A stretch of 64,000 nt of DNA from Planctomycetota bacterium (GTDB lineage Bacteria > Planctomycetota > UBA8108 > SXIK01), in contig CBDCXR010000004.1 of NCBI GenBank assembly GCA_965223845.1, positions 1,056,001-1,120,000 on the forward strand. The letters are read 5' to 3'. The notes beneath the pieces were generated by a model. It made no database searches and was not told the DNA's origin. It worked only from the letters and a program-made list of their open reading frames with translations. Of the stretch, positions 1 to 64,000 are shown one piece after another (the first letter of the stretch is position 1; the number at the start of each line of letters is the position of its first letter). The position numbers were made by a program, and so were the translations under genes.

Positions 1-1
1 G

Positions 2-1021
2 GGTGGCGGCGAAGCCACGATGAGTTATCAGGACGGTCTCATTGGTGAAGGTCAGCCCGTCGCGCTCGTCGTGACCGAGCAAGGCCTGAGCTCCCCGTTC
101 GTGCAGGAGGATCTAACGGTTGCACTCAACGAGATTCAGTCCTGCTGCAACGCGCTCCACCGCATGGGCTTCTCGAGCTCGCCGCTCAACAATACGGTTC
201 CCGGCGAAGGACTCATCGATGACGATCCCGCGACGTGCAACGGCATCGGCTCGCACGAGATCAGCACGACCGACTCGATCTACGCATCGGTCGCGTCGAC
301 CGCTCCAGTTCCCGAAGAGGGAATCCAGGGGTTCTCGGTGAGTATCGAAGTCGTCGGTGACATCAGCATCACCGGAATCACGACCGAAGGGACGCTCGCC
401 GGTCCCGTCGAGGACGGCGGACTCTACGACAGCGGCTTCAACAAGACCCGTGTCGCAGATTCGGAAGCGAGCGGTGGTCGTTCCGGCGCCGTGAGCGCGG
501 TCGTGTTCTGCTTCGGTTGTGACTCGGTTCTCAATCCGGTCGGGACGTCGTCCTTCAGCAAGCTCACCGTCGAAGGCGAGCCCGGCGCGACGGGAGAGAT
601 CTTCTACGCCGACGGACTCGTCGGGGAAGGTCAGCCGGTCGACAACGTCATGACCGTCCTCGGTACGAGTGCTCCGGTCTGCAATTTCTTCACCACTCGC
701 CTCAATGTGAGCGTCAAGCTCGGCCCCGCCGAGCTCGGTCCGTACCTGCGTGGTGACGCGAACGACGACGGTAAGGTGAACATCGCCGACCCGATCTGGA
801 TCATCAACGAGCTCTTCCGGATGGGACCGCCGACCGAATGCATCGCTTCGGCGGATGCCAATGGAGATCTCACGCAGGATCTAGCGGACGCTGTCTACAT
901 CATCAACTATCGGTTCCTCGACGGCGAGCCTCCTCCCGCTCCGTTCCCGGGTTGCGGCACGACGATCGATCCGGAGAACGATGTGATCTCGTGCGACACA
1001 CCGCACTCGAATTGCCTCTGA
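2..1021 (+). CDS. Secreted cohesin-like x2 + C-terminal dockerin protein (5'-truncated by window edge)
   Basis: The frame is open from base 2 (GGGEATMSY..., matching GGGEATMRF inside the next gene). It has a QGFSVSI...FCFGC...GQPV module and the C-terminal dockerin RGDANDDGKVNIAD...ADANGDLTQDLAD...PFPGCG. Confidence 0.85.
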   Translation, partial: GGGEATMSYQDGLIGEGQPVALVVTEQGLSSPFVQEDLTVALNEIQSCCNALHRMGFSSSPLNNTVPGEGLIDDDPATCNGIGSHEISTTDSIYASVASTAPVPEEGIQGFSVSIEVVGDISITGITTEGTLAGPVEDGGLYDSGFNKTRVADSEASGGRSGAVSAVVFCFGCDSVLNPVGTSSFSKLTVEGEPGATGEIFYADGLVGEGQPVDNVMTVLGTSAPVCNFFTTRLNVSVKLGPAELGPYLRGDANDDGKVNIADPIWIINELFRMGPPTECIASADANGDLTQDLADAVYIINYRFLDGEPPPAPFPGCGTTIDPENDVISCDTPHSNCL

Positions 1022-1040
1022 GCCGATCGCCCTGAGGAAG

Positions 1041-1108
1041 CGTGATCTCGTTTTCGGGATCACGAGGTAAAGAGGGCCGCGGGTCTCCTTGATCCGCGGC
1101 CCTCTTTT
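1041..1108 (+). terminator. Tandem hairpins: small stem-loop followed by rho-independent terminator
   Basis: cgtgatctcg-tttt-cgggatcacg (1041-1064), then aaagagggccgcgggtc-tcctt-gatccgcggccctctttt (1069-1108), directly after the stop at 1021. Confidence 0.7.
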
Positions 1109-1170
1109 CGTGTCGACTGGTAGTCAGTACCCACACTCCGAACTCGAGGCTGGCTTCGGAGAGGAACGCC

Positions 1171-2598
1171 ATGAGATGCCGTTCGCCATCGTTTCTCGTG
1201 CTCGGCGTCGCGCTCGTCCTCCTGCCCGGTGCGGCGCTTTCCCAGGACTACACGATCGGATTCGACGGACCGGAATCGCATTCCGGCGCGGCCGGAGCGA
1301 CGGTCCGAGGAGTTTACGACTGGACTCTCGGGCACGCCGGAGAGGGAGTCGGTATCAACGGCTGGTCGCTCGGAGCCGTCGTCGACGGCGGTACGATCGT
1401 TTCCATCACCACCGCCGGAACGAAGACCGAGGCGCTCTTTGATTCCGGCCTCAATCAGACCGCCATCGCACAAGGTGACGTGGCTGGCGCGTACAGCTTC
1501 GTTGTGATCTGTCGCTGTGGTTGGGTGGAGATCCCGCCGAACGAAACCCATGCGATCGTCCGAACCGAAGTTGAATTTCGCATCCCTGAGGGTGGCGGCG
1601 AAGCCACTATGCGGTTCGCGCCCGGGCTCGCCGAAGGCGCTCGATTCGAAGAGCTCATGCTGTCTGAGGAGGGCTTGAGTGTTCCATTTGTGCGGGAGGA
1701 GCTCACCATCGCGCTCACCGAGACCGAGTCCTGTTGTGACGCGCCGTACCGTGTGGGCTTCTCGAGTTCACCTCTCAACAACATGACCCCCGGCGAGGGA
1801 CTGATCGAGGACGATCCCGATCTGTGCCACGGGGTCGGCGCGCACGAGATCAGCAGTTCCGACACGATTTACGTCTCCAACGCGTCGAACGTCCCCTCTC
1901 CTGAAGACGGAATTCAAGGGTTCTCGCTCAGCATCGAAATCGTCGGTGACCTGAACCTCACCTCAGCCACGACCGATGGAACGCTCGCCGGGCCGATCGA
2001 GGATGGGGGACTCCTGAGCAGCGGCTTCTCCAAGGCGAGCGTGTTCGATCCGGGCCACGGCGGCCGTCGTGGCGCTGTGGCCGCAGTCGTGTTCTGTTTC
2101 GGCGACTGCGACTCCGTGCTGAATCCGATCGGGACGTCCTCGATGCTCGCGCTCACGGTCGAGGGTGAGCGCGGCGGCGCGGGTGAGATCTTTTTTATGG
2201 ACGGTCTTGGGCGCGGACAGCCCGTCGAAAACATCATTACGGTGCGCGGGGTTTCCGTTCCGGCCTGCAACTTCGACACGGCTCGATTGAGCCTGTCCGT
2301 TCGGCCGGGCCCCGCCACGTTCGTACGCGGAGATGCCAATGATGATGGCAAGGTGAACATCGCTGACCCAATTTGGATCTTGAGCGACCTCTTTCGCATG
2401 GGACCCGCGACGAGCTGTCTCGCGTCCGCCGACGCAAACAACTCGCTCACGGTCGACCTTGCCGATGTCGTATTCCTCATCAACTATTCTTTTCGCCACG
2501 GCGATGCTCCAGCCGACCCGTTCCCCGGGTGCGGCACGATCGGCGATCCGGAGAGGGAGGCCGTCTCGTGCGACAGCGCCCCATCGAGTTGCGTCTGA
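1171..2598 (+). CDS. Secreted cohesin-like x2 + dockerin protein (paralogue of upstream gene)
   Basis: Signal peptide (FLVLGVALVLLPGAALS/QD), two repeated ~140-aa beta-rich modules, dockerin RGDANDDGKVNIAD/ADANNSLTVDLAD, RBS gagg upstream. Confidence 0.85.
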   Translation: MRCRSPSFLVLGVALVLLPGAALSQDYTIGFDGPESHSGAAGATVRGVYDWTLGHAGEGVGINGWSLGAVVDGGTIVSITTAGTKTEALFDSGLNQTAIAQGDVAGAYSFVVICRCGWVEIPPNETHAIVRTEVEFRIPEGGGEATMRFAPGLAEGARFEELMLSEEGLSVPFVREELTIALTETESCCDAPYRVGFSSSPLNNMTPGEGLIEDDPDLCHGVGAHEISSSDTIYVSNASNVPSPEDGIQGFSLSIEIVGDLNLTSATTDGTLAGPIEDGGLLSSGFSKASVFDPGHGGRRGAVAAVVFCFGDCDSVLNPIGTSSMLALTVEGERGGAGEIFFMDGLGRGQPVENIITVRGVSVPACNFDTARLSLSVRPGPATFVRGDANDDGKVNIADPIWILSDLFRMGPATSCLASADANNSLTVDLADVVFLINYSFRHGDAPADPFPGCGTIGDPEREAVSCDSAPSSCV

Positions 2599-2706
2599 AC
2601 GGACTTGGCCTCGAGGCCTGATTCGCGCGACTTAAGACGTAGCGTACGCGAGCGGAGTGTTAGCGGCGTGTTCGAGGCGGATTCCGCCGCGGAACCTCGA
2701 CCGATC

Positions 2707-2735
2707 TTCCCAATCGACGAGACGATCGGTACAAT
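2707..2735 (+). promoter_or_regulatory. Putative sigma70 promoter
   Basis: TTCCCA-N17-TACAAT, about 220 nt upstream of the ATG at 2956. Confidence 0.4.
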
Positions 2736-2955
2736 TCGGGGGGTTGACCTTGGGTGATGAATGTGCTCTCGCGGGGGGAAGAAGGGTCATTCCCGAGGCG
2801 AAGTAGGTCGCGGTTCGGAAGGATCAGGTCCACGGCGTCGCGTCGACGACGCGGTCGCCGACGGACGTGAGTCGGAGCGTGGCCACGTCGTGCGTTTTCC
2901 TGTCAATCGCGCAAACGAGGATCGATTTCCCATTCTCTCGGGGAGGAAAAGCAAC

Positions 2956-4437
2956 ATGAGGACGCTCTGGAGTATCTGTACTGCGATCCCGGTAGCACTC
3001 GGGCTATCGCTGGGCGCCCAGGCGCAGGATGTCTACACGCTGGGCTTCGAAGGACCGAGCTCGGTCGCCGGTCTCGTCGGCGAGGACGTCGGGTTCGACG
3101 TCACCGCCACCCTCGAGCACGCCGAAGGCGACGGTGTCGGTGCGCAGGGTTGGTCGATCGGAATCCGCGTGGATGGCGCGGAGGTCGTCGGTGTGACGAC
3201 CGAGGGCACGAGCGTCGACGGCCTCTTCGACGAGGGCTTCAACAAGAGCAAAGCCATCGACCCCATTCTGAACGACGGGAAGAACGGCGCGACGAGCGCT
3301 GTGGTGCTTTGCTACGGATGCGAGAACGTGCTTCCCCCGTCCGCCACGATCCTCCAGCTGAGTCTTTCCGCCACGATCGCCGAAGACGCGGATCCGATTT
3401 CTGTCGAGTACGAAGAGGGACTGATCGGCGAGGGACAGCCGGTTCGTCTCGTCGTCACGCAGCTCGGTCAGTCGATCGCTCCGATGCTCGAGGCGCTCTC
3501 CGTTCCCGTGCGGGCGCTGAAGAGCTGCCTGAACGACAAGTACTCCCTCGGCTTTGCGACGGAGAACCTCGTCTCGGATACCCCGTTCGCCGAAGGTTCG
3601 GTGGGCACGGGCGAGCCGTCCGGCCACGCGAGTGGTGAGGGCATGACGATCGCCGGAGCACCGGGCGAGATCGCCTCCGCACCGGTGTGGGCGACGATCA
3701 TCACGAACGAATCCGATCCGGAAGCGGCCGGTGTCCAGGGTTGGTCGCTTTCGATCGAAGCGCTGGGCGCAGCCAACATCACCGGCATCACCTGGGAGGG
3801 AACGGTGACAGCTCCGGTACCCGACGGTCTTTTCGACTCGGGATTCGAGAAAACGCTCCTCGCCGCCGCTGAAGACAATGACGGTCGGAGTGGTGCGACG
3901 AGCGCCGTCGTGCTCTGCTTTGGCTGCGACACGACCATCGGGCTCGTCGGGACGACCGCTGTCGCTGAGCTCACGGTCGAGTCGAGAGATCCGCTGTCCG
4001 CGGATGCTCCGCAGTCGGGGCGCCTCGAATACAACCCGCTCCGCAGCATCGGGCAGCAGGTCGACATCGTCCTTACGGTCCTCGGAACGAGCGTGCCGGT
4101 CTGCAATCTCGATTCCGTCGGACTCGACATCGAATTCGAGGAGGTCCAGGGTAAGGGACCGTACATCCGTGGCGACGCCAACGACGACGGCAAGCTGAAC
4201 ATCGCCGACGGGATCTGGATCATCAACGAACTGTTCAAGATGGGTCCGGAGAGCGTGTGTCAGACCGCAGCGGATGCGAACAACAGCAACACGGTCGACC
4301 TCGCGGACGCCGTCTTCATCTTCGAGTATCGTTTCCTAACCGGCCCGGCCCCCGAGGCGCCGTTTCCGGATTGTGGATTCATCCCGATCGACGCCGGCGG
4401 CGACCTGACCTGCGGAGGGAACTCGTCCTGCCTGTGA
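2956..4437 (+). CDS. Secreted cohesin-like x2 + dockerin protein
   Basis: Start moved from 2761 to ATG 2956 (GGAGG at 2942-2946, followed by the signal peptide MRTLWSICTAIPVALGLSLGAQA). Two QGWS...LCxGC modules and dockerin RGDANDDGKLNIAD/ADANNSNTVDLAD. Confidence 0.85.
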   Translation: MRTLWSICTAIPVALGLSLGAQAQDVYTLGFEGPSSVAGLVGEDVGFDVTATLEHAEGDGVGAQGWSIGIRVDGAEVVGVTTEGTSVDGLFDEGFNKSKAIDPILNDGKNGATSAVVLCYGCENVLPPSATILQLSLSATIAEDADPISVEYEEGLIGEGQPVRLVVTQLGQSIAPMLEALSVPVRALKSCLNDKYSLGFATENLVSDTPFAEGSVGTGEPSGHASGEGMTIAGAPGEIASAPVWATIITNESDPEAAGVQGWSLSIEALGAANITGITWEGTVTAPVPDGLFDSGFEKTLLAAAEDNDGRSGATSAVVLCFGCDTTIGLVGTTAVAELTVESRDPLSADAPQSGRLEYNPLRSIGQQVDIVLTVLGTSVPVCNLDSVGLDIEFEEVQGKGPYIRGDANDDGKLNIADGIWIINELFKMGPESVCQTAADANNSNTVDLADAVFIFEYRFLTGPAPEAPFPDCGFIPIDAGGDLTCGGNSSCL

Positions 4438-4839
4438 TCGCCGGTCGAATCGCAGGAGCCGCGCGTCCGTTCGGGCGCTGAACGGGAGCGAGCCACGCGG
4501 GGAACACTCTCCGCGTGGCTCGCTTCATTCTCCGACCGGGTCGAGGCCCCGGCGTTCGGAATCCTCGGGCGCCGACCACCGGTCGGGCACCCGGACAAGT
4601 GTCGGGATCGACCTGTCCGCGAACGCAAACGCCGATCTTTACGAGTCGATCCCCCGGGAGACTCGGCTACAATAGACGCTCGTCACGCGCGGTCGGCGCG
4701 TGAGTCCTCGGTTTGGGTTTTCGCCTCCCCGGAGTGGGTCTGAGATCGGATCCGACGCGTGGCGCCGTCAGAAGATGGGGGCCAGCGCCGAGATCGTATG
4801 CACTCGCCCGGAGAGTTTTCGATTGCGGGGAGTAGACGA

Positions 4840-6309
4840 ATGAAGACGCGGCGATGGATGGCGGGCGTCGTGCTCGCGACTTGGGGTCTCACCTCCGGTG
4901 CATTCGCGCAGTCCGACGCGGATGTGTTCACGCTCGGCGTTCGCGGGCCGGACGCCGTCGCGGCCAAAGCCGGCGAGCTGGCGAGTGCCGACTACGAGAT
5001 TACGCTCACGCACGACGGCCTCGGCGTGGGCGCGCAGGCCTGGTCGTTCGGTGTCATCGGCGTCGACGCCGACATCGTTTCGATCACGACCGAAGGCACG
5101 AACGCCGCGGCTCTCTTCGACGGGGGATTCCAACGGAGCGAGCTCACCGACGGCGAAGGGAATCGCGGTGCGATTAGCGCGATGACTTTGTGTCAGGGTT
5201 GCCCCGCGACGCTGCCTCCGAACGAGACGTCTTCGATCGCCGTCATCGGCCTCTCCGTGCCGGTCGGCCTAGAGGATAGCGTGGCGGGGATCGAGTTCGC
5301 GGAGGGACTCGTCGGTGCGGGACAGCCCGTCCAAATCGTCGTCACGCAGGAGGGATTTACCATCGAGCCCGATCTCGCGGCGAAGGGAATCGAAGTGCTC
5401 GCGCTCCCCGATTGTTGTGCGCCGGGACTGAACTACGCGTTTTCCGGGCAGCGCGTCCAGAGCCCGGATCCGCTCCTCCCGACCGATTCCGACCCCGCCT
5501 GCCTCGGAAATACTACCGTTCTCGTCAACGAGGTCAGTCCCGGCGAGATCGGCCGCGGCAAGGTCTTCGTCAACGTGTCGTCGAATGTCGAAGGGGACGG
5601 CGTCCAAGGATGGTCGGTCGGCGTCGCCGTCGACGGCTTCCGCGTCGTCGAGGACAGCGTCTCGCTCGACGATACGGCGGGCGCGCCGATGCCGGACGGT
5701 CTCTACGACAATGGCTTCAACAAGACTCAGCGCATCGATCCGGGTGAGAACGAGGGCCAGGAGGGAGCGGTGAGCGCGGTCGTCCTCTGCTTCGGCTGCC
5801 CGACGACTCTGCCGCTCGTCGGCACCGAGTCGATCCTTCAGTTCGAGGTCGAGACGCTGGTGCCCGTGCCCGAGGAGGGCGCGATCGACGGGGTGTGTCG
5901 GGTGGAGGCGGACCTCCTCGGGAACGGGCAGCCCGTCCGGAACGTCCTCACGATCCTCGGTGCGAGCATCCCCGCTTGCAATACGCGGTTCGTCAGCGCC
6001 TCCATTCGGTTCGCTCCCGTCGAGAATCGTCCGTTTCGCCGCGGTGACGCCAACGACGACGGAAAGAACAACATCGCGGATCCGATCTGGATCTTGAACG
6101 AGCTGTTTCGTGACGGTCCGCGGTCGCCGTGCGATCGTGCCGCCGACGCGAACAGCGACGGGACGGTCGACCTCGCCGACGTGAGCTTCGAGGTCACGTA
6201 TCTGTTCGAGCGCGGCGAAGCGCCGGGCGATCCCGGACCGTTTGCGTGCGGGCCGAGTCCGACGACCGATGATGGCCTCAGTTGCGCGGACTTCACTTCG
6301 TGTGAATAG
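4840..6309 (+). CDS. Secreted cohesin-like x2 + dockerin protein
   Basis: Start moved to ATG 4840 (GGGGAG upstream; signal peptide MKTRRWMAGVVLATWGLTSGAFA). Two modules with LCQGC/LCFGC and dockerin RGDANDDGKNNIAD/ADANSDGTVDLAD. Confidence 0.85.
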   Translation: MKTRRWMAGVVLATWGLTSGAFAQSDADVFTLGVRGPDAVAAKAGELASADYEITLTHDGLGVGAQAWSFGVIGVDADIVSITTEGTNAAALFDGGFQRSELTDGEGNRGAISAMTLCQGCPATLPPNETSSIAVIGLSVPVGLEDSVAGIEFAEGLVGAGQPVQIVVTQEGFTIEPDLAAKGIEVLALPDCCAPGLNYAFSGQRVQSPDPLLPTDSDPACLGNTTVLVNEVSPGEIGRGKVFVNVSSNVEGDGVQGWSVGVAVDGFRVVEDSVSLDDTAGAPMPDGLYDNGFNKTQRIDPGENEGQEGAVSAVVLCFGCPTTLPLVGTESILQFEVETLVPVPEEGAIDGVCRVEADLLGNGQPVRNVLTILGASIPACNTRFVSASIRFAPVENRPFRRGDANDDGKNNIADPIWILNELFRDGPRSPCDRAADANSDGTVDLADVSFEVTYLFERGEAPGDPGPFACGPSPTTDDGLSCADFTSCE

Positions 6310-6549
6310 CGCGAAGCAACGGTGACGGACTGGTTCGCAGCGACCGAGCACGCGGCGGCGCGACGCATTCGTCCGCGGGCTCGGGTCGTGTTCGGTGCGC
6401 TTCGTCATCCGCGCCACGCCGATTCGCGACGTTGGCGTCGAACGAGCAACCGGGCTCCCCACCTTCTCACGTACAGTCGCGTGTTCTGTACTCGTTCGGC
6501 GCTTGAAGCCGACTTCACCCGCGCATAACTTTTCGCCTCGCTGCTAGCA

Positions 6550-6579
6550 TTGACACGCCGTTTCGAACGCCCCTATAAT
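6550..6579 (+). promoter_or_regulatory. Consensus sigma70 promoter
   Basis: Exact TTGACA (6550-6555)-N18-TATAAT (6574-6579) in an intergenic region of a high-GC genome. Confidence 0.8.
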
Positions 6580-6889
6580 CGACCTCCGAGTGTCTGAGAA
6601 GTGGACTTCCTTCCTTGTCTTGACACCGTTCCGTGTAGGGGTCGGTCTCGCCGGGTCTCACGGCGTTTTTCGAGGGTTTGGCTTGTTCCGCCACACGATT
6701 GGGCGCCTGACCTTCGCCGCCGGTATTGCGGCTGACCGAAACGGAGGCAACCGTCTCCGTCCCACCATTTTCGACTTGATTTCGATCCACTAGAACAACC
6801 GCATTCCCCGCCTCCGCTTGTGCATGTCGGGACCCCGCTTGGGCAAGTCGGGGGGGATTGCTTAGCTTCGGGCTGTGAAGGAGATCACG

Positions 6890-8344
6890 ATGCAAGTGAA
6901 GCTGTCCCGGGTTGGGAGTTGGAGTTTTCTCCCCGCCATCGTTCTGACTCTCTCGGCCGGCGTCGCTTTCGCCCAAGACCCTGCGAATTTCGATCTCGAG
7001 ATCCGCGTGGACAAGGAAGCCTACGCTCCCGGTGAGACGCTCGTCGCGACTCCGGGTGTCGTCGCGCGTGAGGCGGGTATCCAGGGCTGGTCGTACGGCG
7101 TGCGCCACGACCCGAACGTGCTCAGCCTCGACAGTGTCGGCATCGAGAACTCCGACACGGCTGGACTCTTCGACGAAGGTTTCAATCAGACCGAGATCAT
7201 CGTCGAGGGCGGCACCAACGTGGGATTCATTCAGGCGATCGCGCTCTCGCTCGACGGCGACGCCATCGTCGTTCCGGCGAACCCCGACGGCCTCTTCACC
7301 TTCGCCGCGGCGAGCTACACCGTCGCCGCGGACGCGTGTGAAGGAGCGGTCGGAGACATCATGACCGCGATCGAGTTCACCGAGGAGATCGGTGTTCCGG
7401 ACAGTCCCCCCGTCGAGACGAACCTCACCCTCGGCGGCCGCGGCCTCGTGCCGGCGTCGGTTGCCGGTGCGACGGCGACGATCACCTGTGAAGCCCTTCC
7501 CGCGGGACTCAGCATGCACTTTGCGGCTGGCGCGCAGGATCTTGTCGCCGACGAGACGGCGACGATCGACGTGACGGTCCACGGTTCGGCTTCCGGCGCG
7601 GCGTCCGAGGTCCAGGGTTGGTCCTACGGGATCCGGCTCGACACGACGGCGATCGTCGCGACTGCTGCGACTCCCGGCGCCGACGCCGCTGCCCTCAACG
7701 GGGGCAACGGTCCGGACTTCGTCAGCTACGAGCTCAACGATCAGAGCCTCGACGGGAACACGAAGGGTGTGACCGTCGGTGTCGCCGTTACGCTCAATGC
7801 TCCGGCGGCGGAAGTCCTCACGATCGCCGACGGCGAGACGAAGCACCTCGACACGATCACGATCCGCAGCGCCAAGTCGCTCGGCGAAGGTGAAAGCGAG
7901 ACGACCGAGATGGCGTTCGACAACACCCTCGGTGAGACGGCAGATCCCGTTCGCGATCCGATCGAGGCCATCTTCGTGATCGGCGGACGCAGCGTCGAGC
8001 CGACGCTCGGCGGCGCGAAGACGATCAACCTCATCGGCACCGGTGGTCCCGGTGGCGTCCGGTTCATCCGCTCCGACTCGAACAGTGACGGCCGCGTCGA
8101 CATCGCCGACGGCATCTGGACGCTGATGACTCTCTTTGGGGGCGAGCAGCTCTCGTGCGAGATCGCGGCGGACTCGAACGCCGACGACAGCGTCAACATG
8201 ACCGACGCGATGCACACGTTCCAGTGGCGCCTCCAGCCGGGTGCGACGCCGGGGAACCTCTTCCCCGCGCCGACGGCTCCGTTCCCCGCTTGCGGCACGG
8301 TGCAAGATCCGGTGCTCACCTGCGCGAATCACTTCTGCCAGTGA
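6890..8344 (+). CDS. Secreted cohesin x2 + dockerin protein
   Basis: ATG 6890 with AAGGAG RBS and a signal peptide ending AFA. Cohesin-type motifs GIQGWSYGVRHDPNVLSL and VQGWSYGIRLDTT; dockerin RSDSNSDGRVDIAD/ADSNADDSVNMTD...PFPACG. Confidence 0.85.
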   Translation: MQVKLSRVGSWSFLPAIVLTLSAGVAFAQDPANFDLEIRVDKEAYAPGETLVATPGVVAREAGIQGWSYGVRHDPNVLSLDSVGIENSDTAGLFDEGFNQTEIIVEGGTNVGFIQAIALSLDGDAIVVPANPDGLFTFAAASYTVAADACEGAVGDIMTAIEFTEEIGVPDSPPVETNLTLGGRGLVPASVAGATATITCEALPAGLSMHFAAGAQDLVADETATIDVTVHGSASGAASEVQGWSYGIRLDTTAIVATAATPGADAAALNGGNGPDFVSYELNDQSLDGNTKGVTVGVAVTLNAPAAEVLTIADGETKHLDTITIRSAKSLGEGESETTEMAFDNTLGETADPVRDPIEAIFVIGGRSVEPTLGGAKTINLIGTGGPGGVRFIRSDSNSDGRVDIADGIWTLMTLFGGEQLSCEIAADSNADDSVNMTDAMHTFQWRLQPGATPGNLFPAPTAPFPACGTVQDPVLTCANHFCQ

Positions 8345-8358
8345 GTTGATGTAGAGAA

Positions 8359-8432
8359 GGCGATCCGAAGCGGATCGCCGACGCGAAACAAAACGGCCCG
8401 ATCGAGCGCGTCTCGATCGGGCCGTTTTGTTT
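8359..8432. terminator. Tandem hairpins including a strong bidirectional terminator
   Basis: ggcgatccg-aag-cggatcgcc (8359-8379), then a perfect 21-bp stem aaacaaaacggcccgatcgag-cgcgt-ctcgatcgggccgttttgttt (8386-8432). Confidence 0.85.
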
Positions 8433-8829
8433 TCGCTTCGTGCCGAGCCGGCGACGAAACGTTCCAGGCGAAACGCCCGGCACCGGCCCCGAGCGCGCCC
8501 GCGACCGAGCACCGAAGGCGCGGAGACTCGCGTCCGACCCGACTTCTCCGCCACGCGGTAGTCGTCTCGGCTCCGCTCAGCCGGGCGGAACGGGCCCGAT
8601 CGAGCGCATCTTTCGTGCCTGTAAGGTTCTACGATCGGGCGATGTTGACTTGCTCGCGGGGCACCTCTAACATCGATCCATCCCCCGTTTGCCCTCCTTC
8701 CCCGACGCTACGAACAGCCTGGTGTTGCTCCCCCCTCTCTGCGTGGAGAAGCCCTCTCCGCGCGGGGATGTCCTCCTTTTTCGGAGGGCTCGGGGAGCGC
8801 GCTCCCGCTCTGGAGGCTGGACTGCTCTC

Positions 8830-11800
8830 ATGCCACTCTCTCATCCCTCCTCTCGCTCGAGTTTCGTGCTTTGCCTGGCTGCGGTGCTCGCCCTCACCGC
8901 GTGCAACGATGGCACGAAGGTTCGCTCCACCGTTCCCTCATCGAACGAATCCGGCGTCAGCGCTCGTGCGCTGATCGCCATTCGCCTTTCGAACACGGTG
9001 AGCTCCGCCGACGACGGCAACATCTCAGACCCGAGCCTGTTCCAGGTGCGCGGCGACTTCACGGACGGGCTCTATCCGGGAACGGTCGCTCTCGCGGACT
9101 GGGACCGCGACGTCCGCCCGGGGATGACCGTCGACGAGTTCTCGCAGGGACTCGCGGACGGGGGCGGGGACGGCGAGGTCGAGCGTGAGCTCGACGCGCT
9201 CGTCTTCCTCCTCAGTCAAGGCGTGAGCTTCAAGCCGGGCGAGACGATCACCGTGATCATCGACCACGATATCACCGCTCACGGCGTTCCCCTCGAGCGA
9301 GGGAAGACGTTCTCGTTCCGCGTCGGCGACTCGGCGACGTCCGAAGGTGCGCTCCGCATCGTCACGACCGACCCGGCTGCGGGCGCGCAGGACGCCCCGC
9401 TCGCCCCCCGGATCCGCGCCAGGTTCAATCGGGGAGTCGCGGGCGCAGGGCTCGCTGAAGCGATCAGCATTCGCGGCGAGCGCTCGTTCTTTCACAGCGG
9501 AATCGACACGCTCTTCACTCAGGAAGTGGGCGCCGGAGTCCTCGAGGTCGTTCAGCGCCTCGCGGCCGGAGACGCGTTCGTTCCGGGCGAGACCGTCGAG
9601 GTCGCGTTCAGCTCGGACATACAAGACGCGCCGGGAGGCGGCGCGCTGCCGATCGCGCTCGCCGCGCACGTCCTCGAGTTCCAGGTGAGCGGAGGGCGAG
9701 TTGCCGGCGGTTGGGACGCGGAGGCGCTACCCTTCGTCGATGGGTCGCCGCGAACGGTCCTCGTCGCGGAGTTCGACGCCGAATTCGACGGTCTCGAGTT
9801 CATGGCCGTGACCTCGCGCACCCTCGAGTACTACGCTCAGACGGCGCCGGGACAGTGGAGTCAGATCGCGGCGACGAGCCTCGCTTCGGACGCCGGGCGT
9901 ACGGTCGTGGGCGGGGCGCTCCTCGATGTCGAGCGCGACGGCCGACCGGAGGTCGTGGTCGTTCGGAGCGGTGACTCCGACAGCTCGATCACCGTCTACG
10001 AATTCGACGAGGCCGGCGATCTCGTCGAGCACGCCGACCTCGCCGAGGAGACGTTCCCCGCCGCCGGTGTCCACGCTGTCGCGGCGATCGATCTCGATGC
10101 CCAGGGTGACCCCGAGATCCTCGCGTTCCACCCCGGAAATCGCGCGATCGGGCACTTGACGGTTTTCGCGCTGACGGAAGTGCCGCCGGACCCGGCGACG
10201 ATCGATCCGCTCGTCCCGGAGACTCTCCAGCCGCGGCCGGGTTGGGAGCGGACCGACAACCCCGTGCCGTCCTTCGACGAAGCCACTCGCGTCTCGGCGG
10301 TGGATCTCGGCGCGGGCGGACTCCTCGATCTCGTCGTCGAGACGGTCGGCGGAGATCTCGTCCTCTTTCAGAACGCTAGCAGCCCCGGTGCACCCTTTGC
10401 GCTTCGTCGAGCCGGCGTCCTCCGCGGACGCTTCGGCGGCTCGGTGGACGCGGCGGCGTGGGCCGACGCCGACTACGACGGCGACGGCGACGCCGATCTA
10501 ATCGTGTGGGACGCGGACGGCGCACTTCTCTTCGAGAACCAGACGGTTCGCGGTGAAGATGGCGCGGTGACCGGCGGTCTCCTCGAGGAACTCGCGCCTC
10601 CGATCGAGCTGCCGGAGCTCTCGGTTGGCATCGGCGCGCCGACGGCCGCCTTCGCGCGCGATCTCGACGGCGACGGCGGACTCGACGTTCTTCTTCGGCA
10701 CGAAGGGGGCGACGCGACGCTCGCACTCCTCACGCCCGAAGGAGTCGAGACCGCGGCGCTGATCGGACCGGTCGGCGGACGCGGACCCGTCGCGATCGCC
10801 GACGTGAACGGTGACTCGGGTCTCGACATCCTCCTCTTTCCCGAGGGCGACTCCGCCCCCGTCCTCCAGTCGGCGCGCGACGTGACGCCTCCCGCCGCTG
10901 TCACGCCGAGCGCGTTTCGCATCGCGCCCGGAGAGAGCGGCATCGTCGACTCGGAGCTCCGGGTGTCGATCCGCGGTGATCTGAGCGAGATCTTCAGCGG
11001 CTACTCGATCGCGCTCGACTACGACAATCGCTTCCTCGACCTCGAGCGATTCGAGCCTCCCGATGATCTCGCCGCGATCGCGACATTCGTGACCTGTCCG
11101 GACGCCAACGGAGTCGGCTGCGCCGGCAACGCGGCTGTGACGATGAGTTACTCCGAGAGTGTTCGCGGCGCCGCGTCCCAGGACGTATTTCTCGGTCGCT
11201 TCGTCTTCTCGATCGCTCCGCTCACCGAAGCCGCGACGACCGAGATCGAGCTCGAGTCGTTTCAGAGTGGAGGGGCGACATTCGAGAACACCCTGGCGAT
11301 CGTCGACGGCGAGGCGACGCTTTCGCTTCCCGTCGACGTGAGCGGCGGGATCTTCTCTGTCGAACTCCAGCCGCCGGCGCCGCCGGACCTCGTCGCGCAG
11401 TGCTTCGTCGACGAGAGGCGCCCCGACGAGACGGTCGTCTCGGTCGAGTGGGTGTCGCCGAGTGAAAAGGAGTTTTCCGGGTTCGAAGTGTTCGTCAGTG
11501 GATCGCGCGTCGCGACGCTCGGTGCGGCCGCGACGGGAGCGACCTTCACCACTCCGCTTACCGGCGAGCTCGCGATCGAGGTCCAAGGGCGGAGCGGCGA
11601 CGAGCTCGCCACCGCGTCTTGCCAGATCGTCGCCGTGCACGAGCCGCTCGTCGAATGCGAGGCGATCTCGGCGGCCGAGAACCGCGTGACGTGGTCGCTT
11701 GGGCATCTCGCCGATCGATTCAACGTCTATCGCAATGGAAATCGCATCGCTCGACTCGGCGGGGATGCGCAGGAGTTTACCGACCGGTCGCCGAGCCAGG

Positions 11801-14664
11801 ACGCCGCCGATCTCTACGAGGTTTCGGCGGAGCTGTCCGGAATCGAAGGCTCGCGCGGTGAGTGCGCCGGCGGTCCAGTGGGCGACCCCAACGTTCAGAC
11901 GACCGAGCCCCCGACGATCACGCAGGCGTCGCTCGTGACTCGAACGTCCGCGCGCCAAGCGAACGTTCTCCGGCTCCGGTGGACGAACGGCGAAGGATAC
12001 TCGTCGATCGCGCTCGCGCTCGCACGCGTCGTCGACGGGGCCGAGCAGATCGTCCTCGAGACGGATCTCGCGGGAACGGCGACGGAGTTCCTCTACGACG
12101 GCGGCGACCCGCTCGCCGGCGGAGTCCCACCCGGTGAGTATCGCTTTACGCTCGTCGGGGTGACCGACGGAATCGAGAGCGATGCGGTTCAGTCCGGTAT
12201 CGTGCCGGTGACGATTCCCGCGCTTTCGGTCGGGTTCGACTGCGCGATCGCCGGAAACGGTGACATCCAGCTCGGATGGGACGCCGTCTGGCCCGGCTAC
12301 GACGACGTCACCCTCCGCATCGAACACCGGATCAACGGTGTGCTCCAGGGCGCTGCGGAGACGGTGTCGGTCGGAACATCGGTGACGGAGTACACGATCT
12401 CTGAGCCGATCGCACTCGGGGTCTACTCGTTTCGGCTGCGAGCCGTGGAAGACACGATCGGACTTCCGCCGTCGGTGATTCCAGCGCCGGAAGCCCTGCA
12501 ACAGAATTGCGAGCTCTCCTTCTCCGCCGGCCTCTCCGTCGGCACGGTGCACGGAGGCATCGGTCTCAGCCAGATCGAGATTCCGATTCGCGCGCAGGTG
12601 TTCGGCGCGATCTCGGCGTTCCACTTCGAGCTCGAGTATCCGGACATCATCGACATCGATTCCGCGACGGGTCTGCTCGTCGACGCCCTCGGAGCGAACG
12701 CGACGCTCGTGATCTCGGCCGGATCATCCCCCGGGACGAATCGCGCGAGCGTTGATGTAACGGGGGTCCGCATCGTGCCCGATGCGGACGGAGATGGGAC
12801 GCTCGACGGCGAGGTGATCGTCGCGCGGCTCGTCGGCGCGGCTCCGTCGGACTTCGCGCTCGCGGGAACCTATCCGCTCACCTTCGTCGGAGCTCCGACG
12901 TTCCGGTTCGGGGTCGCGGATACCCCGGTCGCCGCGGTCGACGGCGAGCTCGAGCTCGTCCAGCGCTACGTGGTCGCCGAGAGCGTCGATCTCCCCCCGG
13001 ATTCCGACGAGCCGTTTACGGTGAGGGTATTCGGGACGTTCGTTGAGACCGTGCCCGACTACAAGCTGAACAGCTTCGCTATCCACATCCGTTTCGATCA
13101 CGAGCTGCTCGAGCTGCTTCCGGTCACGCAATCCGACCAGGCGGGCTCGGCGGTCGAAGGACTCGGGACGACGATCCTCCCGAACGCACAGGTGATCGAG
13201 GCTGCCAACAACCCGGCGTCGGGAACCACGGGGCAGGCGACGATCGCGTGGCTCGGGTTCAACCTGAGGGATCCGAACGTCGGGCTCGAGTTTCTCCACC
13301 CCGGAACGATGCTCAACCTCGTGACGTTCAAGTTCCGGCCGCGCGCCGGAGCGGCCGCGGCCGGCAGCACCGACATCACGTTCGTCACGCAGGCGCCGGG
13401 CGTCAGCAATCCGACCGCTTTCTTCCCTGCCGTCGACGTTCTCGGTGAGCCGGATCTCGAAGCGTTCTTTCCGGGCTCCGTGCGATTCGGTGAATCCGAG
13501 GCCCAGCCGGAGCTCTTCCGCATGGAACCGTCGGTCGGCTCGCTCCTCGGCGGGCAAGAGGCCGCACTCGTGGGAGCCGGGTTCCGCTCCGTCGCGCCGG
13601 AGGACATCGGCGTTCGCCTGCGCCGCACGGACGGCCCGGGTGCACCCGCCGACCTCGACGTGTCGGCGAACGAAATCCTCGAGATTCGCTCGGATCGAAT
13701 CCGGTTCATCGTCCCCGACTCGGGACTCCGGCCGCAGATCGCTCCGCCGTCCGTCTACTCGGCCGACGTGATCCTCGAGATCGCGGGCGCCGAGCTCATC
13801 GTTCCCGACGGCTTCGAGTACGAGTTTCCCCGGCTCGACGGTGGGGATCGAACGGCGGGGTCGTCGGACGGTGGTGATCTCCTCGTCCTGACCGGTGCGG
13901 GCTTCGCACCGGAGACCGAGGTCGGATTCCGTTTCGCCGACGCGACCGTCGACGCCACGGTCGACCGCGTCGACAGCGACGGTCGTCGTGTCCACGTCAT
14001 CACTCCCGCGCTCTCCGGCCGCGAGGGGCAGATCGCGACGATCGAGGTTCGGACTCCCGGGATCGTCGATCTTCAGCTGCAGAACTTCTTTACCGTGCTC
14101 GACCCCGACGCCGGGCCGACGCTCCGGCTCGTCTCGGTGACACCTGGAGTCGGCTCGATCTGTGGTGGGGAAACGGTGACGCTGACCGGTGAGGCGTTCG
14201 CGCCCGGTCTCGCGGTTTCCTTCGGAGGCGTCGCCGCCGAGAGCGTCACCGTCGAGAGCGCGACGAGCGCGACCGTGGTTGTTCCCGCCGTGCTCGAGGG
14301 AACGGGGACGGTCACCGTCACGGCTACGCTCGGGGCGAGCAGCGTGAATCTCGCCGACGCGTTCACATTCATGCATCCCGCGCCGCCCTTCATTCGCGGG
14401 GACGTCAACGAGGACGAATCGGTGTCCGTCGCGGACGTCGTCGTTCTCAGCGACCTCGTCGTTGGCGCCGCGGAGATGTTCCCGGCGAACTTCGACGCGG
14501 CCGACGTGAACGACGATGGGATCGTCGACGGTGGTGACGTGACCGCGCTCATGGACTTCCTCTTCGGAGCGGGGACGGCGCTCCCGCAGCCGCATCCCGA
14601 ACCGGGCCTCGATCCGACCCCCGACGCGCTCAAGTCCTGCACTGAAGTCTCGGACGGAGGTTGA
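8830..14664 (+). CDS. Large lipoprotein scaffold: Ig-like x2, FG-GAP/VCBS propeller, cohesin-like x3, FN3-like repeats, IPT/TIG x3, dockerin
   Basis: Start moved to ATG 8830, giving lipobox LALTA-C. About seven DxDxDGxxD-type repeats, cohesin-like GYSIALDYDNRFL / AFHFELEYP / SFAIHIRFDHELL, three IPT motifs (e.g. GSICGGETVTLTGEAF), and dockerin RGDVNEDESVSVAD/ADVNDDGIVDGGD. Confidence 0.8.
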   Translation: MPLSHPSSRSSFVLCLAAVLALTACNDGTKVRSTVPSSNESGVSARALIAIRLSNTVSSADDGNISDPSLFQVRGDFTDGLYPGTVALADWDRDVRPGMTVDEFSQGLADGGGDGEVERELDALVFLLSQGVSFKPGETITVIIDHDITAHGVPLERGKTFSFRVGDSATSEGALRIVTTDPAAGAQDAPLAPRIRARFNRGVAGAGLAEAISIRGERSFFHSGIDTLFTQEVGAGVLEVVQRLAAGDAFVPGETVEVAFSSDIQDAPGGGALPIALAAHVLEFQVSGGRVAGGWDAEALPFVDGSPRTVLVAEFDAEFDGLEFMAVTSRTLEYYAQTAPGQWSQIAATSLASDAGRTVVGGALLDVERDGRPEVVVVRSGDSDSSITVYEFDEAGDLVEHADLAEETFPAAGVHAVAAIDLDAQGDPEILAFHPGNRAIGHLTVFALTEVPPDPATIDPLVPETLQPRPGWERTDNPVPSFDEATRVSAVDLGAGGLLDLVVETVGGDLVLFQNASSPGAPFALRRAGVLRGRFGGSVDAAAWADADYDGDGDADLIVWDADGALLFENQTVRGEDGAVTGGLLEELAPPIELPELSVGIGAPTAAFARDLDGDGGLDVLLRHEGGDATLALLTPEGVETAALIGPVGGRGPVAIADVNGDSGLDILLFPEGDSAPVLQSARDVTPPAAVTPSAFRIAPGESGIVDSELRVSIRGDLSEIFSGYSIALDYDNRFLDLERFEPPDDLAAIATFVTCPDANGVGCAGNAAVTMSYSESVRGAASQDVFLGRFVFSIAPLTEAATTEIELESFQSGGATFENTLAIVDGEATLSLPVDVSGGIFSVELQPPAPPDLVAQCFVDERRPDETVVSVEWVSPSEKEFSGFEVFVSGSRVATLGAAATGATFTTPLTGELAIEVQGRSGDELATASCQIVAVHEPLVECEAISAAENRVTWSLGHLADRFNVYRNGNRIARLGGDAQEFTDRSPSQDAADLYEVSAELSGIEGSRGECAGGPVGDPNVQTTEPPTITQASLVTRTSARQANVLRLRWTNGEGYSSIALALARVVDGAEQIVLETDLAGTATEFLYDGGDPLAGGVPPGEYRFTLVGVTDGIESDAVQSGIVPVTIPALSVGFDCAIAGNGDIQLGWDAVWPGYDDVTLRIEHRINGVLQGAAETVSVGTSVTEYTISEPIALGVYSFRLRAVEDTIGLPPSVIPAPEALQQNCELSFSAGLSVGTVHGGIGLSQIEIPIRAQVFGAISAFHFELEYPDIIDIDSATGLLVDALGANATLVISAGSSPGTNRASVDVTGVRIVPDADGDGTLDGEVIVARLVGAAPSDFALAGTYPLTFVGAPTFRFGVADTPVAAVDGELELVQRYVVAESVDLPPDSDEPFTVRVFGTFVETVPDYKLNSFAIHIRFDHELLELLPVTQSDQAGSAVEGLGTTILPNAQVIEAANNPASGTTGQATIAWLGFNLRDPNVGLEFLHPGTMLNLVTFKFRPRAGAAAAGSTDITFVTQAPGVSNPTAFFPAVDVLGEPDLEAFFPGSVRFGESEAQPELFRMEPSVGSLLGGQEAALVGAGFRSVAPEDIGVRLRRTDGPGAPADLDVSANEILEIRSDRIRFIVPDSGLRPQIAPPSVYSADVILEIAGAELIVPDGFEYEFPRLDGGDRTAGSSDGGDLLVLTGAGFAPETEVGFRFADATVDATVDRVDSDGRRVHVITPALSGREGQIATIEVRTPGIVDLQLQNFFTVLDPDAGPTLRLVSVTPGVGSICGGETVTLTGEAFAPGLAVSFGGVAAESVTVESATSATVVVPAVLEGTGTVTVTATLGASSVNLADAFTFMHPAPPFIRGDVNEDESVSVADVVVLSDLVVGAAEMFPANFDAADVNDDGIVDGGDVTALMDFLFGAGTALPQPHPEPGLDPTPDALKSCTEVSDGG

Positions 14665-14668
14665 TGCG

Positions 14669-14998
14669 ATGTCCCGCGTCGATTCACCCTTCGGGCCATC
14701 CTACGGACACCGGCGGAGCTCCGGCGCCCTCGCGGGATTCATCGTTCTCTGGGCCGTCCTTTTTCTTCACCTCGTGCTTCCGCTCGACCCGGACGGGCGC
14801 TTCCTCTTCAGTGCGAACGTGCTCGTCGAGTGGGCCGGCACCGTGTTTCTTCTCGTCGGACCGGTCGCGGCCGTCGTCCTGGCGACCTGGGACTGGTACC
14901 GCACACGTCGTGTGTTCCTCCCGCTCCTCACCTTTTCGCTCGGGGCGTTCGTCTCCCTCGCGACGGCCGGGGCGATGCTGGCCTCGTTTCTCTTCTGA
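14669..14998 (+). CDS. Small integral membrane protein (about 3 TM helices), unknown function
   Basis: Starts 4 nt after the scaffold stop with GGAGG upstream; three hydrophobic stretches. Confidence 0.6.
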   Translation: MSRVDSPFGPSYGHRRSSGALAGFIVLWAVLFLHLVLPLDPDGRFLFSANVLVEWAGTVFLLVGPVAAVVLATWDWYRTRRVFLPLLTFSLGAFVSLATAGAMLASFLF

Positions 14999-15449
14999 TC
15001 GAGCGGAAGGGGTCGGTGCCCGCATCCGGCGGCCTCCGAGCGGTTTCGGATCACGTCCTACCGCCCGAGTTTCGGGGGACGATTCCTATAGATTTTGGTG
15101 TTGCCCCCGCCAAAATATGGCAAGAAGGTAAACGCGCGGGAGTGCGAGGTCCGATCAGAAGGGCTGCGTGCCGCAACGCGGTGTGGCCGAAGTGTTTTCG
15201 GAACCGAGTTGACGCGTCTCGCGGCGTTAGGTCGGAGGATCGGGCCGGAAGACGGGCCGGACGAAGACGGCGGTGAGGATGCGCGATGGCCGGGGGCGAC
15301 GGTGGCCGCGGCGTCCGACTCGAGTGGTCCGACCGACGCCCGGAGTGTCACGCGCGCGGAGCGCGCACCGAGTCGGATGTTCGGTGCCGCGATCGGCCCG
15401 GCGCGGAGTGGCCGCCCCGCGTGATTTCGTTCAGTCGTGAGGATATTCG

Positions 15450-16226
15450 GTGAAGTTTGCTGTCGTCTCCGACATCCACGGAAACCTCGCCGCCTTCGAG
15501 GCGGTGATCGCGGATCTCGAACGGCGCGGCGTCGACCGCATCCTCTGTCTGGGCGACCTCATCGGCTACGGTCCCGACCCTCGCGGGTGCATCCGGCTCG
15601 CGATGGGATTCCCCGTGAACCTTCTCGGCAATCACGAGGAAGCCGTGCTCTTCGGGGCGATCGGGTTCAATCCGAAGGCGAAGGTCGCGATCGACTGGAC
15701 TCGCGAGCAGCTGAGTCTCGAGTCGGAGCCTCAGGAGGACAACCGCGAGCTGTGGAACTTTATCGGGAATCTCGCGCGCCAGTACGAGGAGGACGATTTT
15801 CTCTTCGTGCACGGCTCGCCGCGGGACCCGACGCGCGAGTACATCTTCAAGCAAGACCACCAAGATCGCGGCAAGATGGACGAGATTTTCGCCGCGCCGG
15901 CGAATGCGAAGTGGCGTGCGTGCTTCGCGGGCCACACCCATCACCCCGGGGTGTTCGAGCAGAACAACGCGTATCATTTCTACGAGCCGGCGCAGCTCGA
16001 CAGCGGCCGCTACGATCTCAGTCAGGGCAACGAGCGCGTGCTGATCAATGTCGGGTCGGTGGGGCAGCCGCGGGACGGGGATCCCCGGGCTTCGTTCGTG
16101 GTCGTCGAGGACGGAGTGATTCACTTCTGCCGCCTCGACTACGACGTCGAACGCACGCTGAAACGCTTCGAAGAGTGTCCCGACCTTCCGGATTACCTCG
16201 CGAATCGCCTGCGCGAGGGGAAGTAG
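15450..16226 (+). CDS. Calcineurin-like metallophosphoesterase
   Basis: Motifs SDIHGN, GDLIGYG, GNHE, HGSP, GHTH, NVGSVGQPRDGDPRA; GTG start. Confidence 0.9.
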   Translation: MKFAVVSDIHGNLAAFEAVIADLERRGVDRILCLGDLIGYGPDPRGCIRLAMGFPVNLLGNHEEAVLFGAIGFNPKAKVAIDWTREQLSLESEPQEDNRELWNFIGNLARQYEEDDFLFVHGSPRDPTREYIFKQDHQDRGKMDEIFAAPANAKWRACFAGHTHHPGVFEQNNAYHFYEPAQLDSGRYDLSQGNERVLINVGSVGQPRDGDPRASFVVVEDGVIHFCRLDYDVERTLKRFEECPDLPDYLANRLREGK

Positions 16227-16465
16227 ACCCGGCTCCGGAGCCGGCGCTCGCAAGCTCTCCGGCAGGGGTGAAAGGCGCTCCGGCGCGCGCGGTCCCAGTC
16301 GCACTCGCGTGACGCAACGCCGCGGACCGCCCCGCGCGTTTTTGATAGAAATCGCTCTCGATTGCACTATGCTCTGTCGGTTTCTCTCGGCGTAGCAGCG
16401 AGACGCTCATCGCGACGCGGTATGGCGCCGCGCGTGGTATCGGCGATCCGGATCGGGGACGCGCG

Positions 16466-18505
16466 ATGGCTTGGCGTTACTTCTTGGCGATCTTCCTCTC
16501 GGGGCTCGTCCTTACCGTTTGGATGGTCCTCTACCCGCCGCAGCCGCCGCGGCCGAGACCGCAGCCCGTCGCCCCGGCGCCCGCGGCCGAGGAGCGCGCG
16601 GGCGGCGCCGAGTCTCCTGCCCGCGATCCCGACGAGGCACGCGTCGTCCCCGCCCCCGAGCCCGCGCCGGTGCGGGTCGAGCGGCCCGAGAAGTCGCTCA
16701 CGATCGAGCTCAGTGCGGCACTCCTCCACGCGACGGGATCCGCGGGCCGCTCGGGCGATTCCGACGGCACGCCGCCGCGAATTCGCTACACCGCTCATTC
16801 CACCGGTGGGGTGGTGCGGGATGTTTGGCTGCCTGAATTCGGGCAGCAGAGCGACCGCAACGAGCCGTATCGATTGCTTTACTCGGCGCCGCCCGAGCAC
16901 GGACTTCTCGGTCTCCAGATCGACGGTGTCGACATCGAGTGGCGGGAGAACTGGGAGCTCGAGTCGACCGTCGACAACGGTGTCACCTTCCGCAACGAAA
17001 TCGACGACCTGCGGATTCAAAAGACGATCGGTACGCCGGCGAACGAGATCCCTCTCGATGAAACTCCAGTGCCGGAGATCGGGCTCTACTACGTTCCGAT
17101 CGAGGTCACGTTTACGAACGACTCCGATGAACCGCGCGAGATGCGGTACACGCTCAACGGGCCGGCGTCGATCGGCACGGAGGCGCAGGGCGGCCGATCG
17201 CTCTTCGCGCCCGGCGGAGACATCGCACTCGCTACGGCGAAGTGGGCAGGTGGTCGGGTGGTCGCGGCCTCGGTAGAGGCCGGAGACGTGATCGACCGAC
17301 CGACGCCTGCGCCCGCGTGGGTCGGAGCTCGGAACAACTACTTCGCGGCGCTCCTTTTTCCGCTGCCCGAAGTCGGAAAGACCGCGGCCTACGTCGAGCG
17401 TTCGCTCGGACTCGCCTATACCGACCCGCGGAGCGTCGAAGAGATTCGGCGGGAAGGGGGTGATCCGAGCGAGGCCTACCGGAACGTCGCGACGAAGATC
17501 GAGAGCGCCATCTTCACGCTCCCGGCGGGGGCGCAGGTCGTGCACCGCTACGGTCTCTTCCTCGGACCGCGAGACCGCGAGTCGCTCTCGATCTACGAGT
17601 CGCTCGATCTCAGCGCGGTGAACGACTATTTCGTCCTCACTCGTCTCTTCGTGTGGTTTCTCGACGTCCTCAACAAGCTCGCCTTCGGAAGCTGGGGCGT
17701 TGCGATCATCCTTCTCACCATCATCGTCCGGCTCCTTCTCCACCCTCTGAGCAAGAAGTCTCAGAAGAACATGCATCGCTTCTCGAAGAAGATGCAGAAG
17801 GTGAAGCCGCAGATGACGGAGATCCAGCAGAAGTACAAAGACAACCGCATGAAGCAGAACCAGGAGGTGCACAAGCTCTTCAAAGAGCACGGCATCAACC
17901 CGGCGCAGCAGATGGGCGGTTGCCTCCTGATCCTCCTTCAGATGCCGATCTGGATCGCGCTCTACCGCACGCTCTACTACTCGATCGGCCTCCGGCAGGC
18001 GAGCTTCCTCTGGATCGAGGACCTCACGCGCGCCGACCATTTATTCCCGTTCATCTCGTCGCTGCCGCTCGTCGGCGATATGTTCGCGTACTTCAATATC
18101 CTTCCGGTCCTCTACGTCATCTTTACGATCATCAACCAGCGCCTCCAGCCGAAGCCGGACGATCCGCAGATGCGGGCGCAGTATCAGATGATGACGTTCA
18201 TGATGGTGTTCTTCGGACTCATCTTTTACAACTTCCCGAGCGGCTTCATGCTCTACATCATGACGAGCACGCTCCTCGGCATCTTCGAGAGCAAGATGAT
18301 CAAGGCCGAGCTCGCGCGCGAGGAGGAGGCCGCGGGCACGCAGAGCCCGGAGGACGCGGGCGACGGAACGGCAGCCGTGGCGGCGACCGCGGGCGGAGCC
18401 CTCTACCCGGCGCAGGGCGGAGGCGGAGCCTCCGCGTCATCGGAGCGTTCTCCCGACTGGCGGGCGAAGAAGCGAAAGGGGAAGGGGCGGAAGGGGCGAA
18501 AGTAG
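16466..18505 (+). CDS. yidC: Membrane protein insertase YidC
   Basis: N-terminal TM and large periplasmic domain; WGVAIILLTIIVRLLLHPL, GGCLLILLQMPIW, FLWIEDLT, FPSGFMLY. Confidence 0.95.
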   Translation: MAWRYFLAIFLSGLVLTVWMVLYPPQPPRPRPQPVAPAPAAEERAGGAESPARDPDEARVVPAPEPAPVRVERPEKSLTIELSAALLHATGSAGRSGDSDGTPPRIRYTAHSTGGVVRDVWLPEFGQQSDRNEPYRLLYSAPPEHGLLGLQIDGVDIEWRENWELESTVDNGVTFRNEIDDLRIQKTIGTPANEIPLDETPVPEIGLYYVPIEVTFTNDSDEPREMRYTLNGPASIGTEAQGGRSLFAPGGDIALATAKWAGGRVVAASVEAGDVIDRPTPAPAWVGARNNYFAALLFPLPEVGKTAAYVERSLGLAYTDPRSVEEIRREGGDPSEAYRNVATKIESAIFTLPAGAQVVHRYGLFLGPRDRESLSIYESLDLSAVNDYFVLTRLFVWFLDVLNKLAFGSWGVAIILLTIIVRLLLHPLSKKSQKNMHRFSKKMQKVKPQMTEIQQKYKDNRMKQNQEVHKLFKEHGINPAQQMGGCLLILLQMPIWIALYRTLYYSIGLRQASFLWIEDLTRADHLFPFISSLPLVGDMFAYFNILPVLYVIFTIINQRLQPKPDDPQMRAQYQMMTFMMVFFGLIFYNFPSGFMLYIMTSTLLGIFESKMIKAELAREEEAAGTQSPEDAGDGTAAVAATAGGALYPAQGGGGASASSERSPDWRAKKRKGKGRKGRK

Positions 18506-18538
18506 GCCGCCGGCATCGCGGGGGATTCGCTCTCTACG

Positions 18539-20074
18539 ATGATCCATCCGCCCCTCGATACGATCTTCGCGGTGAGCTCGAGCCGTGGCTCGTCCGCGGC
18601 CGCCGTCGTTCGCCTGAGCGGTCCGAGTGCGGTGATCGTCGTCGCTCGGTGCGTCGCGCGAGCGACGGCTCGCCAGCTCACCGAGAGCGCCGGGTATCAC
18701 GGCATCGCGGTCCGCCTCCAAACGGGCGTGGGCGACGTGCCGGTTTGGGCGACGGTCTTTCGCCCACCGCGATCCTACACCGGCGAGGAGAGCGTCGAGC
18801 TGGCGGTCTGCGGGGGAGCCGTCGTCGTGCGTGCGGTCGCGGCGGCACTCTTCGCTGCGCATCGGGCCGATTCGCGCGAACGGATCGGCGGCGCTGGAGT
18901 GCTGCGGTGGGCGCGCGCGGGAGAGTTCACCGAGCGGGCGTTTCTTTCGGGCCGCATCGATCTCTCCCAGGCCGAAGCCGTCGCCGCTCTCATCGCCGCG
19001 AGCGGAGAGGGGGAGCTCGAATCTGCACGGCGATCCCTCCGCGGCGAGTTGCGCGCCGAGATCGATCGCATCGCGGAGCGCGTCGTCGAGACGACCGGGC
19101 TTCTCGAAGCCGCGCTCGATTTTCCCGACGAGAACCTCCCGAGCGTCGCGCCGGAGGTCCTCGCGGAGCGCATCGCGGAGATCGCGGGGCGGTTGGAAAA
19201 TCTCCGATCGCAGTGCGCGCTTCGTACCTCGGCCGACGGGACCTACCGAGTCGTCGTCGCCGGCTTCCCGAACGCCGGAAAGTCGAGTCTCCTCAATGCG
19301 ATCGCGGGAAGGGACGTCGCGATCGCTACGGAGACCGCCGGAACGACTCGGGATCCGGTGCGGACGACGACGCGAATCGGTGACGTCGCGGTCGAGTGGA
19401 TCGATCTCGCCGGCGTTCGATCCGTCGCGAACCTCATCGGCAGCGAGTCGGGACCCGACCGAGACCTAGCGCTGGGGCTCGACTGGGAACAGACATTCGG
19501 GGAGGCGAATCCCTCGTCGAGCGAGACGTACGGTGACTCGGAGCGGGACGCTTCACTCTGGCGTGTCGTATCGCGGCTCACGCGCGTCGAGCTCGGGAGC
19601 GCCGATCTCGTTCTCTGGGTGGTCGACGGATCGGCGGCGGACGCGGACGCTCAGGCCCGGGAGATCGACTCCCTTCCCGGCGCGGCAGCACTCGTGATCC
19701 AGAAGGCCGACCTTCTGCCCAGCGGGGCGCGGGAGCGCTGGCGGGAAGCCGGCGCCGCGGTCGTCTCCGCTCGGACCGGCGAGGGAATCGCGCGGCTTCT
19801 CGAACGCGCCCGAGCGGCGCTCGCGGGAGGCGGACCGGACGCGCCGGACCGAGAGCCGCCGCGGTTTCTCCTCAGCGTCCACCAAGAGGCGGTGTTCGAG
19901 CTCGCGGCCGAGGCGATCGATCGGGCCCGTCTCGCGCTCGAGGGCGAGCTCGGGTACGAGCTCGTGGCGGCCGACCTCCGGGACGCGCGGGCGGCGTTCG
20001 ACGACTGCACCGGGAGGGCCACCGCCGACGCGATCCTCGATCACGTCTTCTCCCGGTTTTGCGTTGGCAAGTGA
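18539..20074 (+). CDS. mnmE: tRNA modification GTPase MnmE/TrmE
   Basis: DTIFA, PRSYTGE, GEFTERAFLSGRIDLSQAEAV, P-loop GFPNAGKSS, GTTRD, C-terminal FSRFCVGK; follows yidC. Confidence 0.92.
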   Translation: MIHPPLDTIFAVSSSRGSSAAAVVRLSGPSAVIVVARCVARATARQLTESAGYHGIAVRLQTGVGDVPVWATVFRPPRSYTGEESVELAVCGGAVVVRAVAAALFAAHRADSRERIGGAGVLRWARAGEFTERAFLSGRIDLSQAEAVAALIAASGEGELESARRSLRGELRAEIDRIAERVVETTGLLEAALDFPDENLPSVAPEVLAERIAEIAGRLENLRSQCALRTSADGTYRVVVAGFPNAGKSSLLNAIAGRDVAIATETAGTTRDPVRTTTRIGDVAVEWIDLAGVRSVANLIGSESGPDRDLALGLDWEQTFGEANPSSSETYGDSERDASLWRVVSRLTRVELGSADLVLWVVDGSAADADAQAREIDSLPGAAALVIQKADLLPSGARERWREAGAAVVSARTGEGIARLLERARAALAGGGPDAPDREPPRFLLSVHQEAVFELAAEAIDRARLALEGELGYELVAADLRDARAAFDDCTGRATADAILDHVFSRFCVGK

Positions 20075-20271
20075 CCCGGCGGCCGTTACGATTCTGCTAA
20101 CTCTTTAAGAATCTTGATCTTCGGGCGGATCGGGAGGATGTTCGGATCGCTGGTCGGGGGAGGGGACGGGCGCGTGTTACCGGGCCTTTCCTCCGCCGGA
20201 CCTGGAGCGACCGGGCGTGGTGCCTCCCCGTCCGTGCGGATCGAGGGTGCTGGGCGACGGAGGGTGGACCC

Positions 20272-20820
20272 GTGCGCTGCCCGTACTGCAAGACCGACGA
20301 TGATCGTGTGATCGACAGCCGCTCGATCGGCGAGGGAGCGACAATTCGGCGGAGACGCGAGTGTCTCAGCTGCGAGAAGCGCTTCACGACGTACGAGCGG
20401 ACGGAGGTGGCGCCGCTTCGGGTGGTGAAGAAAGACGGCAGCTTCGAGTCGTTCGATCGCGACAAGATTCTGCGTGGAGTGACGAGGGCGTGCGAGAAGC
20501 GCAATCTGTCGCTCGCGCAGCTCGAGGGGTCGGTCTCGCGGATCGAGGCCCGCATCCTCGAGAAGTGCGACATCGAGGTGAGCACGAAGCAGATCGGTGA
20601 GATCGTGAGCGAGGAGCTCCGCGATCTCGACCACGTCGCCTACGTTCGCTTCGCGTCGGTGTACCGGGAGTTCAAAGACATCGAGCAGTTCCTCCAGGAG
20701 ATTCTTGCGGTAGCGCGGCCGGAGCTCGTCGAGCCGCTCCGCAAGGAGATCTCGGGGAACGCGGAGGGGAAGGGGCGCGATCGAAAGCGCGGGGGCGAGG
20801 AGGCCCTCGCGCGGAACTGA
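20272..20820 (+). CDS. nrdR: Transcriptional repressor NrdR
   Basis: Zn ribbon CPYC...RRRRECLSCEKRFTTYE, ATP cone, LDHVAYVRFASVY. Confidence 0.97.
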   Translation: MRCPYCKTDDDRVIDSRSIGEGATIRRRRECLSCEKRFTTYERTEVAPLRVVKKDGSFESFDRDKILRGVTRACEKRNLSLAQLEGSVSRIEARILEKCDIEVSTKQIGEIVSEELRDLDHVAYVRFASVYREFKDIEQFLQEILAVARPELVEPLRKEISGNAEGKGRDRKRGGEEALARN

Positions 20821-21017
20821 AACGAAGAGAAACGTCGCCACGCCGGCGGCGAGTGAAGGGATCGTTGAGGGTGAAGAGCGCCTGGTGAATGCACCGGGCG
20901 AAGCGACTCCGGTGGGCGGCGCCCGCCGGCGAAAACGAAAAGAAGTGACCGGTGCGCGGCACGTCCGGAGGAGTTCGGCGAATGCTAGCGCGCTCAGTGA
21001 CGTTCCGTGAGACGACT

Positions 21018-24000
21018 ATGTACTTGAAACGCCTGGAGCTCTTCGGCTTCAAGTCTTTCGCTGACCGCACCGAATTCCACTTCCGCGACGGGACCACCGG
21101 TATCGTCGGACCGAACGGTTGTGGCAAGTCGAACGTCGTCGATGCGTTCAAGTGGATCTTCGGCGAGCAGTCCGCGAAGGGGCTGCGGGGCTCGGAGATG
21201 AAGGACGTCATCTTCAACGGCACCCAACACCGCAAACCCGCGGGCTTCGCCGAGGTGTCCGTCGTCTTCGACAACACCAATCGCTTCCTCGACATCGAGT
21301 TCGCCGAAGTCGCGATCACGCGCCGGCTCTACCGGAGCGGCGAGAGCGAGTACCTGATCAACAAGGAGAAGTGTCGGCTCCGCGACATCAAGGAGCTGAT
21401 CATGGACACCGGGATCGGGCGCACGTCGTACTCGATCCTCGAGCAGGGCCGGATCGACGTTCTCCTCCAGGCGAGCCACTACGATCGGCGCATCATCTTC
21501 GAAGAGGCCGCCGGGATTTCGAAGTACCGCGCGAAGAAAGCGGAAACCCTGCGCGCGCTCGCACGAGTCGAGGACAACCTCACCCGTCTCACGGACATCA
21601 TCGAAGAGGTCGAGAAGCGCGTTCAGAGGCTGAAGCAGCAGGCGAGCAAGGCGCGCCGATTCCGGCGACTCACGTCCCGGCTCAAGGAACTTCGCGTGCG
21701 GGGAGCGGTCGCCGACTACCGCGATTCCCTCGAGGCGCGGGTCGCGCTCGCGTTTCGGCTCCACTGGGCTCAATTCCAAACCGACCGACTGGAGCGAGTG
21801 CTCGCGGCGCTCGGCGATAAGCTCGCCGAGAGGTTGGCCGACCGTGAGGCGATCGCGTCGCGATTGCGCGAGCAGCGAGAGAAGCTCGCCGAGGGGCAGG
21901 TGCTGCTCGAGCGGACGCTCCAGCGCATCGAGCACGGCGAAGAGCGGCTGAAGGAGTGCGAGGAGCAGCGGGCGCGCCGCGAGCATGAGAGCGTCGAGGT
22001 GCGCGAGGCCCTCCTCCGGCTCGGTGAGCAGATCGCCTCGGAGAGGGTTCAGCTCGAGAGTGTCAGCGGCGAGATCGAAGCGGGGCGGCAAGCGCTTGAG
22101 GCACGCGCTGCCGAGCGGGAGTCCGCGCGTCTCGAGAGTGACCGCACGCAGCAGGCACTCCGGGAAGAAAAGGACTCGCTGGTCGAGCTCCTTCAGAAGC
22201 GCTCGCGCGTCGCGAACGTCGTCGTGCAGATGACCTCGGAAATCGAAGGACTCGAAGCGCGCTCGATGCGGCTGCGTTCGAGTCTCGAGCGAGTCGCCGC
22301 CGACCTCGACGCTCAGAACGAGAAGCAGGACGCAGAGACTAAGCGGCTCGAGGGACACCGCGAGACGCTCCGCGAGCTCGAGACGGAACGTCAGGCGGAG
22401 GAAGAAAAGCTCTGCGCGCTCCGCGAGACGGAGAGCGAGCTCGAGGCTCGACTCGAAGCGACGCTTACGGAACTCCATCAGAAGCAGTCGAGATTCGAGC
22501 TTCTCGAGACGCTCGAAACGAACCTCGAAGGCGTCGGCCGGGGCGTTCGCGAGATCCTCCAGCGCGAGGCCGAGAGCGAACTGGCGCGAACCCACGGACT
22601 TCTCGCTTCCGTCGTTCGCACCGAGCGTCCGTACGCGAAGGCGGTCGAGGCGGTTCTGGGAGCTCGCGCGCAGGCGCTCGTCGTCGAGACGCAGGACGGC
22701 GCGATCGAGCTACTCGACGCTGTGCGCACGGAGGAACTCGGCGCGGTCGAAGTGATCTGTCTCGATCGTGTCGACATCGAGAGGTGGGGGCGGTACGCGC
22801 CTCACGAGGGCGTGCGGGGACCGCTCCGCGACTTCGTGAGCGGTCCGCCGTTCTTGAGCGAGCTCCTCGATCGACTCCTCGCGAACGTTCTCCTCGTCGA
22901 CGACTTCGCGACGGCGCTGAGCCTTTCGCGAAACGGCCTCCGACCGTTTCGACTCGTGACGCCGAAGGGCGAGGTGATCGAGCCCTGGGGCGCGCTGGCG
23001 ATCGGCGGCGAGAAGGATCTCGGCTTGATCTCACGGCGAAGTGAGATGGACGAGCTCGCGGTCGCCGTCGACGAGCTCCAGCGCTCCGAGGGCGAGATGC
23101 GCGATCGCCTCGGCGCTGCGCGCCACTCGATCCACGAACGACGCCTCGCCCTCGACGCGATCGGGGAGCGGGTCGCCGTGACATCGCGTTCGATCGTTCA
23201 GTGCGAGGAGAAGCTGACGGCCGGGGCGCGCGACCTCGAGCGGCTCGCGCGTGAGCACGCGATCGGTACGAAGGAACTCGACGAGCTCGCGCGGGACATC
23301 GCCGCCCGAACCGGCGAGAAGGCGGAGCGCGAGAAGGAGCTCGGCGACGTCGACAAGGACGTTTCCGCGTGCGAGCGGTCGATTCGAGAGTCGGAAGACG
23401 CGGTAGCGCGCGCACTCGAGGCGGTACAGGTGAGCGAGGAGACGCTCACGCAGGCGCGGCTCGGCGTCGCCCAGGCCGAGCGGCGCGAGGAGGGCCTGCG
23501 CGAACTGCTGCGACGACAGGAAGCCAACCTCGCCGAGCGCGAGGAGACGCTCGTTTCTCTAGGCGCCGCGATCGACGAGGAAGAGTCGCGACGGAACTCG
23601 ACCGAGGAGGAGCTCGAGGCGGCACGCGGGGAGCTCGAACTCGTCGAACAGCGAGTCGTCGCTCTCAGAGAGCTCGTCGAAGTAGACGAGGGTACGGACC
23701 GCGAGCTCGGCGCACTCGAGCAAACCTATCGCGACGAGATCGAGGAAGTGCGCCGCGAAAAGGAGCGCGTGCACGAGGAGCGGGAGGCGGCGCAGCTCCG
23801 CGACCAGGAGGAGCGGCACCGGCGAAACACGACCCTCGAGCGTCTCGACGAGGAGTACGGCATCGATCTCGTCGAGCTCCTCCGGTGGGAACCAGCCATC
23901 CGGCGTCACGTCGCGGAGCTCGAAGCCCGGGACGCGTCTCGGGAAATCGGCCCCGACGTCGAAGACGAGCCTCGTTCCGTCGGTACCGACTCCGGGACCC

Positions 24001-24860
24001 CGGCGGCCGCTGCCGGCGTGGAGGTCGAGGCGACTCCATCGGGCGAGGCCGACGCGAGCGACGACGCGTCCGCGCCGGCGGAGACGAGCGACGACGCCGC
24101 GCTCGCGCTCCCGCCCGGAATGCCCGAGGAGGCGCGGTGGCTTCTCCCCGACCCGGAGTGGGACCGTCAGGCCGCGCGCTCCGAAACGCGGGAGATTCAG
24201 GAGCGCGTTCGCCGAATGGGAAGCGTGAACCTCGCGGCCCTCGAGGAGCTCGAGGAGCTCGAGGAGCGCTATCGCTTCCAGAAGGCTCAGCGCGACGACC
24301 TCGAGGAGAGCGAACGCAACCTGCGCGGGATCATCGACGAGATCAATCAAACCAGCCGCGAGCTCTTCCTTCGTTCCTTCGAGGACGTGCGGAAGCACTT
24401 CGCCGAGCTCTTTCGCAAATGCTTCGGCGGAGGAAAGGCGGACCTCGTCCTCGAAGAGGGCGTCGACGTGCTCGACGCCGGAGTCGAGATCTTCGCCCGG
24501 CCGCCCGGGAAGAAATCGCTCTCACTCTCCCTCATGTCGGGAGGTGAGAAGACGATGACGACGATCGCTCTCCTCTTTGCGATCTTCAAATCTCGGCCCT
24601 GTCCATTCTGTATCCTCGACGAGGTCGACGCACCGCTCGACGAGGCGAACGTGCGGCGGTTCGTCGTTCTTCTTCGGCAGTTCGCGGACGAATCGCAGTT
24701 TATCGTCGTCACGCACAACAAGGCGACGATGGCCGAGACGGACATCCTCTACGGGGTGACGATGCAGGAGCTCGGCGTCTCGACGCGCGTGGCCGTCGAG
24801 CTCGAGTCGTTCGACGCGGAGCAGATGGAGCGCGAAGCAGCGAGAGTTCGCTCCTCCTAG
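21018..24860 (+). CDS. smc: Chromosome partition protein Smc
   Basis: MYLKRLELFGFKSF, Walker A GPNGCGKSN, coiled coils with hinge, signature MSGGEK, Walker B ILDEVDAPLD; start moved to ATG 21018. Confidence 0.97.
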   Translation: MYLKRLELFGFKSFADRTEFHFRDGTTGIVGPNGCGKSNVVDAFKWIFGEQSAKGLRGSEMKDVIFNGTQHRKPAGFAEVSVVFDNTNRFLDIEFAEVAITRRLYRSGESEYLINKEKCRLRDIKELIMDTGIGRTSYSILEQGRIDVLLQASHYDRRIIFEEAAGISKYRAKKAETLRALARVEDNLTRLTDIIEEVEKRVQRLKQQASKARRFRRLTSRLKELRVRGAVADYRDSLEARVALAFRLHWAQFQTDRLERVLAALGDKLAERLADREAIASRLREQREKLAEGQVLLERTLQRIEHGEERLKECEEQRARREHESVEVREALLRLGEQIASERVQLESVSGEIEAGRQALEARAAERESARLESDRTQQALREEKDSLVELLQKRSRVANVVVQMTSEIEGLEARSMRLRSSLERVAADLDAQNEKQDAETKRLEGHRETLRELETERQAEEEKLCALRETESELEARLEATLTELHQKQSRFELLETLETNLEGVGRGVREILQREAESELARTHGLLASVVRTERPYAKAVEAVLGARAQALVVETQDGAIELLDAVRTEELGAVEVICLDRVDIERWGRYAPHEGVRGPLRDFVSGPPFLSELLDRLLANVLLVDDFATALSLSRNGLRPFRLVTPKGEVIEPWGALAIGGEKDLGLISRRSEMDELAVAVDELQRSEGEMRDRLGAARHSIHERRLALDAIGERVAVTSRSIVQCEEKLTAGARDLERLAREHAIGTKELDELARDIAARTGEKAEREKELGDVDKDVSACERSIRESEDAVARALEAVQVSEETLTQARLGVAQAERREEGLRELLRRQEANLAEREETLVSLGAAIDEEESRRNSTEEELEAARGELELVEQRVVALRELVEVDEGTDRELGALEQTYRDEIEEVRREKERVHEEREAAQLRDQEERHRRNTTLERLDEEYGIDLVELLRWEPAIRRHVAELEARDASREIGPDVEDEPRSVGTDSGTPAAAAGVEVEATPSGEADASDDASAPAETSDDAALALPPGMPEEARWLLPDPEWDRQAARSETREIQERVRRMGSVNLAALEELEELEERYRFQKAQRDDLEESERNLRGIIDEINQTSRELFLRSFEDVRKHFAELFRKCFGGGKADLVLEEGVDVLDAGVEIFARPPGKKSLSLSLMSGGEKTMTTIALLFAIFKSRPCPFCILDEVDAPLDEANVRRFVVLLRQFADESQFIVVTHNKATMAETDILYGVTMQELGVSTRVAVELESFDAEQMEREAARVRSS

Positions 24861-25139
24861 CGGTCCATCCAAGAGGGCTTCGAGTCGAGAGCCGACTCGA
24901 TCGGAGTCCGATCGACCGCGGCGGGTGCAGGCGCCTAGTGCGCATTCCCTGACTCCGAGACTTCGTACAAGTCTTGGACAAGGAACGCTCGGCGTACGGG
25001 TTCGAAGCCTGAACGAATCGGGGCAGCGCGGCGTCCATCTCCAAGCCCGGACACGAGATGACTCGACGCCGGACGCCGCTCGCAGCGGACGACGTTCCGA
25101 TTCCGTTCGACGCTGCGTATGAAGAAGCACTCCCTTCGT

Positions 25140-25169
25140 TTGGCGCGTCTCGCGAAGCGATCCTATACT
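25140..25169 (+). promoter_or_regulatory. Putative sigma70 promoter
   Basis: TTGGCG-N18-TATACT, about 100 nt upstream of the pentapeptide gene. Confidence 0.35.
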
Positions 25170-25267
25170 TCTCCGCGTCTGCCTCGACGCAACGGGCGGC
25201 CTCGGGTCGCTCGAACGGGTGACCCTGGAATGTGGAGGGGGCTCCTCACTTCTCAGGGGAAACTCGA

Positions 25268-27493
25268 ATGGCAGAATTGACGCGGGAAGGCGTGCTCCAG
25301 GCCGTCTCCCAGGGGAAAACTCTGCGCGGATTCAATCTGCGTGGGCTCGATTTGGGTCACACGCGACTCGCGAACGCCAATCTAGAGAGTGTCGATCTTT
25401 CGGGAGCGAATCTTCAGGGTACGGATCTCTCCGGCGCGAATCTCTGCGGCGCGAACTTGAAGGGAGTGGACGCAGTCGGCGCAAACTTCGCCGGCGCGAG
25501 CGTCGATCTCGCGAACTTCGATCACGCCGAGCTGCGGCAGTGCGACCTTCGCCGCGTGAGTTTCGATTCGGCTCAGATCGTCGCCTGCGACTTTACCGAA
25601 GCGAACCTCTTCCGAGCGAAGTTCGTCGAGAACGACCTCAACGGCTCTGTTTTCGCGTCCTCGAATCTCGGCGGTGCCTCGTTCTCGAACTGCAACTGTG
25701 CCGGCGTGTTTTTCGCCGGCGCTCAGATGGTGAATACCGCCTTTCGCTACGTCGACTTGAGCGAGGCGGACTTTTCGCAGGCCCTACTTCGCCACACGAA
25801 GTTTCATTCGACCTCGATTCGCGGCGTTCGTTTCCACGGCGCAAAGTTCGTCGACTTCGACTTCAGTCGTATCGACCTCGAAGGCGTGGACTTCGCCGGC
25901 GCTGATCTCAGCGGAGCGACCTTTCTCGAAGGCTCCGTGCGCGGCGCGAGCTTCGAAGGAGCCAATCTCTCCCGGGTGAACCTCGAAGGCATGGACCTCC
26001 GCAAGATGAACTTTCGCGGGGTCGTTCTCTGCCGAGCCAATCTCGCGGGCGCCAATCTCGCGGAAGCGAACCTCGACCAGACTCGTCTCTCGCAGACGAA
26101 CTTCGCCGCCGCCGATCTTACCGGCGCAACGTTCCGTCAGGCGACTGGCAGCGGCGCGACGCTGCGCGGGGCGACGATCCGAGAAGCCGACTTCTCGCAG
26201 GCCGAGCTCGCTCACACCAGCTTTTTCGAAGCCACCGTCGAGGGGGCGAAATTCGACGAGTGCCGCATGGAGAACGCGAACTTCAACTCGGCGACGCTCT
26301 CCGATGTCGCCTTCTCACGCAGCGTCCTTCCGTGCTCCACGTACCTAGACACGCGGTTCGAGAACGCCAACTTTCCGAGCGCGATTCTCGAACGCGGCAC
26401 CTTCCGCGCGACGGTGTTCCAGCACTGCGCATTCGTCGGGACGGAGTTCCGACGTTCGCTGATGGAGGGGATTCGGTTCGAGAACCTCAATCACGAGCGC
26501 GCCGACTTCTACCGCGCGAATCTCACCGACGTCGTGTTTCGGTCCGGTCGACTCGAGGCGGCGAACTTCGACGCCGTCGACTGCCGAGACTGTCGCTTCG
26601 AGTCGGTGCAGATGAACGACGCGCACCTCGTCGCGAGCCGATTCACGAACGTTCGCTTCGACGACGTCTCTTTCCACGGCTCGCTCATCAAGGACAGCGG
26701 CTTTCGCGACTGTCGCCTGAAGTCCTGTGACTTCGGCGGAGTCGACCCGCAGGATCTGGAGTCTTGCGAGGGACTCGACAAGAACAGCTTCGTCGACTGT
26801 TCATTTACGGAGGAAACCGAGAGCGCGCGGGACATCGAAGAGAATACGACGATCCACATCCCGATCACGCCGAAAGATCTCGAGAGCCTCGAGTCGCTCT
26901 CGGCGCCCACCGCGCTGGATCCGTCCGAACAGTGCGCACAAACGCTCGTTCTCGATGGCGGGCCGTCGACCGAGCTCGAGATTCGATTCGAGTATCTGTT
27001 CCTCACCGCGGACGAGCTCGCCCGTTTCCTGCTCGGTGTCGAGCGACTCTACAACCGCGTGCTCCAGGAGATGCGAGACCTCGAGAGCAGCGACGTGCTT
27101 CCGGCGGAAGACCGCCTTCACGTGAAGCGCGTCTCCATCGAAGACGACGCGAGCTTCGTCTTTCGCGGAGTCGCCGGACCGCCGGGATCGGACTCGGTCC
27201 TCGAAGTCATCCGCGCGCTCTGGGAGACCGGTGGGGGGGCCGAGATCGAATCTTGCTTCAAGTCTCTCCACGCGGCGAGTGATGGCGACCCGCTGAATGC
27301 TCGCACCGAAGGAGCGGACGCTTCGCCTTCGGGCGAGCGCGTCGAGGAGCTTCGAGGGGAGCTCGAGAAACGCTGCGCCGAGCTTCTTCCGACCGCCACC
27401 ACAGACGGGGTTGAGGGAGTGGTCGACCTCTGTCTCCAGTTGCCGCGCGAGATCTTTCATCGCCGGCATCTCTGGAATCTCACTACGGCGTAA
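25268..27493 (+). CDS. Long pentapeptide-repeat protein with unknown C-terminal domain
   Basis: A(D/N)(L/F)xx repeats over roughly the first 500 residues, then a non-repeat ~230-aa tail; ATG 25268 preferred over GTG 25232. Confidence 0.9.
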   Translation: MAELTREGVLQAVSQGKTLRGFNLRGLDLGHTRLANANLESVDLSGANLQGTDLSGANLCGANLKGVDAVGANFAGASVDLANFDHAELRQCDLRRVSFDSAQIVACDFTEANLFRAKFVENDLNGSVFASSNLGGASFSNCNCAGVFFAGAQMVNTAFRYVDLSEADFSQALLRHTKFHSTSIRGVRFHGAKFVDFDFSRIDLEGVDFAGADLSGATFLEGSVRGASFEGANLSRVNLEGMDLRKMNFRGVVLCRANLAGANLAEANLDQTRLSQTNFAAADLTGATFRQATGSGATLRGATIREADFSQAELAHTSFFEATVEGAKFDECRMENANFNSATLSDVAFSRSVLPCSTYLDTRFENANFPSAILERGTFRATVFQHCAFVGTEFRRSLMEGIRFENLNHERADFYRANLTDVVFRSGRLEAANFDAVDCRDCRFESVQMNDAHLVASRFTNVRFDDVSFHGSLIKDSGFRDCRLKSCDFGGVDPQDLESCEGLDKNSFVDCSFTEETESARDIEENTTIHIPITPKDLESLESLSAPTALDPSEQCAQTLVLDGGPSTELEIRFEYLFLTADELARFLLGVERLYNRVLQEMRDLESSDVLPAEDRLHVKRVSIEDDASFVFRGVAGPPGSDSVLEVIRALWETGGGAEIESCFKSLHAASDGDPLNARTEGADASPSGERVEELRGELEKRCAELLPTATTDGVEGVVDLCLQLPREIFHRRHLWNLTTA

Positions 27494-27556
27494 GGAAGCG
27501 CAGTCGCGCGCAGGCCGAGTTGCAATCGGCGCGAAAGAGGGATGAGAGAGGGAAGG

Positions 27557-28486
27557 ATGTTGGAGTCTGAAGTGGTTCCCGTCGAGATCTTGGGTGTGAG
27601 CCAGACGGCCGCGGAGACACGCGAGTTCATCGCGCGAGTCGCGGGCGACCGGCGCCCCGTTCTCCTCTTCGGAGAGCTCGGCACGGGGAAACAACTCGCC
27701 GCGCAGGCGATCCACGAGCGTGGCGGACGTGATCGACCTCTCCTCGTCATCGACTGCTCGCTCTACTACGAGCGGGAGCTCCAACGCGAGCTCTTCGGGT
27801 ACGGCGGCAGCGACGGCAAGGAACGGAAGGGGGTTCTCGAGTACGCCTCGGGGGGGACGTGTTTCCTCTCGCGGATCGAGGAGTTGACTCCGGCGCTCCA
27901 GCGACGCCTGGTCGAGTTCGTCCGCACGGGGAGTTTCCGTCGACTTGGCGACGAGCGGAAGATCCGATCGACGGCGAGGCTCATCGCCGCAACCGAGAAG
28001 AACCTCGACGGGTTCGTGCGCTCGGGTCTCGTCAGCGGTGAGTTCTACGAGGTGATTTCAGAGAACCGCTACGAGTTGACGCCGCTTCGGAAGCGCCGGG
28101 AGGACATCCCTCTAGTCGTCGAAGCACTTGCCGCCAAGTTCGGCTCCTCGCGCGATCCGATCTCGTTCACGCCCGAGGCCATCGAGGCACTTCAGTACTA
28201 TCCTTGGCCGGCGAACCTCGACGAGCTGTGCCGCGAAGTTCAGCGTCTCGTCGAAGCGGGACTGCAGTCCGTCGGGAGCGAGCACCTCGCGATGGAAATC
28301 TCGAGCTACTGGTTCGGGCAACGCGGCGATCAAGAGACGCGCAAGGTGATCGAAGAGCTCGACGGCTACATTCGGGAGTTCGTGATCCTGAGTCGCTTGG
28401 GCTGCGAGTTCGGCGACGAGACGCAAGAGGACGGCTTCGGCTTGTCGAACGACTCGGATCGAAATCTCTACGACGAAGAATTCTGA
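27557..28486 (+). CDS. Degenerate sigma54-activator-type AAA+ protein (predicted inactive)
   Basis: Walker A GELGTGK and the RLIAAT/PLRKRREDIP framework are retained. GAFTGA, Walker B DE, Arg fingers and the sensor II Arg are missing. Start is 27557 or 27542. Confidence 0.85.
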   Translation: MLESEVVPVEILGVSQTAAETREFIARVAGDRRPVLLFGELGTGKQLAAQAIHERGGRDRPLLVIDCSLYYERELQRELFGYGGSDGKERKGVLEYASGGTCFLSRIEELTPALQRRLVEFVRTGSFRRLGDERKIRSTARLIAATEKNLDGFVRSGLVSGEFYEVISENRYELTPLRKRREDIPLVVEALAAKFGSSRDPISFTPEAIEALQYYPWPANLDELCREVQRLVEAGLQSVGSEHLAMEISSYWFGQRGDQETRKVIEELDGYIREFVILSRLGCEFGDETQEDGFGLSNDSDRNLYDEEF

Positions 28487-28605
28487 CCGCGCAAAGCCTG
28501 CGCGAAAACGGGGGGCGGAAATCGAGTTTCTCAAGCTTCATCCCATTCGACTCTGATATTTCCCGTGACGTCCGGAGCGGGGTGACGGACGCCGGAAAGG
28601 AACTT

Positions 28606-30030
28606 ATGTCCGACGCGACGATCGGCGATGTGCGCACCGAGGCGACACTCGACGAGAGTGCACCCACCGACGCGGCGACGATCCTCGTCTACAACCGCGA
28701 TCCCGAGCTGCGCATCTTTCTCGACAAGGCCTTCTTCCGTGCTGCGTGGACCGTGATCCAGGCGAGTACGAGTGAAGAGGTCCGCGCGGCGATCGAGCGG
28801 CAGCGGCCGGGTTTGCTCCTCGTTGGAATCGACCGCCCCGAGGCGATGGAGTTCCTCGAGTCGGCGAACGAAGCCTGGCCCACGGTTCCCATCGTGGCGA
28901 TCGCTCGCGCCGCGACCCCGGAGCTCGTGTGTGACGTGATGAAGTGCGGCGTTGTCGATTTCCTGTTCGGGTCGATGAACGTCCGCAATGTCGTCCCGCG
29001 TCTGGACGCGCTTCTCGCCCCGACGGATGCCGAGGTCGAATCGGATGTCGCGCTCCCGGCGGAGGCGGCGACGGAGCTCTCGTCGTCGGCCGACTATCCG
29101 ATCATCACGCAGAGCGAGCGGATGCACCGCATCCTCGAGATCGCGCAGACGGTGGCGCCGACGGAATCGACGGTCCTCATCCAAGGGGAGAGCGGGACCG
29201 GCAAGGAGCTCATCGCGAAGCGCATCCACGTTCGTTCGAAGCGCGAGCGCCGGCCGTTCGTCGAGGTCAACTGCGGCGCACTGCCGGAGAATCTCCTCGA
29301 AAGCCAGCTGTTCGGCCACGAGAAGGGATCGTTCACCGGGGCTTCACAGCGTCAGATCGGGCTCTTCGAGGTCGCCGACAAGGGGACGATTTTCCTCGAC
29401 GAGATCGGCGAGATGAGCCTCGACATGCAAGTGAAGCTCCTCCGCGTACTGCAGTTCAAGGAGTTTCGCCGCGTCGGTGGTTCGGACGTCGTCAAGGTCG
29501 ACGTGCGCGTCATCGCCGCGACGAACAAGGATCTCTCGGAAGCGGTGAGCGACGGATCCTTCCGCGCGGACCTCTTCTACCGTCTGAACGTGATCTGTCT
29601 CCAGGTGCCGCCGCTCCGGGAGCGACTGGAAGATGTCTCCGCGCTCGTCGAGCACTTCCGCGAGCGCCTCTCTCGCGACCGGGATTACGTGCCGAAGCGC
29701 TTCCCGAACGAAGCGATCGCGCAGCTCCGGAAATACCGCTGGACCGGCAACATTCGCGAGCTGGAGAACGCCGTCGAGCGACTGATTCTCCTTGCGAAGG
29801 GCGACGTCGTCGAGGTTTCGGATGTCGCCGAACACCTCGGAAAGATCTCGGGAAACTCGCTCGAAAGCCCGTTCGCCACGCATCTCACGTTGAACGAGGT
29901 CAAGCGGATTCACATCGAGAACACGCTCCGCGCGAACGGCGGCAACAAGATGAAGACCGCTCGCATTCTTCAGATCAACGTGAAGACGCTCTACAACTTG
30001 ATCAAGAGCCTCGACATCGAGACGCCTTGA
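28606..30030 (+). CDS. Sigma54-dependent Fis-family activator (NtrC-like) with atypical receiver
   Basis: GESGTGKE, GSFTGA, FLDEIGE, FRADLFYRL, WTGNIRELEN and a C-terminal Fis HTH (GNKMKTARILQI); start moved to ATG 28606 (AAGGA RBS). Confidence 0.92.
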   Translation: MSDATIGDVRTEATLDESAPTDAATILVYNRDPELRIFLDKAFFRAAWTVIQASTSEEVRAAIERQRPGLLLVGIDRPEAMEFLESANEAWPTVPIVAIARAATPELVCDVMKCGVVDFLFGSMNVRNVVPRLDALLAPTDAEVESDVALPAEAATELSSSADYPIITQSERMHRILEIAQTVAPTESTVLIQGESGTGKELIAKRIHVRSKRERRPFVEVNCGALPENLLESQLFGHEKGSFTGASQRQIGLFEVADKGTIFLDEIGEMSLDMQVKLLRVLQFKEFRRVGGSDVVKVDVRVIAATNKDLSEAVSDGSFRADLFYRLNVICLQVPPLRERLEDVSALVEHFRERLSRDRDYVPKRFPNEAIAQLRKYRWTGNIRELENAVERLILLAKGDVVEVSDVAEHLGKISGNSLESPFATHLTLNEVKRIHIENTLRANGGNKMKTARILQINVKTLYNLIKSLDIETP

Positions 30031-30062
30031 ACGGGAGCGGGATCCGCGCGCGGAGAATCCCG

Positions 30063-30668
30063 CTAGAGCTTGAACTCGAGATGGAGCGGGATCTTGTTCC
30101 GCGTGATCGTGATGCTGATCGCGCCGCCGCTCCGCAGCGTCTCCATCTTGTCTTTGAAGAGACTGAGGTACGTTGAGTTCGCTCCTTCGCTGAACTCGAC
30201 GACCTCACCGTCGATGAGCTCGATGATATCGTCGTCCTGGAATCCGAATCTCCGGAGCAGGGAGTCGTTCGAGATCCCGTAGACCTTGAGCCGCGTTCCG
30301 CCGATGAGCTGACTGCGAGCTTTCTTGAGCTCCCGCGTGTAGTTCGCCGGCTTCTTGATCTCCTCGTAGAGCTCGGCGGGTACGGCGTAGCTCTTTCGCT
30401 CGAGGCGAGTCGCAGCGATTCGGCTGCGCGAATTCGCTTTCAGCTTGTCCAGAACGGCGCGATCGGGCTGCGTGAGCGGAGCGGGCGCGGGCGTCGGTGT
30501 GCCGCCACTCGCCGCTGTCCGCCGCGGGGCGGGGATTTCCCGCACTCCGGGAAGAAACGAGGTCGCGCTCGTCGACGGCGCCCCGCCCATGATGAAGTAG
30601 CCGCCGAGAAGGGCGACGACGATGAGGCCACTCAGGCCGACCATGACCATCTCGACGCGGTCGAGCAT
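30063..30668 (-). CDS. GspC-like membrane-anchored PDZ protein
   Basis: N-terminal TM, Pro-rich linker, C-terminal PDZ-like LKVYGISNDSLLRRFGFQDDDIIELIDG...ITITRN. Confidence 0.6.
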   Translation of the reverse strand: MLDRVEMVMVGLSGLIVVALLGGYFIMGGAPSTSATSFLPGVREIPAPRRTAASGGTPTPAPAPLTQPDRAVLDKLKANSRSRIAATRLERKSYAVPAELYEEIKKPANYTRELKKARSQLIGGTRLKVYGISNDSLLRRFGFQDDDIIELIDGEVVEFSEGANSTYLSLFKDKMETLRSGGAISITITRNKIPLHLEFKL

Positions 30669-30993
30669 TGCGCGAAACTCCTGCTCAGGTCAACGATTCC
30701 AGGGAGGCGGCCGGGGGGGCGGGGAATGCGCGCCGGGCCGTTCCCTTCCTCTTTTCTTTTCGGATCGGCGAGACGCGCACGAGAGGAGTCCACGGATTAC
30801 CCGTCAGTTGCGCCGCCGTTTCCCGAACTAGGTATCGGCTAAGCCTCGAATTCGGTGAGGAATCCGGCGCAGCTAGGTTCGGGCGCCCGCCTCGAATCCG
30901 GATTCGCTCGCCCAGCATCATTGGGCCGATAAGGCGGCGTCGCAAGTCCTCGGACGAAAGCGAGCGGCCGGGGGAGGTCGGCTCGCCGATGCG

Positions 30994-31722
30994 TCAGTGA
31001 CCGGACCGGCGCCAGAGAGCGCTCGGGAGTCCGATGTCGACGACGAAGACCTCGCCACAGAGCTCGGGCCCGCGTGCTCGCTCGAAGCCGGTCTTCCGCG
31101 CCGCGAACGTGATCGTCGCTCGAGCGGCGAGAGCGGCGCCGAGCACTTCGCCCGTCTCGGCGTCGAGTCCGGAAGGGATGTCGAGCGCGATGACGGGCAG
31201 ACCCGCGCGCGCGAGCGCATCGATCCATTCGGCGAACGGCGAGGCGACGCGCCGGGAAAGCCCGGTCCCAAAGATCCCATCGATGACCGTTCCGCGAGCG
31301 GGGATGTCATCCGGTCCGGGCGGGGCCGCGGTTTCTCGGAAGCCGATCCCCATCCTCTCGGCGACGTCGCGATGAATCCGCGCGTCGCTTCCTTCCGGGT
31401 ACGGTCGATCGCCGAGGACGATGACGTCGACCGCCTCGCCCGCATTGTGGAGGTGCCGCGCGACGACGAAACCGTCGCCACCGTTGTTCCCGGGTCCACA
31501 AACGACGGTGTAGGGCGCTTTCAGTCCGCTGTCACCGCGCGCCGCGAGCCGGCGAATGATCCGCGCCGCGCCGGCGCCGGCGTTTTCCATGAGGGTGATG
31601 CTCGGAAGTCCGTAGCGCTGGGTCGCGTCCCGGTCCCACGCCCGGATGACCGCCGGGGGAAACGCCCGGTCGGGGACGGCGCCGGAGACCGACGCGGCGT
31701 CCGCGGGCGGTTGTCGATTCAT
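30994..31722 (-). CDS. nnrE: NAD(P)H-hydrate epimerase (stand-alone YjeF N-terminal domain)
   Basis: LMENAG, GPGNNGGDG, DGIFGTGL, LDIPSG; ATG 31722 overlaps the upstream stop (ATGA). Confidence 0.9.
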   Translation of the reverse strand: MNRQPPADAASVSGAVPDRAFPPAVIRAWDRDATQRYGLPSITLMENAGAGAARIIRRLAARGDSGLKAPYTVVCGPGNNGGDGFVVARHLHNAGEAVDVIVLGDRPYPEGSDARIHRDVAERMGIGFRETAAPPGPDDIPARGTVIDGIFGTGLSRRVASPFAEWIDALARAGLPVIALDIPSGLDAETGEVLGAALAARATITFAARKTGFERARGPELCGEVFVVDIGLPSALWRRSGH

Positions 31723-33518
31723 CGCTTCACCGTGGGAATGTAGCGGTAGTAGGTCTCGAGCGTCAGGACGTTGATCGCAGTCGCGTACACGCGACCGCCG
31801 CTGTACCCGATCCAGCTCGGCTCGGGAGGCCAGCTGCCGTCCGCGTGCACCGCACCGCTCTGCGTCGCACGAAGCTCGCGCACCACGAAGTGGTTCCAGG
31901 CCTGCCACGCCTCGGGATGGGACTCGGCGCCGAACAGAAAGAGCGCGAGCGTTGCCGTGTACCAGTAGTAGTACGACTGAAACGTGTCGCTCCAGCGACC
32001 GAGCTTCTCGGCGTCCGGCGCGTTCCTAGGAACGAGGAGTCGCTCGGCCGCCCGCCGCGTGCCTCGGTCCTCGGTACGGACGCCCGTGACGAGTCGCGAC
32101 AGCAGACCGACGGCCACCATGTTGATCCCGCCGCGATTCGCGTCCGGACCTCGATTGGCGTAGATGCCGATGCCGTCGGGAGTGAGCGCGTGCGCGAGAT
32201 AGCGGCGGAGGCGCTGGCGGAGGTTGTCGGGGACGGGCACTCCCGCCCGCTCGCTAGCGGCGAACGCCATCGCCTGCCAGCCGGTGATCGAGAGATCGTT
32301 ACGTCCGCTCGCGGCATCGGTGTAGTCCCAGCCTCCGCCCTGTTGCGTGCTAGCGGAGTACGCGATCGCCCGGCGCAGCGCATCGCGGTAGCGGTCCGTC
32401 CCGGTGAGCTCGTACGCCTCCGCGAGCGCCAAGGTCGCGATCGCGTGGTTGTAGAGATAGGTCGAGCCGCGCAGCCCGATTCCGCCCGACGATCTTTGGT
32501 CCGCGAGGAGAAACTCGAGGGCGCGCTCGACCACGTCCGCGTAGCGGCTCTCCGCGGAGTTGCTCGTCGGAGTGTGACCGGCACCGAGGAACGCGAGAAC
32601 GGCCAGCGCAGTGACGCCGCAGTCGTAGTCCGCGCTTCCGACTCCGCCGCACGGTACGCTGTCGCCGCAGTGACGCGTGAAGCTGCGCGCGCTCCACCGG
32701 CCGTCTCGATCCTGATGGTCCGCGAGCCAGCGGAGACCGCGGTGGACCGCGTTCTCGGTGCCGAGAGAGCCGCCGTAGCGCCGAAGTGCATCGCCCTTCC
32801 CCCGTCCCCGTCGGTGGGCCGTCCCCTCGAGTCGAGAGCCGACCGGCGGAGTGGTGATTCGCCCGGGCAGCGGCGGCGGTGCCCCGCCGAACCCGAGCAC
32901 GGACGGCGCGCGGACGGCCGGAGGCGCCTCGGCGACCGCGGTGGCCGGCGGGATCGGCTTCGCCGGGGCGACGAGTGGCGCGGCCGGAGGGGGATCCGAC
33001 GGCTCGGATCGCTCCTCGGCTTCGCCTTCGACCGGTCGCTTCTCGGGGCGCGGCGTGGGTTCGGGCGCCGGCGGACGAGCGCGTTCGCGCCAGCGGACGG
33101 TGATGGGAAAGTCGGTCCCGTTCGGCCGGGGGGCGCGCTCCGGGATGATGATCGAGAGGAGGACGAGGAGAATCGCGGCGTGGAGACCGACCGAGATGCC
33201 CCAAGCGACGATGCCTCTCCGGCGACCGCGGGGACGCGCACGGCGCGTCGCCGACTCTCGCTCCCGCCGGCTCCGTCCTCGCTTCGGCGGGGGACGCCGC
33301 CGGGTTGTCCGCCGTCGCCTCGGCCAGAGGCCGCGCCGGGGCGCGCCTCGGCGCGGCGGACCTCGCTTCTCGCCCCCGGCCATCGCGCGGACCACCTTCC
33401 GAACGCCGTCGGCTTCACGCCCGAGCAGGAGATCCAGCGTTCGTTTGAGGCTTCGCATGCGCGCTCCATCGAGTTCGCGCGAGGGGCGGGGAATCGAGCG
33501 TTCGGTCGCGGAGGCCAT
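31719..33518 (-). CDS. Membrane-anchored prenyltransferase/squalene-oxidase-repeat ((alpha/alpha)6 barrel) protein
   Basis: GGGAG RBS, Arg-rich N-terminus, TM ISVGLHAAILLVLL, Pro-rich linker, QW-type repeats (WLADHQDRDGRW, QQGGGWDY, DGSW). Confidence 0.85.
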   Translation of the reverse strand: MASATERSIPRPSRELDGARMRSLKRTLDLLLGREADGVRKVVRAMAGGEKRGPPRRGAPRRGLWPRRRRTTRRRPPPKRGRSRRERESATRRARPRGRRRGIVAWGISVGLHAAILLVLLSIIIPERAPRPNGTDFPITVRWRERARPPAPEPTPRPEKRPVEGEAEERSEPSDPPPAAPLVAPAKPIPPATAVAEAPPAVRAPSVLGFGGAPPPLPGRITTPPVGSRLEGTAHRRGRGKGDALRRYGGSLGTENAVHRGLRWLADHQDRDGRWSARSFTRHCGDSVPCGGVGSADYDCGVTALAVLAFLGAGHTPTSNSAESRYADVVERALEFLLADQRSSGGIGLRGSTYLYNHAIATLALAEAYELTGTDRYRDALRRAIAYSASTQQGGGWDYTDAASGRNDLSITGWQAMAFAASERAGVPVPDNLRQRLRRYLAHALTPDGIGIYANRGPDANRGGINMVAVGLLSRLVTGVRTEDRGTRRAAERLLVPRNAPDAEKLGRWSDTFQSYYYWYTATLALFLFGAESHPEAWQAWNHFVVRELRATQSGAVHADGSWPPEPSWIGYSGGRVYATAINVLTLETYYRYIPTVKR

Positions 33519-34292
33519 TGTCTCCCTTTTGGGGGACGATCGCCCTCTTCTCGATCTTCACGCCTCAGCTCGGATTTGGCCCCCAATTTGGCGGGAAGTT
33601 CAGGCGGGGATTCTACCCGCTTCGAGCGGCCGGACCGACTTCCAGACCCCAAACGAGCCCGATCGCGCAGCCCCGGGATCCCGCGGGAGGTCCGGCCGGA
33701 GCCCCGCGGGCGAGCTATCGAGAGCGGCGGCGGGAACCGTCTGGAGGAGGCTCGACGTTCTCTCCCTATTCAGCGCCTCGAGGGGCGTTACAATGGGAGC
33801 TTCACCCGGTGTGGACCGGGTTAGATTTTTGCTTCCGATGCATCTACCCGAGGGGTAAGATCTCGAAAGACTCCAGAATGTCCTTTCTCGTGGAACGGCT
33901 CCAGCTTACGGTTTCGACGAGAACGGACAGGACGACTGAAAACTTCTCCGACTCCCGAAAAGCGCAAGGCCGCGGTCCGCGCTTCCTTCATGTTGCTTCC
34001 CCGTTTCGCTGTCGACGCGGACACCATCCGACGTCTGACTTCGGCGAGGCAAGTGAACTAGGAGCTGCATCGCGATGAAGCTCTGTCGTTTTTCGTGCTC
34101 CCGCCTTTCTGTTCTCTCGCGTCGATCTCGTGCCGTCTCCCGGTCGCACCGCCGTAGGTGTCGCCTCGTGCGTACTACGACGGCGATCGCCGGGAGTCCT
34201 ATGAACGAGTTCCGTGGCGAGGGTACGTGCGGTGACGCGCAGCGACTTCAGTTCGGGGGAATCGGGTTCTCAATAAGGAGGATGGGTTTCCG

Positions 34293-37200
34293 ATGCGCAT
34301 AAGATGCCTGACGCTCTGGTGCGTTCTCAGCTTGATCGTGTCGCTCGGCTGCGAGTTCGACAGCAGCAACAGCGGCTCGGGCGGCGGCTCGGTAGGTCCC
34401 GGTCCGGGCACGACCGGCGCGGGCGCCGGACCCGGCACGGGGGGGCCGGCGATCACCGCTCCCATCCTCCTCGACATGGTGTTCCAGGGTGATGGAATCT
34501 GCCCTGGCGACGAGGTCACACTGATCGGGCTCAACTTCTCGTCGGACCTCGCGGAGAACGTCGTGACGTTCGCCGCGGGCGTCACGCGGATTCGCGGGCT
34601 TCCCCTCCGCGTCGTCTTTCCGACGGACGACGAGGCGTCGAACGGCCTCGAGTCGCGGCTCACGGTCATCGTCCCCTCGGGCGTCGTGAGCGGAAACGTT
34701 GAGCTGAACGTAGGTGGAATTCCGGCGGGTGCTCGCGGTTTCACGGCGTGCCCCCAGATCATGGCCGTCACGATCGGACGGAACCGCGACGTCGAGGCGA
34801 TGCCGTTCCTCGGTCCGCTCGGATTCGATGCCCAGCGTTCGTTCCTCGAGCTCCACGGGATCAACTTCGGCGAGATCCAGCGCGTGCGGCTCTTCGACTC
34901 GCAGGGAAACGAGGCGAACATCCCGACGAACACGATCCAGCGCGGCGTCAATCAGGGCGGAAACCCCTTCGACCCCGACGCGCCGCCCCCGACCGGGTAC
35001 AGCGTCATCGGGTTCAATCTGAAGGACGATCGGAACGACGTCCCCCTCAGCTTCCCCAATTCCCGGGACAACATGCAGGTGCAGATCGTCGGTCCGGGAG
35101 GGTCGTCGAATATCGTCGAAGTCCCGATCTTCGACGAATCGACCGGTCAGACCGTCGATACGAATCCCGACAACCTCGGCCTCGTCATCAACGGCGTGAA
35201 AGTCCCGACCGGAGTTCGTTCGGGACCCGTTCGAATCCGTTACTCGGTCTACGACGGTCAGGTGAACGCCGCCTGGCGCCTGAACTTCGAGTGGAAGCTC
35301 CTCGAAGATCCCGCCGACGCCTGGCGCATCGCTCGACCGCTCGAAGAGGACGTTCTCCACGACGGCGTCGAGGGCATCCTCGGTGGCACCATTCGCCATC
35401 CGAGCGGTCACCGTCTCTTTCCTGGCGGCGGTACCGTGCGCACGTTCACTTGGGACGCGCAACACGACATCGTCCTCTGTCTACTTGCGGAGGATCAGCC
35501 GATCGAGGACACGCGGCGCGATTTCGCGATCCAGTTCCGCATTCGTCCGGAGATCGACATCGCGGATGCGACGAGAAACATCCGTCTCGACCACACCTGG
35601 GAAACTCCGACGATCGTCTACTACTACATGGAGGATCTCAACGGCGCCGAGTTGGCCGCCAGCGATCTCGACAAAGTCGTCACCGAGGGTTTCCAAGACG
35701 ACGTGCTCGAGGACGCGGAGACGACCGCGCGCTGGGGACCCCCGTCGAACATCGGAGCGCTGATCGGAAGTCTCCCGCAGACCTTGCCGGCGACGTTCGG
35801 TGAGGGACAGGAAGACATCTTCCTCGCCAACCAGCCGCTCGATCCGGCGCTGATTCAGTGGTGGTCGATCGACACCACTCGAATGACGATCTCGTTCAAC
35901 ATCCTCGATGACCAGGGCACGCCGGCCGATCCAAACGACGACATTCAGCAAATCGAGCCGCTCGATCACTTCAACCCTGGTCGAGATGACTTCGAGTTTC
36001 ATTTTCGATCCCTCACGATCGATCCGGATGTCATCGTGCTCGTTTTCGGTGAAAACCCGCTCGTCATTCGTCTCTCCGGTACGGGGAACGATGACGACAT
36101 CGTCTTCCAGTGCGATGGCATCCTGGATTGCGATGGGGTCGACGGCGAATCGACTCCGCGTTCGCTGAGTGCGAACGCCTCCCACATCGGCGGCCGCGGA
36201 GGGATCGGCGGTCCGGGAGGAGGACCCGGCGGCCAGGGCGGTACGCTCGTTCTCGCGAACTCGTCGTTCAACGCGCGCGTCCTGGAGATTATTCTCGCCG
36301 GGGCCGGCGGAAACGACGGGGGCTCGGGCGGGGAGACCACCGCCGCGGTCGAGTTCACGCCGGATGCGGTTTCGCAGTTTTGGGGGGCTCCGGGAGGCGG
36401 TGGTGGCCACCGGCGCCCCGGGGGTGATGGCGATACCCAGTTCCCGAAGCCCGTCGAATACCAGCCGGCTCGCGCCGGTCTCGGTGGTCCGGCTCGCGGC
36501 GAGCCCGCGCAGCTCGAGCAGACGGCTGGATCGGGAGGCGGCGGTGGCGGTGCGTCGATCGGCCGAGTTGGTGTCAACGGGATTCCGACCGGGCTCGTCA
36601 CCGGAGGGGCCGGCGGCGGCGGCGGCGGCGGCGCCGTGCGAATCGTCGCGAGCGGTTCCGTTCGCGTGGGGGGCACCGGACTCGTGAGCGCTGCCGGAGG
36701 CGACGGTGGGATCAGTGGAGGAGATCGGCTCGAGATCCCCGGCGGTGGACAATCTCCGCCCGTGACCGCGGGTGGCCCCGGAGGGGGCGGCAGCGGCGGG
36801 AGCATCGTGATTCGGGCGACCGGATTCGTTGACGCCGGCTGCGAAAGCCTGAACGTCGACGGCGGCGCCGGCGGGATCGCCGGTCGCGTGCAGAACGGAG
36901 TCATCCGCCGGAGCGATGTGAACTTGATCGCTGGATCCGGCTCTGGTTCCCCCGGTTGGATCCGAGTGGAAACGCTGAACGGCGGGTCGCCGAGTTGCGC
37001 CGCGTTCTACGCTGCAACGACCTCGACCGACTGTATCGCCGCGGACGATTCTGTTCTCCCCGTCGCCTCGGTGGAGGGCTTCCCCCCGTCCGGGACGATC
37101 CTCGTCAGCGGCGAGGTCGCGACGACGAGCAACTCTGGCGCGTGCCGTGACACGGGTACGGGCGAATTCGCGACGGAGGAAATGTTCTACGTCGCCGTCG

Positions 37201-39110
37201 ACCCAGTCGCGACGACGCTCACGGTTCAGCGGGGACTGAATGGCACGACGGCGCGTCCGTTCATCGGCGGCGCGAGCATCACATTCAAGGGCGCGATCGT
37301 TCCTCAGGATACGGCCGTCCTCGCGGGCGGTGGGGTCGTCCCGTCGCCGGATGACGTGACCCCCGGGGCCGGACGCGATGGCGAGCTCCACGTCCGGTTC
37401 ATCCCGAGCACGGATCCCGACACCGGCCTGCCGCTCGAGGACCCCGATACCGGCGAGACGATTTCGCTGTGGGTCTTCGACACCGACGTCGGTGCGCTCA
37501 CCGATCCGAACGGCGATGTCGTGCTCGAGGTACGCACGGCGCAGACGAACCCGGGATTCATGGATCTCACCCGTCTCGTCATCGATCAGAATGCGACGCT
37601 TCGCGCGCAAGGGACGCGCCCGTTGATCATCTCGGTCGCCGGCGACGCAGAAATCTCCGGGGCGATCGATGTCTCGGGCTTCGCCGGTGGGGCGCTGCGG
37701 TTCTCGACGGCGGATCCGACCCGACCCCAGCCCGGATTGGGCGGCGGGGGAGGACCCGGCGGCGGAACCGGAGGTGCGGGCGGCCACATCGTCTACCGCA
37801 ACGGCGACGCGAGTGACAAGGATCCCGCGAACACGATTCCCGTGAGCGGCGAGGCTGGTGCCCTTCCCGCCGGAGTTCCCGAAGAGTGGGACATGACGCC
37901 GGTTCCGTACGGAAACGGCGGTGGCGAGAACCAGGCGGTCGTCTTCCCGGCGACCACTCGCGCGATCCCGGGTGCGAGTGTTCGCGGACAGAACTGTCTC
38001 CCCTGCGAGGAAACCGCGGGCGGTGGCGCCGGGGGCGGAAACAACGGTCGCGGAGCCGACGGCGGAGCGGCCGCGGCATTCCCGTCTCAGCTCGCCCCGG
38101 TCGACGCGGCCCTTCACGGAAGTGGAGGCGGTGTGTTCGGCTCGCAGCTCATGCGCTACGAAGGTGGGCTCTTCCTCTTCGGCGCGCCCGGAGGTTCGGG
38201 CGGAGGCGCGACCCCGCACACGTCGTCGTTCTACAACAACGGAATCGCGGCGCCCGGAAGCGTGCTCTTCGGCGGGCGCGGCGTGAGCGTACCGCGCGCC
38301 AAGGAGGCACCTGGGACCGGAGGCGGAGGAGGAGGAGGTTGTCTCTACATCCTCGCTCAAGACTTCTTCCTTCGGCCGGGCGGGCGCATCCTCGCTCGCG
38401 GTGGCGACGCATTCCAGAGCATCGACCTCGGCGGGAACGGCGGCGGCGGGGGAGGCGGAAACGTCCTGATCCGCGTCGCGAACTCGCTCACGCTCTCGCC
38501 GTCGGCGTCCGTCGACGTCAGCGGCGGACGCGCGAACCTCGCCGTGCCGATCGACCCGGGTCAGCAGCTTCCGCTCTACGAGGGCAACCTCCACGGGGCG
38601 AACAACGATCCGGCGCAGTTCGGCTTCTACGGTGGTGTCGGCGGAAACGGCGCGATCGGACGCGTTCGCATCGAAGCGGACCGCGCGTCGCTTGCGATTT
38701 CGTCGGGGCTCAATCCCTATCTTTCGACCGGTCCGTTCCTCCTCGACACGTTCGGCTCGGTCGGAGTCTCGAAGGCCATCGAGCTCGGAGTCGGGCCCGG
38801 AAACGCCGTGTTCGCGACGAATATTTCGCTCTCGGCCAGCTCGGTTCGCTACCACGACTTCGGCCAACCGCTGGGAACGGATTCAGTCGTCGTTTGGGAA
38901 GGAGCCGACGAGAGCCTCGATCGTCACGGCCTCGCGGGTCCGTTCATGCAGCGGATCGATGATCCGCGGCAGCTCGAGTTCAATCAGTTCACGCGGTTCC
39001 GCGTGAATCTGATCTCGAGCTCGTCGGCACAGGAGAGTCAGTCGGTGCGCCAGATTCAGCTCCGCTACTCGTACGCTCCTCGTCCCGACACGGATTGTCT
39101 CTTCCGCTGA
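34293..39110 (+). CDS. Giant Gly-rich lipoprotein (IPT/TIG + two Gly-rich modules)
   Basis: TAAGGAGG RBS, lipobox VSLG-C, IPT motif PGDEVTLIGLNF...VPSGVVSGNV, repeated GGGGGG-x-V-x-I-x-A motifs. Confidence 0.8.
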   Translation: MRIRCLTLWCVLSLIVSLGCEFDSSNSGSGGGSVGPGPGTTGAGAGPGTGGPAITAPILLDMVFQGDGICPGDEVTLIGLNFSSDLAENVVTFAAGVTRIRGLPLRVVFPTDDEASNGLESRLTVIVPSGVVSGNVELNVGGIPAGARGFTACPQIMAVTIGRNRDVEAMPFLGPLGFDAQRSFLELHGINFGEIQRVRLFDSQGNEANIPTNTIQRGVNQGGNPFDPDAPPPTGYSVIGFNLKDDRNDVPLSFPNSRDNMQVQIVGPGGSSNIVEVPIFDESTGQTVDTNPDNLGLVINGVKVPTGVRSGPVRIRYSVYDGQVNAAWRLNFEWKLLEDPADAWRIARPLEEDVLHDGVEGILGGTIRHPSGHRLFPGGGTVRTFTWDAQHDIVLCLLAEDQPIEDTRRDFAIQFRIRPEIDIADATRNIRLDHTWETPTIVYYYMEDLNGAELAASDLDKVVTEGFQDDVLEDAETTARWGPPSNIGALIGSLPQTLPATFGEGQEDIFLANQPLDPALIQWWSIDTTRMTISFNILDDQGTPADPNDDIQQIEPLDHFNPGRDDFEFHFRSLTIDPDVIVLVFGENPLVIRLSGTGNDDDIVFQCDGILDCDGVDGESTPRSLSANASHIGGRGGIGGPGGGPGGQGGTLVLANSSFNARVLEIILAGAGGNDGGSGGETTAAVEFTPDAVSQFWGAPGGGGGHRRPGGDGDTQFPKPVEYQPARAGLGGPARGEPAQLEQTAGSGGGGGGASIGRVGVNGIPTGLVTGGAGGGGGGGAVRIVASGSVRVGGTGLVSAAGGDGGISGGDRLEIPGGGQSPPVTAGGPGGGGSGGSIVIRATGFVDAGCESLNVDGGAGGIAGRVQNGVIRRSDVNLIAGSGSGSPGWIRVETLNGGSPSCAAFYAATTSTDCIAADDSVLPVASVEGFPPSGTILVSGEVATTSNSGACRDTGTGEFATEEMFYVAVDPVATTLTVQRGLNGTTARPFIGGASITFKGAIVPQDTAVLAGGGVVPSPDDVTPGAGRDGELHVRFIPSTDPDTGLPLEDPDTGETISLWVFDTDVGALTDPNGDVVLEVRTAQTNPGFMDLTRLVIDQNATLRAQGTRPLIISVAGDAEISGAIDVSGFAGGALRFSTADPTRPQPGLGGGGGPGGGTGGAGGHIVYRNGDASDKDPANTIPVSGEAGALPAGVPEEWDMTPVPYGNGGGENQAVVFPATTRAIPGASVRGQNCLPCEETAGGGAGGGNNGRGADGGAAAAFPSQLAPVDAALHGSGGGVFGSQLMRYEGGLFLFGAPGGSGGGATPHTSSFYNNGIAAPGSVLFGGRGVSVPRAKEAPGTGGGGGGGCLYILAQDFFLRPGGRILARGGDAFQSIDLGGNGGGGGGGNVLIRVANSLTLSPSASVDVSGGRANLAVPIDPGQQLPLYEGNLHGANNDPAQFGFYGGVGGNGAIGRVRIEADRASLAISSGLNPYLSTGPFLLDTFGSVGVSKAIELGVGPGNAVFATNISLSASSVRYHDFGQPLGTDSVVVWEGADESLDRHGLAGPFMQRIDDPRQLEFNQFTRFRVNLISSSSAQESQSVRQIQLRYSYAPRPDTDCLFR

Positions 39111-39139
39111 TCGACGAACGTCCGTAGGGGTGGAAACCG

Positions 39140-39182
39140 AAACCGGTGGCGAGCTCGACCTGAGCTCGCCACCGGTTTTTTT
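39140..39182 (+). terminator. Rho-independent terminator
   Basis: aaaccggtggcgagctc-gacct-gagctcgccaccggttt followed by a T tract, 30 nt after the stop at 39110. Confidence 0.9.
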
Positions 39183-39232
39183 CGTTCCCTGAGCGGGTGA
39201 CCGAATCTGCTGCGCGATGCGACGGGCGCAGG

Positions 39233-39241
39233 TGGTACAAT
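39233..39241 (+). promoter_or_regulatory. Putative extended -10 promoter for nusB-ftsY
   Basis: TGG-TACAAT about 70 nt upstream of the nusB ATG, just after a terminator. Confidence 0.45.
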
Positions 39242-39311
39242 CTCGGCCTTCCGGCCGGCGGGCCGCTTGCCGAGCGGACCTGCGTCCCCGGCCGAGCGAG
39301 ACGGCGGAGCG

Positions 39312-39761
39312 ATGCGCAAACGATCACTCTCCCGAGAAATCGGGCTTCAGACCCTCTACCAGTACGATCTCCAGAGTCAGGCCGACCCGGACCTCCGTCT
39401 CACGGTCGACGACTTCGAGGAGTTCATCACCGAGTCGACGGACGACCCCGAAGTCCGCGTTTTCACGCGGCATCTCGTCGACGGCGTGCTGGGTCGACTC
39501 GAATCGCTCGACGCCCGCATCGCCGAGGTCTCCGAGAACTGGCGACTTCACCGAACGGCGGCAGTGGATCGATGCGCGATCCGAATCGGCCTCTACGAGC
39601 TTCTCCACTCGCCCGAAATCCCGCCGAAGGTCGCGATCAACGAGGCGATCGATCTCGCGAAGAAATACTCCGGGGAACAGTCGGGCGCGTTCGTGAACGG
39701 GATTCTCGATCGCATCTACGATCTCGAGGGAAAGGTGACGGCGTCGAAGACCGCTCCCTGA
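39312..39761 (+). CDS. nusB: Transcription antitermination factor NusB
   Basis: [50 protein letters not shown]; ATG 39312. Confidence 0.95.
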
Positions 39762-39889
39762 TCGCAGGTCTCGCGGGCGCGACTCGTCGGTGGGCCGGCG
39801 TGCGCGACGGGAGACACGCAGGTGTGATGCGCGGCGCGTTCGCCGTCGTCGAGCGCCACGTTCGGGCGGAGTGAGAGACGGACAATCTC

Positions 39890-41080
39890 ATGTTCAAGAA
39901 GTGGTTCGGAAAAGAGAAACGTTCCGAGGCGGCGCCGGCGAGTGAGGCCTCGAGCGGAGCCGACCGGGACGCGGGCGGCGCCGTCGTCGACGAGGCGCCT
40001 CCGCCTCCCGAGTCGGAAGCCGACGAGCACGCGTCGCCCGGCGTCCCGGAGGAGTCGAGCTCGGCGACGGCCACGGACGGCGACCCGGCGAGCCCACCTG
40101 AAGACTCGACCTCGACGACGACGGACGCCCCCCCGCCTTCCGTCGAAGAGGAAACGCCGAAGAAGAAGTCCCGCTGGGCTCGCTTCGCGGCCGGGCTAGC
40201 GAAGACGAAGAAGAATCTGACCACGCTCTTCAGTCTCCGCCGAGCGCTCGACGACGACTACCTCGACGAGCTCGAGTCGGAGCTCTACGGCGCCGACTTC
40301 GGGCCCGCGGTCGTCGCCCAGCTCATGGACGGAGAAGACGGAGTTCGTCCGGCTTGGAAGAGGAAGGAGATCGCGAACCCGGAAGACGTTCGTGGATACC
40401 TGAAGACTCAGCTCCGCGCGCAGCTCGAGCGTCGGGACGGCGGCATCGCGCGGGCGACGACCGGACCGACGGTGATCCTCGTCTGCGGCGTGAACGGAGC
40501 CGGAAAGACCACCTCGATCGCGAAGCTCGCGCACCGCCTTCGCGCCGAGGGGCACTCGGTCGTTCTGGCCGCGGCGGACACGTTCCGGGCGGCGGCCGTC
40601 GAGCAGCTCACGATCTGGAGCGAGCGGATCGGCGCGGACATCGTCACCGGAGACTCGGGCGCAGATCCAGCGTCGGTCGCCTTCCGTGGCGCTCAGAGGG
40701 CCGTCGAGACGGACGCGGACTATCTCATCGTCGACACCGCGGGTCGACTTCACACGCAGAAGAACTTGATGCGCGAGCTCGGCAAGATCCGATCGGTGCT
40801 CGGAAAGCAGATCGCGGAGGCTCCCCACGAGGCGCTTCTCGTTCTCGACGCGACCACCGGACAGAACGCGCTCAATCAGGCGCGCCTCTTCGGCGCCGAG
40901 GTCGACGTCTCCGGCCTCATCATCGCGAAGCTCGACGGGACGGCGAAGGGCGGGATCGTCGTGGCGATCAACAACGAGCTCGACGTGCCGGTCAAGTTCG
41001 TCGGGCTCGGGGAGAAGGTCGAAGACTTCGCCACCTTCGACTGCGAGCGCTTCGTCGAGGCTCTCTTCGACTCGGAGTGA
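39890..41080 (+). CDS. ftsY: Signal recognition particle receptor FtsY
   Basis: Acidic A domain; GVNGAGKTT, DTFRAAA, DTAGR, KLDGTAKGG, VGLGE. Confidence 0.97.
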   Translation: MFKKWFGKEKRSEAAPASEASSGADRDAGGAVVDEAPPPPESEADEHASPGVPEESSSATATDGDPASPPEDSTSTTTDAPPPSVEEETPKKKSRWARFAAGLAKTKKNLTTLFSLRRALDDDYLDELESELYGADFGPAVVAQLMDGEDGVRPAWKRKEIANPEDVRGYLKTQLRAQLERRDGGIARATTGPTVILVCGVNGAGKTTSIAKLAHRLRAEGHSVVLAAADTFRAAAVEQLTIWSERIGADIVTGDSGADPASVAFRGAQRAVETDADYLIVDTAGRLHTQKNLMRELGKIRSVLGKQIAEAPHEALLVLDATTGQNALNQARLFGAEVDVSGLIIAKLDGTAKGGIVVAINNELDVPVKFVGLGEKVEDFATFDCERFVEALFDSE

Positions 41081-41102
41081 GCGCTCCGCCCCAGGGTTCG
41101 AC

Positions 41103-41582
41103 TCAGTCCGGATCGCCCGCATCCATCGCGCGGTAGAGATTCGCCATCTGAGCCGCCGCGGCCGCCGCATCGGAGCCCTTGTTCCCCGCCTTCGTTCCCG
41201 CTCGCTCGATCGCCTGCTCGATCGTGTCGGTGGTGAGGATCCCGTAGATCACCGGGACGGGTGCTCCCCGTGCGACTGCGGCTACGCCCTTCGCGGACTC
41301 GCCGGCCACGTAATCGAAGTGCGGCGTCCCCCCGCGGATCACCGCCCCGAGGCAGATCACGGCGTCGTAGCGGTTCGCGGCCGCCACCCGCTCGGCGACC
41401 GGCGGGATTTCAAACGCCCCGGGCACCCAGAAGGTGTCGATCGCGTCCACGTCCGCGCCGAGCTTCGAGAGCGTTCCCTTCGCCCCGCGGACGAGGTGCT
41501 CGACGATGAAATCGTTGAATCGCGACGCAACGATCGCGAACGTGCGGCCGGATGCGTTGAGTGTGCCTTCGTATTCGGTCAT
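41103..41582 (-). CDS. ribH: 6,7-dimethyl-8-ribityllumazine synthase
   Basis: [41 protein letters not shown]. Confidence 0.97.
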
Positions 41583-41819
41583 GTCGTGCTCGTGGGAGAA
41601 GCGCGAGAATCCAAGATCATAGCGTGAAACGAGCGTGCGGTTCTACGCTACGCCCGCTATCCGCGGCCGGGGCGGGAGGCTCGGGCTCTCGCCGTCCCGC
41701 GCGCCACCGTTTCCATCGTCGGCGAAGGCGCGACGGAATGTTGCCGGTCGGTGCGCTGAGAGGCCCGCGGTCGCGAGCAGGAGCGGGTTATCGGCTCTAC
41801 GAGCGTTCGCGACGGAGAG

Positions 41820-43364
41820 TCATTCCCACTCGATCGTCGCGGGCGGCTTCGAGCAGAGATCGAGCACGACGCGGTTTACGCCGCGAACTTCATTGCAGAT
41901 GCGAGTCGAAATCCGGGCCAGAATCTCGCGCGGGAGATAGACCCAGTTCGCCGTCATGCCGTCGGTCGACTCGACGACTCGGAGCGCGACCACGTGCTCG
42001 TAGGTCCTCCGATCGCCCATGACTCCGACGGTCTGCACCGGGAGGAGGACGGCGAACGACTGCCAGATGCGATGGTAATTGTCGTAGGTCTGGACTTCCT
42101 CTTGGACGATGCGGTCCGCCGCGCGGAGCGTGTCCAGCCGCTCGTGGGTGACTTCGCCGAGAATGCGAACCGCGAGACCGGGCCCCGGGAACGGCTGCCG
42201 TTCGATCAAAGGTTCCGGGAGGCCGAGCTCGCGCCCGAGGCGGCGAACTTCGTCCTTGAAAAGGAACCGGAGGGGTTCGACGAGCTCGAACCCGAGCTCC
42301 GCGGGCAGGCCACCGACGTTGTGGTGGCTCTTGATCGTCGCCGACGGACCGCCGGTCGGCGACACACTCTCGATGATGTCCGGGTAGAGCGTCCCCTGAG
42401 CGAGAAACGCAACGTCCGCCAGCTCGGCGGCCTTGGCCCGGAAGACGTCGATGAACGTGTGGCCGATGCTCTTTCGCTTCGCCTCCGGGTCGACGATGCC
42501 GGCTAGGTTCGAGACGAATTGCTCGACCGCATCGACGACGTGGAGATTGAGGTGGAAGCTCTCGCGGAACGTGTTCGCCACGTCTGCTCGCTCACCGCTG
42601 CGAAGAAGGCCGTTGTCGACGAAGATGCAGTGAAGCTGCTCGCCGAGCGCGCGGTGGAGAAGCAGCGCCGCGACGGATGAGTCGACGCCCCCGGAGAGTC
42701 CGAGGACGACGTTTCGCGCCCCGACTTGCGCGCGGATCGCGTCCACTTGCTCGGTGATGAAGCTGCTGAGGGTCCAGTCACCGCGGCAGCCGCAAATCGA
42801 CGCGAGGAAGTTCTTGATGAGCGTCGTTCCTTGAGGGGTGTGAGTGACCTCGGGATGGAACTGAAGCCCGATGAATCCGCTCGGACGGTGTCTCACGGCG
42901 GCTAGAGGACAAGTACTCGTCTTGCCGAGGATTTCGAAGTCGCCGGTGAGCGAGCCGTTCTGGCTCACCTGATCGCCGTGGCTCATCCAAACGGTCGTTT
43001 CGCGATCGAGCCCGGCGAAGAGCGGATCGTCGGTGAGGGTGATCGTCGCTTCGCCGTACTCGCGGCGCTCCGACGGGATCACTTCGGCGCCGAGAAGACG
43101 ACATGCGAGCTGCATGCCGTAGCAGATGCCGAGGACGGGCACGTCGAGCTGAAGAAGCTCGGGATTGAGCTGGGGAGCCCCGTCTTCGTAGACGCTCGCC
43201 GGACCACCGGAGAGGATCACCCCGCGGAGGCCTTCCGAACGGAGCTGGGCGGGCGGCGTGTCGAACGGAAGGATCTCGCAGTACACGTTCTGCTCTCGGA
43301 CGCGCCGTGCGATGAGCTGAGTGTACTGGGAACCGAAATCGAGAATGGCGATGGTCTCTGCCAT
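41820..43364 (-). CDS. guaA: GMP synthase (glutamine-hydrolysing)
   Basis: LDFGSQY, GICYGMQ, QFHPEV, SGGVDSS, IKSHHNVGGLP, KPPATIEWE. Confidence 0.98.
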   Translation of the reverse strand: MAETIAILDFGSQYTQLIARRVREQNVYCEILPFDTPPAQLRSEGLRGVILSGGPASVYEDGAPQLNPELLQLDVPVLGICYGMQLACRLLGAEVIPSERREYGEATITLTDDPLFAGLDRETTVWMSHGDQVSQNGSLTGDFEILGKTSTCPLAAVRHRPSGFIGLQFHPEVTHTPQGTTLIKNFLASICGCRGDWTLSSFITEQVDAIRAQVGARNVVLGLSGGVDSSVAALLLHRALGEQLHCIFVDNGLLRSGERADVANTFRESFHLNLHVVDAVEQFVSNLAGIVDPEAKRKSIGHTFIDVFRAKAAELADVAFLAQGTLYPDIIESVSPTGGPSATIKSHHNVGGLPAELGFELVEPLRFLFKDEVRRLGRELGLPEPLIERQPFPGPGLAVRILGEVTHERLDTLRAADRIVQEEVQTYDNYHRIWQSFAVLLPVQTVGVMGDRRTYEHVVALRVVESTDGMTANWVYLPREILARISTRICNEVRGVNRVVLDLCSKPPATIEWE

Positions 43365-43460
43365 GAACTGTCTCTCTCGGAGTCAGCGCGTCCGCGAAGG
43401 CGGCTGCCGCTTCACTCGCCGAATCGGGTGAGAGCTGCGGGAGAGCTCCCAACCCATCAC

Positions 43461-44969
43461 CTAGGGGTTGTTCTTCACGCCGAGCACGGGCTCTTCGTAC
43501 GACTGGAGGCTGTGTACGAAACCTTCGCGCTGCGCGGACGGACTGCGCCGCTCGTAGCGGAGGGTCCCGCTCGCGAGCGCTTCGTGGAGCGCGTCGATCG
43601 ATCGGCAGCCGAGATCCTGGAGCGCCTGGCGGAGGCTCTGCACGATGTAGGCGATCAGATCGACGACGGAGCCTTTGTCGACGACGACGCCCGAGACGCC
43701 CTGAGCGACCTTGATCGCGTTGTCGTCGTACAGGTAGCGCTTGCCGCCGCCCTTCTGAATCGCTTCGGCCGAAGCCATGCCGCGGTACTTCTTGACGCGC
43801 ACGCCGTCCTGATAGAAGTACTCGCCCGGCGACTCTTGAGTGCCCGCCAGCATCGATCCCATCATGCCGGCGCTCGCGCCGCACGCGAGAGCCTTCGCGA
43901 GTCCGCCGGTCGTGGCGATGCCGCCGTCCGCGACGACCGGAACGCCGGCCTCGCGGCAGTACTTCGAGCAATAGTAAACCGCCGTCGCCTGCGCACGACC
44001 GCAAGCCATCGTTTCCTGCGTCGTACAGATCGAGCCGGGTCCCATCCCGACACGAATTCCGTCGGCGCCCGCGCGAATGAGGTTCTCGCACTGCTGCGTG
44101 GTGACGACGTTTCCCGCGATGACGTCGATGTCGGGACACTCCGTCTTCACGAAGCGGATCATTTCCTCTTGAAAGATCGAATCGCCCTGCGCGGAGTCCA
44201 CCACGATGGCGTCGACACCCGCGGCGGCGAGACCGAGGATACGATCGCGGTCCTCGGGGCGCGTCGACACCGCGGCGCCGACGCGGAGCTGCTTCCGCTC
44301 GTCCTTGCACGCCCACGGAAAGTCGCGGTTCTTCTTGAGGTCGGTGCGCGAGACGAGCGAGACGAGGAGCCCCGCGCTGTTCACGATCGGAAGCTTTCCC
44401 TTCTTCGATTCGCGGAGGAGCTCGTTGGCGCGAGGAAGGGAGACTCCTTCGGGCGCGGTGATGAGATCCGTCACCATCATCTCACGGAGAGGGCGGTCGC
44501 GGTTGCTCTCGAAATCGATGTCGCGACTCGTCACGATGCCGACGAGGCGGGTTTCGAGAGTGCCGTCCTCCGTGATCGGGATGCCGGAGAAGCCATCGCG
44601 CTCGCGGATCGCATCGATGTCGCGGATGCGGTGGTCGGGGCTGAGGACGATCGGGTCGGTGATGAAGCCGTTCTCGAACCGCTTGACCTTTCGGACCTCG
44701 CGGATCTGATCGTCGGGCGTCGCGTTGTAGTGGATGATGCCGATGCCGCCCTGGAGCGCCACGCCGATCGCCATCTTCGACTCGGTCACCGTGTCCATGG
44801 GCGAGCTCACGATGGGAGCCTTGAGGCTGATGCGGCGCGTGATGCGGGTCGACAGGTCGACGTCGTGGGCCCCGAAGTCGATGTGACCGGGTAGCAGAAT
44901 GAAGTCGTTGTAGGTCAGACCGTGCCGGCTCTCGAAGAGCTCGCGGGCGCTTTCGCCGTCTCGCTGCAT
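43461..44969 (-). CDS. guaB: IMP dehydrogenase with CBS pair (eukaryote-type sequence)
   Basis: SSPMDTVTE, catalytic loop [19 protein letters not shown]; start moved to ATG 44969 (GGAGAGG RBS). Confidence 0.96.
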
Positions 44970-45724
44970 CGTCACCTCTCCATGAGTCGCCGTCTCGCCT
45001 CCGGCGCCCGGCCGCGTCGGAACGGCGACCGCGGAGGCCGGACGAGGCGAGCTCGCGTTCCGGTGGCCTGAATCGGCCGGGCGAAACCCCGCGCGGCGAA
45101 CGCGCGATCGGCAAGTGCGACCCGACTCGGGTCGGGGGGTTCCCCGTTCGAGCGCCGTCGTCTCGGCGCAGCTTCGCGCACTGCCCAGCGGCTTCCCGAC
45201 CGCCGACAGGCGGTTTCGATCGAGCTCAGGAAATCCGTCCGCCGGCTTCGGCCGGCGCCGCGAGGGGTGCCTTCCACCGAAGTTGGAGCCTGCTTGCCGA
45301 GGGGGCTTCGTCGCTGGACGGGCCCGCTTGCCGAAGGGAATGAGCCACCACGGCGGCGTCGGCGGTGGAGGCCGAGCACGCCGATGGGCGGTCAAAGGAA
45401 GGATAAGAGAATAAGTACGCGGTTCCGGAAATCAAGGAAATAGCCGTGCTTCGCGGCTCGCGCGCCGTGACTCCTGTTTGCGATTAGATCCCGATCGCGC
45501 GAAAGCGGGCCGGGTGCTTCCCGACTCCAAATCAGCACCCGCTCGAGTCGGGTGAGATTGAAATGGGACCATCCCACGCCTATCATAGGCCACGTGCTCA
45601 AACCGTTTCTAAACAAACGCTTAAGAGAGTTTTCGGACGGCCGAACCGGCCGTGCACGGACCGGATTCTTCGATCGCGGTCCGCGCGCTCCGGCGCCGAA
45701 CGAGAACGACCAGGAGACCTCTGA

Positions 45725-46801
45725 ATGAGTGAGCCTGCCGCTTCGCCCGCCCCGTCGGGCGGCTCGCCCGATGATCTCGCCGCCGTCGAACTTCTTCAGA
45801 ATAAGCACCAGCAGATCCGCGATGAGCTAGCGAAGGTCATCGTCGGTCAGGACGAAGTGATCGAGCAGATCCTGATCTCGATCTTCGCTCGCGGACATTG
45901 CCTCCTCGTGGGTGTGCCGGGACTCGCGAAGACGCTGCTCATCAGTACGCTCGCGCGCTGTCTCTCGCTCTCGTTCTCTCGGATTCAGTTCACCCCCGAT
46001 CTCATGCCCTCCGATATCACCGGAACCGAGGTGATTCAGGAGGATCGAAGCACGGGCGAGCGCGAGTTTCGATTCCTCAAGGGGCCGGTGTTCGCCAATG
46101 TCATCCTCGCGGACGAGATCAACCGGACGCCGCCCAAGACGCAGGCCGCTCTGCTCGAGGCGATGCAGGAGCGCCAGGTGACGGCGGGGGGAAAGAAGCA
46201 CGAGCTCGAGGAGCCGTTCTTCGTTCTCGCGACTCAGAACCCGATCGAGCAGGAGGGTACGTATCCGCTGCCGGAGGCGCAGCTCGACCGGTTCATGTTC
46301 AATATCAGCGTCGACTATCCGAGTGAGGAGGAGGAGGTCGAGATCATGCGGCGGACGACGGTGACGCAAGACGCCGACGTCCAGGCGATCGTCTCCGGCG
46401 AAGAGATCCTCCAGCTGCAGGAGCTCGTCCGTCGCGTACCGGTGACCGACGAGATGATCCGCTACGTCCTCCGGCTCACGCGCGCGACGCGGATTTCGAA
46501 GGATGAGGCGCCCGACTACCTGAAGGAGTGGCTCCAGTGGGGCGCGGGGCCGCGCGCTTCGCAGTTTCTCATCCTCGGCGGCAAGGCCCGGGCGATTCTC
46601 CACGGTCGCACGTACGTCTCGCCCGAGGACATTCAAGCGGTTGCGTACCCCGTTCTCCGCCATCGGCTGCTCACGAATTTCAGCGCCGAGGCCGACGGGA
46701 TAACGTCGCAGACGATCATCGAGCGTCTCGTCAAGGAGACGCCGGTAAACGAGACGAGATCGCTCAAGGGATCGGGTACGCCGCGCGTGCTCGGCTCCTA
46801 G
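45725..46801 (+). CDS. moxR: MoxR-family AAA+ ATPase
   Basis: [63 protein letters not shown]. Confidence 0.95.
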
Positions 46802-46897
46802 GGGAAGCCCAACGTCGACGACTCACGACCTACGGCGTCTCGCCGCTATGCTCACCGAATCGGCTGAGAATGCGGATTAGAGAGAGGAGACCCCGCG

Positions 46898-47869
46898 ATG
46901 GGGGCTGAACGCTACCTCGATCCGAAGGTGCTGGCGAAGATCGCTCGACTCGAGCTCAAGGCTCGGTTGATCGTCGAGGGGTACATCTCCGGCCTTCACC
47001 GAAGCCCCTACCACGGGTTCAGCATCGAGTTTGCGGAGCACCGCGAGTACGTCCCCGGGGACGATATCCGTCACATCGACTGGAAGGTGTACGGGCGTTC
47101 CGATCGCTACTACATCAAACAGTACGAGGAGGAGACGAACCTCGGCGCGCACCTCCTCCTCGACGCGTCGGAGTCGATGGCTTACCCGTACGCGCGCGGC
47201 GACAAGGCGGCCGTCGAGCGCGCGTCGTCCGCGCCGACCGAAGCGAAGAGCGGCCCACTGGGCTCCGCCCGAATCTCGAAGTACGAGTACGGCACCTACA
47301 TCGCGGCGTCCCTCGGGTACCTGATTCTCAAGCAGCAGGACGCGGCGGGAATTACGCTCTTCGACGACCGCGTGCGCCACTCTGTGTCGCCGAGCTCGAA
47401 TTTGCGGCAGATCGAGACCATCTGCGAAACCGCGCTGAAGGGGGAGCTCAAGCAGACGACGAATGTCGGGGCGATGCTTCAGGAGTTCGCCGATCGGGTG
47501 AAGAAGAAGAGCCTCGTCGTCATCATTTCGGATCTGCTCGACGGGATCGAGAACGTGCAGCGCGGTCTCCGCCAGCTCCGCCAGCGCGGTCACGAGGTGA
47601 TCGTGTTCCACGTCCTCGACCGAGAGGAGCTGCGCTTTCCGTTTCAGAGGATGACCCTGTTCGAGGGGTTGGAGGGTCTCCCCGAGCTGGTCGCCGACCC
47701 GCGCGCCCTTCGCAAAGGGTATCTCGAGGAGCTCGAAGCGTATCTCGAGGAGGTGCGGCGCACCTGCCGCGACCATCTGATCGACTACGTTCTCCTCGAC
47801 ACCGAGGAGAAGCTCCACGTCGCCCTCACATCGTACCTGGCGAAGCGTTCGGGGGCACAGCGCGCGTGA
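46898..47869 (+). CDS. DUF58 (vWA-like) protein
   Basis: GLHRSPYHGFSIEFAEHREYVPGDDIRHIDWK, LDASESM, IISDL. Confidence 0.92.
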   Translation: MGAERYLDPKVLAKIARLELKARLIVEGYISGLHRSPYHGFSIEFAEHREYVPGDDIRHIDWKVYGRSDRYYIKQYEEETNLGAHLLLDASESMAYPYARGDKAAVERASSAPTEAKSGPLGSARISKYEYGTYIAASLGYLILKQQDAAGITLFDDRVRHSVSPSSNLRQIETICETALKGELKQTTNVGAMLQEFADRVKKKSLVVIISDLLDGIENVQRGLRQLRQRGHEVIVFHVLDREELRFPFQRMTLFEGLEGLPELVADPRALRKGYLEELEAYLEEVRRTCRDHLIDYVLLDTEEKLHVALTSYLAKRSGAQRA

Positions 47870-47921
47870 ACGAACTAGCGACGCGCACACGGGCGACGAA
47901 CCGGAGGAGAGCCCCGCGGCG

Positions 47922-50330
47922 ATGGGATTCCTGACGAACTTCTTCCTTCAGCCCTGGATGCTCGCCGGTACGGCGCTCGTCTCCGTGCCGATCATCATCT
48001 ATCTCATCCAGCGGCACCGCTACCGCCGGCGTCCGTGGGCGGCGATGGAGTTCCTGCTTCGCGCGGTGAAGCGCCACCAGCGGCGCATTCAGCTGCAGAA
48101 CCTTCTTCTCCTCGTGGTGCGCTGTCTCATCATCGCATTCCTCGCGCTCGCGATGGCGCGGCCGGTGCTCCGGCAAGCCGGGTTCGTGGCGGGGTCGAGC
48201 GAGAATCAGAACTGGCTGCTCGCGCTCGATACGTCCTTCAGCATGGACTATCGCGTCGAGGGAACGAGTCGCTTCGATGCTGCACGCGAGTCGATTCTCG
48301 CGATGTACGGGACACTCATCCATCCGGGGGATCGGGTGGCCCTCGTGACGTTCGAGGCGCAGCCGCGTGTCGTCATGCCGCCGACCTTCGTCGACGAGGA
48401 CGCGTATCCGCTCCAGCTGAGACGGGAACTCGAGGATCTCCGACTCTCGGCCGAATCGGTCGACCTCGGGAGCAGCTTCGCGCAGCTCGTCGAGACCTCC
48501 GGCGAATTCGCCGCGACCGTGGGCGGCGGTGGGGCGGTCGGCGCGGTGCCGAAGCACGTCGTCGTCTTCAGTGACCTCCAGCGTAAGGACTGGATCACCG
48601 AGGACGGGCCGCGCCACCCTGCGCTCGGACGTCTCGCGGAGCAGGTGAACGAGCAGGGCGGCCAGTTTTTCCTCGCCGAGTTCGGCGTGGACGAAGAGCC
48701 GGTGAACGTCGCCGTGACCGATCTATCGATTCACCCGCCGCAACTCGGCGAGGACGTATGGGCCGAGATCCGTGTTACCGTGCGCAACTTCAGCGCCAAG
48801 GATCTCGAGAACCTCGACCTGACGATCGAGGTCGATGCCGATCCCGACGCGGAGGACGCCGAACCTCAGCTCGGAGGCGTCGTCCGCGTCCCGGCGGGCG
48901 GGACGGTCTCGCGCTCCATGCGCTACCGCTTCGCGACTCCCGGCGATCACACGATCGTCGCGCGACTTCGATCCGACGGGCTCGAGCTCGACAACGAGCG
49001 TTATCTCATCGCGCCGGTGAAGAAGGAGCTGAGCGTCCTTCTCGTCGACGGTGAGCCGACGGCCGATCCGACCGAACGCGAAACCTTTCATCTCGAAGTC
49101 GCGCTACTTCCGGAAGACGATTCGCTCTCGAACGTAGAAGGACGGTGGACGCCGTTCGTGCCGCGCTACGTCCTTCCCGAGCAGCTCGACGAGGTCGCGT
49201 GGGAGGATCACATCCTCGTCATTCTCGCGAACGTGAGTGCGCTCGGAGAGGGCTCGATCGCGTCTCTCAAGGAGTACGTGCGCGACGGCGGAGCGCTCGC
49301 GGTCTTTCTCGGTCCGAACGTCGATCCCCAGCTCTACGCGCAGCTCTTTTCTGAAGACGATGCGCCCGGGCTGCTCCCCTTCCGCCTCGGCGAGGTGCGC
49401 GGCGACCGGCGCTTCCCGGTTCACCTCGCAGCTTCCGATCTTTCGCATCCCGTCGTTCGCTACTTCGAGGAGCGGCGCGAGGCGACGATGCTCCACCGCC
49501 CGCTGATCTCGTTCTACAAGTACTTCTCTCTCGCGGAGCCGCCGCGAGAGGATTCGGGCGCGCGGACCCTCTTTCGCTACACCGATATCGATCAGACTCC
49601 CGCCGTCCTCGACGTCCCCTACGGGCGCGGTCGCGTCTTTTGGTTCAACTCGACGGCGGATCAGGCGTGGAACGATCTCTCGGACTGGCCGGACTTCGTC
49701 GTCCTCTTGTACGAGTCCGCTTCGTACCTCGTCCGCTTCGGCGCGGAGGCGACGAATCTCGGGGTCGGCGACTACTACCGCCGGGCGTACACCGCCGAGA
49801 ACTACGCGTCCGAGGTGACCCTCACGATGCCCGAGTGGGACGGGATCGCAGGGGCCGAGCGAGCACGAACGATCAACAAGGTCATGCGCCGGGACTCGAT
49901 CGAATCGGACGAATCCAACGAGTCTGCGCCCGATGCCGGCGGAGGCGACTCCGGCGGTGACGGGCGCGGCGTCGACGGGGAAGCGGCCGAAGGGTTCGAA
50001 ATCGTCCACGACGACACGTCCGTGCCGGGAGTCTACCGCGTCGACCTTCGCCGACCGCACACCCCGATCGAGGATTCGGTCGAGTACTTCTGCGTGAACG
50101 TCTCGACCGAGGAGAGCGATCTCTCCCCCCTCCGCGACGGGGACATCGCGACGCACGTTCCGGACTTCGAGTACAAGGTCCTCGACATCTCTCGGCGCGC
50201 CGACGAGATCGCGTCGGAGGAGAACGCGATGCGCGGGCGTGAATACTGGAAGTGGTTTCTCGCCATCGTGCTCGCGCTCCTCGTGACCGAATCGGTCCTC
50301 GCGTGGCTCTTCGGGAGGAGGTCGGTATGA
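47922..50330 (+). CDS. BatA-domain + vWA + Ig-like + GATase-like membrane protein
   Basis: BatA motif PIIIYLI...WAAMEFL...LLLLVVR...ARP, MIDAS LDTSFSM/FSDLQ, LKEYVRDGGAL, C-terminal TM (LLVTESVLAW). Confidence 0.85.
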   Translation: MGFLTNFFLQPWMLAGTALVSVPIIIYLIQRHRYRRRPWAAMEFLLRAVKRHQRRIQLQNLLLLVVRCLIIAFLALAMARPVLRQAGFVAGSSENQNWLLALDTSFSMDYRVEGTSRFDAARESILAMYGTLIHPGDRVALVTFEAQPRVVMPPTFVDEDAYPLQLRRELEDLRLSAESVDLGSSFAQLVETSGEFAATVGGGGAVGAVPKHVVVFSDLQRKDWITEDGPRHPALGRLAEQVNEQGGQFFLAEFGVDEEPVNVAVTDLSIHPPQLGEDVWAEIRVTVRNFSAKDLENLDLTIEVDADPDAEDAEPQLGGVVRVPAGGTVSRSMRYRFATPGDHTIVARLRSDGLELDNERYLIAPVKKELSVLLVDGEPTADPTERETFHLEVALLPEDDSLSNVEGRWTPFVPRYVLPEQLDEVAWEDHILVILANVSALGEGSIASLKEYVRDGGALAVFLGPNVDPQLYAQLFSEDDAPGLLPFRLGEVRGDRRFPVHLAASDLSHPVVRYFEERREATMLHRPLISFYKYFSLAEPPREDSGARTLFRYTDIDQTPAVLDVPYGRGRVFWFNSTADQAWNDLSDWPDFVVLLYESASYLVRFGAEATNLGVGDYYRRAYTAENYASEVTLTMPEWDGIAGAERARTINKVMRRDSIESDESNESAPDAGGGDSGGDGRGVDGEAAEGFEIVHDDTSVPGVYRVDLRRPHTPIEDSVEYFCVNVSTEESDLSPLRDGDIATHVPDFEYKVLDISRRADEIASEENAMRGREYWKWFLAIVLALLVTESVLAWLFGRRSV

Positions 50331-52831
50331 GCTGGATCGTCGGGCGGCTCCATCTTCTCCAGGCGACGGAGACGACGGTCGAGGAGTTTCGGTGGCTCAG
50401 CGCGTTCCCCGCCTGGGTGTTCTTCCTCGTCGTCGCGCCCCTCGCTATCCTCTTCGCGCACTGGGTCTACCGCCGCGAGCGACTGAGCGGCGGGCCCGCG
50501 ACGCGATGGACCCTCACCGGACTCAGGACGCTCGTCCTTCTTTTCATCGTCGTTCTCCTCGCGGAGCCTGTCCTGCGAACGACGAAGTTTCTGCGGCAGG
50601 ACGCGGTGATCCTCGTCCTGGTCGACGATTCGCTCAGCATGGAGATCGCGGACAAGTACGGCCGCCGCGATCTTGCGGGCAACCTCGCCGAGTTTTTCGG
50701 TTCGACGGAAGACGTCATCGAAGCCACGTCGCGATACGGCCTCGTACGCCGCTTGCTCCGGAGTGATGACGTAAAGCTTATCGAGCGCCTGCGCGAAAAA
50801 GGTCGCGTGGTCGTCTCGACCTTCGCCGGCAGCCTCCAGCGTCTCCGGGAGTTCCCGCGGCGCACCGGGGACGAGCCCGACGCGCCGCCCGCGCACGAGG
50901 TGGAGATCCTTCCTGACTACGATTCGGTCCGCGCGAGTCTGCGCGTCCAGCAAACGCGGATCGCGGACGGGATCCTCGACGCGGTGAGCAGCGTCTCGGG
51001 GAGTCGCCTCGGCTCTTCGGAGCAGCGAGTCGCGGCCGTCGTCCTCTTCACCGACGGTCAAGAGACGGGGGGCAGTCGAGCGATCGACGACGTCGCCCGT
51101 CGCCTCGGCCAGCGCGGAGTTCCGGTCTACACGGTCGGTGTGGGGGACCCGGACGATCCGAAAGACATCCGCATGGTCAACCTCGAAGTGAACGACGTCG
51201 TTCTCGCCGGCGACGACGTGCCGTTCGACGCGTCGATCGTCGCCGACGGCTACGAAGGCGAGCGCGTGGAGGTGGAGCTCCAGTTCGATGGCCGGGTCGT
51301 CGACCGCCGCACCGAAGCTCTGGGGGCGAACGGCGAGGTGAAGAGCCTTCGTTTCGAGTACCGGCCGCCCGAGCCGGGCGAGTTCACCGTGACCGTCGCG
51401 GTGGAGACGCGCGGCGGCGAGCTCTTCAAGGACAACAACGCGATTTCGAAGACCATTCGCGTCCTCGATCAGAAGATCAAGGTGCTCTACGCCGACGGGC
51501 TCCCGCGGTGGGAGTACCGCTATCTCGAGAGCATTCTCACGCGCGATCCGACGATGGAGACGCAGGTGTTTCTCCACTCGGCGGATCCGAACTTCCTCCA
51601 GGAGTCCTCGGACGGGATCCCGCCGCTCCGCCGCTTTCCGGAGACGCGCGAGGAGCTCTTTGCGTATCACGTGATCGTCATCGGTGACGTTCCCGTCGAG
51701 GCCGGTGTCTCCGATCGCTTTCTTCGCCCCGAGCAGCTTCAGCTCGTGCGGGACTTCGTGTTCGAAGCCGGCGGCGGGGTGATCTTCGTCGGCGGGCCGA
51801 ACTCGAATCCGCTGCGCTACCGCGACACGTCGCTCTACAGCATTCTGCCCGTCGTCGTTCCGGAGGGTGCTCGACTCCGCTGGACGGAATCACAGCAGCC
51901 GATCACCGAGTCGTTCAATATGGAGCTCACGCCCGCGGGCCGCGAGCACACCGTCATGCGGCTCGACAACGACCGCGAGCGCAACATCACGCTATGGGAG
52001 AATCCTCAGCGCCGTCCGTTCGAGAATCTGCCGGGCATGTACTGGTTCGCGAAGGTCGGGGCGGCGAAGAAGGGGGCGGTCGTGCTCGCGCAGCACCCGA
52101 GCGCCGCCGTTCCGGGCGAAGAGGACGAAGGGATCCCGCTGCTCGCGTTCATGAACTACGGGAAGGGCCGAACCTTCTACAGCGGGGTCGACGAAACGTG
52201 GCGATGGCGCGCCGGGGAAGACACACGCCTCTTCGGCCGCTTCTGGGGGCAGGTGGTTCGCTTCGTCGCGTCGGGTCGTCTCCTCGGGAAGACGCCGCGG
52301 TTCTCGATTACGACGGACAAAGTGTCGTACACGCTCGGCGAAACGGTGAATATCGAAGCGCGCGTCTTCGACGCGAACATGAAACCAGTCACCGACCCGC
52401 AAGTGAAGGCGTACCAGGCGGCGGGAGCTGCAGCGCCGACGGAGCTCGAGCTCGATCTCGACGCGGTACGCGGCCAAGGTGTCTACCGCGGCTCCGTCCT
52501 CGCGAATCAGCTGGGGCCGCACGAAATCTGGTTGGGGACGACCGCCGAAAAGCTCGCGTTTCGCTCGTATTCGGTCGCGGTGCCGGCGATCGAGCTGCGC
52601 GATCCACGACGCAACTCGCCGCTCCTCGAGGAGCTCGCGGTCTCGAGCGAGGGAAAGTCGTACGAGCTGTACGAAGTGGGCGAGCTCATCGACTCGATCG
52701 AGGGGCAGAGTCGTTCGCGTCGCGGGCGCTACGAAGACGACGCGATTTGGGATGAAACGTGGATTCTCCTTTCGTTTACCGGGCTGATCGCGCTCGAGTG
52801 GATCCTGCGGAAGATGGCCCGACTCCTGTGA
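50327..52831 (+). CDS. vWA + Ig-like + GATase-like membrane protein
   Basis: ATGA overlap at 50327; two N-terminal TMs, MIDAS VDDSLSM/FTDGQ, PRWEYRYL, TWRWR, C-terminal LEWILRK. Confidence 0.85.
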   Translation: MSWIVGRLHLLQATETTVEEFRWLSAFPAWVFFLVVAPLAILFAHWVYRRERLSGGPATRWTLTGLRTLVLLFIVVLLAEPVLRTTKFLRQDAVILVLVDDSLSMEIADKYGRRDLAGNLAEFFGSTEDVIEATSRYGLVRRLLRSDDVKLIERLREKGRVVVSTFAGSLQRLREFPRRTGDEPDAPPAHEVEILPDYDSVRASLRVQQTRIADGILDAVSSVSGSRLGSSEQRVAAVVLFTDGQETGGSRAIDDVARRLGQRGVPVYTVGVGDPDDPKDIRMVNLEVNDVVLAGDDVPFDASIVADGYEGERVEVELQFDGRVVDRRTEALGANGEVKSLRFEYRPPEPGEFTVTVAVETRGGELFKDNNAISKTIRVLDQKIKVLYADGLPRWEYRYLESILTRDPTMETQVFLHSADPNFLQESSDGIPPLRRFPETREELFAYHVIVIGDVPVEAGVSDRFLRPEQLQLVRDFVFEAGGGVIFVGGPNSNPLRYRDTSLYSILPVVVPEGARLRWTESQQPITESFNMELTPAGREHTVMRLDNDRERNITLWENPQRRPFENLPGMYWFAKVGAAKKGAVVLAQHPSAAVPGEEDEGIPLLAFMNYGKGRTFYSGVDETWRWRAGEDTRLFGRFWGQVVRFVASGRLLGKTPRFSITTDKVSYTLGETVNIEARVFDANMKPVTDPQVKAYQAAGAAAPTELELDLDAVRGQGVYRGSVLANQLGPHEIWLGTTAEKLAFRSYSVAVPAIELRDPRRNSPLLEELAVSSEGKSYELYEVGELIDSIEGQSRSRRGRYEDDAIWDETWILLSFTGLIALEWILRKMARLL

Positions 52832-52849
52832 TTCGATCTCGCGCCGGAA

Positions 52850-55486
52850 ATGTCGGTGCGGTTGTCGACTCTTCTCGTACAGACGAGCTTCGTGTTTCTA
52901 AGCGGCTTTAGGAATGGTTTCGCACCGAGGCCCGAGCGAGGACTCGGTCGCCGGCGCGGTTTCGCGTCCACGGGTGCCATCGCCCTGATGGTTCTCGTCG
53001 GTGCCGCGCTCGTCATTCCGCGCGCCCATGCGAACGACACCGTCCTCGTCGCCGCCGCGGATGAGCTTTGGCGGCAAGATCTCCGCGCCGCGCTCGAAGA
53101 GCTGCGCGAGGGTCGCACCGGGCGAGGGATCGAGCTGCTCCAGCGACTGCTCGTCCGGGGAGACGGCGCGCTGCTCGAGATTCGCTCGGAGGCTGTGCTC
53201 GAGAGCCCCCTCACCGCGGAGATCGATGCAACGATTCTCGTCACGGAGAAGCGGGTCGACCCCGCTCCCCGAGTCCGCCCGCGCAGTCGATTCGCGGTGC
53301 GAAGTCCCGTGAGAGTGAAGCGGACGTCGACCTCGAAGCCGCGCCGATTCCTCTCCGTTCCCGCGGTGGTCCGGACGGTGCTCCGCGCGCTGCCGGCAGA
53401 GCACCGGGAGTTGTATCGCGCACGCTACGACACCCGCGCCGATGCCCTCCTCGCGTCCTTCCGCTCGAGTGGCTCGTCCGCGCCGCTCGAACGGCTCGTC
53501 GGGACGTATCCGATCGCGAGCTCCTTCGCCGTCGCGGCGGAAGCCTTGGGCGACGTTCGCTGGGAAGAGGGGCGGACGCTCGGCGCCGCACGGAATTGGC
53601 GGAGCGCGATCGAGTCGCTCACAGACGATGCCGCGAGCGGCGGAGACGCACCGGAACGCGCGACCCGTCGGGCGCGACTTCGCGGCAAGTTGGCGCGCGC
53701 GCTCGTCGCGCTCGGCTACACCCGCGCGGCCGAGGAGGCCGTCGCCGAGCTCGAAGAGACCGGGTGGCCGGGCGCCGGCGTGATCGCCGCCTCGCCGCGA
53801 ACCGAGGCGCTCGGGGTAGAGATCGGTGCGGCGGACCCGACCCCCGGCGCGGCGTCGGTGCCGGCGGACACGGATTGGTCGGGCGCACTCGCGCAGCTCT
53901 TCGTTGGCGTCGGAGCGGGACGCGGCGCGCCCTCACTTCCGTCGATCGAAAAAGGAACGTTCGAGCTCTCCTGGGCGAGCGCGCGCGCACTGCGCCTTCG
54001 GGGCGGCGAGTTCGCGGGGCTCGTCCCACCCGTGCCCTTCCTTCCGCTCGTCGAAGGCGGCGAGCTCTTCCTCGCAACGCCGCGCTGGATCCACCGCTTC
54101 GAGGCTTCGCCCGGTCGCGGGCGCGTGACCGCGCGCTACCGAAAGCCGGATCGTCCTCTCATCTTCGAGCTCGACAACGAGACGCGCCGACTCACGGTAA
54201 AGCGCTGGCGGGAACGCGATGGCGGACCGTACGCGAACGAGCTTCCGCGCAGCATCATCGTCTCGAGTTTCGTCGACGACGTCGTCGAGTACGCCGAGTA
54301 CCAGCACTACCAGATTCGCGCCGAAATTCCGATTCGCGGACTGATCGCGTTCGACGGAGAGACCGGCGAGGAGCTCTGGCGCACCCGGGAGCGAGCGGAT
54401 CGCGACCGTGCGGTTCATCGGCGCTCGGCGGCGAGTGTGCTCGCGGCGCGGGATGAACGGCGCGGTGGACGCGGTGCTGGAGAGAAGGGCTTCAGCTACA
54501 CGTCGCCCGTTCTGATTCGACACGGTCTCGTCGTCGTCGGCGGTTGGGTGCAGCGCGGCTACGTGAACGCGGCGCTCCGCGGACTCGACCTTCGCGACGG
54601 TTCGGTCGTCTGGGAGACTCTCCTCAGCAGCTCTCAGCTAGAGCAGACGATGTTCGGCGAGATCGCGCGGGAGCCGTTTCCCGGGTCGATCGCCGAGCGC
54701 GAAGGGATCGTGTACTTTGCCACGCAGCTCGGCTCCGTCGCGGCCGTCGAGCTCGCGACCGGTGACCCTCTCTGGCTGACGACGTACCCGACGATTCCCG
54801 TCGAAAGTACGCTCGGACCGCTGCCTCGACTTCGCGCAGTGCGGTGGGGCGACGCGCCGCTCGTCTTCGTCGACCATCTTCTTCTCGTCGCACCCCGCGA
54901 CGGCACTCGCCTCTATGCGATCGACACCGGGAGCGGCGCCGACGGCGTCGCGGCGGCGGGCACGATCCGTTGGGAGTTCAGCGGAGCGGACTTCGGCAGT
55001 CGACTCGATCACTTCGTCGGTTACCGGGATGGATACGCTTACATTTCGAGCGAGGAAGGAGCCGCTCCGATCGTGCGTCTCGATATTCGCGAGCGCGATG
55101 CCCGGGGGCGGCTCGTCGCCGAGGGCGGCGGGGTCCGGCGCGAGCCGGCCGCCGAGCAGACCATGGCGATCCTCGGCATCCATCCGACGACTCACGCAGT
55201 CCTCACCGACCGCGGTCTTCTGGTCGTCAGCGAGTCGCGCCTTCGACTCGTCAGCTTCGATCTGCGCTCGGTCGTGGATCTCTCCGCGGAGCTCCCGCTC
55301 TTCGCGGTCGACGAGGGGCGCGGGCGGCTCGACGTCGAGAGCGGGTCGATCTACTTCACGAATTGGCGCGGCGTGACGGCGTTTGCGAGTCGGCTGGCGT
55401 CGGCAGGCGATCGCTCGATCGAGCGCCGCGATTCCGAGGCCGCCGGAGAAGACGAATTCGAGCCGCGAGAGACCGAGAGCGACTGA
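52850..55486 (+). CDS. Exported TPR-like + PQQ-type beta-propeller protein
   Basis: Signal-like segment ending AHA, helical region, repeats AFDGETGEELW, GLDLRDGSVVW, AVELATGDPLW, AIDTGSG..IRW; start uncertain. Confidence 0.75.
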   Translation: MSVRLSTLLVQTSFVFLSGFRNGFAPRPERGLGRRRGFASTGAIALMVLVGAALVIPRAHANDTVLVAAADELWRQDLRAALEELREGRTGRGIELLQRLLVRGDGALLEIRSEAVLESPLTAEIDATILVTEKRVDPAPRVRPRSRFAVRSPVRVKRTSTSKPRRFLSVPAVVRTVLRALPAEHRELYRARYDTRADALLASFRSSGSSAPLERLVGTYPIASSFAVAAEALGDVRWEEGRTLGAARNWRSAIESLTDDAASGGDAPERATRRARLRGKLARALVALGYTRAAEEAVAELEETGWPGAGVIAASPRTEALGVEIGAADPTPGAASVPADTDWSGALAQLFVGVGAGRGAPSLPSIEKGTFELSWASARALRLRGGEFAGLVPPVPFLPLVEGGELFLATPRWIHRFEASPGRGRVTARYRKPDRPLIFELDNETRRLTVKRWRERDGGPYANELPRSIIVSSFVDDVVEYAEYQHYQIRAEIPIRGLIAFDGETGEELWRTRERADRDRAVHRRSAASVLAARDERRGGRGAGEKGFSYTSPVLIRHGLVVVGGWVQRGYVNAALRGLDLRDGSVVWETLLSSSQLEQTMFGEIAREPFPGSIAEREGIVYFATQLGSVAAVELATGDPLWLTTYPTIPVESTLGPLPRLRAVRWGDAPLVFVDHLLLVAPRDGTRLYAIDTGSGADGVAAAGTIRWEFSGADFGSRLDHFVGYRDGYAYISSEEGAAPIVRLDIRERDARGRLVAEGGGVRREPAAEQTMAILGIHPTTHAVLTDRGLLVVSESRLRLVSFDLRSVVDLSAELPLFAVDEGRGRLDVESGSIYFTNWRGVTAFASRLASAGDRSIERRDSEAAGEDEFEPRETESD

Positions 55487-55631
55487 CCAGCGGTTCGGGA
55501 AGGAGCTTTTTCTGTCCGCGAGAACGGGGCGTCGAACGTACGATGAAGAGTGAGAATCCCACGGTGAGCGGGGTCTGCCCGGCCGCCGGACATCAGGCGA
55601 ATCTTCCGAGGCGATATCGGGTGAACCTCCC

Positions 55632-56804
55632 ATGAGACCTTGCGCTGAACGTCACTCACGGCGCCGTCGGCGCTTCCGGATGCGGTCGGTGGCCGCCCTG
55701 CTCGCGCTCGTCGCCGTCGTCGCCGGCTTGCCCGTCCGAGGGACGCCGCCGGGAGGTCTCGCCGAGAATGCTCGCACCTCGAACCCGAGGCGCGAACCGC
55801 CGCGTCGCTTCGGGATCGACGCGTCGGTACGCGAGCGAATCGACCGCGGGCTCGAGTTCCTGCGGCGGAGCCAGAACCCAGACGGATCGTGGTCGGACTA
55901 CGTGGGCCGGAAGGTCCACATGCGCTACGAGTGTCACTTCGCGCGCCATGTCGGTGCGACGGCACTCGCCGGAATGGCCTTCCTATCGGCCGGCGTCCTG
56001 CCGGGACGTGGCCCCGACGCCAGGTACTGCGAGGTGCTGCGGAAGGCGACGGATTTCTTGATCCGCCAGCAAGACAGCACGGGATACATCTCCGCCTACG
56101 GCTCGCGCATGTACGCCCACGCCTTCGCGACCCTGTTCCTCGCCGAGGCCTACGGAACGGCCGTCGAGCCGGACGCCGACCGCGTCCGAAGAGCGCTTCG
56201 AGGTGCGGTGCGACTCATCGTTCGCGCGCAGAACGAATCGGGGGGATGGCGCTACACTCCTCAGGCCAAAGATTCCGATATGTCGGTGACGGTGTGCCAA
56301 GTCATGGCGCTCCGCGCCGCGCGAAACGCGGGGATCGAAGTCCCGAAGGCGACCATCGACTCCGCCGTGAAGTACGTCCGTCGGAGCTTCGACAACATCG
56401 AGCGCGGCTTTCGCTACCAGATCTACCCCGAGTACGGCCGGAGTCGAGTCTCGTTCGCGCTCACGGCGTGCGGGGTCACGACGTTCTTCGCCGCCGGGGA
56501 GTACAACGCGATCGAGATCCGTGACGGCCTCAATTACCTCTGGCGCCATCGCTTCGAGAACGGTGCGGGGCGCGAGCGGGAGAACTTCGAGTGGTTCTAC
56601 GGTCACTACTACGCCGTACAGGCGGCGTTCCAGGCGGGCGGGGAGTATTGGCGGCGCTGGTACGAATTCATCAGCGAACAACTGGTGACTCTCCAGCGCG
56701 TGGACGGGAGCTGGGAAGATCTCGTGGGGCCGAACTACGCCACCGCGATGGCGCTCATCATTCTGCAGTTGCCGAACCAGTATCTTCCGATTACGGAGAG
56801 TTGA
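55632..56804 (+). CDS. Exported prenyltransferase/squalene-oxidase-repeat protein
   Basis: QW-type repeats (FLRRSQNPDGSW, AQNESGGWRY, QRVDGSW), DMSVTVCQVMAL; start could be 55680. Confidence 0.85.
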   Translation: MRPCAERHSRRRRRFRMRSVAALLALVAVVAGLPVRGTPPGGLAENARTSNPRREPPRRFGIDASVRERIDRGLEFLRRSQNPDGSWSDYVGRKVHMRYECHFARHVGATALAGMAFLSAGVLPGRGPDARYCEVLRKATDFLIRQQDSTGYISAYGSRMYAHAFATLFLAEAYGTAVEPDADRVRRALRGAVRLIVRAQNESGGWRYTPQAKDSDMSVTVCQVMALRAARNAGIEVPKATIDSAVKYVRRSFDNIERGFRYQIYPEYGRSRVSFALTACGVTTFFAAGEYNAIEIRDGLNYLWRHRFENGAGRERENFEWFYGHYYAVQAAFQAGGEYWRRWYEFISEQLVTLQRVDGSWEDLVGPNYATAMALIILQLPNQYLPITES

Positions 56805-56805
56805 A

Positions 56806-59058
56806 GTGAAGGCGGATCCTCCGATCGCGGGCGCCGGCGTTCCGCGCTTGACGCGCACGCTCGGGCGACTTCGTGCGCTCCTCCGGCGGGCGTTTCTCGC
56901 CGACGGTGTCGCGTCCATCGGGATCCTCCTCGCGGTGGGGATCGCGACCTCGTTTGCGCTCGATTATTTTCTTCACCTCCCGCGCGGGGTGCGCGGGGTG
57001 CTGCTCTTCGCGTCGATTGCGATCGCGGGGGCGGCGGTCTGGCGGCGACTCTTGAAGCCGGGGACCCTCTCTCTCCCGGACGAGGATCTCGCCGTTCTTC
57101 TCGAGCGCGCGCATCCGGAGCTTGAAGGTCGTCTCCTCACCGCGGTCGAGTTGTCGCAGCCCGGTCGCGAAACCGCGGCCCACGTCTCCCCCGTGCTGAT
57201 TCACCGAGTCGTCGAGGAGGCCGAGTCTCGCGTCGGTTCGCTTCAGCTCGGACGAGTCTTCGACCTCCGGCGACTTCGAGCGAAGGGGATCGTTGCCGCC
57301 GTCGGAGTGGTCGCTCTGATCACGTTCTTCGCGGCCAACGCGTCGCTCGCTTCGACGTGGCTCTCTCGAAACGTCCTCCTCTCGAGCTCGCTCTGGCCGC
57401 GGCGGGTCGAGCTGGCGTTCGAGCCCGCTCTCTCCTCCCCGGTCGTCGTCGCCGTCGGCGATGATCTTCAGGTCGCCGTGCGCGTCCTCAAGGGCTCGCC
57501 GGAAATGCTCGTCTCTCGCGCCCTTTCCGGGTCGGGAATGGAGCGCGTCGACAGCCTGACAGAGTCGACGAGCGGGATCTACCGGAAGACGTTTACGAAC
57601 GTCGCTCAACCGTTTTCCTTCAGCGTCGAAGGCGGGGATCACCGCATCGGTCCGGTCGCCGTCGAGGTGCGCGTTCGCCCGCGCATCGACATGCAGTCCG
57701 TTCGGCTCTGGTGCGAGTATCCGGACTATCTCGGAATCGCTTCGACCCCGCTCGAGGAGCCGATCCGCTTCGGAAACCTCAAGGTTCCGGTCGCGACTCG
57801 CGTTCGCTTCGAGATGGCGACGAACGTGCCGGTGGCAGCGGCGTACCTCGTCCTCGATCTTCGTTCAGAAGGCGACACGGGCGCGGCGGCCGAGGGCGAT
57901 GACCGGCGCTCGCCATCGGAGTCGGAGTGGCCGAGCGCGGGGGCGATACCCGTCGACGTGCGCGACGAACGCAATCTCGCCGGAGAATTCACCGTCACGG
58001 GAAGCGGCCATTACTACCTTCAGCTCGAAACCGCCGAGCGCTTCCGAAACGCCCGCCCGGGCCGGTTCCGCGTGCAGGCGATTCCCGATCGAGCCCCTCT
58101 CGTCAAGGTGATCCGGCCCGAGCGACTCACGGAGGAGGTCACGCCCGTCGCGACGCTCTCGATCCGTGTCGATGCTACAGACGACTACGGCGTTCGGGCG
58201 GCGGCGGTCGAAGGCAGCTACTTCCCGCCGGAGAGCGACGAGGGCTCGCCGCGGACGCTCGCCGTTCCTCCCGTCGAAGGCTCGGAAGATCGAGCCGAAA
58301 ACGATGCGAGCGCGGGGCGGCGTTGGAGCGGGGCGCTCGCCGTCGACGTCCGGACCCTCGCGGATGAGACTCTCCCCCCGCCCGCGCCCGGAGCGCGGTT
58401 TCAGTTCTTCGTTACCGCGGTCGACCACGGCGAGAACAGCGGCGAGTCGCCGGTCTACTACGTTCGCGTCGTCGAGCCGGATGAGCTCATGCAGGCCCTC
58501 AACAATCGCTTGATGGTCGTTCGCGATCGACTCGAGGAGCTGCGGCGCCAGCAGATGTCCGCGCGCCGGGACCTGACGACGTTCCAGGACGAGGCGGCTC
58601 TCGCGGGCGGCGTGACGAGGAAAAGCGCCAAAAAGCTCGTTCGCTACGAACGGGACGCCGGGCGGATTCGACGCGGCCTCGACGCCGAAACGGAGTCGAT
58701 CGGACAGGTGCTCGAGCGGGCAATCGACAACCGCGTCGGCGACTCGAAGTGGCGAAACTGGGTCCGCGGGATTCAGAATGAGATGGCCGGGCTGTCCGCC
58801 CGCGACGCGGCGGCGATCGTCGAGCAACTCCAGTCGTTGAAGGCGCGGGTCGAGGCGGCCGACGCCGACGCGTCGAGCCTCCAGGCGATCACGGATCGCC
58901 AGCGGGCGATCGAGAACGCGCTCGATCTTCTCGTGATGCGTCTCACCGAGTTCAACGATCTGAACGCGCTCGTGCGCCAGCTCCGAGCGATTCAGCGACG
59001 TCAAACCGAGATCCGCGACCAGACGAAAGCCCTATACGACGAGGATCAGGAACGATGA
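56806..59058 (+). CDS. Membrane protein, DUF4175-like (3 TM + Ig-like + coiled coil)
   Basis: N-terminal TMs, LEGRLLTAVEL, PDRAPLV, DDYGV motif, C-terminal coiled coil. Confidence 0.7.
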   Translation: MKADPPIAGAGVPRLTRTLGRLRALLRRAFLADGVASIGILLAVGIATSFALDYFLHLPRGVRGVLLFASIAIAGAAVWRRLLKPGTLSLPDEDLAVLLERAHPELEGRLLTAVELSQPGRETAAHVSPVLIHRVVEEAESRVGSLQLGRVFDLRRLRAKGIVAAVGVVALITFFAANASLASTWLSRNVLLSSSLWPRRVELAFEPALSSPVVVAVGDDLQVAVRVLKGSPEMLVSRALSGSGMERVDSLTESTSGIYRKTFTNVAQPFSFSVEGGDHRIGPVAVEVRVRPRIDMQSVRLWCEYPDYLGIASTPLEEPIRFGNLKVPVATRVRFEMATNVPVAAAYLVLDLRSEGDTGAAAEGDDRRSPSESEWPSAGAIPVDVRDERNLAGEFTVTGSGHYYLQLETAERFRNARPGRFRVQAIPDRAPLVKVIRPERLTEEVTPVATLSIRVDATDDYGVRAAAVEGSYFPPESDEGSPRTLAVPPVEGSEDRAENDASAGRRWSGALAVDVRTLADETLPPPAPGARFQFFVTAVDHGENSGESPVYYVRVVEPDELMQALNNRLMVVRDRLEELRRQQMSARRDLTTFQDEAALAGGVTRKSAKKLVRYERDAGRIRRGLDAETESIGQVLERAIDNRVGDSKWRNWVRGIQNEMAGLSARDAAAIVEQLQSLKARVEAADADASSLQAITDRQRAIENALDLLVMRLTEFNDLNALVRQLRAIQRRQTEIRDQTKALYDEDQER

Positions 59059-62000
59059 TGCGTACGGCGCGCTTTCGCGCGAACGATTCCTTTCGCCGCT
59101 CGTGTCCCACGCCACCGCGTCTCGCTGCGGGCGGCTTCGTCGGCCTCGCGGTGTCCGCTTGCCTCCTCGCGGGCTCGGTCTTTGCGCAGGAGGACGCTCG
59201 CGCGGTCGATTCACGAAGTCGAGCGCTCGCGCAGGACCAGAAGAGCGTGCGGAGTCTCATCACCGATCTCCGGGCTCGCATGTCCACCCTAGCCGAGAGA
59301 GCAAAGCTAGGCGAGGCGAGTGGCGCGGCCGACGCGAACCGACTCGCGAGTGCGAGCGAGCTCCTCAGGAAGGAAGGAGTCGAGGATCTACTCCTCGAGG
59401 CGGAGACTCTCCTCCAGAATCGAGATCTGCTGCCCGCAGTGCTCCAGCAGGAGGACGCGCTCGAAAAACTGAATCGCGTCATCGAGTTTCTCGAGGCACG
59501 AGCGGTGGACGACCGCGATCTCGATCGGAAGCTCGAGGCGGTGCGCCAGACGCGTGAACGCGCGGCGCAACTCGCACGCCAGCAGTCGAAGCTGCTCGAA
59601 AAGACCCGCGAGCAGCTCGGTGATAGCTCGGCGAAGCAGCTTCTCGAGCAGCTCAAAGCGGGGCTCGAGCGGCTCTTCCGCCGGCAGCAGGAGCTCTCGT
59701 CCGGGAAGAGCTCGAGTGAGATCGATCCGGACGGCCAGCAAAACAGCCTCCAGTCGCTCAACCGGGCGCGCGACGCCGCGGCGAAGCTCGCCGAGGCGCA
59801 GAAGCGCTGGAATGAGCAGCTCCGCGAGCTTCCCCCCGAACCGAAAGAGCTCGGCGAAGCACGTACGCTTCTCGGGAAGCTGGACGCGGCGATCGAGAAG
59901 GCGGAAACGCTGCGCGAGCGCGCGCTCGGCGAGACCGCGCGGGAACGCACCGGGCAACCGTCGAGCCGAGATTCGAAGCCGCGCGCCGGCGAGGGAAACA
60001 CGAGCTCTACGCCGCGAACGGATGACGATGCCGCGTCTCGTGAAGAGGCCGCGAACGAGGGCCGAAAGACCGATGCGTCGTCGACGTCGTCCACCGAGAA
60101 CAGTGGCGCCGCGGACTCGTCCTCCGAAGCGAACGATCCCAGCGAGCGCGCGACGACGGATTCTGCGAGCGCGAACGACGAATCGGCGTCGGATGCTAAA
60201 TCGTCGGCGGAGTCGAACGAGGACGCAGCGAACGACGCCCGGAAAGATGCGGCTGACGGTGGGGGCGAGCGGTCGAACGCGAGCGAGCAAGACGAGAGCG
60301 GAGAGTCGGGCGGCATCGGCAAGCCCGAGGCGAATCCGCGCGAAGCTGCGCGCGCAGACGCGACGTCGAGCGAATCCGGCCAGGAGTCCGAAGCTGCCGC
60401 ATCGACCGATGATGAACGGGTCGACGACGCGGACGAAGCGTCGGCGGACGAGACGTCGAGCTCCACCCAGGCCGCGAGTGGAAAGTCCGCGACGGGAGCC
60501 TTCGAAAAGCGAGACGCTGAGGCGGGGAAGCCTGAAGCCGGAAACTCTGACGACGCGAGTCGTGACGGCGATTCGAGTGGTCGGTCTGAGGCGGCACAGA
60601 GCTCGCGCTCACCGTCCGGAGAGAACCGCGCGAATTCCTCGCCGCGGGGAGAATCGCGAACGGGGAAGCCGAGCGCCGAGCGGAGGGCTCCGGCGAGCGT
60701 CGAGGACGCCGCCCGCGAATTCGCCGAGGCGCTCGAGGACGTCGATGCGGAGGCGAAGGCTCAGGCTGAAGTGCTGACGCCCGAGGCGAAACGCCATCTG
60801 AACACCGCGAAGAGCGCGGGCCGCTCGTCCGAACGAGCCGCCGCGAGCGGAAACCGTCCACAGGTCGCTGACGACGCGAACCGGGCGCGCGAGGCACTCG
60901 AGTCGGCGCGGAGGGAGGTGGCGCAGCGCGTTGCGCAGCTCGAAGAGCGATCGGCGCTCGAGTCGGCCGGACTGACCCAGGAAGAGGGGATCCTCAGCCA
61001 GGAGGCCCAGCGGGCCGCGACCACCGCACAGCAGAGCGCGAACGAGGCCGGAAGTCGGAGCGCGCGCTCGGCCCTCGAGGAGGCCTCCTCGAGTCTCTCG
61101 AAAGCGGCGCAGCAGATGGAAGAGGCGGCGGAGGCCCTCGCGCGCGGCGATCGATCCCAGGCCGCGGAGGCCGGCGCGCGCGCGCAGGAAGAGCTCGAAC
61201 GGAACGCGCAGAATCTAGCGGGCGCGAGCGAGCGCGAAGCGGGACGCAGCGCGGCCGAGCGAGATCAAGAGTTTCAGCAGCAGCTAGCGGAAGACGCCGA
61301 GGAACTTCGCCGGAAGACGAAGGAAGGTCTCGAGCGGAAACTCCGGCGGAAGGAAGATCCCGGTCGCCTCGCGGACGCCGAGTCGAGTCTCGGCGCCGCG
61401 AAAGACGCGATGGAGAGCGCCGCCGACGCTCAGCGGCGCGGGGACGAGGGGCTCGCGAAAAAGAAGCAGGAGGAGGCGGTCGAGCATCTCGATCGCGCGC
61501 GCGAAGCCGTCGAGGACGCGGAGCGCGACGAGCTGCAGCGACTCGAGCGCCGCCGTCCGCGCGACGACGCGGACGCGCAGCAGGCGCTGGCGCGCGAGGC
61601 GCGGCAAGCGGCTTCGGCCGCGCGATCGAATCCCTCGGGCGGGGAGTCGAGCCCGTCGGGTGAGCAGAGTGAGCAGCTCGATCAAGCGGCCGAGCGAATG
61701 GAGGAGGCGAGCGAGCATCTGGACGAGGACGACGCCGAGAGCGCCGTCGAGGATCAGGAGAAGGCGCTCGAGAACCTAGAGGAAGTCGCCGAGGAGCTCC
61801 AGCGCGAGGAAGAGCGACTCGAGAGGCTTCGGCGCGAGCAGGAGATGGTGAACCTCATCGATTCTCTGCGGGAGTTGAAGACCGGCGAGGAGGAGATTCT
61901 CGCCGAGACGGTTCGCGTGGAAGAGAAGCAAAAAAAAGCCGGCCGGCGGCGTTCGGCCAGGCGCGAGATCCGTTCTCTGCTCGCAGATCTCGTAACGAAG

Positions 62001-62684
62001 CAGACGGAGCTCGCGACGAGCGCGAATTCCCTCCGCGAACGGCTCAAGCGCGAGAACGCGCACGTCTTCTCCTTCGTGCTCGAAAGCGTCGAGGCGGACA
62101 TGAAGCTCGTCGCGACCAATCTCGAGGAGCGCGACGCGGGTCAGTACACGCAGTTTCTCGAGCGAGAGATCGTCCGCGAGGTCGAGCGACTCATCGCGGC
62201 GCTCGAGCGCGAACTCGAGCGCGCGCGCGAGCAACAGGAGCAGCAGCCACAGAACAACTCGCAGCAACAGCAACAGTCGAGCGCATCGCAGGAGTCGCTC
62301 GTTTCGATGGTGGGTGAGCTCTTGATGCTGCAGGACCTCCAATCCGAGGTGAATCGAAAGACGCGAGATCTCGAAGACTTGCGGGAGGCCTCCGACGACG
62401 GTCCGACCGACGCTTGGCAGCGTGCTCTCCAGCGGCTCGCTCAGAAGCAAGGAAGCGTATCGCTGATGCTCGATGCGGTGGAGCGAGAGTTCGAGGAAGC
62501 GGCGGGGGAGGAGGAGGCAGACTCCGACGGGGCCGCTGGCGACGGGGACGACGCGGGCGAACCGTCCGAGAATGGTGAGGCCGACGCGCTCGAACCGGTG
62601 GGAGGGTTCCGAAAACCGCCGGAACGCGGCGCCGGTCGGGGCCGCACGCGGAACTCGTTTTCGCGCGTGAACACGATACGTTAG
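59055..62684 (+). CDS. Exported long coiled-coil protein with low-complexity insert (DUF4175-like)
   Basis: ATGA overlap; signal peptide ending VFA; Q/E/A/R heptads; ELLMLQDLQSEVNRKT...LAQKQ motif. Confidence 0.75.
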   Translation: MMRTARFRANDSFRRSCPTPPRLAAGGFVGLAVSACLLAGSVFAQEDARAVDSRSRALAQDQKSVRSLITDLRARMSTLAERAKLGEASGAADANRLASASELLRKEGVEDLLLEAETLLQNRDLLPAVLQQEDALEKLNRVIEFLEARAVDDRDLDRKLEAVRQTRERAAQLARQQSKLLEKTREQLGDSSAKQLLEQLKAGLERLFRRQQELSSGKSSSEIDPDGQQNSLQSLNRARDAAAKLAEAQKRWNEQLRELPPEPKELGEARTLLGKLDAAIEKAETLRERALGETARERTGQPSSRDSKPRAGEGNTSSTPRTDDDAASREEAANEGRKTDASSTSSTENSGAADSSSEANDPSERATTDSASANDESASDAKSSAESNEDAANDARKDAADGGGERSNASEQDESGESGGIGKPEANPREAARADATSSESGQESEAAASTDDERVDDADEASADETSSSTQAASGKSATGAFEKRDAEAGKPEAGNSDDASRDGDSSGRSEAAQSSRSPSGENRANSSPRGESRTGKPSAERRAPASVEDAAREFAEALEDVDAEAKAQAEVLTPEAKRHLNTAKSAGRSSERAAASGNRPQVADDANRAREALESARREVAQRVAQLEERSALESAGLTQEEGILSQEAQRAATTAQQSANEAGSRSARSALEEASSSLSKAAQQMEEAAEALARGDRSQAAEAGARAQEELERNAQNLAGASEREAGRSAAERDQEFQQQLAEDAEELRRKTKEGLERKLRRKEDPGRLADAESSLGAAKDAMESAADAQRRGDEGLAKKKQEEAVEHLDRAREAVEDAERDELQRLERRRPRDDADAQQALAREARQAASAARSNPSGGESSPSGEQSEQLDQAAERMEEASEHLDEDDAESAVEDQEKALENLEEVAEELQREEERLERLRREQEMVNLIDSLRELKTGEEEILAETVRVEEKQKKAGRRRSARREIRSLLADLVTKQTELATSANSLRERLKRENAHVFSFVLESVEADMKLVATNLEERDAGQYTQFLEREIVREVERLIAALERELERAREQQEQQPQNNSQQQQQSSASQESLVSMVGELLMLQDLQSEVNRKTRDLEDLREASDDGPTDAWQRALQRLAQKQGSVSLMLDAVEREFEEAAGEEEADSDGAAGDGDDAGEPSENGEADALEPVGGFRKPPERGAGRGRTRNSFSRVNTIR

Positions 62685-62805
62685 ACTTCATCTGAACGAC
62701 GGGGCTCGCGCATCGCCGCGTCGGCGGCGAGTTCCCGGGTTTCCGTCGGACAGATCGAGTTGGGCGGCGTCGCGGTAAGTCCGGGCAGAACTACTGGCTG
62801 GGAGA

Positions 62806-63978
62806 ATGGACGAAGATTCCGAGCGACCGAAGCCTCCGGATCCCCGCGGTGCAGCGGGAACCGGTAGGAACCACGTGCGGCGAGCCGGGGCGGTGGTCGC
62901 ACTGGCGTGCTGTTCGCTCGTCGTCCCCTGCGCACGCCCGCACCTCTACGCGCAGGCGACGGAGTCCTCGTCGACCGAAAGCGGCGTGCGCTCGGAGGTG
63001 ACCACCGAGCGCCGCTCCTCGGGTCGCGAGCGCGCGGAGCTGCAGTCGGCGCTCGATCGAGGAATCGCGTTCCTCATGTCTCGGCAGCAGACCGGTGCGG
63101 TCGGCGGGCAGTACAAGGTGGCGGTGACGAGTTTGAGCGGACTCGCGGTCCTCGGTGCGGGCTACCTGCCGCGACAGGAACCGTACGGAGAGTTCCTGCG
63201 CGCTTCGGTTGCCTACCTCGAGAGCGCGGCGCAGCCGTCGGGGTACATCACCGAAGCGGCGTCGGGCCGAGTGAACAGCCGCATGCACGGGCACTGCTAC
63301 GCGATCCTCTTTCTGACGCAGCTTCTCGGCAACCTCGACGCGGACGACGAGCGTCGCGTCCGCGGGTTGATCCGCCGGGGGATACGAGTGATCGAGGACG
63401 CGCAGAGCAGCCAGGGGGGCTGGTACTACGACGAAGTGAACCGGGAAGACCAGGACGAAGCCTCCGTCACGGTGTGCGCGCTCCAGGCGCTGCGGGCCGC
63501 GCGCGAGGTCGGTTTCGTCGTCGAGGGATTCAAGATCAAACAGGCGCTTGCGTATGTCCGACGCTGCCAGCGTCCCGACGGCGCTGTTGCGTACTCGCTC
63601 GCGGAGCCGGGCCGCACGTCTTACGCGCTCACCGTCGCTGCGCTCTCCACGCTAAACGCGGCTGGAGTCTACGAGTCGCCGGAGCTCCGCCGAGCGCTCG
63701 ACTACTCACGACGTGAGCTCTCGCGCACGCCGCGCGCACCGTGGCAGGCCGGCGGAGAAGAGTATCCGTACTACGCGAACTACTACGCCGCGCAGGCTTT
63801 CTACCAGGACGGCGGCGCGACGTGGGACGATTGGTGGCCGCTCGTGCGGCGCTCTCTTCTCGGACGGCAGCAGCCGAACGGGTCGTGGGAAGGCAGCTTG
63901 GGACCGGAGTACTCGACGGCGTTCTCGCTGCTGATTCTCGAGGTCGCGCTCGGCCATCTGCCCGTGTTCGAGCGATGA
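62806..63978 (+). CDS. Exported prenyltransferase/squalene-oxidase-repeat protein
   Basis: Paralogue of 55632-56804 (SRMHGHCYAILFL, QSSQGGWYY, EASVTVCALQAL, QQPNGSW); start uncertain. Confidence 0.85.
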   Translation: MDEDSERPKPPDPRGAAGTGRNHVRRAGAVVALACCSLVVPCARPHLYAQATESSSTESGVRSEVTTERRSSGRERAELQSALDRGIAFLMSRQQTGAVGGQYKVAVTSLSGLAVLGAGYLPRQEPYGEFLRASVAYLESAAQPSGYITEAASGRVNSRMHGHCYAILFLTQLLGNLDADDERRVRGLIRRGIRVIEDAQSSQGGWYYDEVNREDQDEASVTVCALQALRAAREVGFVVEGFKIKQALAYVRRCQRPDGAVAYSLAEPGRTSYALTVAALSTLNAAGVYESPELRRALDYSRRELSRTPRAPWQAGGEEYPYYANYYAAQAFYQDGGATWDDWWPLVRRSLLGRQQPNGSWEGSLGPEYSTAFSLLILEVALGHLPVFER

Positions 63979-64000
63979 GTTTCATTCTCTCCAGCTTCGT
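63975..64000 (+). CDS. Start of probable next operon gene (truncated by window edge)
   Basis: ATGA overlap with the previous stop; only 8 codons visible. Confidence 0.35.

Follow-up and report, generated by a model that had tools for sequence, protein, structure and literature searches.

Positions 2 to 14,664 of the analyzed window, by which we mean the whole 64,000-nucleotide stretch, contain six co-oriented open reading frames (ORFs) on the forward strand, each coding for a product with a C-terminal dockerin (Table 1). The first five are paralogs of one architecture, in which two cohesin-like modules are followed by a dockerin (hereafter Coh-Coh-Doc). All five Coh-Coh-Doc proteins begin with a hydrophobic signal whose last residues fit the motif A-x-A/Q. 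These signal peptides were judged by eye, as was the lipobox of the sixth and much larger product, P0006, for which a simple regular expression was used as well. Likely translation starts are Met66 for P0003 (nt 2956), Met28 for P0004 (nt 4840), Met6 for P0005 (nt 6890) and Met48 for P0006 (nt 8830). No catalytic domain was found in the six proteins using Pfam and NCBIfam, in agreement with the sequence-only reading, a first annotation made without database searches, which had described these 14.6 kb as free of recognizable catalytic domains. Tandem Repeats Finder detected no repeats in the window.

Table 1. Coordinates of the genes and domains of the locus. Nucleotide positions are those of the window unless the genome is named.
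Feature	Nucleotides	Residues	Strand	Evidence
P0001/P0007, Coh-Coh-Doc paralog, 3′ part (339 of 479 codons)	2..1021		+	Translation; Pfam Dockerin_1 26.3 bits
P0001/P0007, full ORF	Start at genome C4:1055552; dockerin ~752-910		+	Module and dockerin HMM matches, full ORF
P0002, Coh-Coh-Doc, 475 aa	1171..2598		+	
P0002 signal peptide		1-24	+	
P0002 cohesin A	1243-1725	25-185	+	
P0002 cohesin B	1813-2310	215-380	+	
P0002 dockerin and Cys-rich tail	2317-2595	383-475	+	
P0003, Coh-Coh-Doc paralog	2761..4437		+	39% identity to P0002; HMM domains
P0004, Coh-Coh-Doc paralog	4759..6309		+	37% identity to P0002; HMM domains
P0005, most divergent Coh-Coh-Doc paralog	6875..8344		+	25% identity to P0002
P0006, candidate anchoring scaffoldin, 1,991-aa ORF	8689..14664		+	Pfam; lipobox by eye
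P0006 cohesin-like module 1	10996..11313	~770-875	+	Profile support only
P0006 Fn3-like domains (four)	11377..12522	~897-1278	+	AlphaFold2 model of residues 735-1620
P0006 cohesin module 2, close to type I cohesins	12520..12966	1278-1426	+	Structurally confirmed
P0006 cohesin-like module 3	13072..13407	~1462-1573	+	Profile support only
P0006 dockerin, own subtype	14398..14559	1904-1957	+	Pfam Dockerin_1 25.4 bits

The sequence-only reading had delimited an array of six genes. It was right for the genes inside the window, but the array actually consists of 10 co-oriented genes with at least 21 cohesins, and four of these genes lie upstream of the window, the array starting ~9.3 kb before it. 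The outermost pair codes for products of 684 and 659 amino acid residues, each with three cohesins and a dockerin, and the inner pair for two further Coh-Coh-Doc paralogs of 521 and 487 residues, so that the cluster includes seven tandem Coh-Coh-Doc paralogs (signal peptide, cohesin, cohesin, dockerin). The cluster is bordered by the rpoA/secY/map ribosomal region on one side and by yidC-mnmE-smc on the other. Its intergenic gaps of 150 to 570 bp carry promoter-like sites, one of which is a perfect TTGACA-18-TATAAT at positions 6550 to 6579.

Every one of the six translations closes with a pair of DxNxDGxxxxxD-type loops, with a helix-forming stretch behind each loop, and thus shows the two tandem F-hand Ca2+-binding loops with helices that characterize type I dockerins; in the AlphaFold2 (AF2) model of P0002, the dockerin helices span residues 398 to 408 and 430 to 441. 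Pfam Dockerin_1 (PF00404, cut-off 22.9 bits) recognizes two of the six, those of P0001 and P0006, and the other four fall below the cut-off with 19.4, 20.1, 16.7 and 10.1 bits. The profile of the Coh-Coh-Doc family matches solved dockerins (E 6.2e-5), and P0006 alone matches PDB dockerins (E 0.0013). Together, these results bear out the initial observation of six consecutive co-oriented proteins ending in a dockerin. The Coh-Coh-Doc family has eight members in this genome, and their dockerins form one subtype distinct from the bulk: the nearest neighbor is another family member for seven of the eight, and identity averages 55% among family members versus 40% to all others. Between the eight paralogs the dockerin is also better conserved (51%) than cohesin A (39%) and cohesin B (36%), for which constraints on the Ca2+ loops alone may account. 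The dockerin of P0006 has no Cys between its two repeats, and its subtype is kept in four orthologs.

Pfam Cohesin (PF00963, gathering cut-off 24.1 bits) yields no match at E ≤ 1 in the six window proteins. In the AF2 model of P0002 (13-row alignment, mean pLDDT 77.8, 80 to 93 over the modules), the modules adopt a flattened beta-sandwich of nine strands (jelly-roll) that can be superimposed on solved cohesins, with which they share only 4 to 14% identity. The best PDB match found by Foldseek with the whole P0002 model is the type II cohesin dyad 3l8q (E 1.2e-10), from ScaA of Acetivibrio cellulolyticus. Generic tandem beta-sandwiches, such as integrin legs and AgI/II C-domains, also ranked high in this search; per-domain alignment decided the matter for the cohesin fold. 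By hhalign, module B duplicates module A (99.9%, E 2.7e-35). A hidden Markov model (HMM) seeded with the modules and iterated on the ORFs of the genome converges at 79 to 81 domains in 53 ORFs. Of the 16 weak matches that PF00963 had in a whole-genome Pfam search, it retrieves 14, so that sequence, and not fold alone, links the modules to cohesins although Pfam Cohesin does not see them. In the ORF at C4:2441709-2443610, PF00963 and the module HMM match the same residues. Even the divergent P0005 is matched by HMM over both modules (E 6.7e-35 and 1.8e-41) and the dockerin (E 3.5e-30). Judged by structural model and profile, the modules of the Coh-Coh-Doc proteins are real cohesin folds, and the five window proteins consist, as originally read, of two such modules and a dockerin; the structure comparison that the sequence-only reading had proposed gave a cohesin dyad as its top match. 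A cohesin fold alone is no proof of dockerin binding; any pairing within the cluster is putative, and its specificity is unreadable from sequence. Complex prediction for cohesins A-B of P0002 (residues 25-380) and its dockerin with tail (residues 383-475) with two Ca gave a score of 0.15 (mark 0.32) in a run without controls, which speaks neither for nor against binding.

P0006 combines Big_5, FG-GAP repeats, three cohesin-like modules, four Fn3 domains, TIG domains and the C-terminal dockerin, with Pfam matches to FG-GAP_3 (3.9e-11), TIG (4.9e-11), Big_5 (1.2e-6) and Dockerin_1 (1.7e-5). The AF2 model of residues 735 to 1620 was built with 5 rows, has a mean pLDDT of 69.3 and is of low confidence at modules 1 and 3. 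Aligned with the genome-wide cohesin profile, module 1 reaches an hhalign probability of 92.4% (E 5.3e-7, 104 columns) and module 3 of 85.8% (E 5.4e-6, 94 columns), compared with 0.1% for an Fn3 control. The same profile misses the structurally confirmed module 2 (2.2%), whose type is single-copy in the genome, and all three modules remain below 1% when aligned with the 13-row family modules. Model and profiles taken together, at least one of the three modules of P0006 is a true cohesin, and probably all of them are. The N-terminus of P0006 carries a putative lipobox, LALTAC, with Cys72 after a hydrophobic stretch. The canonical form [LVI][ASTVI][GAS]C is found in four of the five proteins compared, i.e. 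P0006 and three of its four orthologs, the GTSC of P0028 being non-canonical. This lipobox makes P0006 a candidate lipoprotein. The proposal of a lipoprotein with three cohesin-like modules stood for one module by structure, for the other two by profile only, and for the lipobox by visual inspection.

The Coh-Coh-Doc family was found in all 21 genomes of the order, which belong to three families, and often in tandem. Tandem arrays of family genes were present in four of five genomes checked, and an ortholog of P0006 lies directly downstream of the family genes in all five. The layouts in relatives are 3Coh-2Coh-4Coh-2Coh-giant, 5 x 2Coh-giant and 2Coh-1Coh-2Coh-2Coh-giant. Using cohesin 2 of P0006 as a single-sequence query, we obtained matches in 9 of 21 relatives, and giant and family matches shared a contig in eight genomes, this one counted. 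No match to this query was obtained in 10 genomes of one genus, despite the presence of a full-length P0006 ortholog in both of its genomes that were checked. Four full-length P0006 orthologs were found by word-index search. The Coh-Coh-Doc family and the giant gene directly downstream of it are thus conserved over three families of the order. A mere 22 word-index matches had made the Coh-Coh-Doc proteins look like a rare family, a view overturned by a HMMER search of 1.84 billion representatives, which returned 1,554 of them at E ≤ 1e-30, some multi-dockerin and partial matches included. Among the 150 matches listed, most are 450 to 600 residues long with one stretch over nearly the whole profile, and some are longer with 3 to 7 stretches. 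The nearest Atlas clusters are Planctomycetota proteins, and the named records that contain relatives are almost all uncultured Planctomycetota metagenome-assembled genomes (MAGs). A search for sequencing runs gave four, all from one study and none listed as RNA.

The 7.9-Mb genome encodes ~300 dockerin-bearing ORFs and ~80 cohesins, as counted on stop-to-stop frames with home-made HMMs rather than on curated gene calls. PF00404 alone has at least 145 matches (150 of 421 candidates scored). An HMM of the family dockerin with its tail matched 302 ORFs, in 265 of which no more than 40 residues separate the dockerin from the stop, and a conserved Cys/Pro tail, PPAPFPxCG..DPT.D.L.C, follows it in 234. 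Dockerins are also present on 52 of the 53 cohesin ORFs; the sole cohesin ORF lacking one has hydrophobic segments at its end. When P0006 is added to these 53, a lipobox-like N-terminus is found in only 3 of 54, P0006 included. The 10-gene cluster accounts for 20 of the 79 detected cohesins, about a quarter, in addition to those of P0006. The genome-wide dockerin census that the sequence-only reading had recommended uncovered ~290 dockerin ORFs besides the cluster. From the 292 dockerin ORFs that lie outside the locus we drew a random sample of 60, which we annotated using Pfam (E ≤ 1e-6). LTD (14) and CotH (13) were the most frequent families, followed by Laminin_G (6), FG-GAP (4), PKD-type (4), Beta_helix (3) and F5/8 type C (2), with one each of Peptidase_S8, Lysyl_oxidase, FGE-sulfatase, His_Phos_1, VWA and PSCyt1; in 23 ORFs the dockerin was the sole Pfam family. 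According to the module-derived HMM, 7 of the 60 are cohesin ORFs too. None of the 60 had a glycoside hydrolase (GH) catalytic family at this threshold.

We favor, with a probability of roughly 60%, the interpretation that these genes form a scaffoldin cluster in which a lipoprotein anchor is combined with divalent adaptors for cargo encoded elsewhere. P0006 would be a membrane-tethered anchoring scaffoldin, located on the outer surface or in the enlarged planctomycete periplasm, and the Coh-Coh-Doc proteins would be secreted divalent adaptors. With Ca2+, each adaptor would attach by its family-specific dockerin to a cohesin on the anchor or on a different scaffoldin, and would then hold out its own two diverged cohesins to the ~290 dockerin-tagged proteins whose genes lie elsewhere. 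Such cargo would comprise LTD-CotH proteins, FG-GAP propellers, lectin-like, PKD and beta-helix proteins and a few hydrolases, and the diversification of cohesins among the paralogs could sort different cargo classes onto the envelope. The three tiers are suggested by the family dockerin subtype, by its higher conservation and by the unique type of cohesin 2 in P0006. The locus in the window would then probably represent the downstream portion, two thirds in all, of a conserved scaffoldin cluster of 10 genes, belonging to a non-cellulosomal cohesin-dockerin system of an uncultured Planctomycetota lineage.

The sequence-only reading had put forward a self-polymerizing AB2 mesh and, as its alternative, adaptor scaffoldins; our data favor the latter and make the mesh the less likely of its two readings. 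In such a mesh, the cohesins of the cluster would bind the dockerins of the cluster, and A2B and A3B monomers would build up a branched envelope lattice that requires Ca2+, has its root in the lipoprotein and is largely independent of cargo. It is easy to see the appeal of this idea, given that cohesins and a dockerin occur together on every protein of the 10-gene cluster, the lipoprotein included, that the cluster has no enzyme gene and is kept as a unit across relatives, and that Amy4 of Ruminococcus bromii offers a published precedent for self-association (PMC4611034). The presence of a dockerin on 52 of 53 cohesin ORFs genome-wide agrees with it too, yet fits a hierarchy just as well. We nevertheless consider the mesh unlikely. 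The ~290 dockerin ORFs outside the cluster require sockets, and about a quarter of the detected cohesins belong to the cluster. Furthermore, identity among the cohesins of the paralogs has fallen to 36-39%, with dockerins that remain of one subtype, which is unexpected if all of these cohesins bind that dockerin, and cohesins of cellulosomal adaptors accept dockerins of other proteins, as described in PMC11557425. The need for sockets and the single dockerin subtype of the eight family members, distinct from the bulk, both argue for adaptors, as does the match between the Coh-Coh-Doc architecture and the definition of polyvalent adaptor scaffoldins given in PMC11557425. We view with similar reserve a closed kit, in which the lipoprotein and the Coh-Coh-Doc paralogs would cross-plug into a Ca2+-dependent lipid-rooted lattice that the ~290 dockerin-tagged proteins then decorate.

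Cohesin-dockerin pairing could also be absent altogether, the dockerin serving as a general tag for export, retention or Ca2+/glycan binding, the cohesin-fold modules only as structural beta-sandwich spacers or ligand-binding domains, and the proteins of the cluster forming a surface adhesin-like family. The ~300 tagged ORFs, 265 of them with a C-terminal dockerin and 234 with the Cys/Pro tail, do resemble carriers of a sorting tag; adhesin-type domains (FG-GAP, Fn3, TIG, Big_5) abound in P0006; and the modules score nothing with Pfam Cohesin and are so remote in sequence from solved cohesins. We consider this explanation unlikely too. Non-cellulosomal cohesin-dockerin pairs of archaea are stated to be verified binders in PMC9012536, citing earlier work. 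Moreover, cohesin and dockerin occur together on 52 of the 53 cohesin ORFs and are co-amplified in one conserved cluster, which is hard to explain otherwise and makes a functional link between them likely.

To our knowledge, cohesin-dockerin assembly is understood almost wholly from the cellulosomes of Bacillota. Here a diderm, non-cellulolytic lineage displays a system of comparable size, with ~300 dockerin ORFs and ~80 cohesins. The standard Pfam model is blind to its sockets, so that ordinary annotation yields orphan dockerins only. The cluster provides a concrete conserved core, composed of a candidate lipid anchor and a diversified adaptor family, and thereby narrows the question of the partners of planctomycete dockerins to a small binding matrix. 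Compact, at ~500 residues, and represented by many hundreds of metagenome sequence clusters, the Coh-Coh-Doc module family may also be a source of new orthogonal pairs of cohesin and dockerin for the engineering of protein assemblies. If the mesh were true instead, it would represent a new principle of cell-surface layer, built from cohesin-dockerin links only.

Polyvalent adaptor scaffoldins are a class of non-enzymatic proteins that carry a dockerin and several cohesins (PMC11557425). P0001 to P0005, with two cohesins each, and the products of two upstream genes, with three, have this composition, and they share with the cellulosomal representatives the lack of an enzyme and the tandem cohesin dyad fold. 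Unlike cellulosomal adaptors, they are found in Planctomycetota instead of Bacillota, with no cellulolytic context in the 60 dockerin ORFs sampled, their cohesins are invisible to PF00963, their dockerin bears a Cys-rich tail and their gene is amplified to 3-7 tandem paralogs. The lack of GH cargo in the 60-ORF sample indicates that the cluster is not part of a cellulosome. In cellulosome producers, scaffoldins are encoded in 'sca' gene clusters. The cohesin-bearing and putatively cell-tethered P0006, encoded beside the adaptor genes, resembles their anchoring scaffoldins in this respect. It differs from them by its FG-GAP propeller, Fn3 and TIG domains and by its own dockerin, which is atypical for a presumed anchor in the cellulosome literature consulted. 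The anchors listed in the available part of PMC11557425 are attached by SLH, sortase or transmembrane (TM) means, whereas the predicted tether of P0006 is an N-terminal lipid.

Two further systems join cohesins and dockerins on one protein. Amy4 of the R. bromii amylosome, which is said to be able to self-aggregate (PMC4611034), is an amylase with one cohesin and a dockerin, whereas the Coh-Coh-Doc proteins are enzyme-free and divalent. The other system consists of enzyme-free scaffoldin-like proteins of ANME archaea, which combine a single dockerin with as many as 5 cohesins, are of unknown function and likewise occur in non-cellulolytic organisms (PMC9012536, available text). In that text the archaeal proteins are described with neither a conserved tandem array nor a lipoprotein partner, in contrast with the planctomycete cluster.

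Also close in kind is the planctosome, which Andrei et al. 2019 (PMC6461901) proposed as a cohesin-dockerin assembly of freshwater Nemodlikiaceae and which the sequence-only reading had correctly named. In the main-text description, its anchor of 2,210 residues is tethered by LTD and has P-domains and one cohesin, its one adaptor is a dockerin-HYR-cohesin protein and its cargo consists of M12B/M14 peptidases. Both are non-cellulosomal planctomycete systems, and the anchor, adaptor and cargo tiers of the main-text account parallel those suggested here. None of the six window proteins has a Pfam match to LTD, P-domain, HYR or a peptidase family. The adaptors are tandem Coh-Coh-Doc paralogs, unlike the adaptor of the main text, and LTD is found on the cargo instead (LTD-CotH, 13 of 60 sampled), of which only 1 of 60 is a peptidase. 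With neither an LTD anchor, P-domains nor an HYR adaptor, and with cargo that is not dominated by peptidases, the cluster is not the planctosome as its main text describes it. We found no account of the Coh-Coh-Doc family or of the cluster in the literature searched, whose coverage leaves out most subscription journals. The cluster would be a distinct variant among the cohesin-dockerin scaffold systems, set apart from the planctosome by the main-text description of the latter.

Across the Coh-Coh-Doc paralogs (signal peptide, two cohesin modules and a dockerin), most cohesin modules conserve a CxxC motif (VVLCFGC), and the linker between the modules holds a CC pair; several metagenomic homologs carry non-Cys residues at the CxxC position. 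A perfect sigma-70 consensus (TTGACA-18 nt-TATAAT) lies approximately 300 nt 5′ of P0005, and weaker promoter-like sites precede P0003 and P0006, the latter gene encoding the giant predicted lipoprotein. The Coh-Coh-Doc paralogs may be transcribed separately.

Coordinates of features in the window (W), on the genome contig (C4) and in the stretch reaching upstream of the window (L001)
Feature	Position	Description
Cluster-head genes	L001 3690-5744, 6125-8104 (C4:1046690-1051104)	two paralogs, 684 and 659 aa, upstream of window
Third gene of this build	C4:2394433-2396409	
Coh-Coh-Doc cysteines	W 1171-8344	CxxC and CC pair
Site before P0003	W 2707-2735	promoter-like
Site before P0005	W 6550-6579	sigma-70 consensus
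Site before P0006	W 8645-8673	promoter-like
P0006 C-terminus	W 14398-14664	holds the dockerin
Pentapeptide-repeat and activator ORFs	W 25232-30030	753-aa pentapeptide-repeat protein, then two adjacent sigma-54 activator ORFs (27542-28486, 28204-30030)
Long ORFs	W 31845-33824, 34293-39110	659 and 1,605 aa, respectively
Operon	W 45725-62684	MoxR (AAA_3), DUF58, BatA/VWA, VWA, PQQ-like propeller, prenyltransferase-like
Last gene of operon	W 59055-62684	1,209-aa exported protein
Candidate anchor	C4:1163675-1167103	1,143-aa ORF, 44 kb beyond window end; lipobox-like N-terminus, two cohesins, dockerin
Candidate anchor	C4:3659749-3661626	outside window; genome's only cohesin ORF without dockerin; two hydrophobic segments at its end

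Elsewhere in the window, the frames of the two sigma-54 activator ORFs overlap by approximately 280 nt, and no Pfam family was found at E≤1e-5 in the two long ORFs that follow. The protein ending the MoxR operon is very acidic, of low complexity and rich in Ala, Glu, Ser and Arg, with no Pfam family; its gene accounts for the AT skew between 60 and 62 kb, which is strong at 0.38.

Both cluster-head proteins combine three modules of cohesin type with an acidic motif flanked by cysteines (CDNG.DDDG.GL.D..DP.C); their dockerins are divergent and carry a long tail rich in proline. Elsewhere in the genome lies a third gene built like this pair. Among 60 dockerin ORFs drawn at random from the 292 outside the locus (Pfam, E≤1e-6), the commonest recognisable class consists of LTD + CotH-kinase-like proteins of 1,300-2,200 aa (13 ORFs). 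The C-terminal dockerin of P0006 belongs to a separate subtype common to this protein and its orthologs, which differs from the approximately 300 other dockerins of the genome by the absence of the inter-repeat Cys and the presence of a single tail Cys.

Follow-up and report, generated by a model that had tools for sequence, protein, structure and literature searches.

Results

The guaB-guaA locus

The window, which denotes the whole stretch of DNA analysed (64 kb), carries on its minus strand a guaB gene for a eukaryote-type IMP dehydrogenase (IMPDH) of 502 aa (43461..44969; protein P0001, hereafter the query), assigned from its translation, its PF00478, CBS and TIGR01302 matches and its PDB matches. 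The reading frame translated from the window runs from an ATG at 44969 to a TAG stop at 43463-43461, and a Shine-Dalgarno-like GGAGAGG can be read directly in the sequence 5 nt upstream of the ATG (44975..44981, minus strand). Since homologues of 501-505 aa cover 99-100% of the query in alignment, we preferred this ATG over an upstream TTG at 45395. The strings of the window protein quoted in an earlier reading of the sequence alone (84 protein letters, and AQG) all occur in this translation. That sequence-only reading had described an IMPDH of eukaryote type whose gene is paired with guaA, which the locus bears out: guaA, encoding a glutamine-hydrolysing GMP synthase of 514 aa with GATase, NAD_synthase-like and GMP_synt_C domains (41820..43364, minus strand), starts downstream of guaB on the same strand after a spacer of 96 nt (43365..43460, minus strand). 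From this strand and spacing, we infer that the two genes are co-transcribed. In the ORF map, a region of 755 nt with a GC content of 0.669 (44970..45724, no strand assigned) lies between guaB and a divergent MoxR-type ATPase gene and is presumed to be the promoter region. The Rfam search at gathering thresholds gave no match in the whole 64-kb window, including the 96-nt spacer and the 755-nt upstream region, and on this ground a riboswitch, or any other RNA of a known family, was dropped as a candidate for the region before guaB. The genes flanking guaB are bacterial (guaA, ribH, ftsY, nusB and MoxR), and its composition (GC 0.653, GC3 0.863) may be compared with GC 0.63-0.68 and GC3 0.78-0.86 for the neighbours.

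Identity of the enzyme and likeness to eukaryotic IMPDHs

In the search with curated family models, the query scored 621.2 bits against TIGR01302 (cut-off 481.5, model positions 1-450), and PF00478 matched residues 17-486 with 431 bits (model positions 1-345). The architecture is that of a TIM-barrel catalytic domain with an inserted Bateman (CBS-pair) domain; a CBS match was obtained at residues 162-213 and the alignment with IMPDH1 is unbroken across both CBS motifs. The catalytic Cys315, the IMP-ribose Asp348 and the Arg396/Tyr395 dyad of the flap, the role of which is given in PMC9375230, are all in the query. Within the bacterial clade described below, all 25 members have the catalytic Cys, the Arg and the Asp, and 24 have the Tyr. 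We looked for a second, canonical guaB in the genome and found none, the single PF00478 match in its 7.93 Mb (91.7% complete) being the query itself. The guaB product would accordingly act as the sole working IMP dehydrogenase of the organism (IMP + NAD+ -> XMP + NADH), catalysing the first committed step to GMP and probably expressed together with guaA.

The highest phmmer scores against the PDB were those of IMPDH1 chains (615 bits) and IMPDH2 (604 bits), followed by two fungal enzymes (about 560 bits) and a further group at 500 bits, while the best chains not of eukaryote type scored 330-383 bits (383 and 376 for the top two). The chains 3tsb and 1zfj, which are the B. anthracis and S. pyogenes enzymes according to Buey et al. 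2015 (PMC4660370), scored 353 and 344 bits, respectively. Over 493 trimmed columns, the query is 45-61% identical to 19 named eukaryotes (median 57) and 39-45% identical to 16 canonical bacterial GuaBs (median 42). Among the 50%-cluster representatives, its best match comes from a stramenopile and is 58% identical over query residues 3-492; the IMPDH1 alignment spans residues 3-493. These values confirm that the eukaryote-like character of the guaB product is far beyond chance.

With the eukaryotic enzymes (human IMPDH1 and IMPDH2, Ashbya gossypii), the query shares this end-to-end alignment, the catalytic residues, the 'KKGK' motif, the GDP1, GDP2 and GDP3 site residues named by Buey et al. 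2015, the Arg/Gln pair at positions relevant to mycophenolic acid (MPA) and the C-terminal ...SAQxEGxVHxLxSYE segment. It differs from them in its bacterial host, in the place of its gene in a guaB-guaA pair and in sequence, the identity being about 57%. The vertebrate N-terminal tail is missing, and so, in both the query and its clade, is the insertion that the animal and fungal rows have in the flap; instead of an ...EKRLF/Y ending there is a clade-specific tail (11 protein letters). Canonical bacterial GuaB (e.g. P. aeruginosa, B. anthracis, S. pyogenes and most Planctomycetota) has the same reaction, fold and Bateman insertion, and its gene the same position before guaA. However, its 'RIEK' motif has Glu, the two MPA positions are occupied by Lys and Glu, human R224 is replaced by Val or Ile and K242 by Gly, and its Bateman segment lacks 4 residues of the query in the three canonical rows shown in the alignment.

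Regulatory and inhibitor-binding positions

The 'KKGK' motif was defined by Buey et al. 2015 (PMC4660370) by a Gly in place of the Glu of the prokaryotic 'RIEK', and the corresponding region of the query reads SKKGKLPIV. This Gly is found in 25 of 25 clade members, in 6 of 6 Melainabacteria and in 16 of 19 eukaryotes, compared to Glu in 15 of 16 canonical GuaBs. The roles of the GTP/GDP site residues are given in PMC4660370; in what follows, human numbering was mapped by hand on the IMPDH1 phmmer alignment. Asn at N198 and Arg at R224 (a site-2 residue, R208 in the query) both occur in 25/25 clade members versus 0/16 canonical sequences, and Lys at K242 in 25/25, where the canonical residue is Gly (15/16). 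Lys at K238 is also present throughout the clade (25/25), but it is non-discriminating because 14/16 canonical bacteria have it as well. The site-3 residues N198, L227 and K238 correspond to N182, L211 and K222 of the query (25/25, 24/25 and 25/25 in the clade). In Ashbya numbering, query N100 and G101 (N118/G119, 24/25 and 25/25) and K226 (K245, 25/25) were matched by motif and are less certain as equivalents; L178 (L196) is conserved in 25/25 and V206 (L224) is hydrophobic in 25/25.

GTP-type allostery had been suggested as a possibility for this protein. The part of that suggestion that concerns residues stands, those for GTP/GDP sites 2 and 3 being conserved, and the regulation itself is argued from homology. 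[quoted passage not shown] This model is carried over at about 57% identity and should be read as such. Canonical enzymes are described as regulated by MgATP, by GTP at site 2 or by (p)ppGpp (PMC9462843).

Query R306 and Q423 correspond to positions 322 and 441 of human IMPDH2, where the Arg and Gln of the MPA-sensitive type had been noted from the sequence alone; all 25 clade members have both, compared to Lys (15 of 16) and Glu (16 of 16) in canonical GuaB. Arg322 is linked to MPA selectivity, and the Arg/Gln pair at the NAD site predicts a eukaryote-like sensitivity to MPA. Reported Ki values for MPA are nanomolar in eukaryotic enzymes, compared to micromolar values in canonical bacterial ones. 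The Gln/Glu difference between the classes is given in PMC6336804. The vertebrate filament interface consists of the vertebrate-specific residues 1-12, of which Tyr12 bridges to Arg356 of the next octamer (PMC7018514). Because query residue 3 is aligned with human residue 15, the protein starts at about human residue 13, with no equivalent of residues 1-12 and hence of Tyr12. The missing N-terminal interface speaks against filaments of the vertebrate type, and the earlier suggestion of filament formation is to this extent not supported.

Phylogenetic placement

Maximum likelihood (ML) trees were estimated under LG+G4 for a hand-picked set of 94 rows (29 cluster representatives, 40 of 160 loci, 20 eukaryotic proteins known by name or by a database label, and 4 proteins from bacteria) and under LG+C20 PMSF for a 53-row subset, and a quick tree was made of 106 rows. 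In a further tree of 146 rows, the representatives of 440-560 aa were retained from 150. The eukaryote-type group was supported by 99/99 in the 94-row tree, whose bootstrap correlation of 0.966 was not fully settled, by 93/97 in the 53-row tree and by an SH-aLRT of 97 in the quick tree. Positioned inside this radiation is the bacterial clade that holds the query (100/100, 100/100 and SH-aLRT 99, respectively), with some Planctomycetota including anammox bacteria, Leptospiraceae, other spirochaetes, Armatimonadota and Abditibacteriota as members. Two more bacterial groups, Vampirovibrionia and some Chlamydiota, also lie within the radiation. Joining the clade to the 16 canonical GuaBs made the likelihood worse by 74.45 lnL with a p-AU of 0.029, a value that passes the 0.05 level by a modest margin. 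Placement within canonical GuaB, the result against which the sequence-only reading had set its proposal, is thus disfavoured.

That proposal of a bacterial clade sister to, or the source of, the eukaryotic enzymes stands as far as membership of the eukaryote-type group is concerned; the ML backbone is compatible with a clade that is sister to, source of or derived from the eukaryotic enzymes. Constraining the 27 eukaryotic rows as one clade cost 6.75 lnL (p-AU 0.43), so that eukaryote monophyly is not rejected, and the grouping of this bacterial clade with the opisthokonts was weak (85/53 and 88/93) and gone from the 106-row quick tree. The eukaryotic sampling is narrow because the 94-row set was hand-picked from representatives, loci and named proteins: it covers stramenopiles, fungi, three animals, one named plant, one plant-like sequence and presumed protists, and no Discoba, Metamonada, Amoebozoa, red algae or alveolates are named in it. 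Chrysophaeum, Mycoemilia, Olea and Aphelenchoides are the named cluster representatives, two more have a eukaryote-database or MMETSP label, and four carry just the generic name 'IMP dehydrogenase'. Eight representatives were counted as probable protists; one has an MMETSP cluster mate, seven lie on contigs of 1.5-2 kb and P0143 on a contig of 17.8 kb. Two intermediate representatives were assigned by their position in the 106-row tree to Patescibacteria and Chlamydiota, and in a genome scan with another such sequence, P0148, no relative exceeded 42% identity.

Distribution of the two types

Of the 201 Planctomycetota genomes, at least 37 have the type that is 59-71% identical to the query, and all other matches listed are at most 48% identical. 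All sampled members of the query's own class (10 of 10) and of the groups f36 (8 of 8), f57 (7 of 7) and f26 (5 of 5) have the eukaryote type. Named loci with this type belong to Kuenenia, Scalindua, Leptospira interrogans and Armatimonadota; Abditibacteriota, Chlamydiota and cultured Leptospira strains also carry it. Other IMPDH types are found in the majority of Planctomycetota and in part of the Armatimonadota and Chlamydiota. Among Planctomycetota, guaB and guaA are no more than 1 kb apart in 13 of 33 genomes that have the eukaryote type versus 52 of 88 that have the canonical type; besides the query's own genome, 12 sampled genomes and 19 named loci show this arrangement of the eukaryote-type guaB with guaA. 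The identity of guaA to other Planctomycetota is even (55-66%), with no two-mode split, unlike guaB. This suggests that guaA is of ordinary bacterial descent. In G104, a genome of the eukaryote type, a further IMPDH scores high (466 bits), and the replacement discussed below is therefore not universal.

Discussion

Probable displacement in situ beside guaA

Gene displacement in situ, or xenologous displacement, is a concept of the comparative-genomics literature. As in such cases in conserved operons, a foreign orthologue would occupy the position of the native gene and the partner gene would be unchanged. The query gene holds the slot of canonical guaB, which precedes guaA in 52 of 88 other Planctomycetota genomes, and for this reason we consider the native type to have been replaced; horizontal transfer with loss of the native gene, as the sequence-only reading had proposed, is what this arrangement points to. 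In this reading guaB would be a xenologue, descending from the lineage that supplies eukaryotic IMPDHs and not from the canonical GuaB lineage of most Planctomycetota, and the slot before guaA would have been taken over in situ. Since the composition of guaB is fully host-like, the displacement would have taken place long ago. The same type appears to have been inherited within whole Planctomycetota families, and its presence in Leptospiraceae, other spirochaetes, Armatimonadota and Abditibacteriota implies that it also moved between bacterial phyla. Taken as a whole, a eukaryote-type IMPDH that displaced the native type in situ, present as the sole copy and with eukaryote-like regulation and MPA sensitivity expected from its residues, is in our judgement a probable explanation of the locus.

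Direction of transfer

As for direction, we lean, with somewhat better than an even chance, towards one old transfer from a eukaryote to a bacterium followed by spread among bacteria. The reverse would be that a bacterium with three-site GTP regulation gave its IMPDH gene to the eukaryotic stem lineage, and that the genes of planctomycetes, spirochaetes, Armatimonadota, Vampirovibrionia and Chlamydiota are surviving relatives of the donor. We regard this as rather unlikely. In its favour, eukaryote monophyly is not rejected, three distinct bacterial groups lie in the radiation, and in the 106-row tree a pair of Chlamydiota branches off at the base, before the other 65 rows of the eukaryote-type group (SH-aLRT 91); the three groups and the basal Chlamydiota fit a bacterial origin about as well. 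No archaeal genome was among the best 80 prokaryotic matches to the eukaryote profile, and the clade is without the opisthokont flap insertion. However, phyla are interleaved within the query's clade against the species tree and its members are 60-75% identical to the query, which is about the identity between eukaryotic supergroups, so that a late spread fits better than an ancient bacterial family. The prevalence of other types in most Planctomycetota and in some Armatimonadota and Chlamydiota also speaks against a bacterial source, as do the three ML trees, in all of which the bacterial clades are flanked on either side, with weak support, by eukaryotic groups. Life attached to eukaryotic cells or inside them is described for Vampirovibrionia and Chlamydiota, and that two of the three bacterial groups live in this way favours uptake from hosts. 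[quoted passage not shown] If true, the eukaryotic control of GTP homeostasis would have been inherited from a specific bacterial group.

Other explanations

Displacement by a eukaryote-type gene has also to be set against three other explanations. An ordinary, vertically inherited bacterial GuaB, with eukaryote-like motifs from convergence or slow evolution, would agree with the usual guaB-guaA arrangement and the host-like composition, but we consider it very improbable and reject it on the whole-length likeness and the trees. The likeness extends over the full length (58% over residues 3-492) and is not in the motifs alone, the supports of 99/99 and 93/97 set the query apart from canonical GuaB, and a canonical placement is 74 lnL worse; moreover, identities within the phylum fall in two modes (59-71%, or 48% and less), and the query has the 4-residue Bateman segment absent from the three canonical rows. 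It is just as improbable that the protein is a paralogue of other activity in the IMPDH family, e.g. a GMP reductase or a GuaB1/GuaB3-like protein. These families do share the fold and give significant scores, but among the curated models only TIGR01302 exceeds its cut-off, and those of GuaB1, GMP reductase and GuaB3 remain at 101-250 bits against cut-offs of 342-675 (NF052358, 243 bits vs 675; TIGR01303, 222 vs 563; TIGR01304, 101 vs 342; TIGR01305, 126 vs 492; TIGR01306, 128 vs 466), and such a paralogue was rejected on these cut-offs. The genome would also be left without any other IMPDH to make XMP, and the XMP-using guaA adjoins the gene. Least probable of all is eukaryotic contamination or mis-assembly of the genome record: such cases are known (two MAG contigs, labelled Planctomycetaceae and Chitinophagales, have plant-like IMPDH frames with 5 and 3 in-frame stops), but it is contradicted here by a position amid bacterial genes on a multi-megabase contig (the protein's record has 7,869,199 bases), by the absence of stops and introns, a GC3 of 0.86 as in the neighbours and a Shine-Dalgarno site, by the recurrence of the guaA arrangement in the 12 other genomes and 19 named loci, and by the occurrence of the type in cultured Leptospira strains.

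Relation to known cases

A eukaryote-type enzyme in bacteria has a counterpart in the opposite direction. The eukaryotic parasites Cryptosporidium and Tritrichomonas have a bacterial-type, MPA-resistant IMPDH. There, too, an IMPDH of the 'wrong' domain serves as the working enzyme, but the present case is the reverse, with bacteria that have the eukaryote type. The H. pylori and C. parvum IMPDHs are given as 60% alike in PMC6336804. Our literature search, to which subscription journals were mostly closed, found no paper that describes an IMPDH of eukaryote type from bacteria, whether Planctomycetota, Leptospira or others. Such sequences may nevertheless be included in Supplementary Figs 10B and 13A of PMC4660370, where bacteria are compared for site 3, and in the tree of 20,059 IMPDHs in Fig. 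S10 of bioRxiv 10.64898/2026.01.19.700455.

Conclusions

The third, GTP-only allosteric site is said to be exclusive to eukaryotic IMPDHs and absent from bacterial ones (PMC4660370, PMC9462843). Conservation of the site-3 residues across a broad bacterial clade offers a direct and cheap test of this statement, and the clade could supply easily expressed bacterial proteins for the study of the 'eukaryotic' switch. The finding also bears on the question of the origin of eukaryotic IMPDH. It provides a clean case in which a housekeeping gene of the type of another domain replaces the native one in a conserved pair and is then inherited by whole families. As the clade includes Leptospira, some of them pathogenic, and anammox bacteria, whose IMPDH is predicted to be host-like towards mycophenolic acid and to differ in this from canonical bacterial enzymes, the finding bears on the selectivity of IMPDH-directed compounds in these organisms.

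Identity and gene context

The 502-codon open frame of guaB (window 43461-44969, minus strand, ATG start, TAG stop) encodes a protein in which Pfam finds the IMPDH domain at full length (431 bits) along with CBS, and which scores 621 bits against the NCBIfam equivalog TIGR01302 (IMP dehydrogenase; cut-off 481.5). Identity as a GMP reductase, GuaB1 or GuaB3 was rejected, every such NCBIfam model being under its cut-off. The sequence-only reading had called the protein a eukaryote-type IMPDH encoded before guaA, and all strings that it quoted are present in the translation. Among sequences of solved structures, IMPDH1 chains score 615 bits and IMPDH2 chains 604, followed by two enzymes that we take to be fungal (about 560) and a further group (about 500); the chains after those groups score 383 and 376 bits, and 3tsb and 1zfj score 353 and 344. 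Apart from the latter two, the source organisms of these chains are our assumption. Buey et al. 2015 (PMC4660370) assign 3tsb to B. anthracis and 1zfj to S. pyogenes. Of the representatives of a library clustered at 50% identity, the best match is Chrysophaeum taylorii IMPDH, from a stramenopile (58% identical, 616 bits), and the next is the fungal one of Mycoemilia scoparia (57%). Over 493 trimmed columns, the protein is 45-61% identical to 19 named eukaryotic proteins (median 57) versus 39-45% to 16 canonical bacterial GuaBs (median 42), two of which are from Planctomycetaceae. These values bear out the eukaryote-type assignment, and guaA (GATase + GMP_synt_C) begins 96 nt 3' of guaB on the same strand.

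The sequence GGAGAGG lies 5 nt ahead of the guaB ATG on the minus strand. A longer frame is possible from a TTG at 45395; the start was taken as 44969 because homologues of 501-505 aa match the 502-aa form across 99-100% of its length in alignment. The genes ribH, ftsY and nusB are further neighbours on one side of guaB-guaA, and directly upstream of nusB is a 1605-aa ORF (34293-39110, plus strand) whose N-terminus is signal-like and which contains extended Gly-rich tracts (GGxGG runs). Divergent from guaB, genes for a MoxR-type AAA ATPase, a DUF58 protein and an 802-aa BatA/VWA protein (45725-50330, plus strand) form a row that resembles an aerotolerance operon and is ordinary in appearance. 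The stretch of 755 nt between guaB and the MoxR-type gene (44970-45724, GC 67%), to which no gene is assigned, is longer than bacterial promoter regions usually are; no Rfam family matched anywhere in the 64-kb window. GC (0.653) and GC3 (0.863) of guaB are the same as those of neighbour genes. The proposed search for a second, canonical guaB returned exactly one PF00478 match in the whole genome (7.93 Mb, 4 contigs, 91.7% complete), the guaB of the window.

Phylogeny and direction of transfer

Three trees were computed: a careful LG+G4 search on 94 rows and 493 columns, whose bootstrap was short of fully settled; an LG+C20+F+G4 tree by PMSF on 53 rows; and a quick LG+G4 tree on 106 rows. Supports are paired values, or SH-aLRT alone for the last. 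A eukaryote-type group stands apart from canonical and intermediate sequences in the 94-row tree (59 rows, 99/99) and is recovered in the others (93/97 and 97). The clade of the window protein, hereafter the guaB clade, has supports of 100/100 (25 rows), 100/100 and 99 (29 rows, Abditibacteriota now included), and these well-supported parts are common to all three analyses. Joining the guaB clade to the 16 canonical GuaBs was 74.45 lnL worse in an AU test (p 0.029). From the trees and AU tests, therefore, the gene lies within the eukaryote-type lineage, as the sequence-only reading had supposed, and not among canonical GuaBs.

The trees do not resolve how plants, stramenopiles, opisthokonts, presumed protists and the bacterial groups join along the backbone. 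A pairing of the guaB clade with opisthokonts has 85/53 in the 94-row tree and 88/93 in the 53-row tree and is absent from the 106-row tree; the guaB clade is without the flap insertion of animal and fungal rows. Placing the 19 named eukaryotes and 8 presumed protist representatives in a single clade costs 6.75 lnL in an AU test, which does not reject eukaryote monophyly (p 0.43). On balance, transfer from a eukaryote to a bacterium is mildly favoured; that bacteria were instead the source of eukaryote-type IMPDH we consider rather improbable.

In the 94-row tree, Melainabacteria form a group of 7 rows (97/95), one of them a 'eukprot' row from a transcriptome. P0382, a eukprot transcriptome entry, groups within the Melainabacteria/Vampirovibrio IMPDHs in the 94- and 106-row trees, which points either to contamination of the culture by a bacterium or to a transfer. 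Chlamydiota hold two distinct non-canonical types (loci L206 and L211 versus L228 and L229): in the 106-row tree one pair is basal within the eukaryote-type group and the other is with the 'intermediate' protein P0134 on the canonical side. A metagenomic IMPDH group (P0140, P0148, P0149, P0132 and relatives; 100/97 in the 94-row tree) is 44-49% identical to the window protein, and some of its 'eukaryotic' positions retain Arg or Gln; for P0148, the single member scanned, no relative above 42% identity was found in 185,579 prokaryotic species genomes.

Distribution among bacteria

A match was found in 192 of 201 sampled genomes across the phylum, and those listed, with 84 weaker matches lying below them, show two identity modes. 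In at least 37 genomes the protein is 59-71% identical to the window protein (three are partial genes, assigned by identity), and the other matches listed are at 39-48%. Every sampled member of the window's class (10/10, own genome counted) and of three Planctomycetota families (f36, 8/8; f57, 7/7; f26, 5/5) has the 59-71% type. Named records with this type, at 59-75% identity, include Planctomycetota MAGs, Brocadiales (Kuenenia, Scalindua and others), many Leptospira species including L. interrogans, Turneriella, further spirochaete MAGs and Armatimonadota. A eukaryote-profile scan added Abditibacteriota and two Chlamydiota, with no archaea among its best 80 matches. Vampirovibrio and other Melainabacteria have a related form, 62-64% identical to that of Chrysophaeum.

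Some labels call for caution. L061, a contig labelled 'Thermodesulfobacteriota', carries an IMPDH almost identical to one from Scalindua (branch lengths about 0.02), and L039:3885-6174, from a 'Proteobacteria' MAG, groups inside Planctomycetota with the same guaB-guaA arrangement; both look like binning or labelling errors and not additional phyla. IMPDH reading frames with 5 in-frame stops (L225:301-1893, Planctomycetaceae UBA12365 MAG) and 3 (L226:196-1857, Chitinophagales MAG) group with plant sequences (SH-aLRT 99) and are probably eukaryotic (green-lineage) intron-bearing DNA binned into bacterial MAGs.

Probable replacement in front of guaA

Positions of guaB and guaA were compared in 121 genomes with both genes listed. 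The two lie within 1 kb in 13/33 eukaryote-type genomes, including every listed member of the window's class, and in 52/88 canonical-type genomes, while guaA identity to the window copy forms a smooth 55-66% spread over both. Given this spacing and the smooth guaA identity, displacement of the native guaB by a foreign one before the native guaA is the simplest reading, which agrees with the replacement of the native gene suggested beforehand. Among named loci, guaB is followed by guaA in 19/80, all planctomycete-type and none from Leptospira, Brocadiales, Armatimonadota or Vampirovibrio; in a part of the loci the downstream sequence is too short for a judgement.

Of five further eukaryote-type genomes, one has that IMPDH-family gene alone and three have an additional, much weaker member (283-307 bits). 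In the fifth, the planctomycete genome G104 (12.3 Mb, 3% contamination), two IMPDH genes score strongly (G104:C214:20462-21856 and G104:C99:74113-75552): the eukaryote type, which adjoins guaA, at 441 bits and a second gene at 466 bits. Either the two types coexist in G104 or one of the genes is a contaminant.

Inhibitor and allosteric sites

We take Arg322 of human IMPDH2 to act at the mycophenolic acid (MPA)/NAD site. Its position is Arg in 25/25 rows of the guaB clade and Lys in 15/16 canonical rows, and that of Q441 is Gln in 25/25 and Glu in 16/16, so that both MPA-linked residues named beforehand hold throughout the clade. PMC6336804 describes the Gln/Glu difference as class-specific, at the key MPA-binding residue. 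With Arg and Gln at these NAD-site positions, the enzyme is predicted to have eukaryote-like MPA sensitivity.

According to PMC4660370, GTP and GDP inhibit Ashbya and human IMPDH via three Bateman-domain sites; the Gly of 'KKGK' is a eukaryotic mark, with the Glu of 'RIEK' in prokaryotes; human R224 binds GDP2, with D226 and R231 in the Bateman interface; and N198, L227 and K238 contact the non-canonical third GDP. The third site is presented there as eukaryote-specific, and likewise in PMC9462843 and the review PMC9375230. We mapped site positions by hand on the IMPDH1 alignment; the residue counts come from the 94-row alignment (25 guaB-clade versus 16 canonical rows). The KKGK glycine is Gly in 25/25 versus Glu in 15/16; N198 is Asn in 25/25 versus 0/16; R224 is Arg in 25/25 versus Val, Ile or other, never Arg; L227 is Leu in 24/25 versus Ile in 13/16; and K242 is Lys in 25/25 versus Gly in 15/16. 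D226 is Asp in all rows of both (25/25, 16/16), and K238 (Lys in 25/25) has no discriminating value because it is Lys in 14/16 canonical rows too. Six Melainabacteria rows are identical to the guaB clade at all listed GTP-site positions. These residues are those of the suggested GTP-type allostery, and from their conservation GTP and GDP are predicted to compact the octamer.

According to PMC7018514, residues 1-12 build the vertebrate filament interface, in which Tyr12 bridges to Arg356. Filament formation had also been put forward beforehand; vertebrate-type filaments are not expected here because the protein begins at about human residue 13.

Discussion

Taken together, the window probably encodes a functional, sole, eukaryote-type GuaB that was horizontally acquired and fixed in the guaBA slot. 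The sequence-only reading thus stands for the eukaryote type, the native replacement and the GTP- and MPA-site residues, and lacks support for the filaments. The enzyme family and its mechanism are already known. Our literature searches, of incomplete coverage, returned no paper on this bacterial clade, and an earlier publication may exist. Relative to the literature searched, what is new is the host range of eukaryote-type IMPDH and its in-place replacement of the native gene; judged by its residues, the guaB clade would also run opposite to the published generalisation on the third site.
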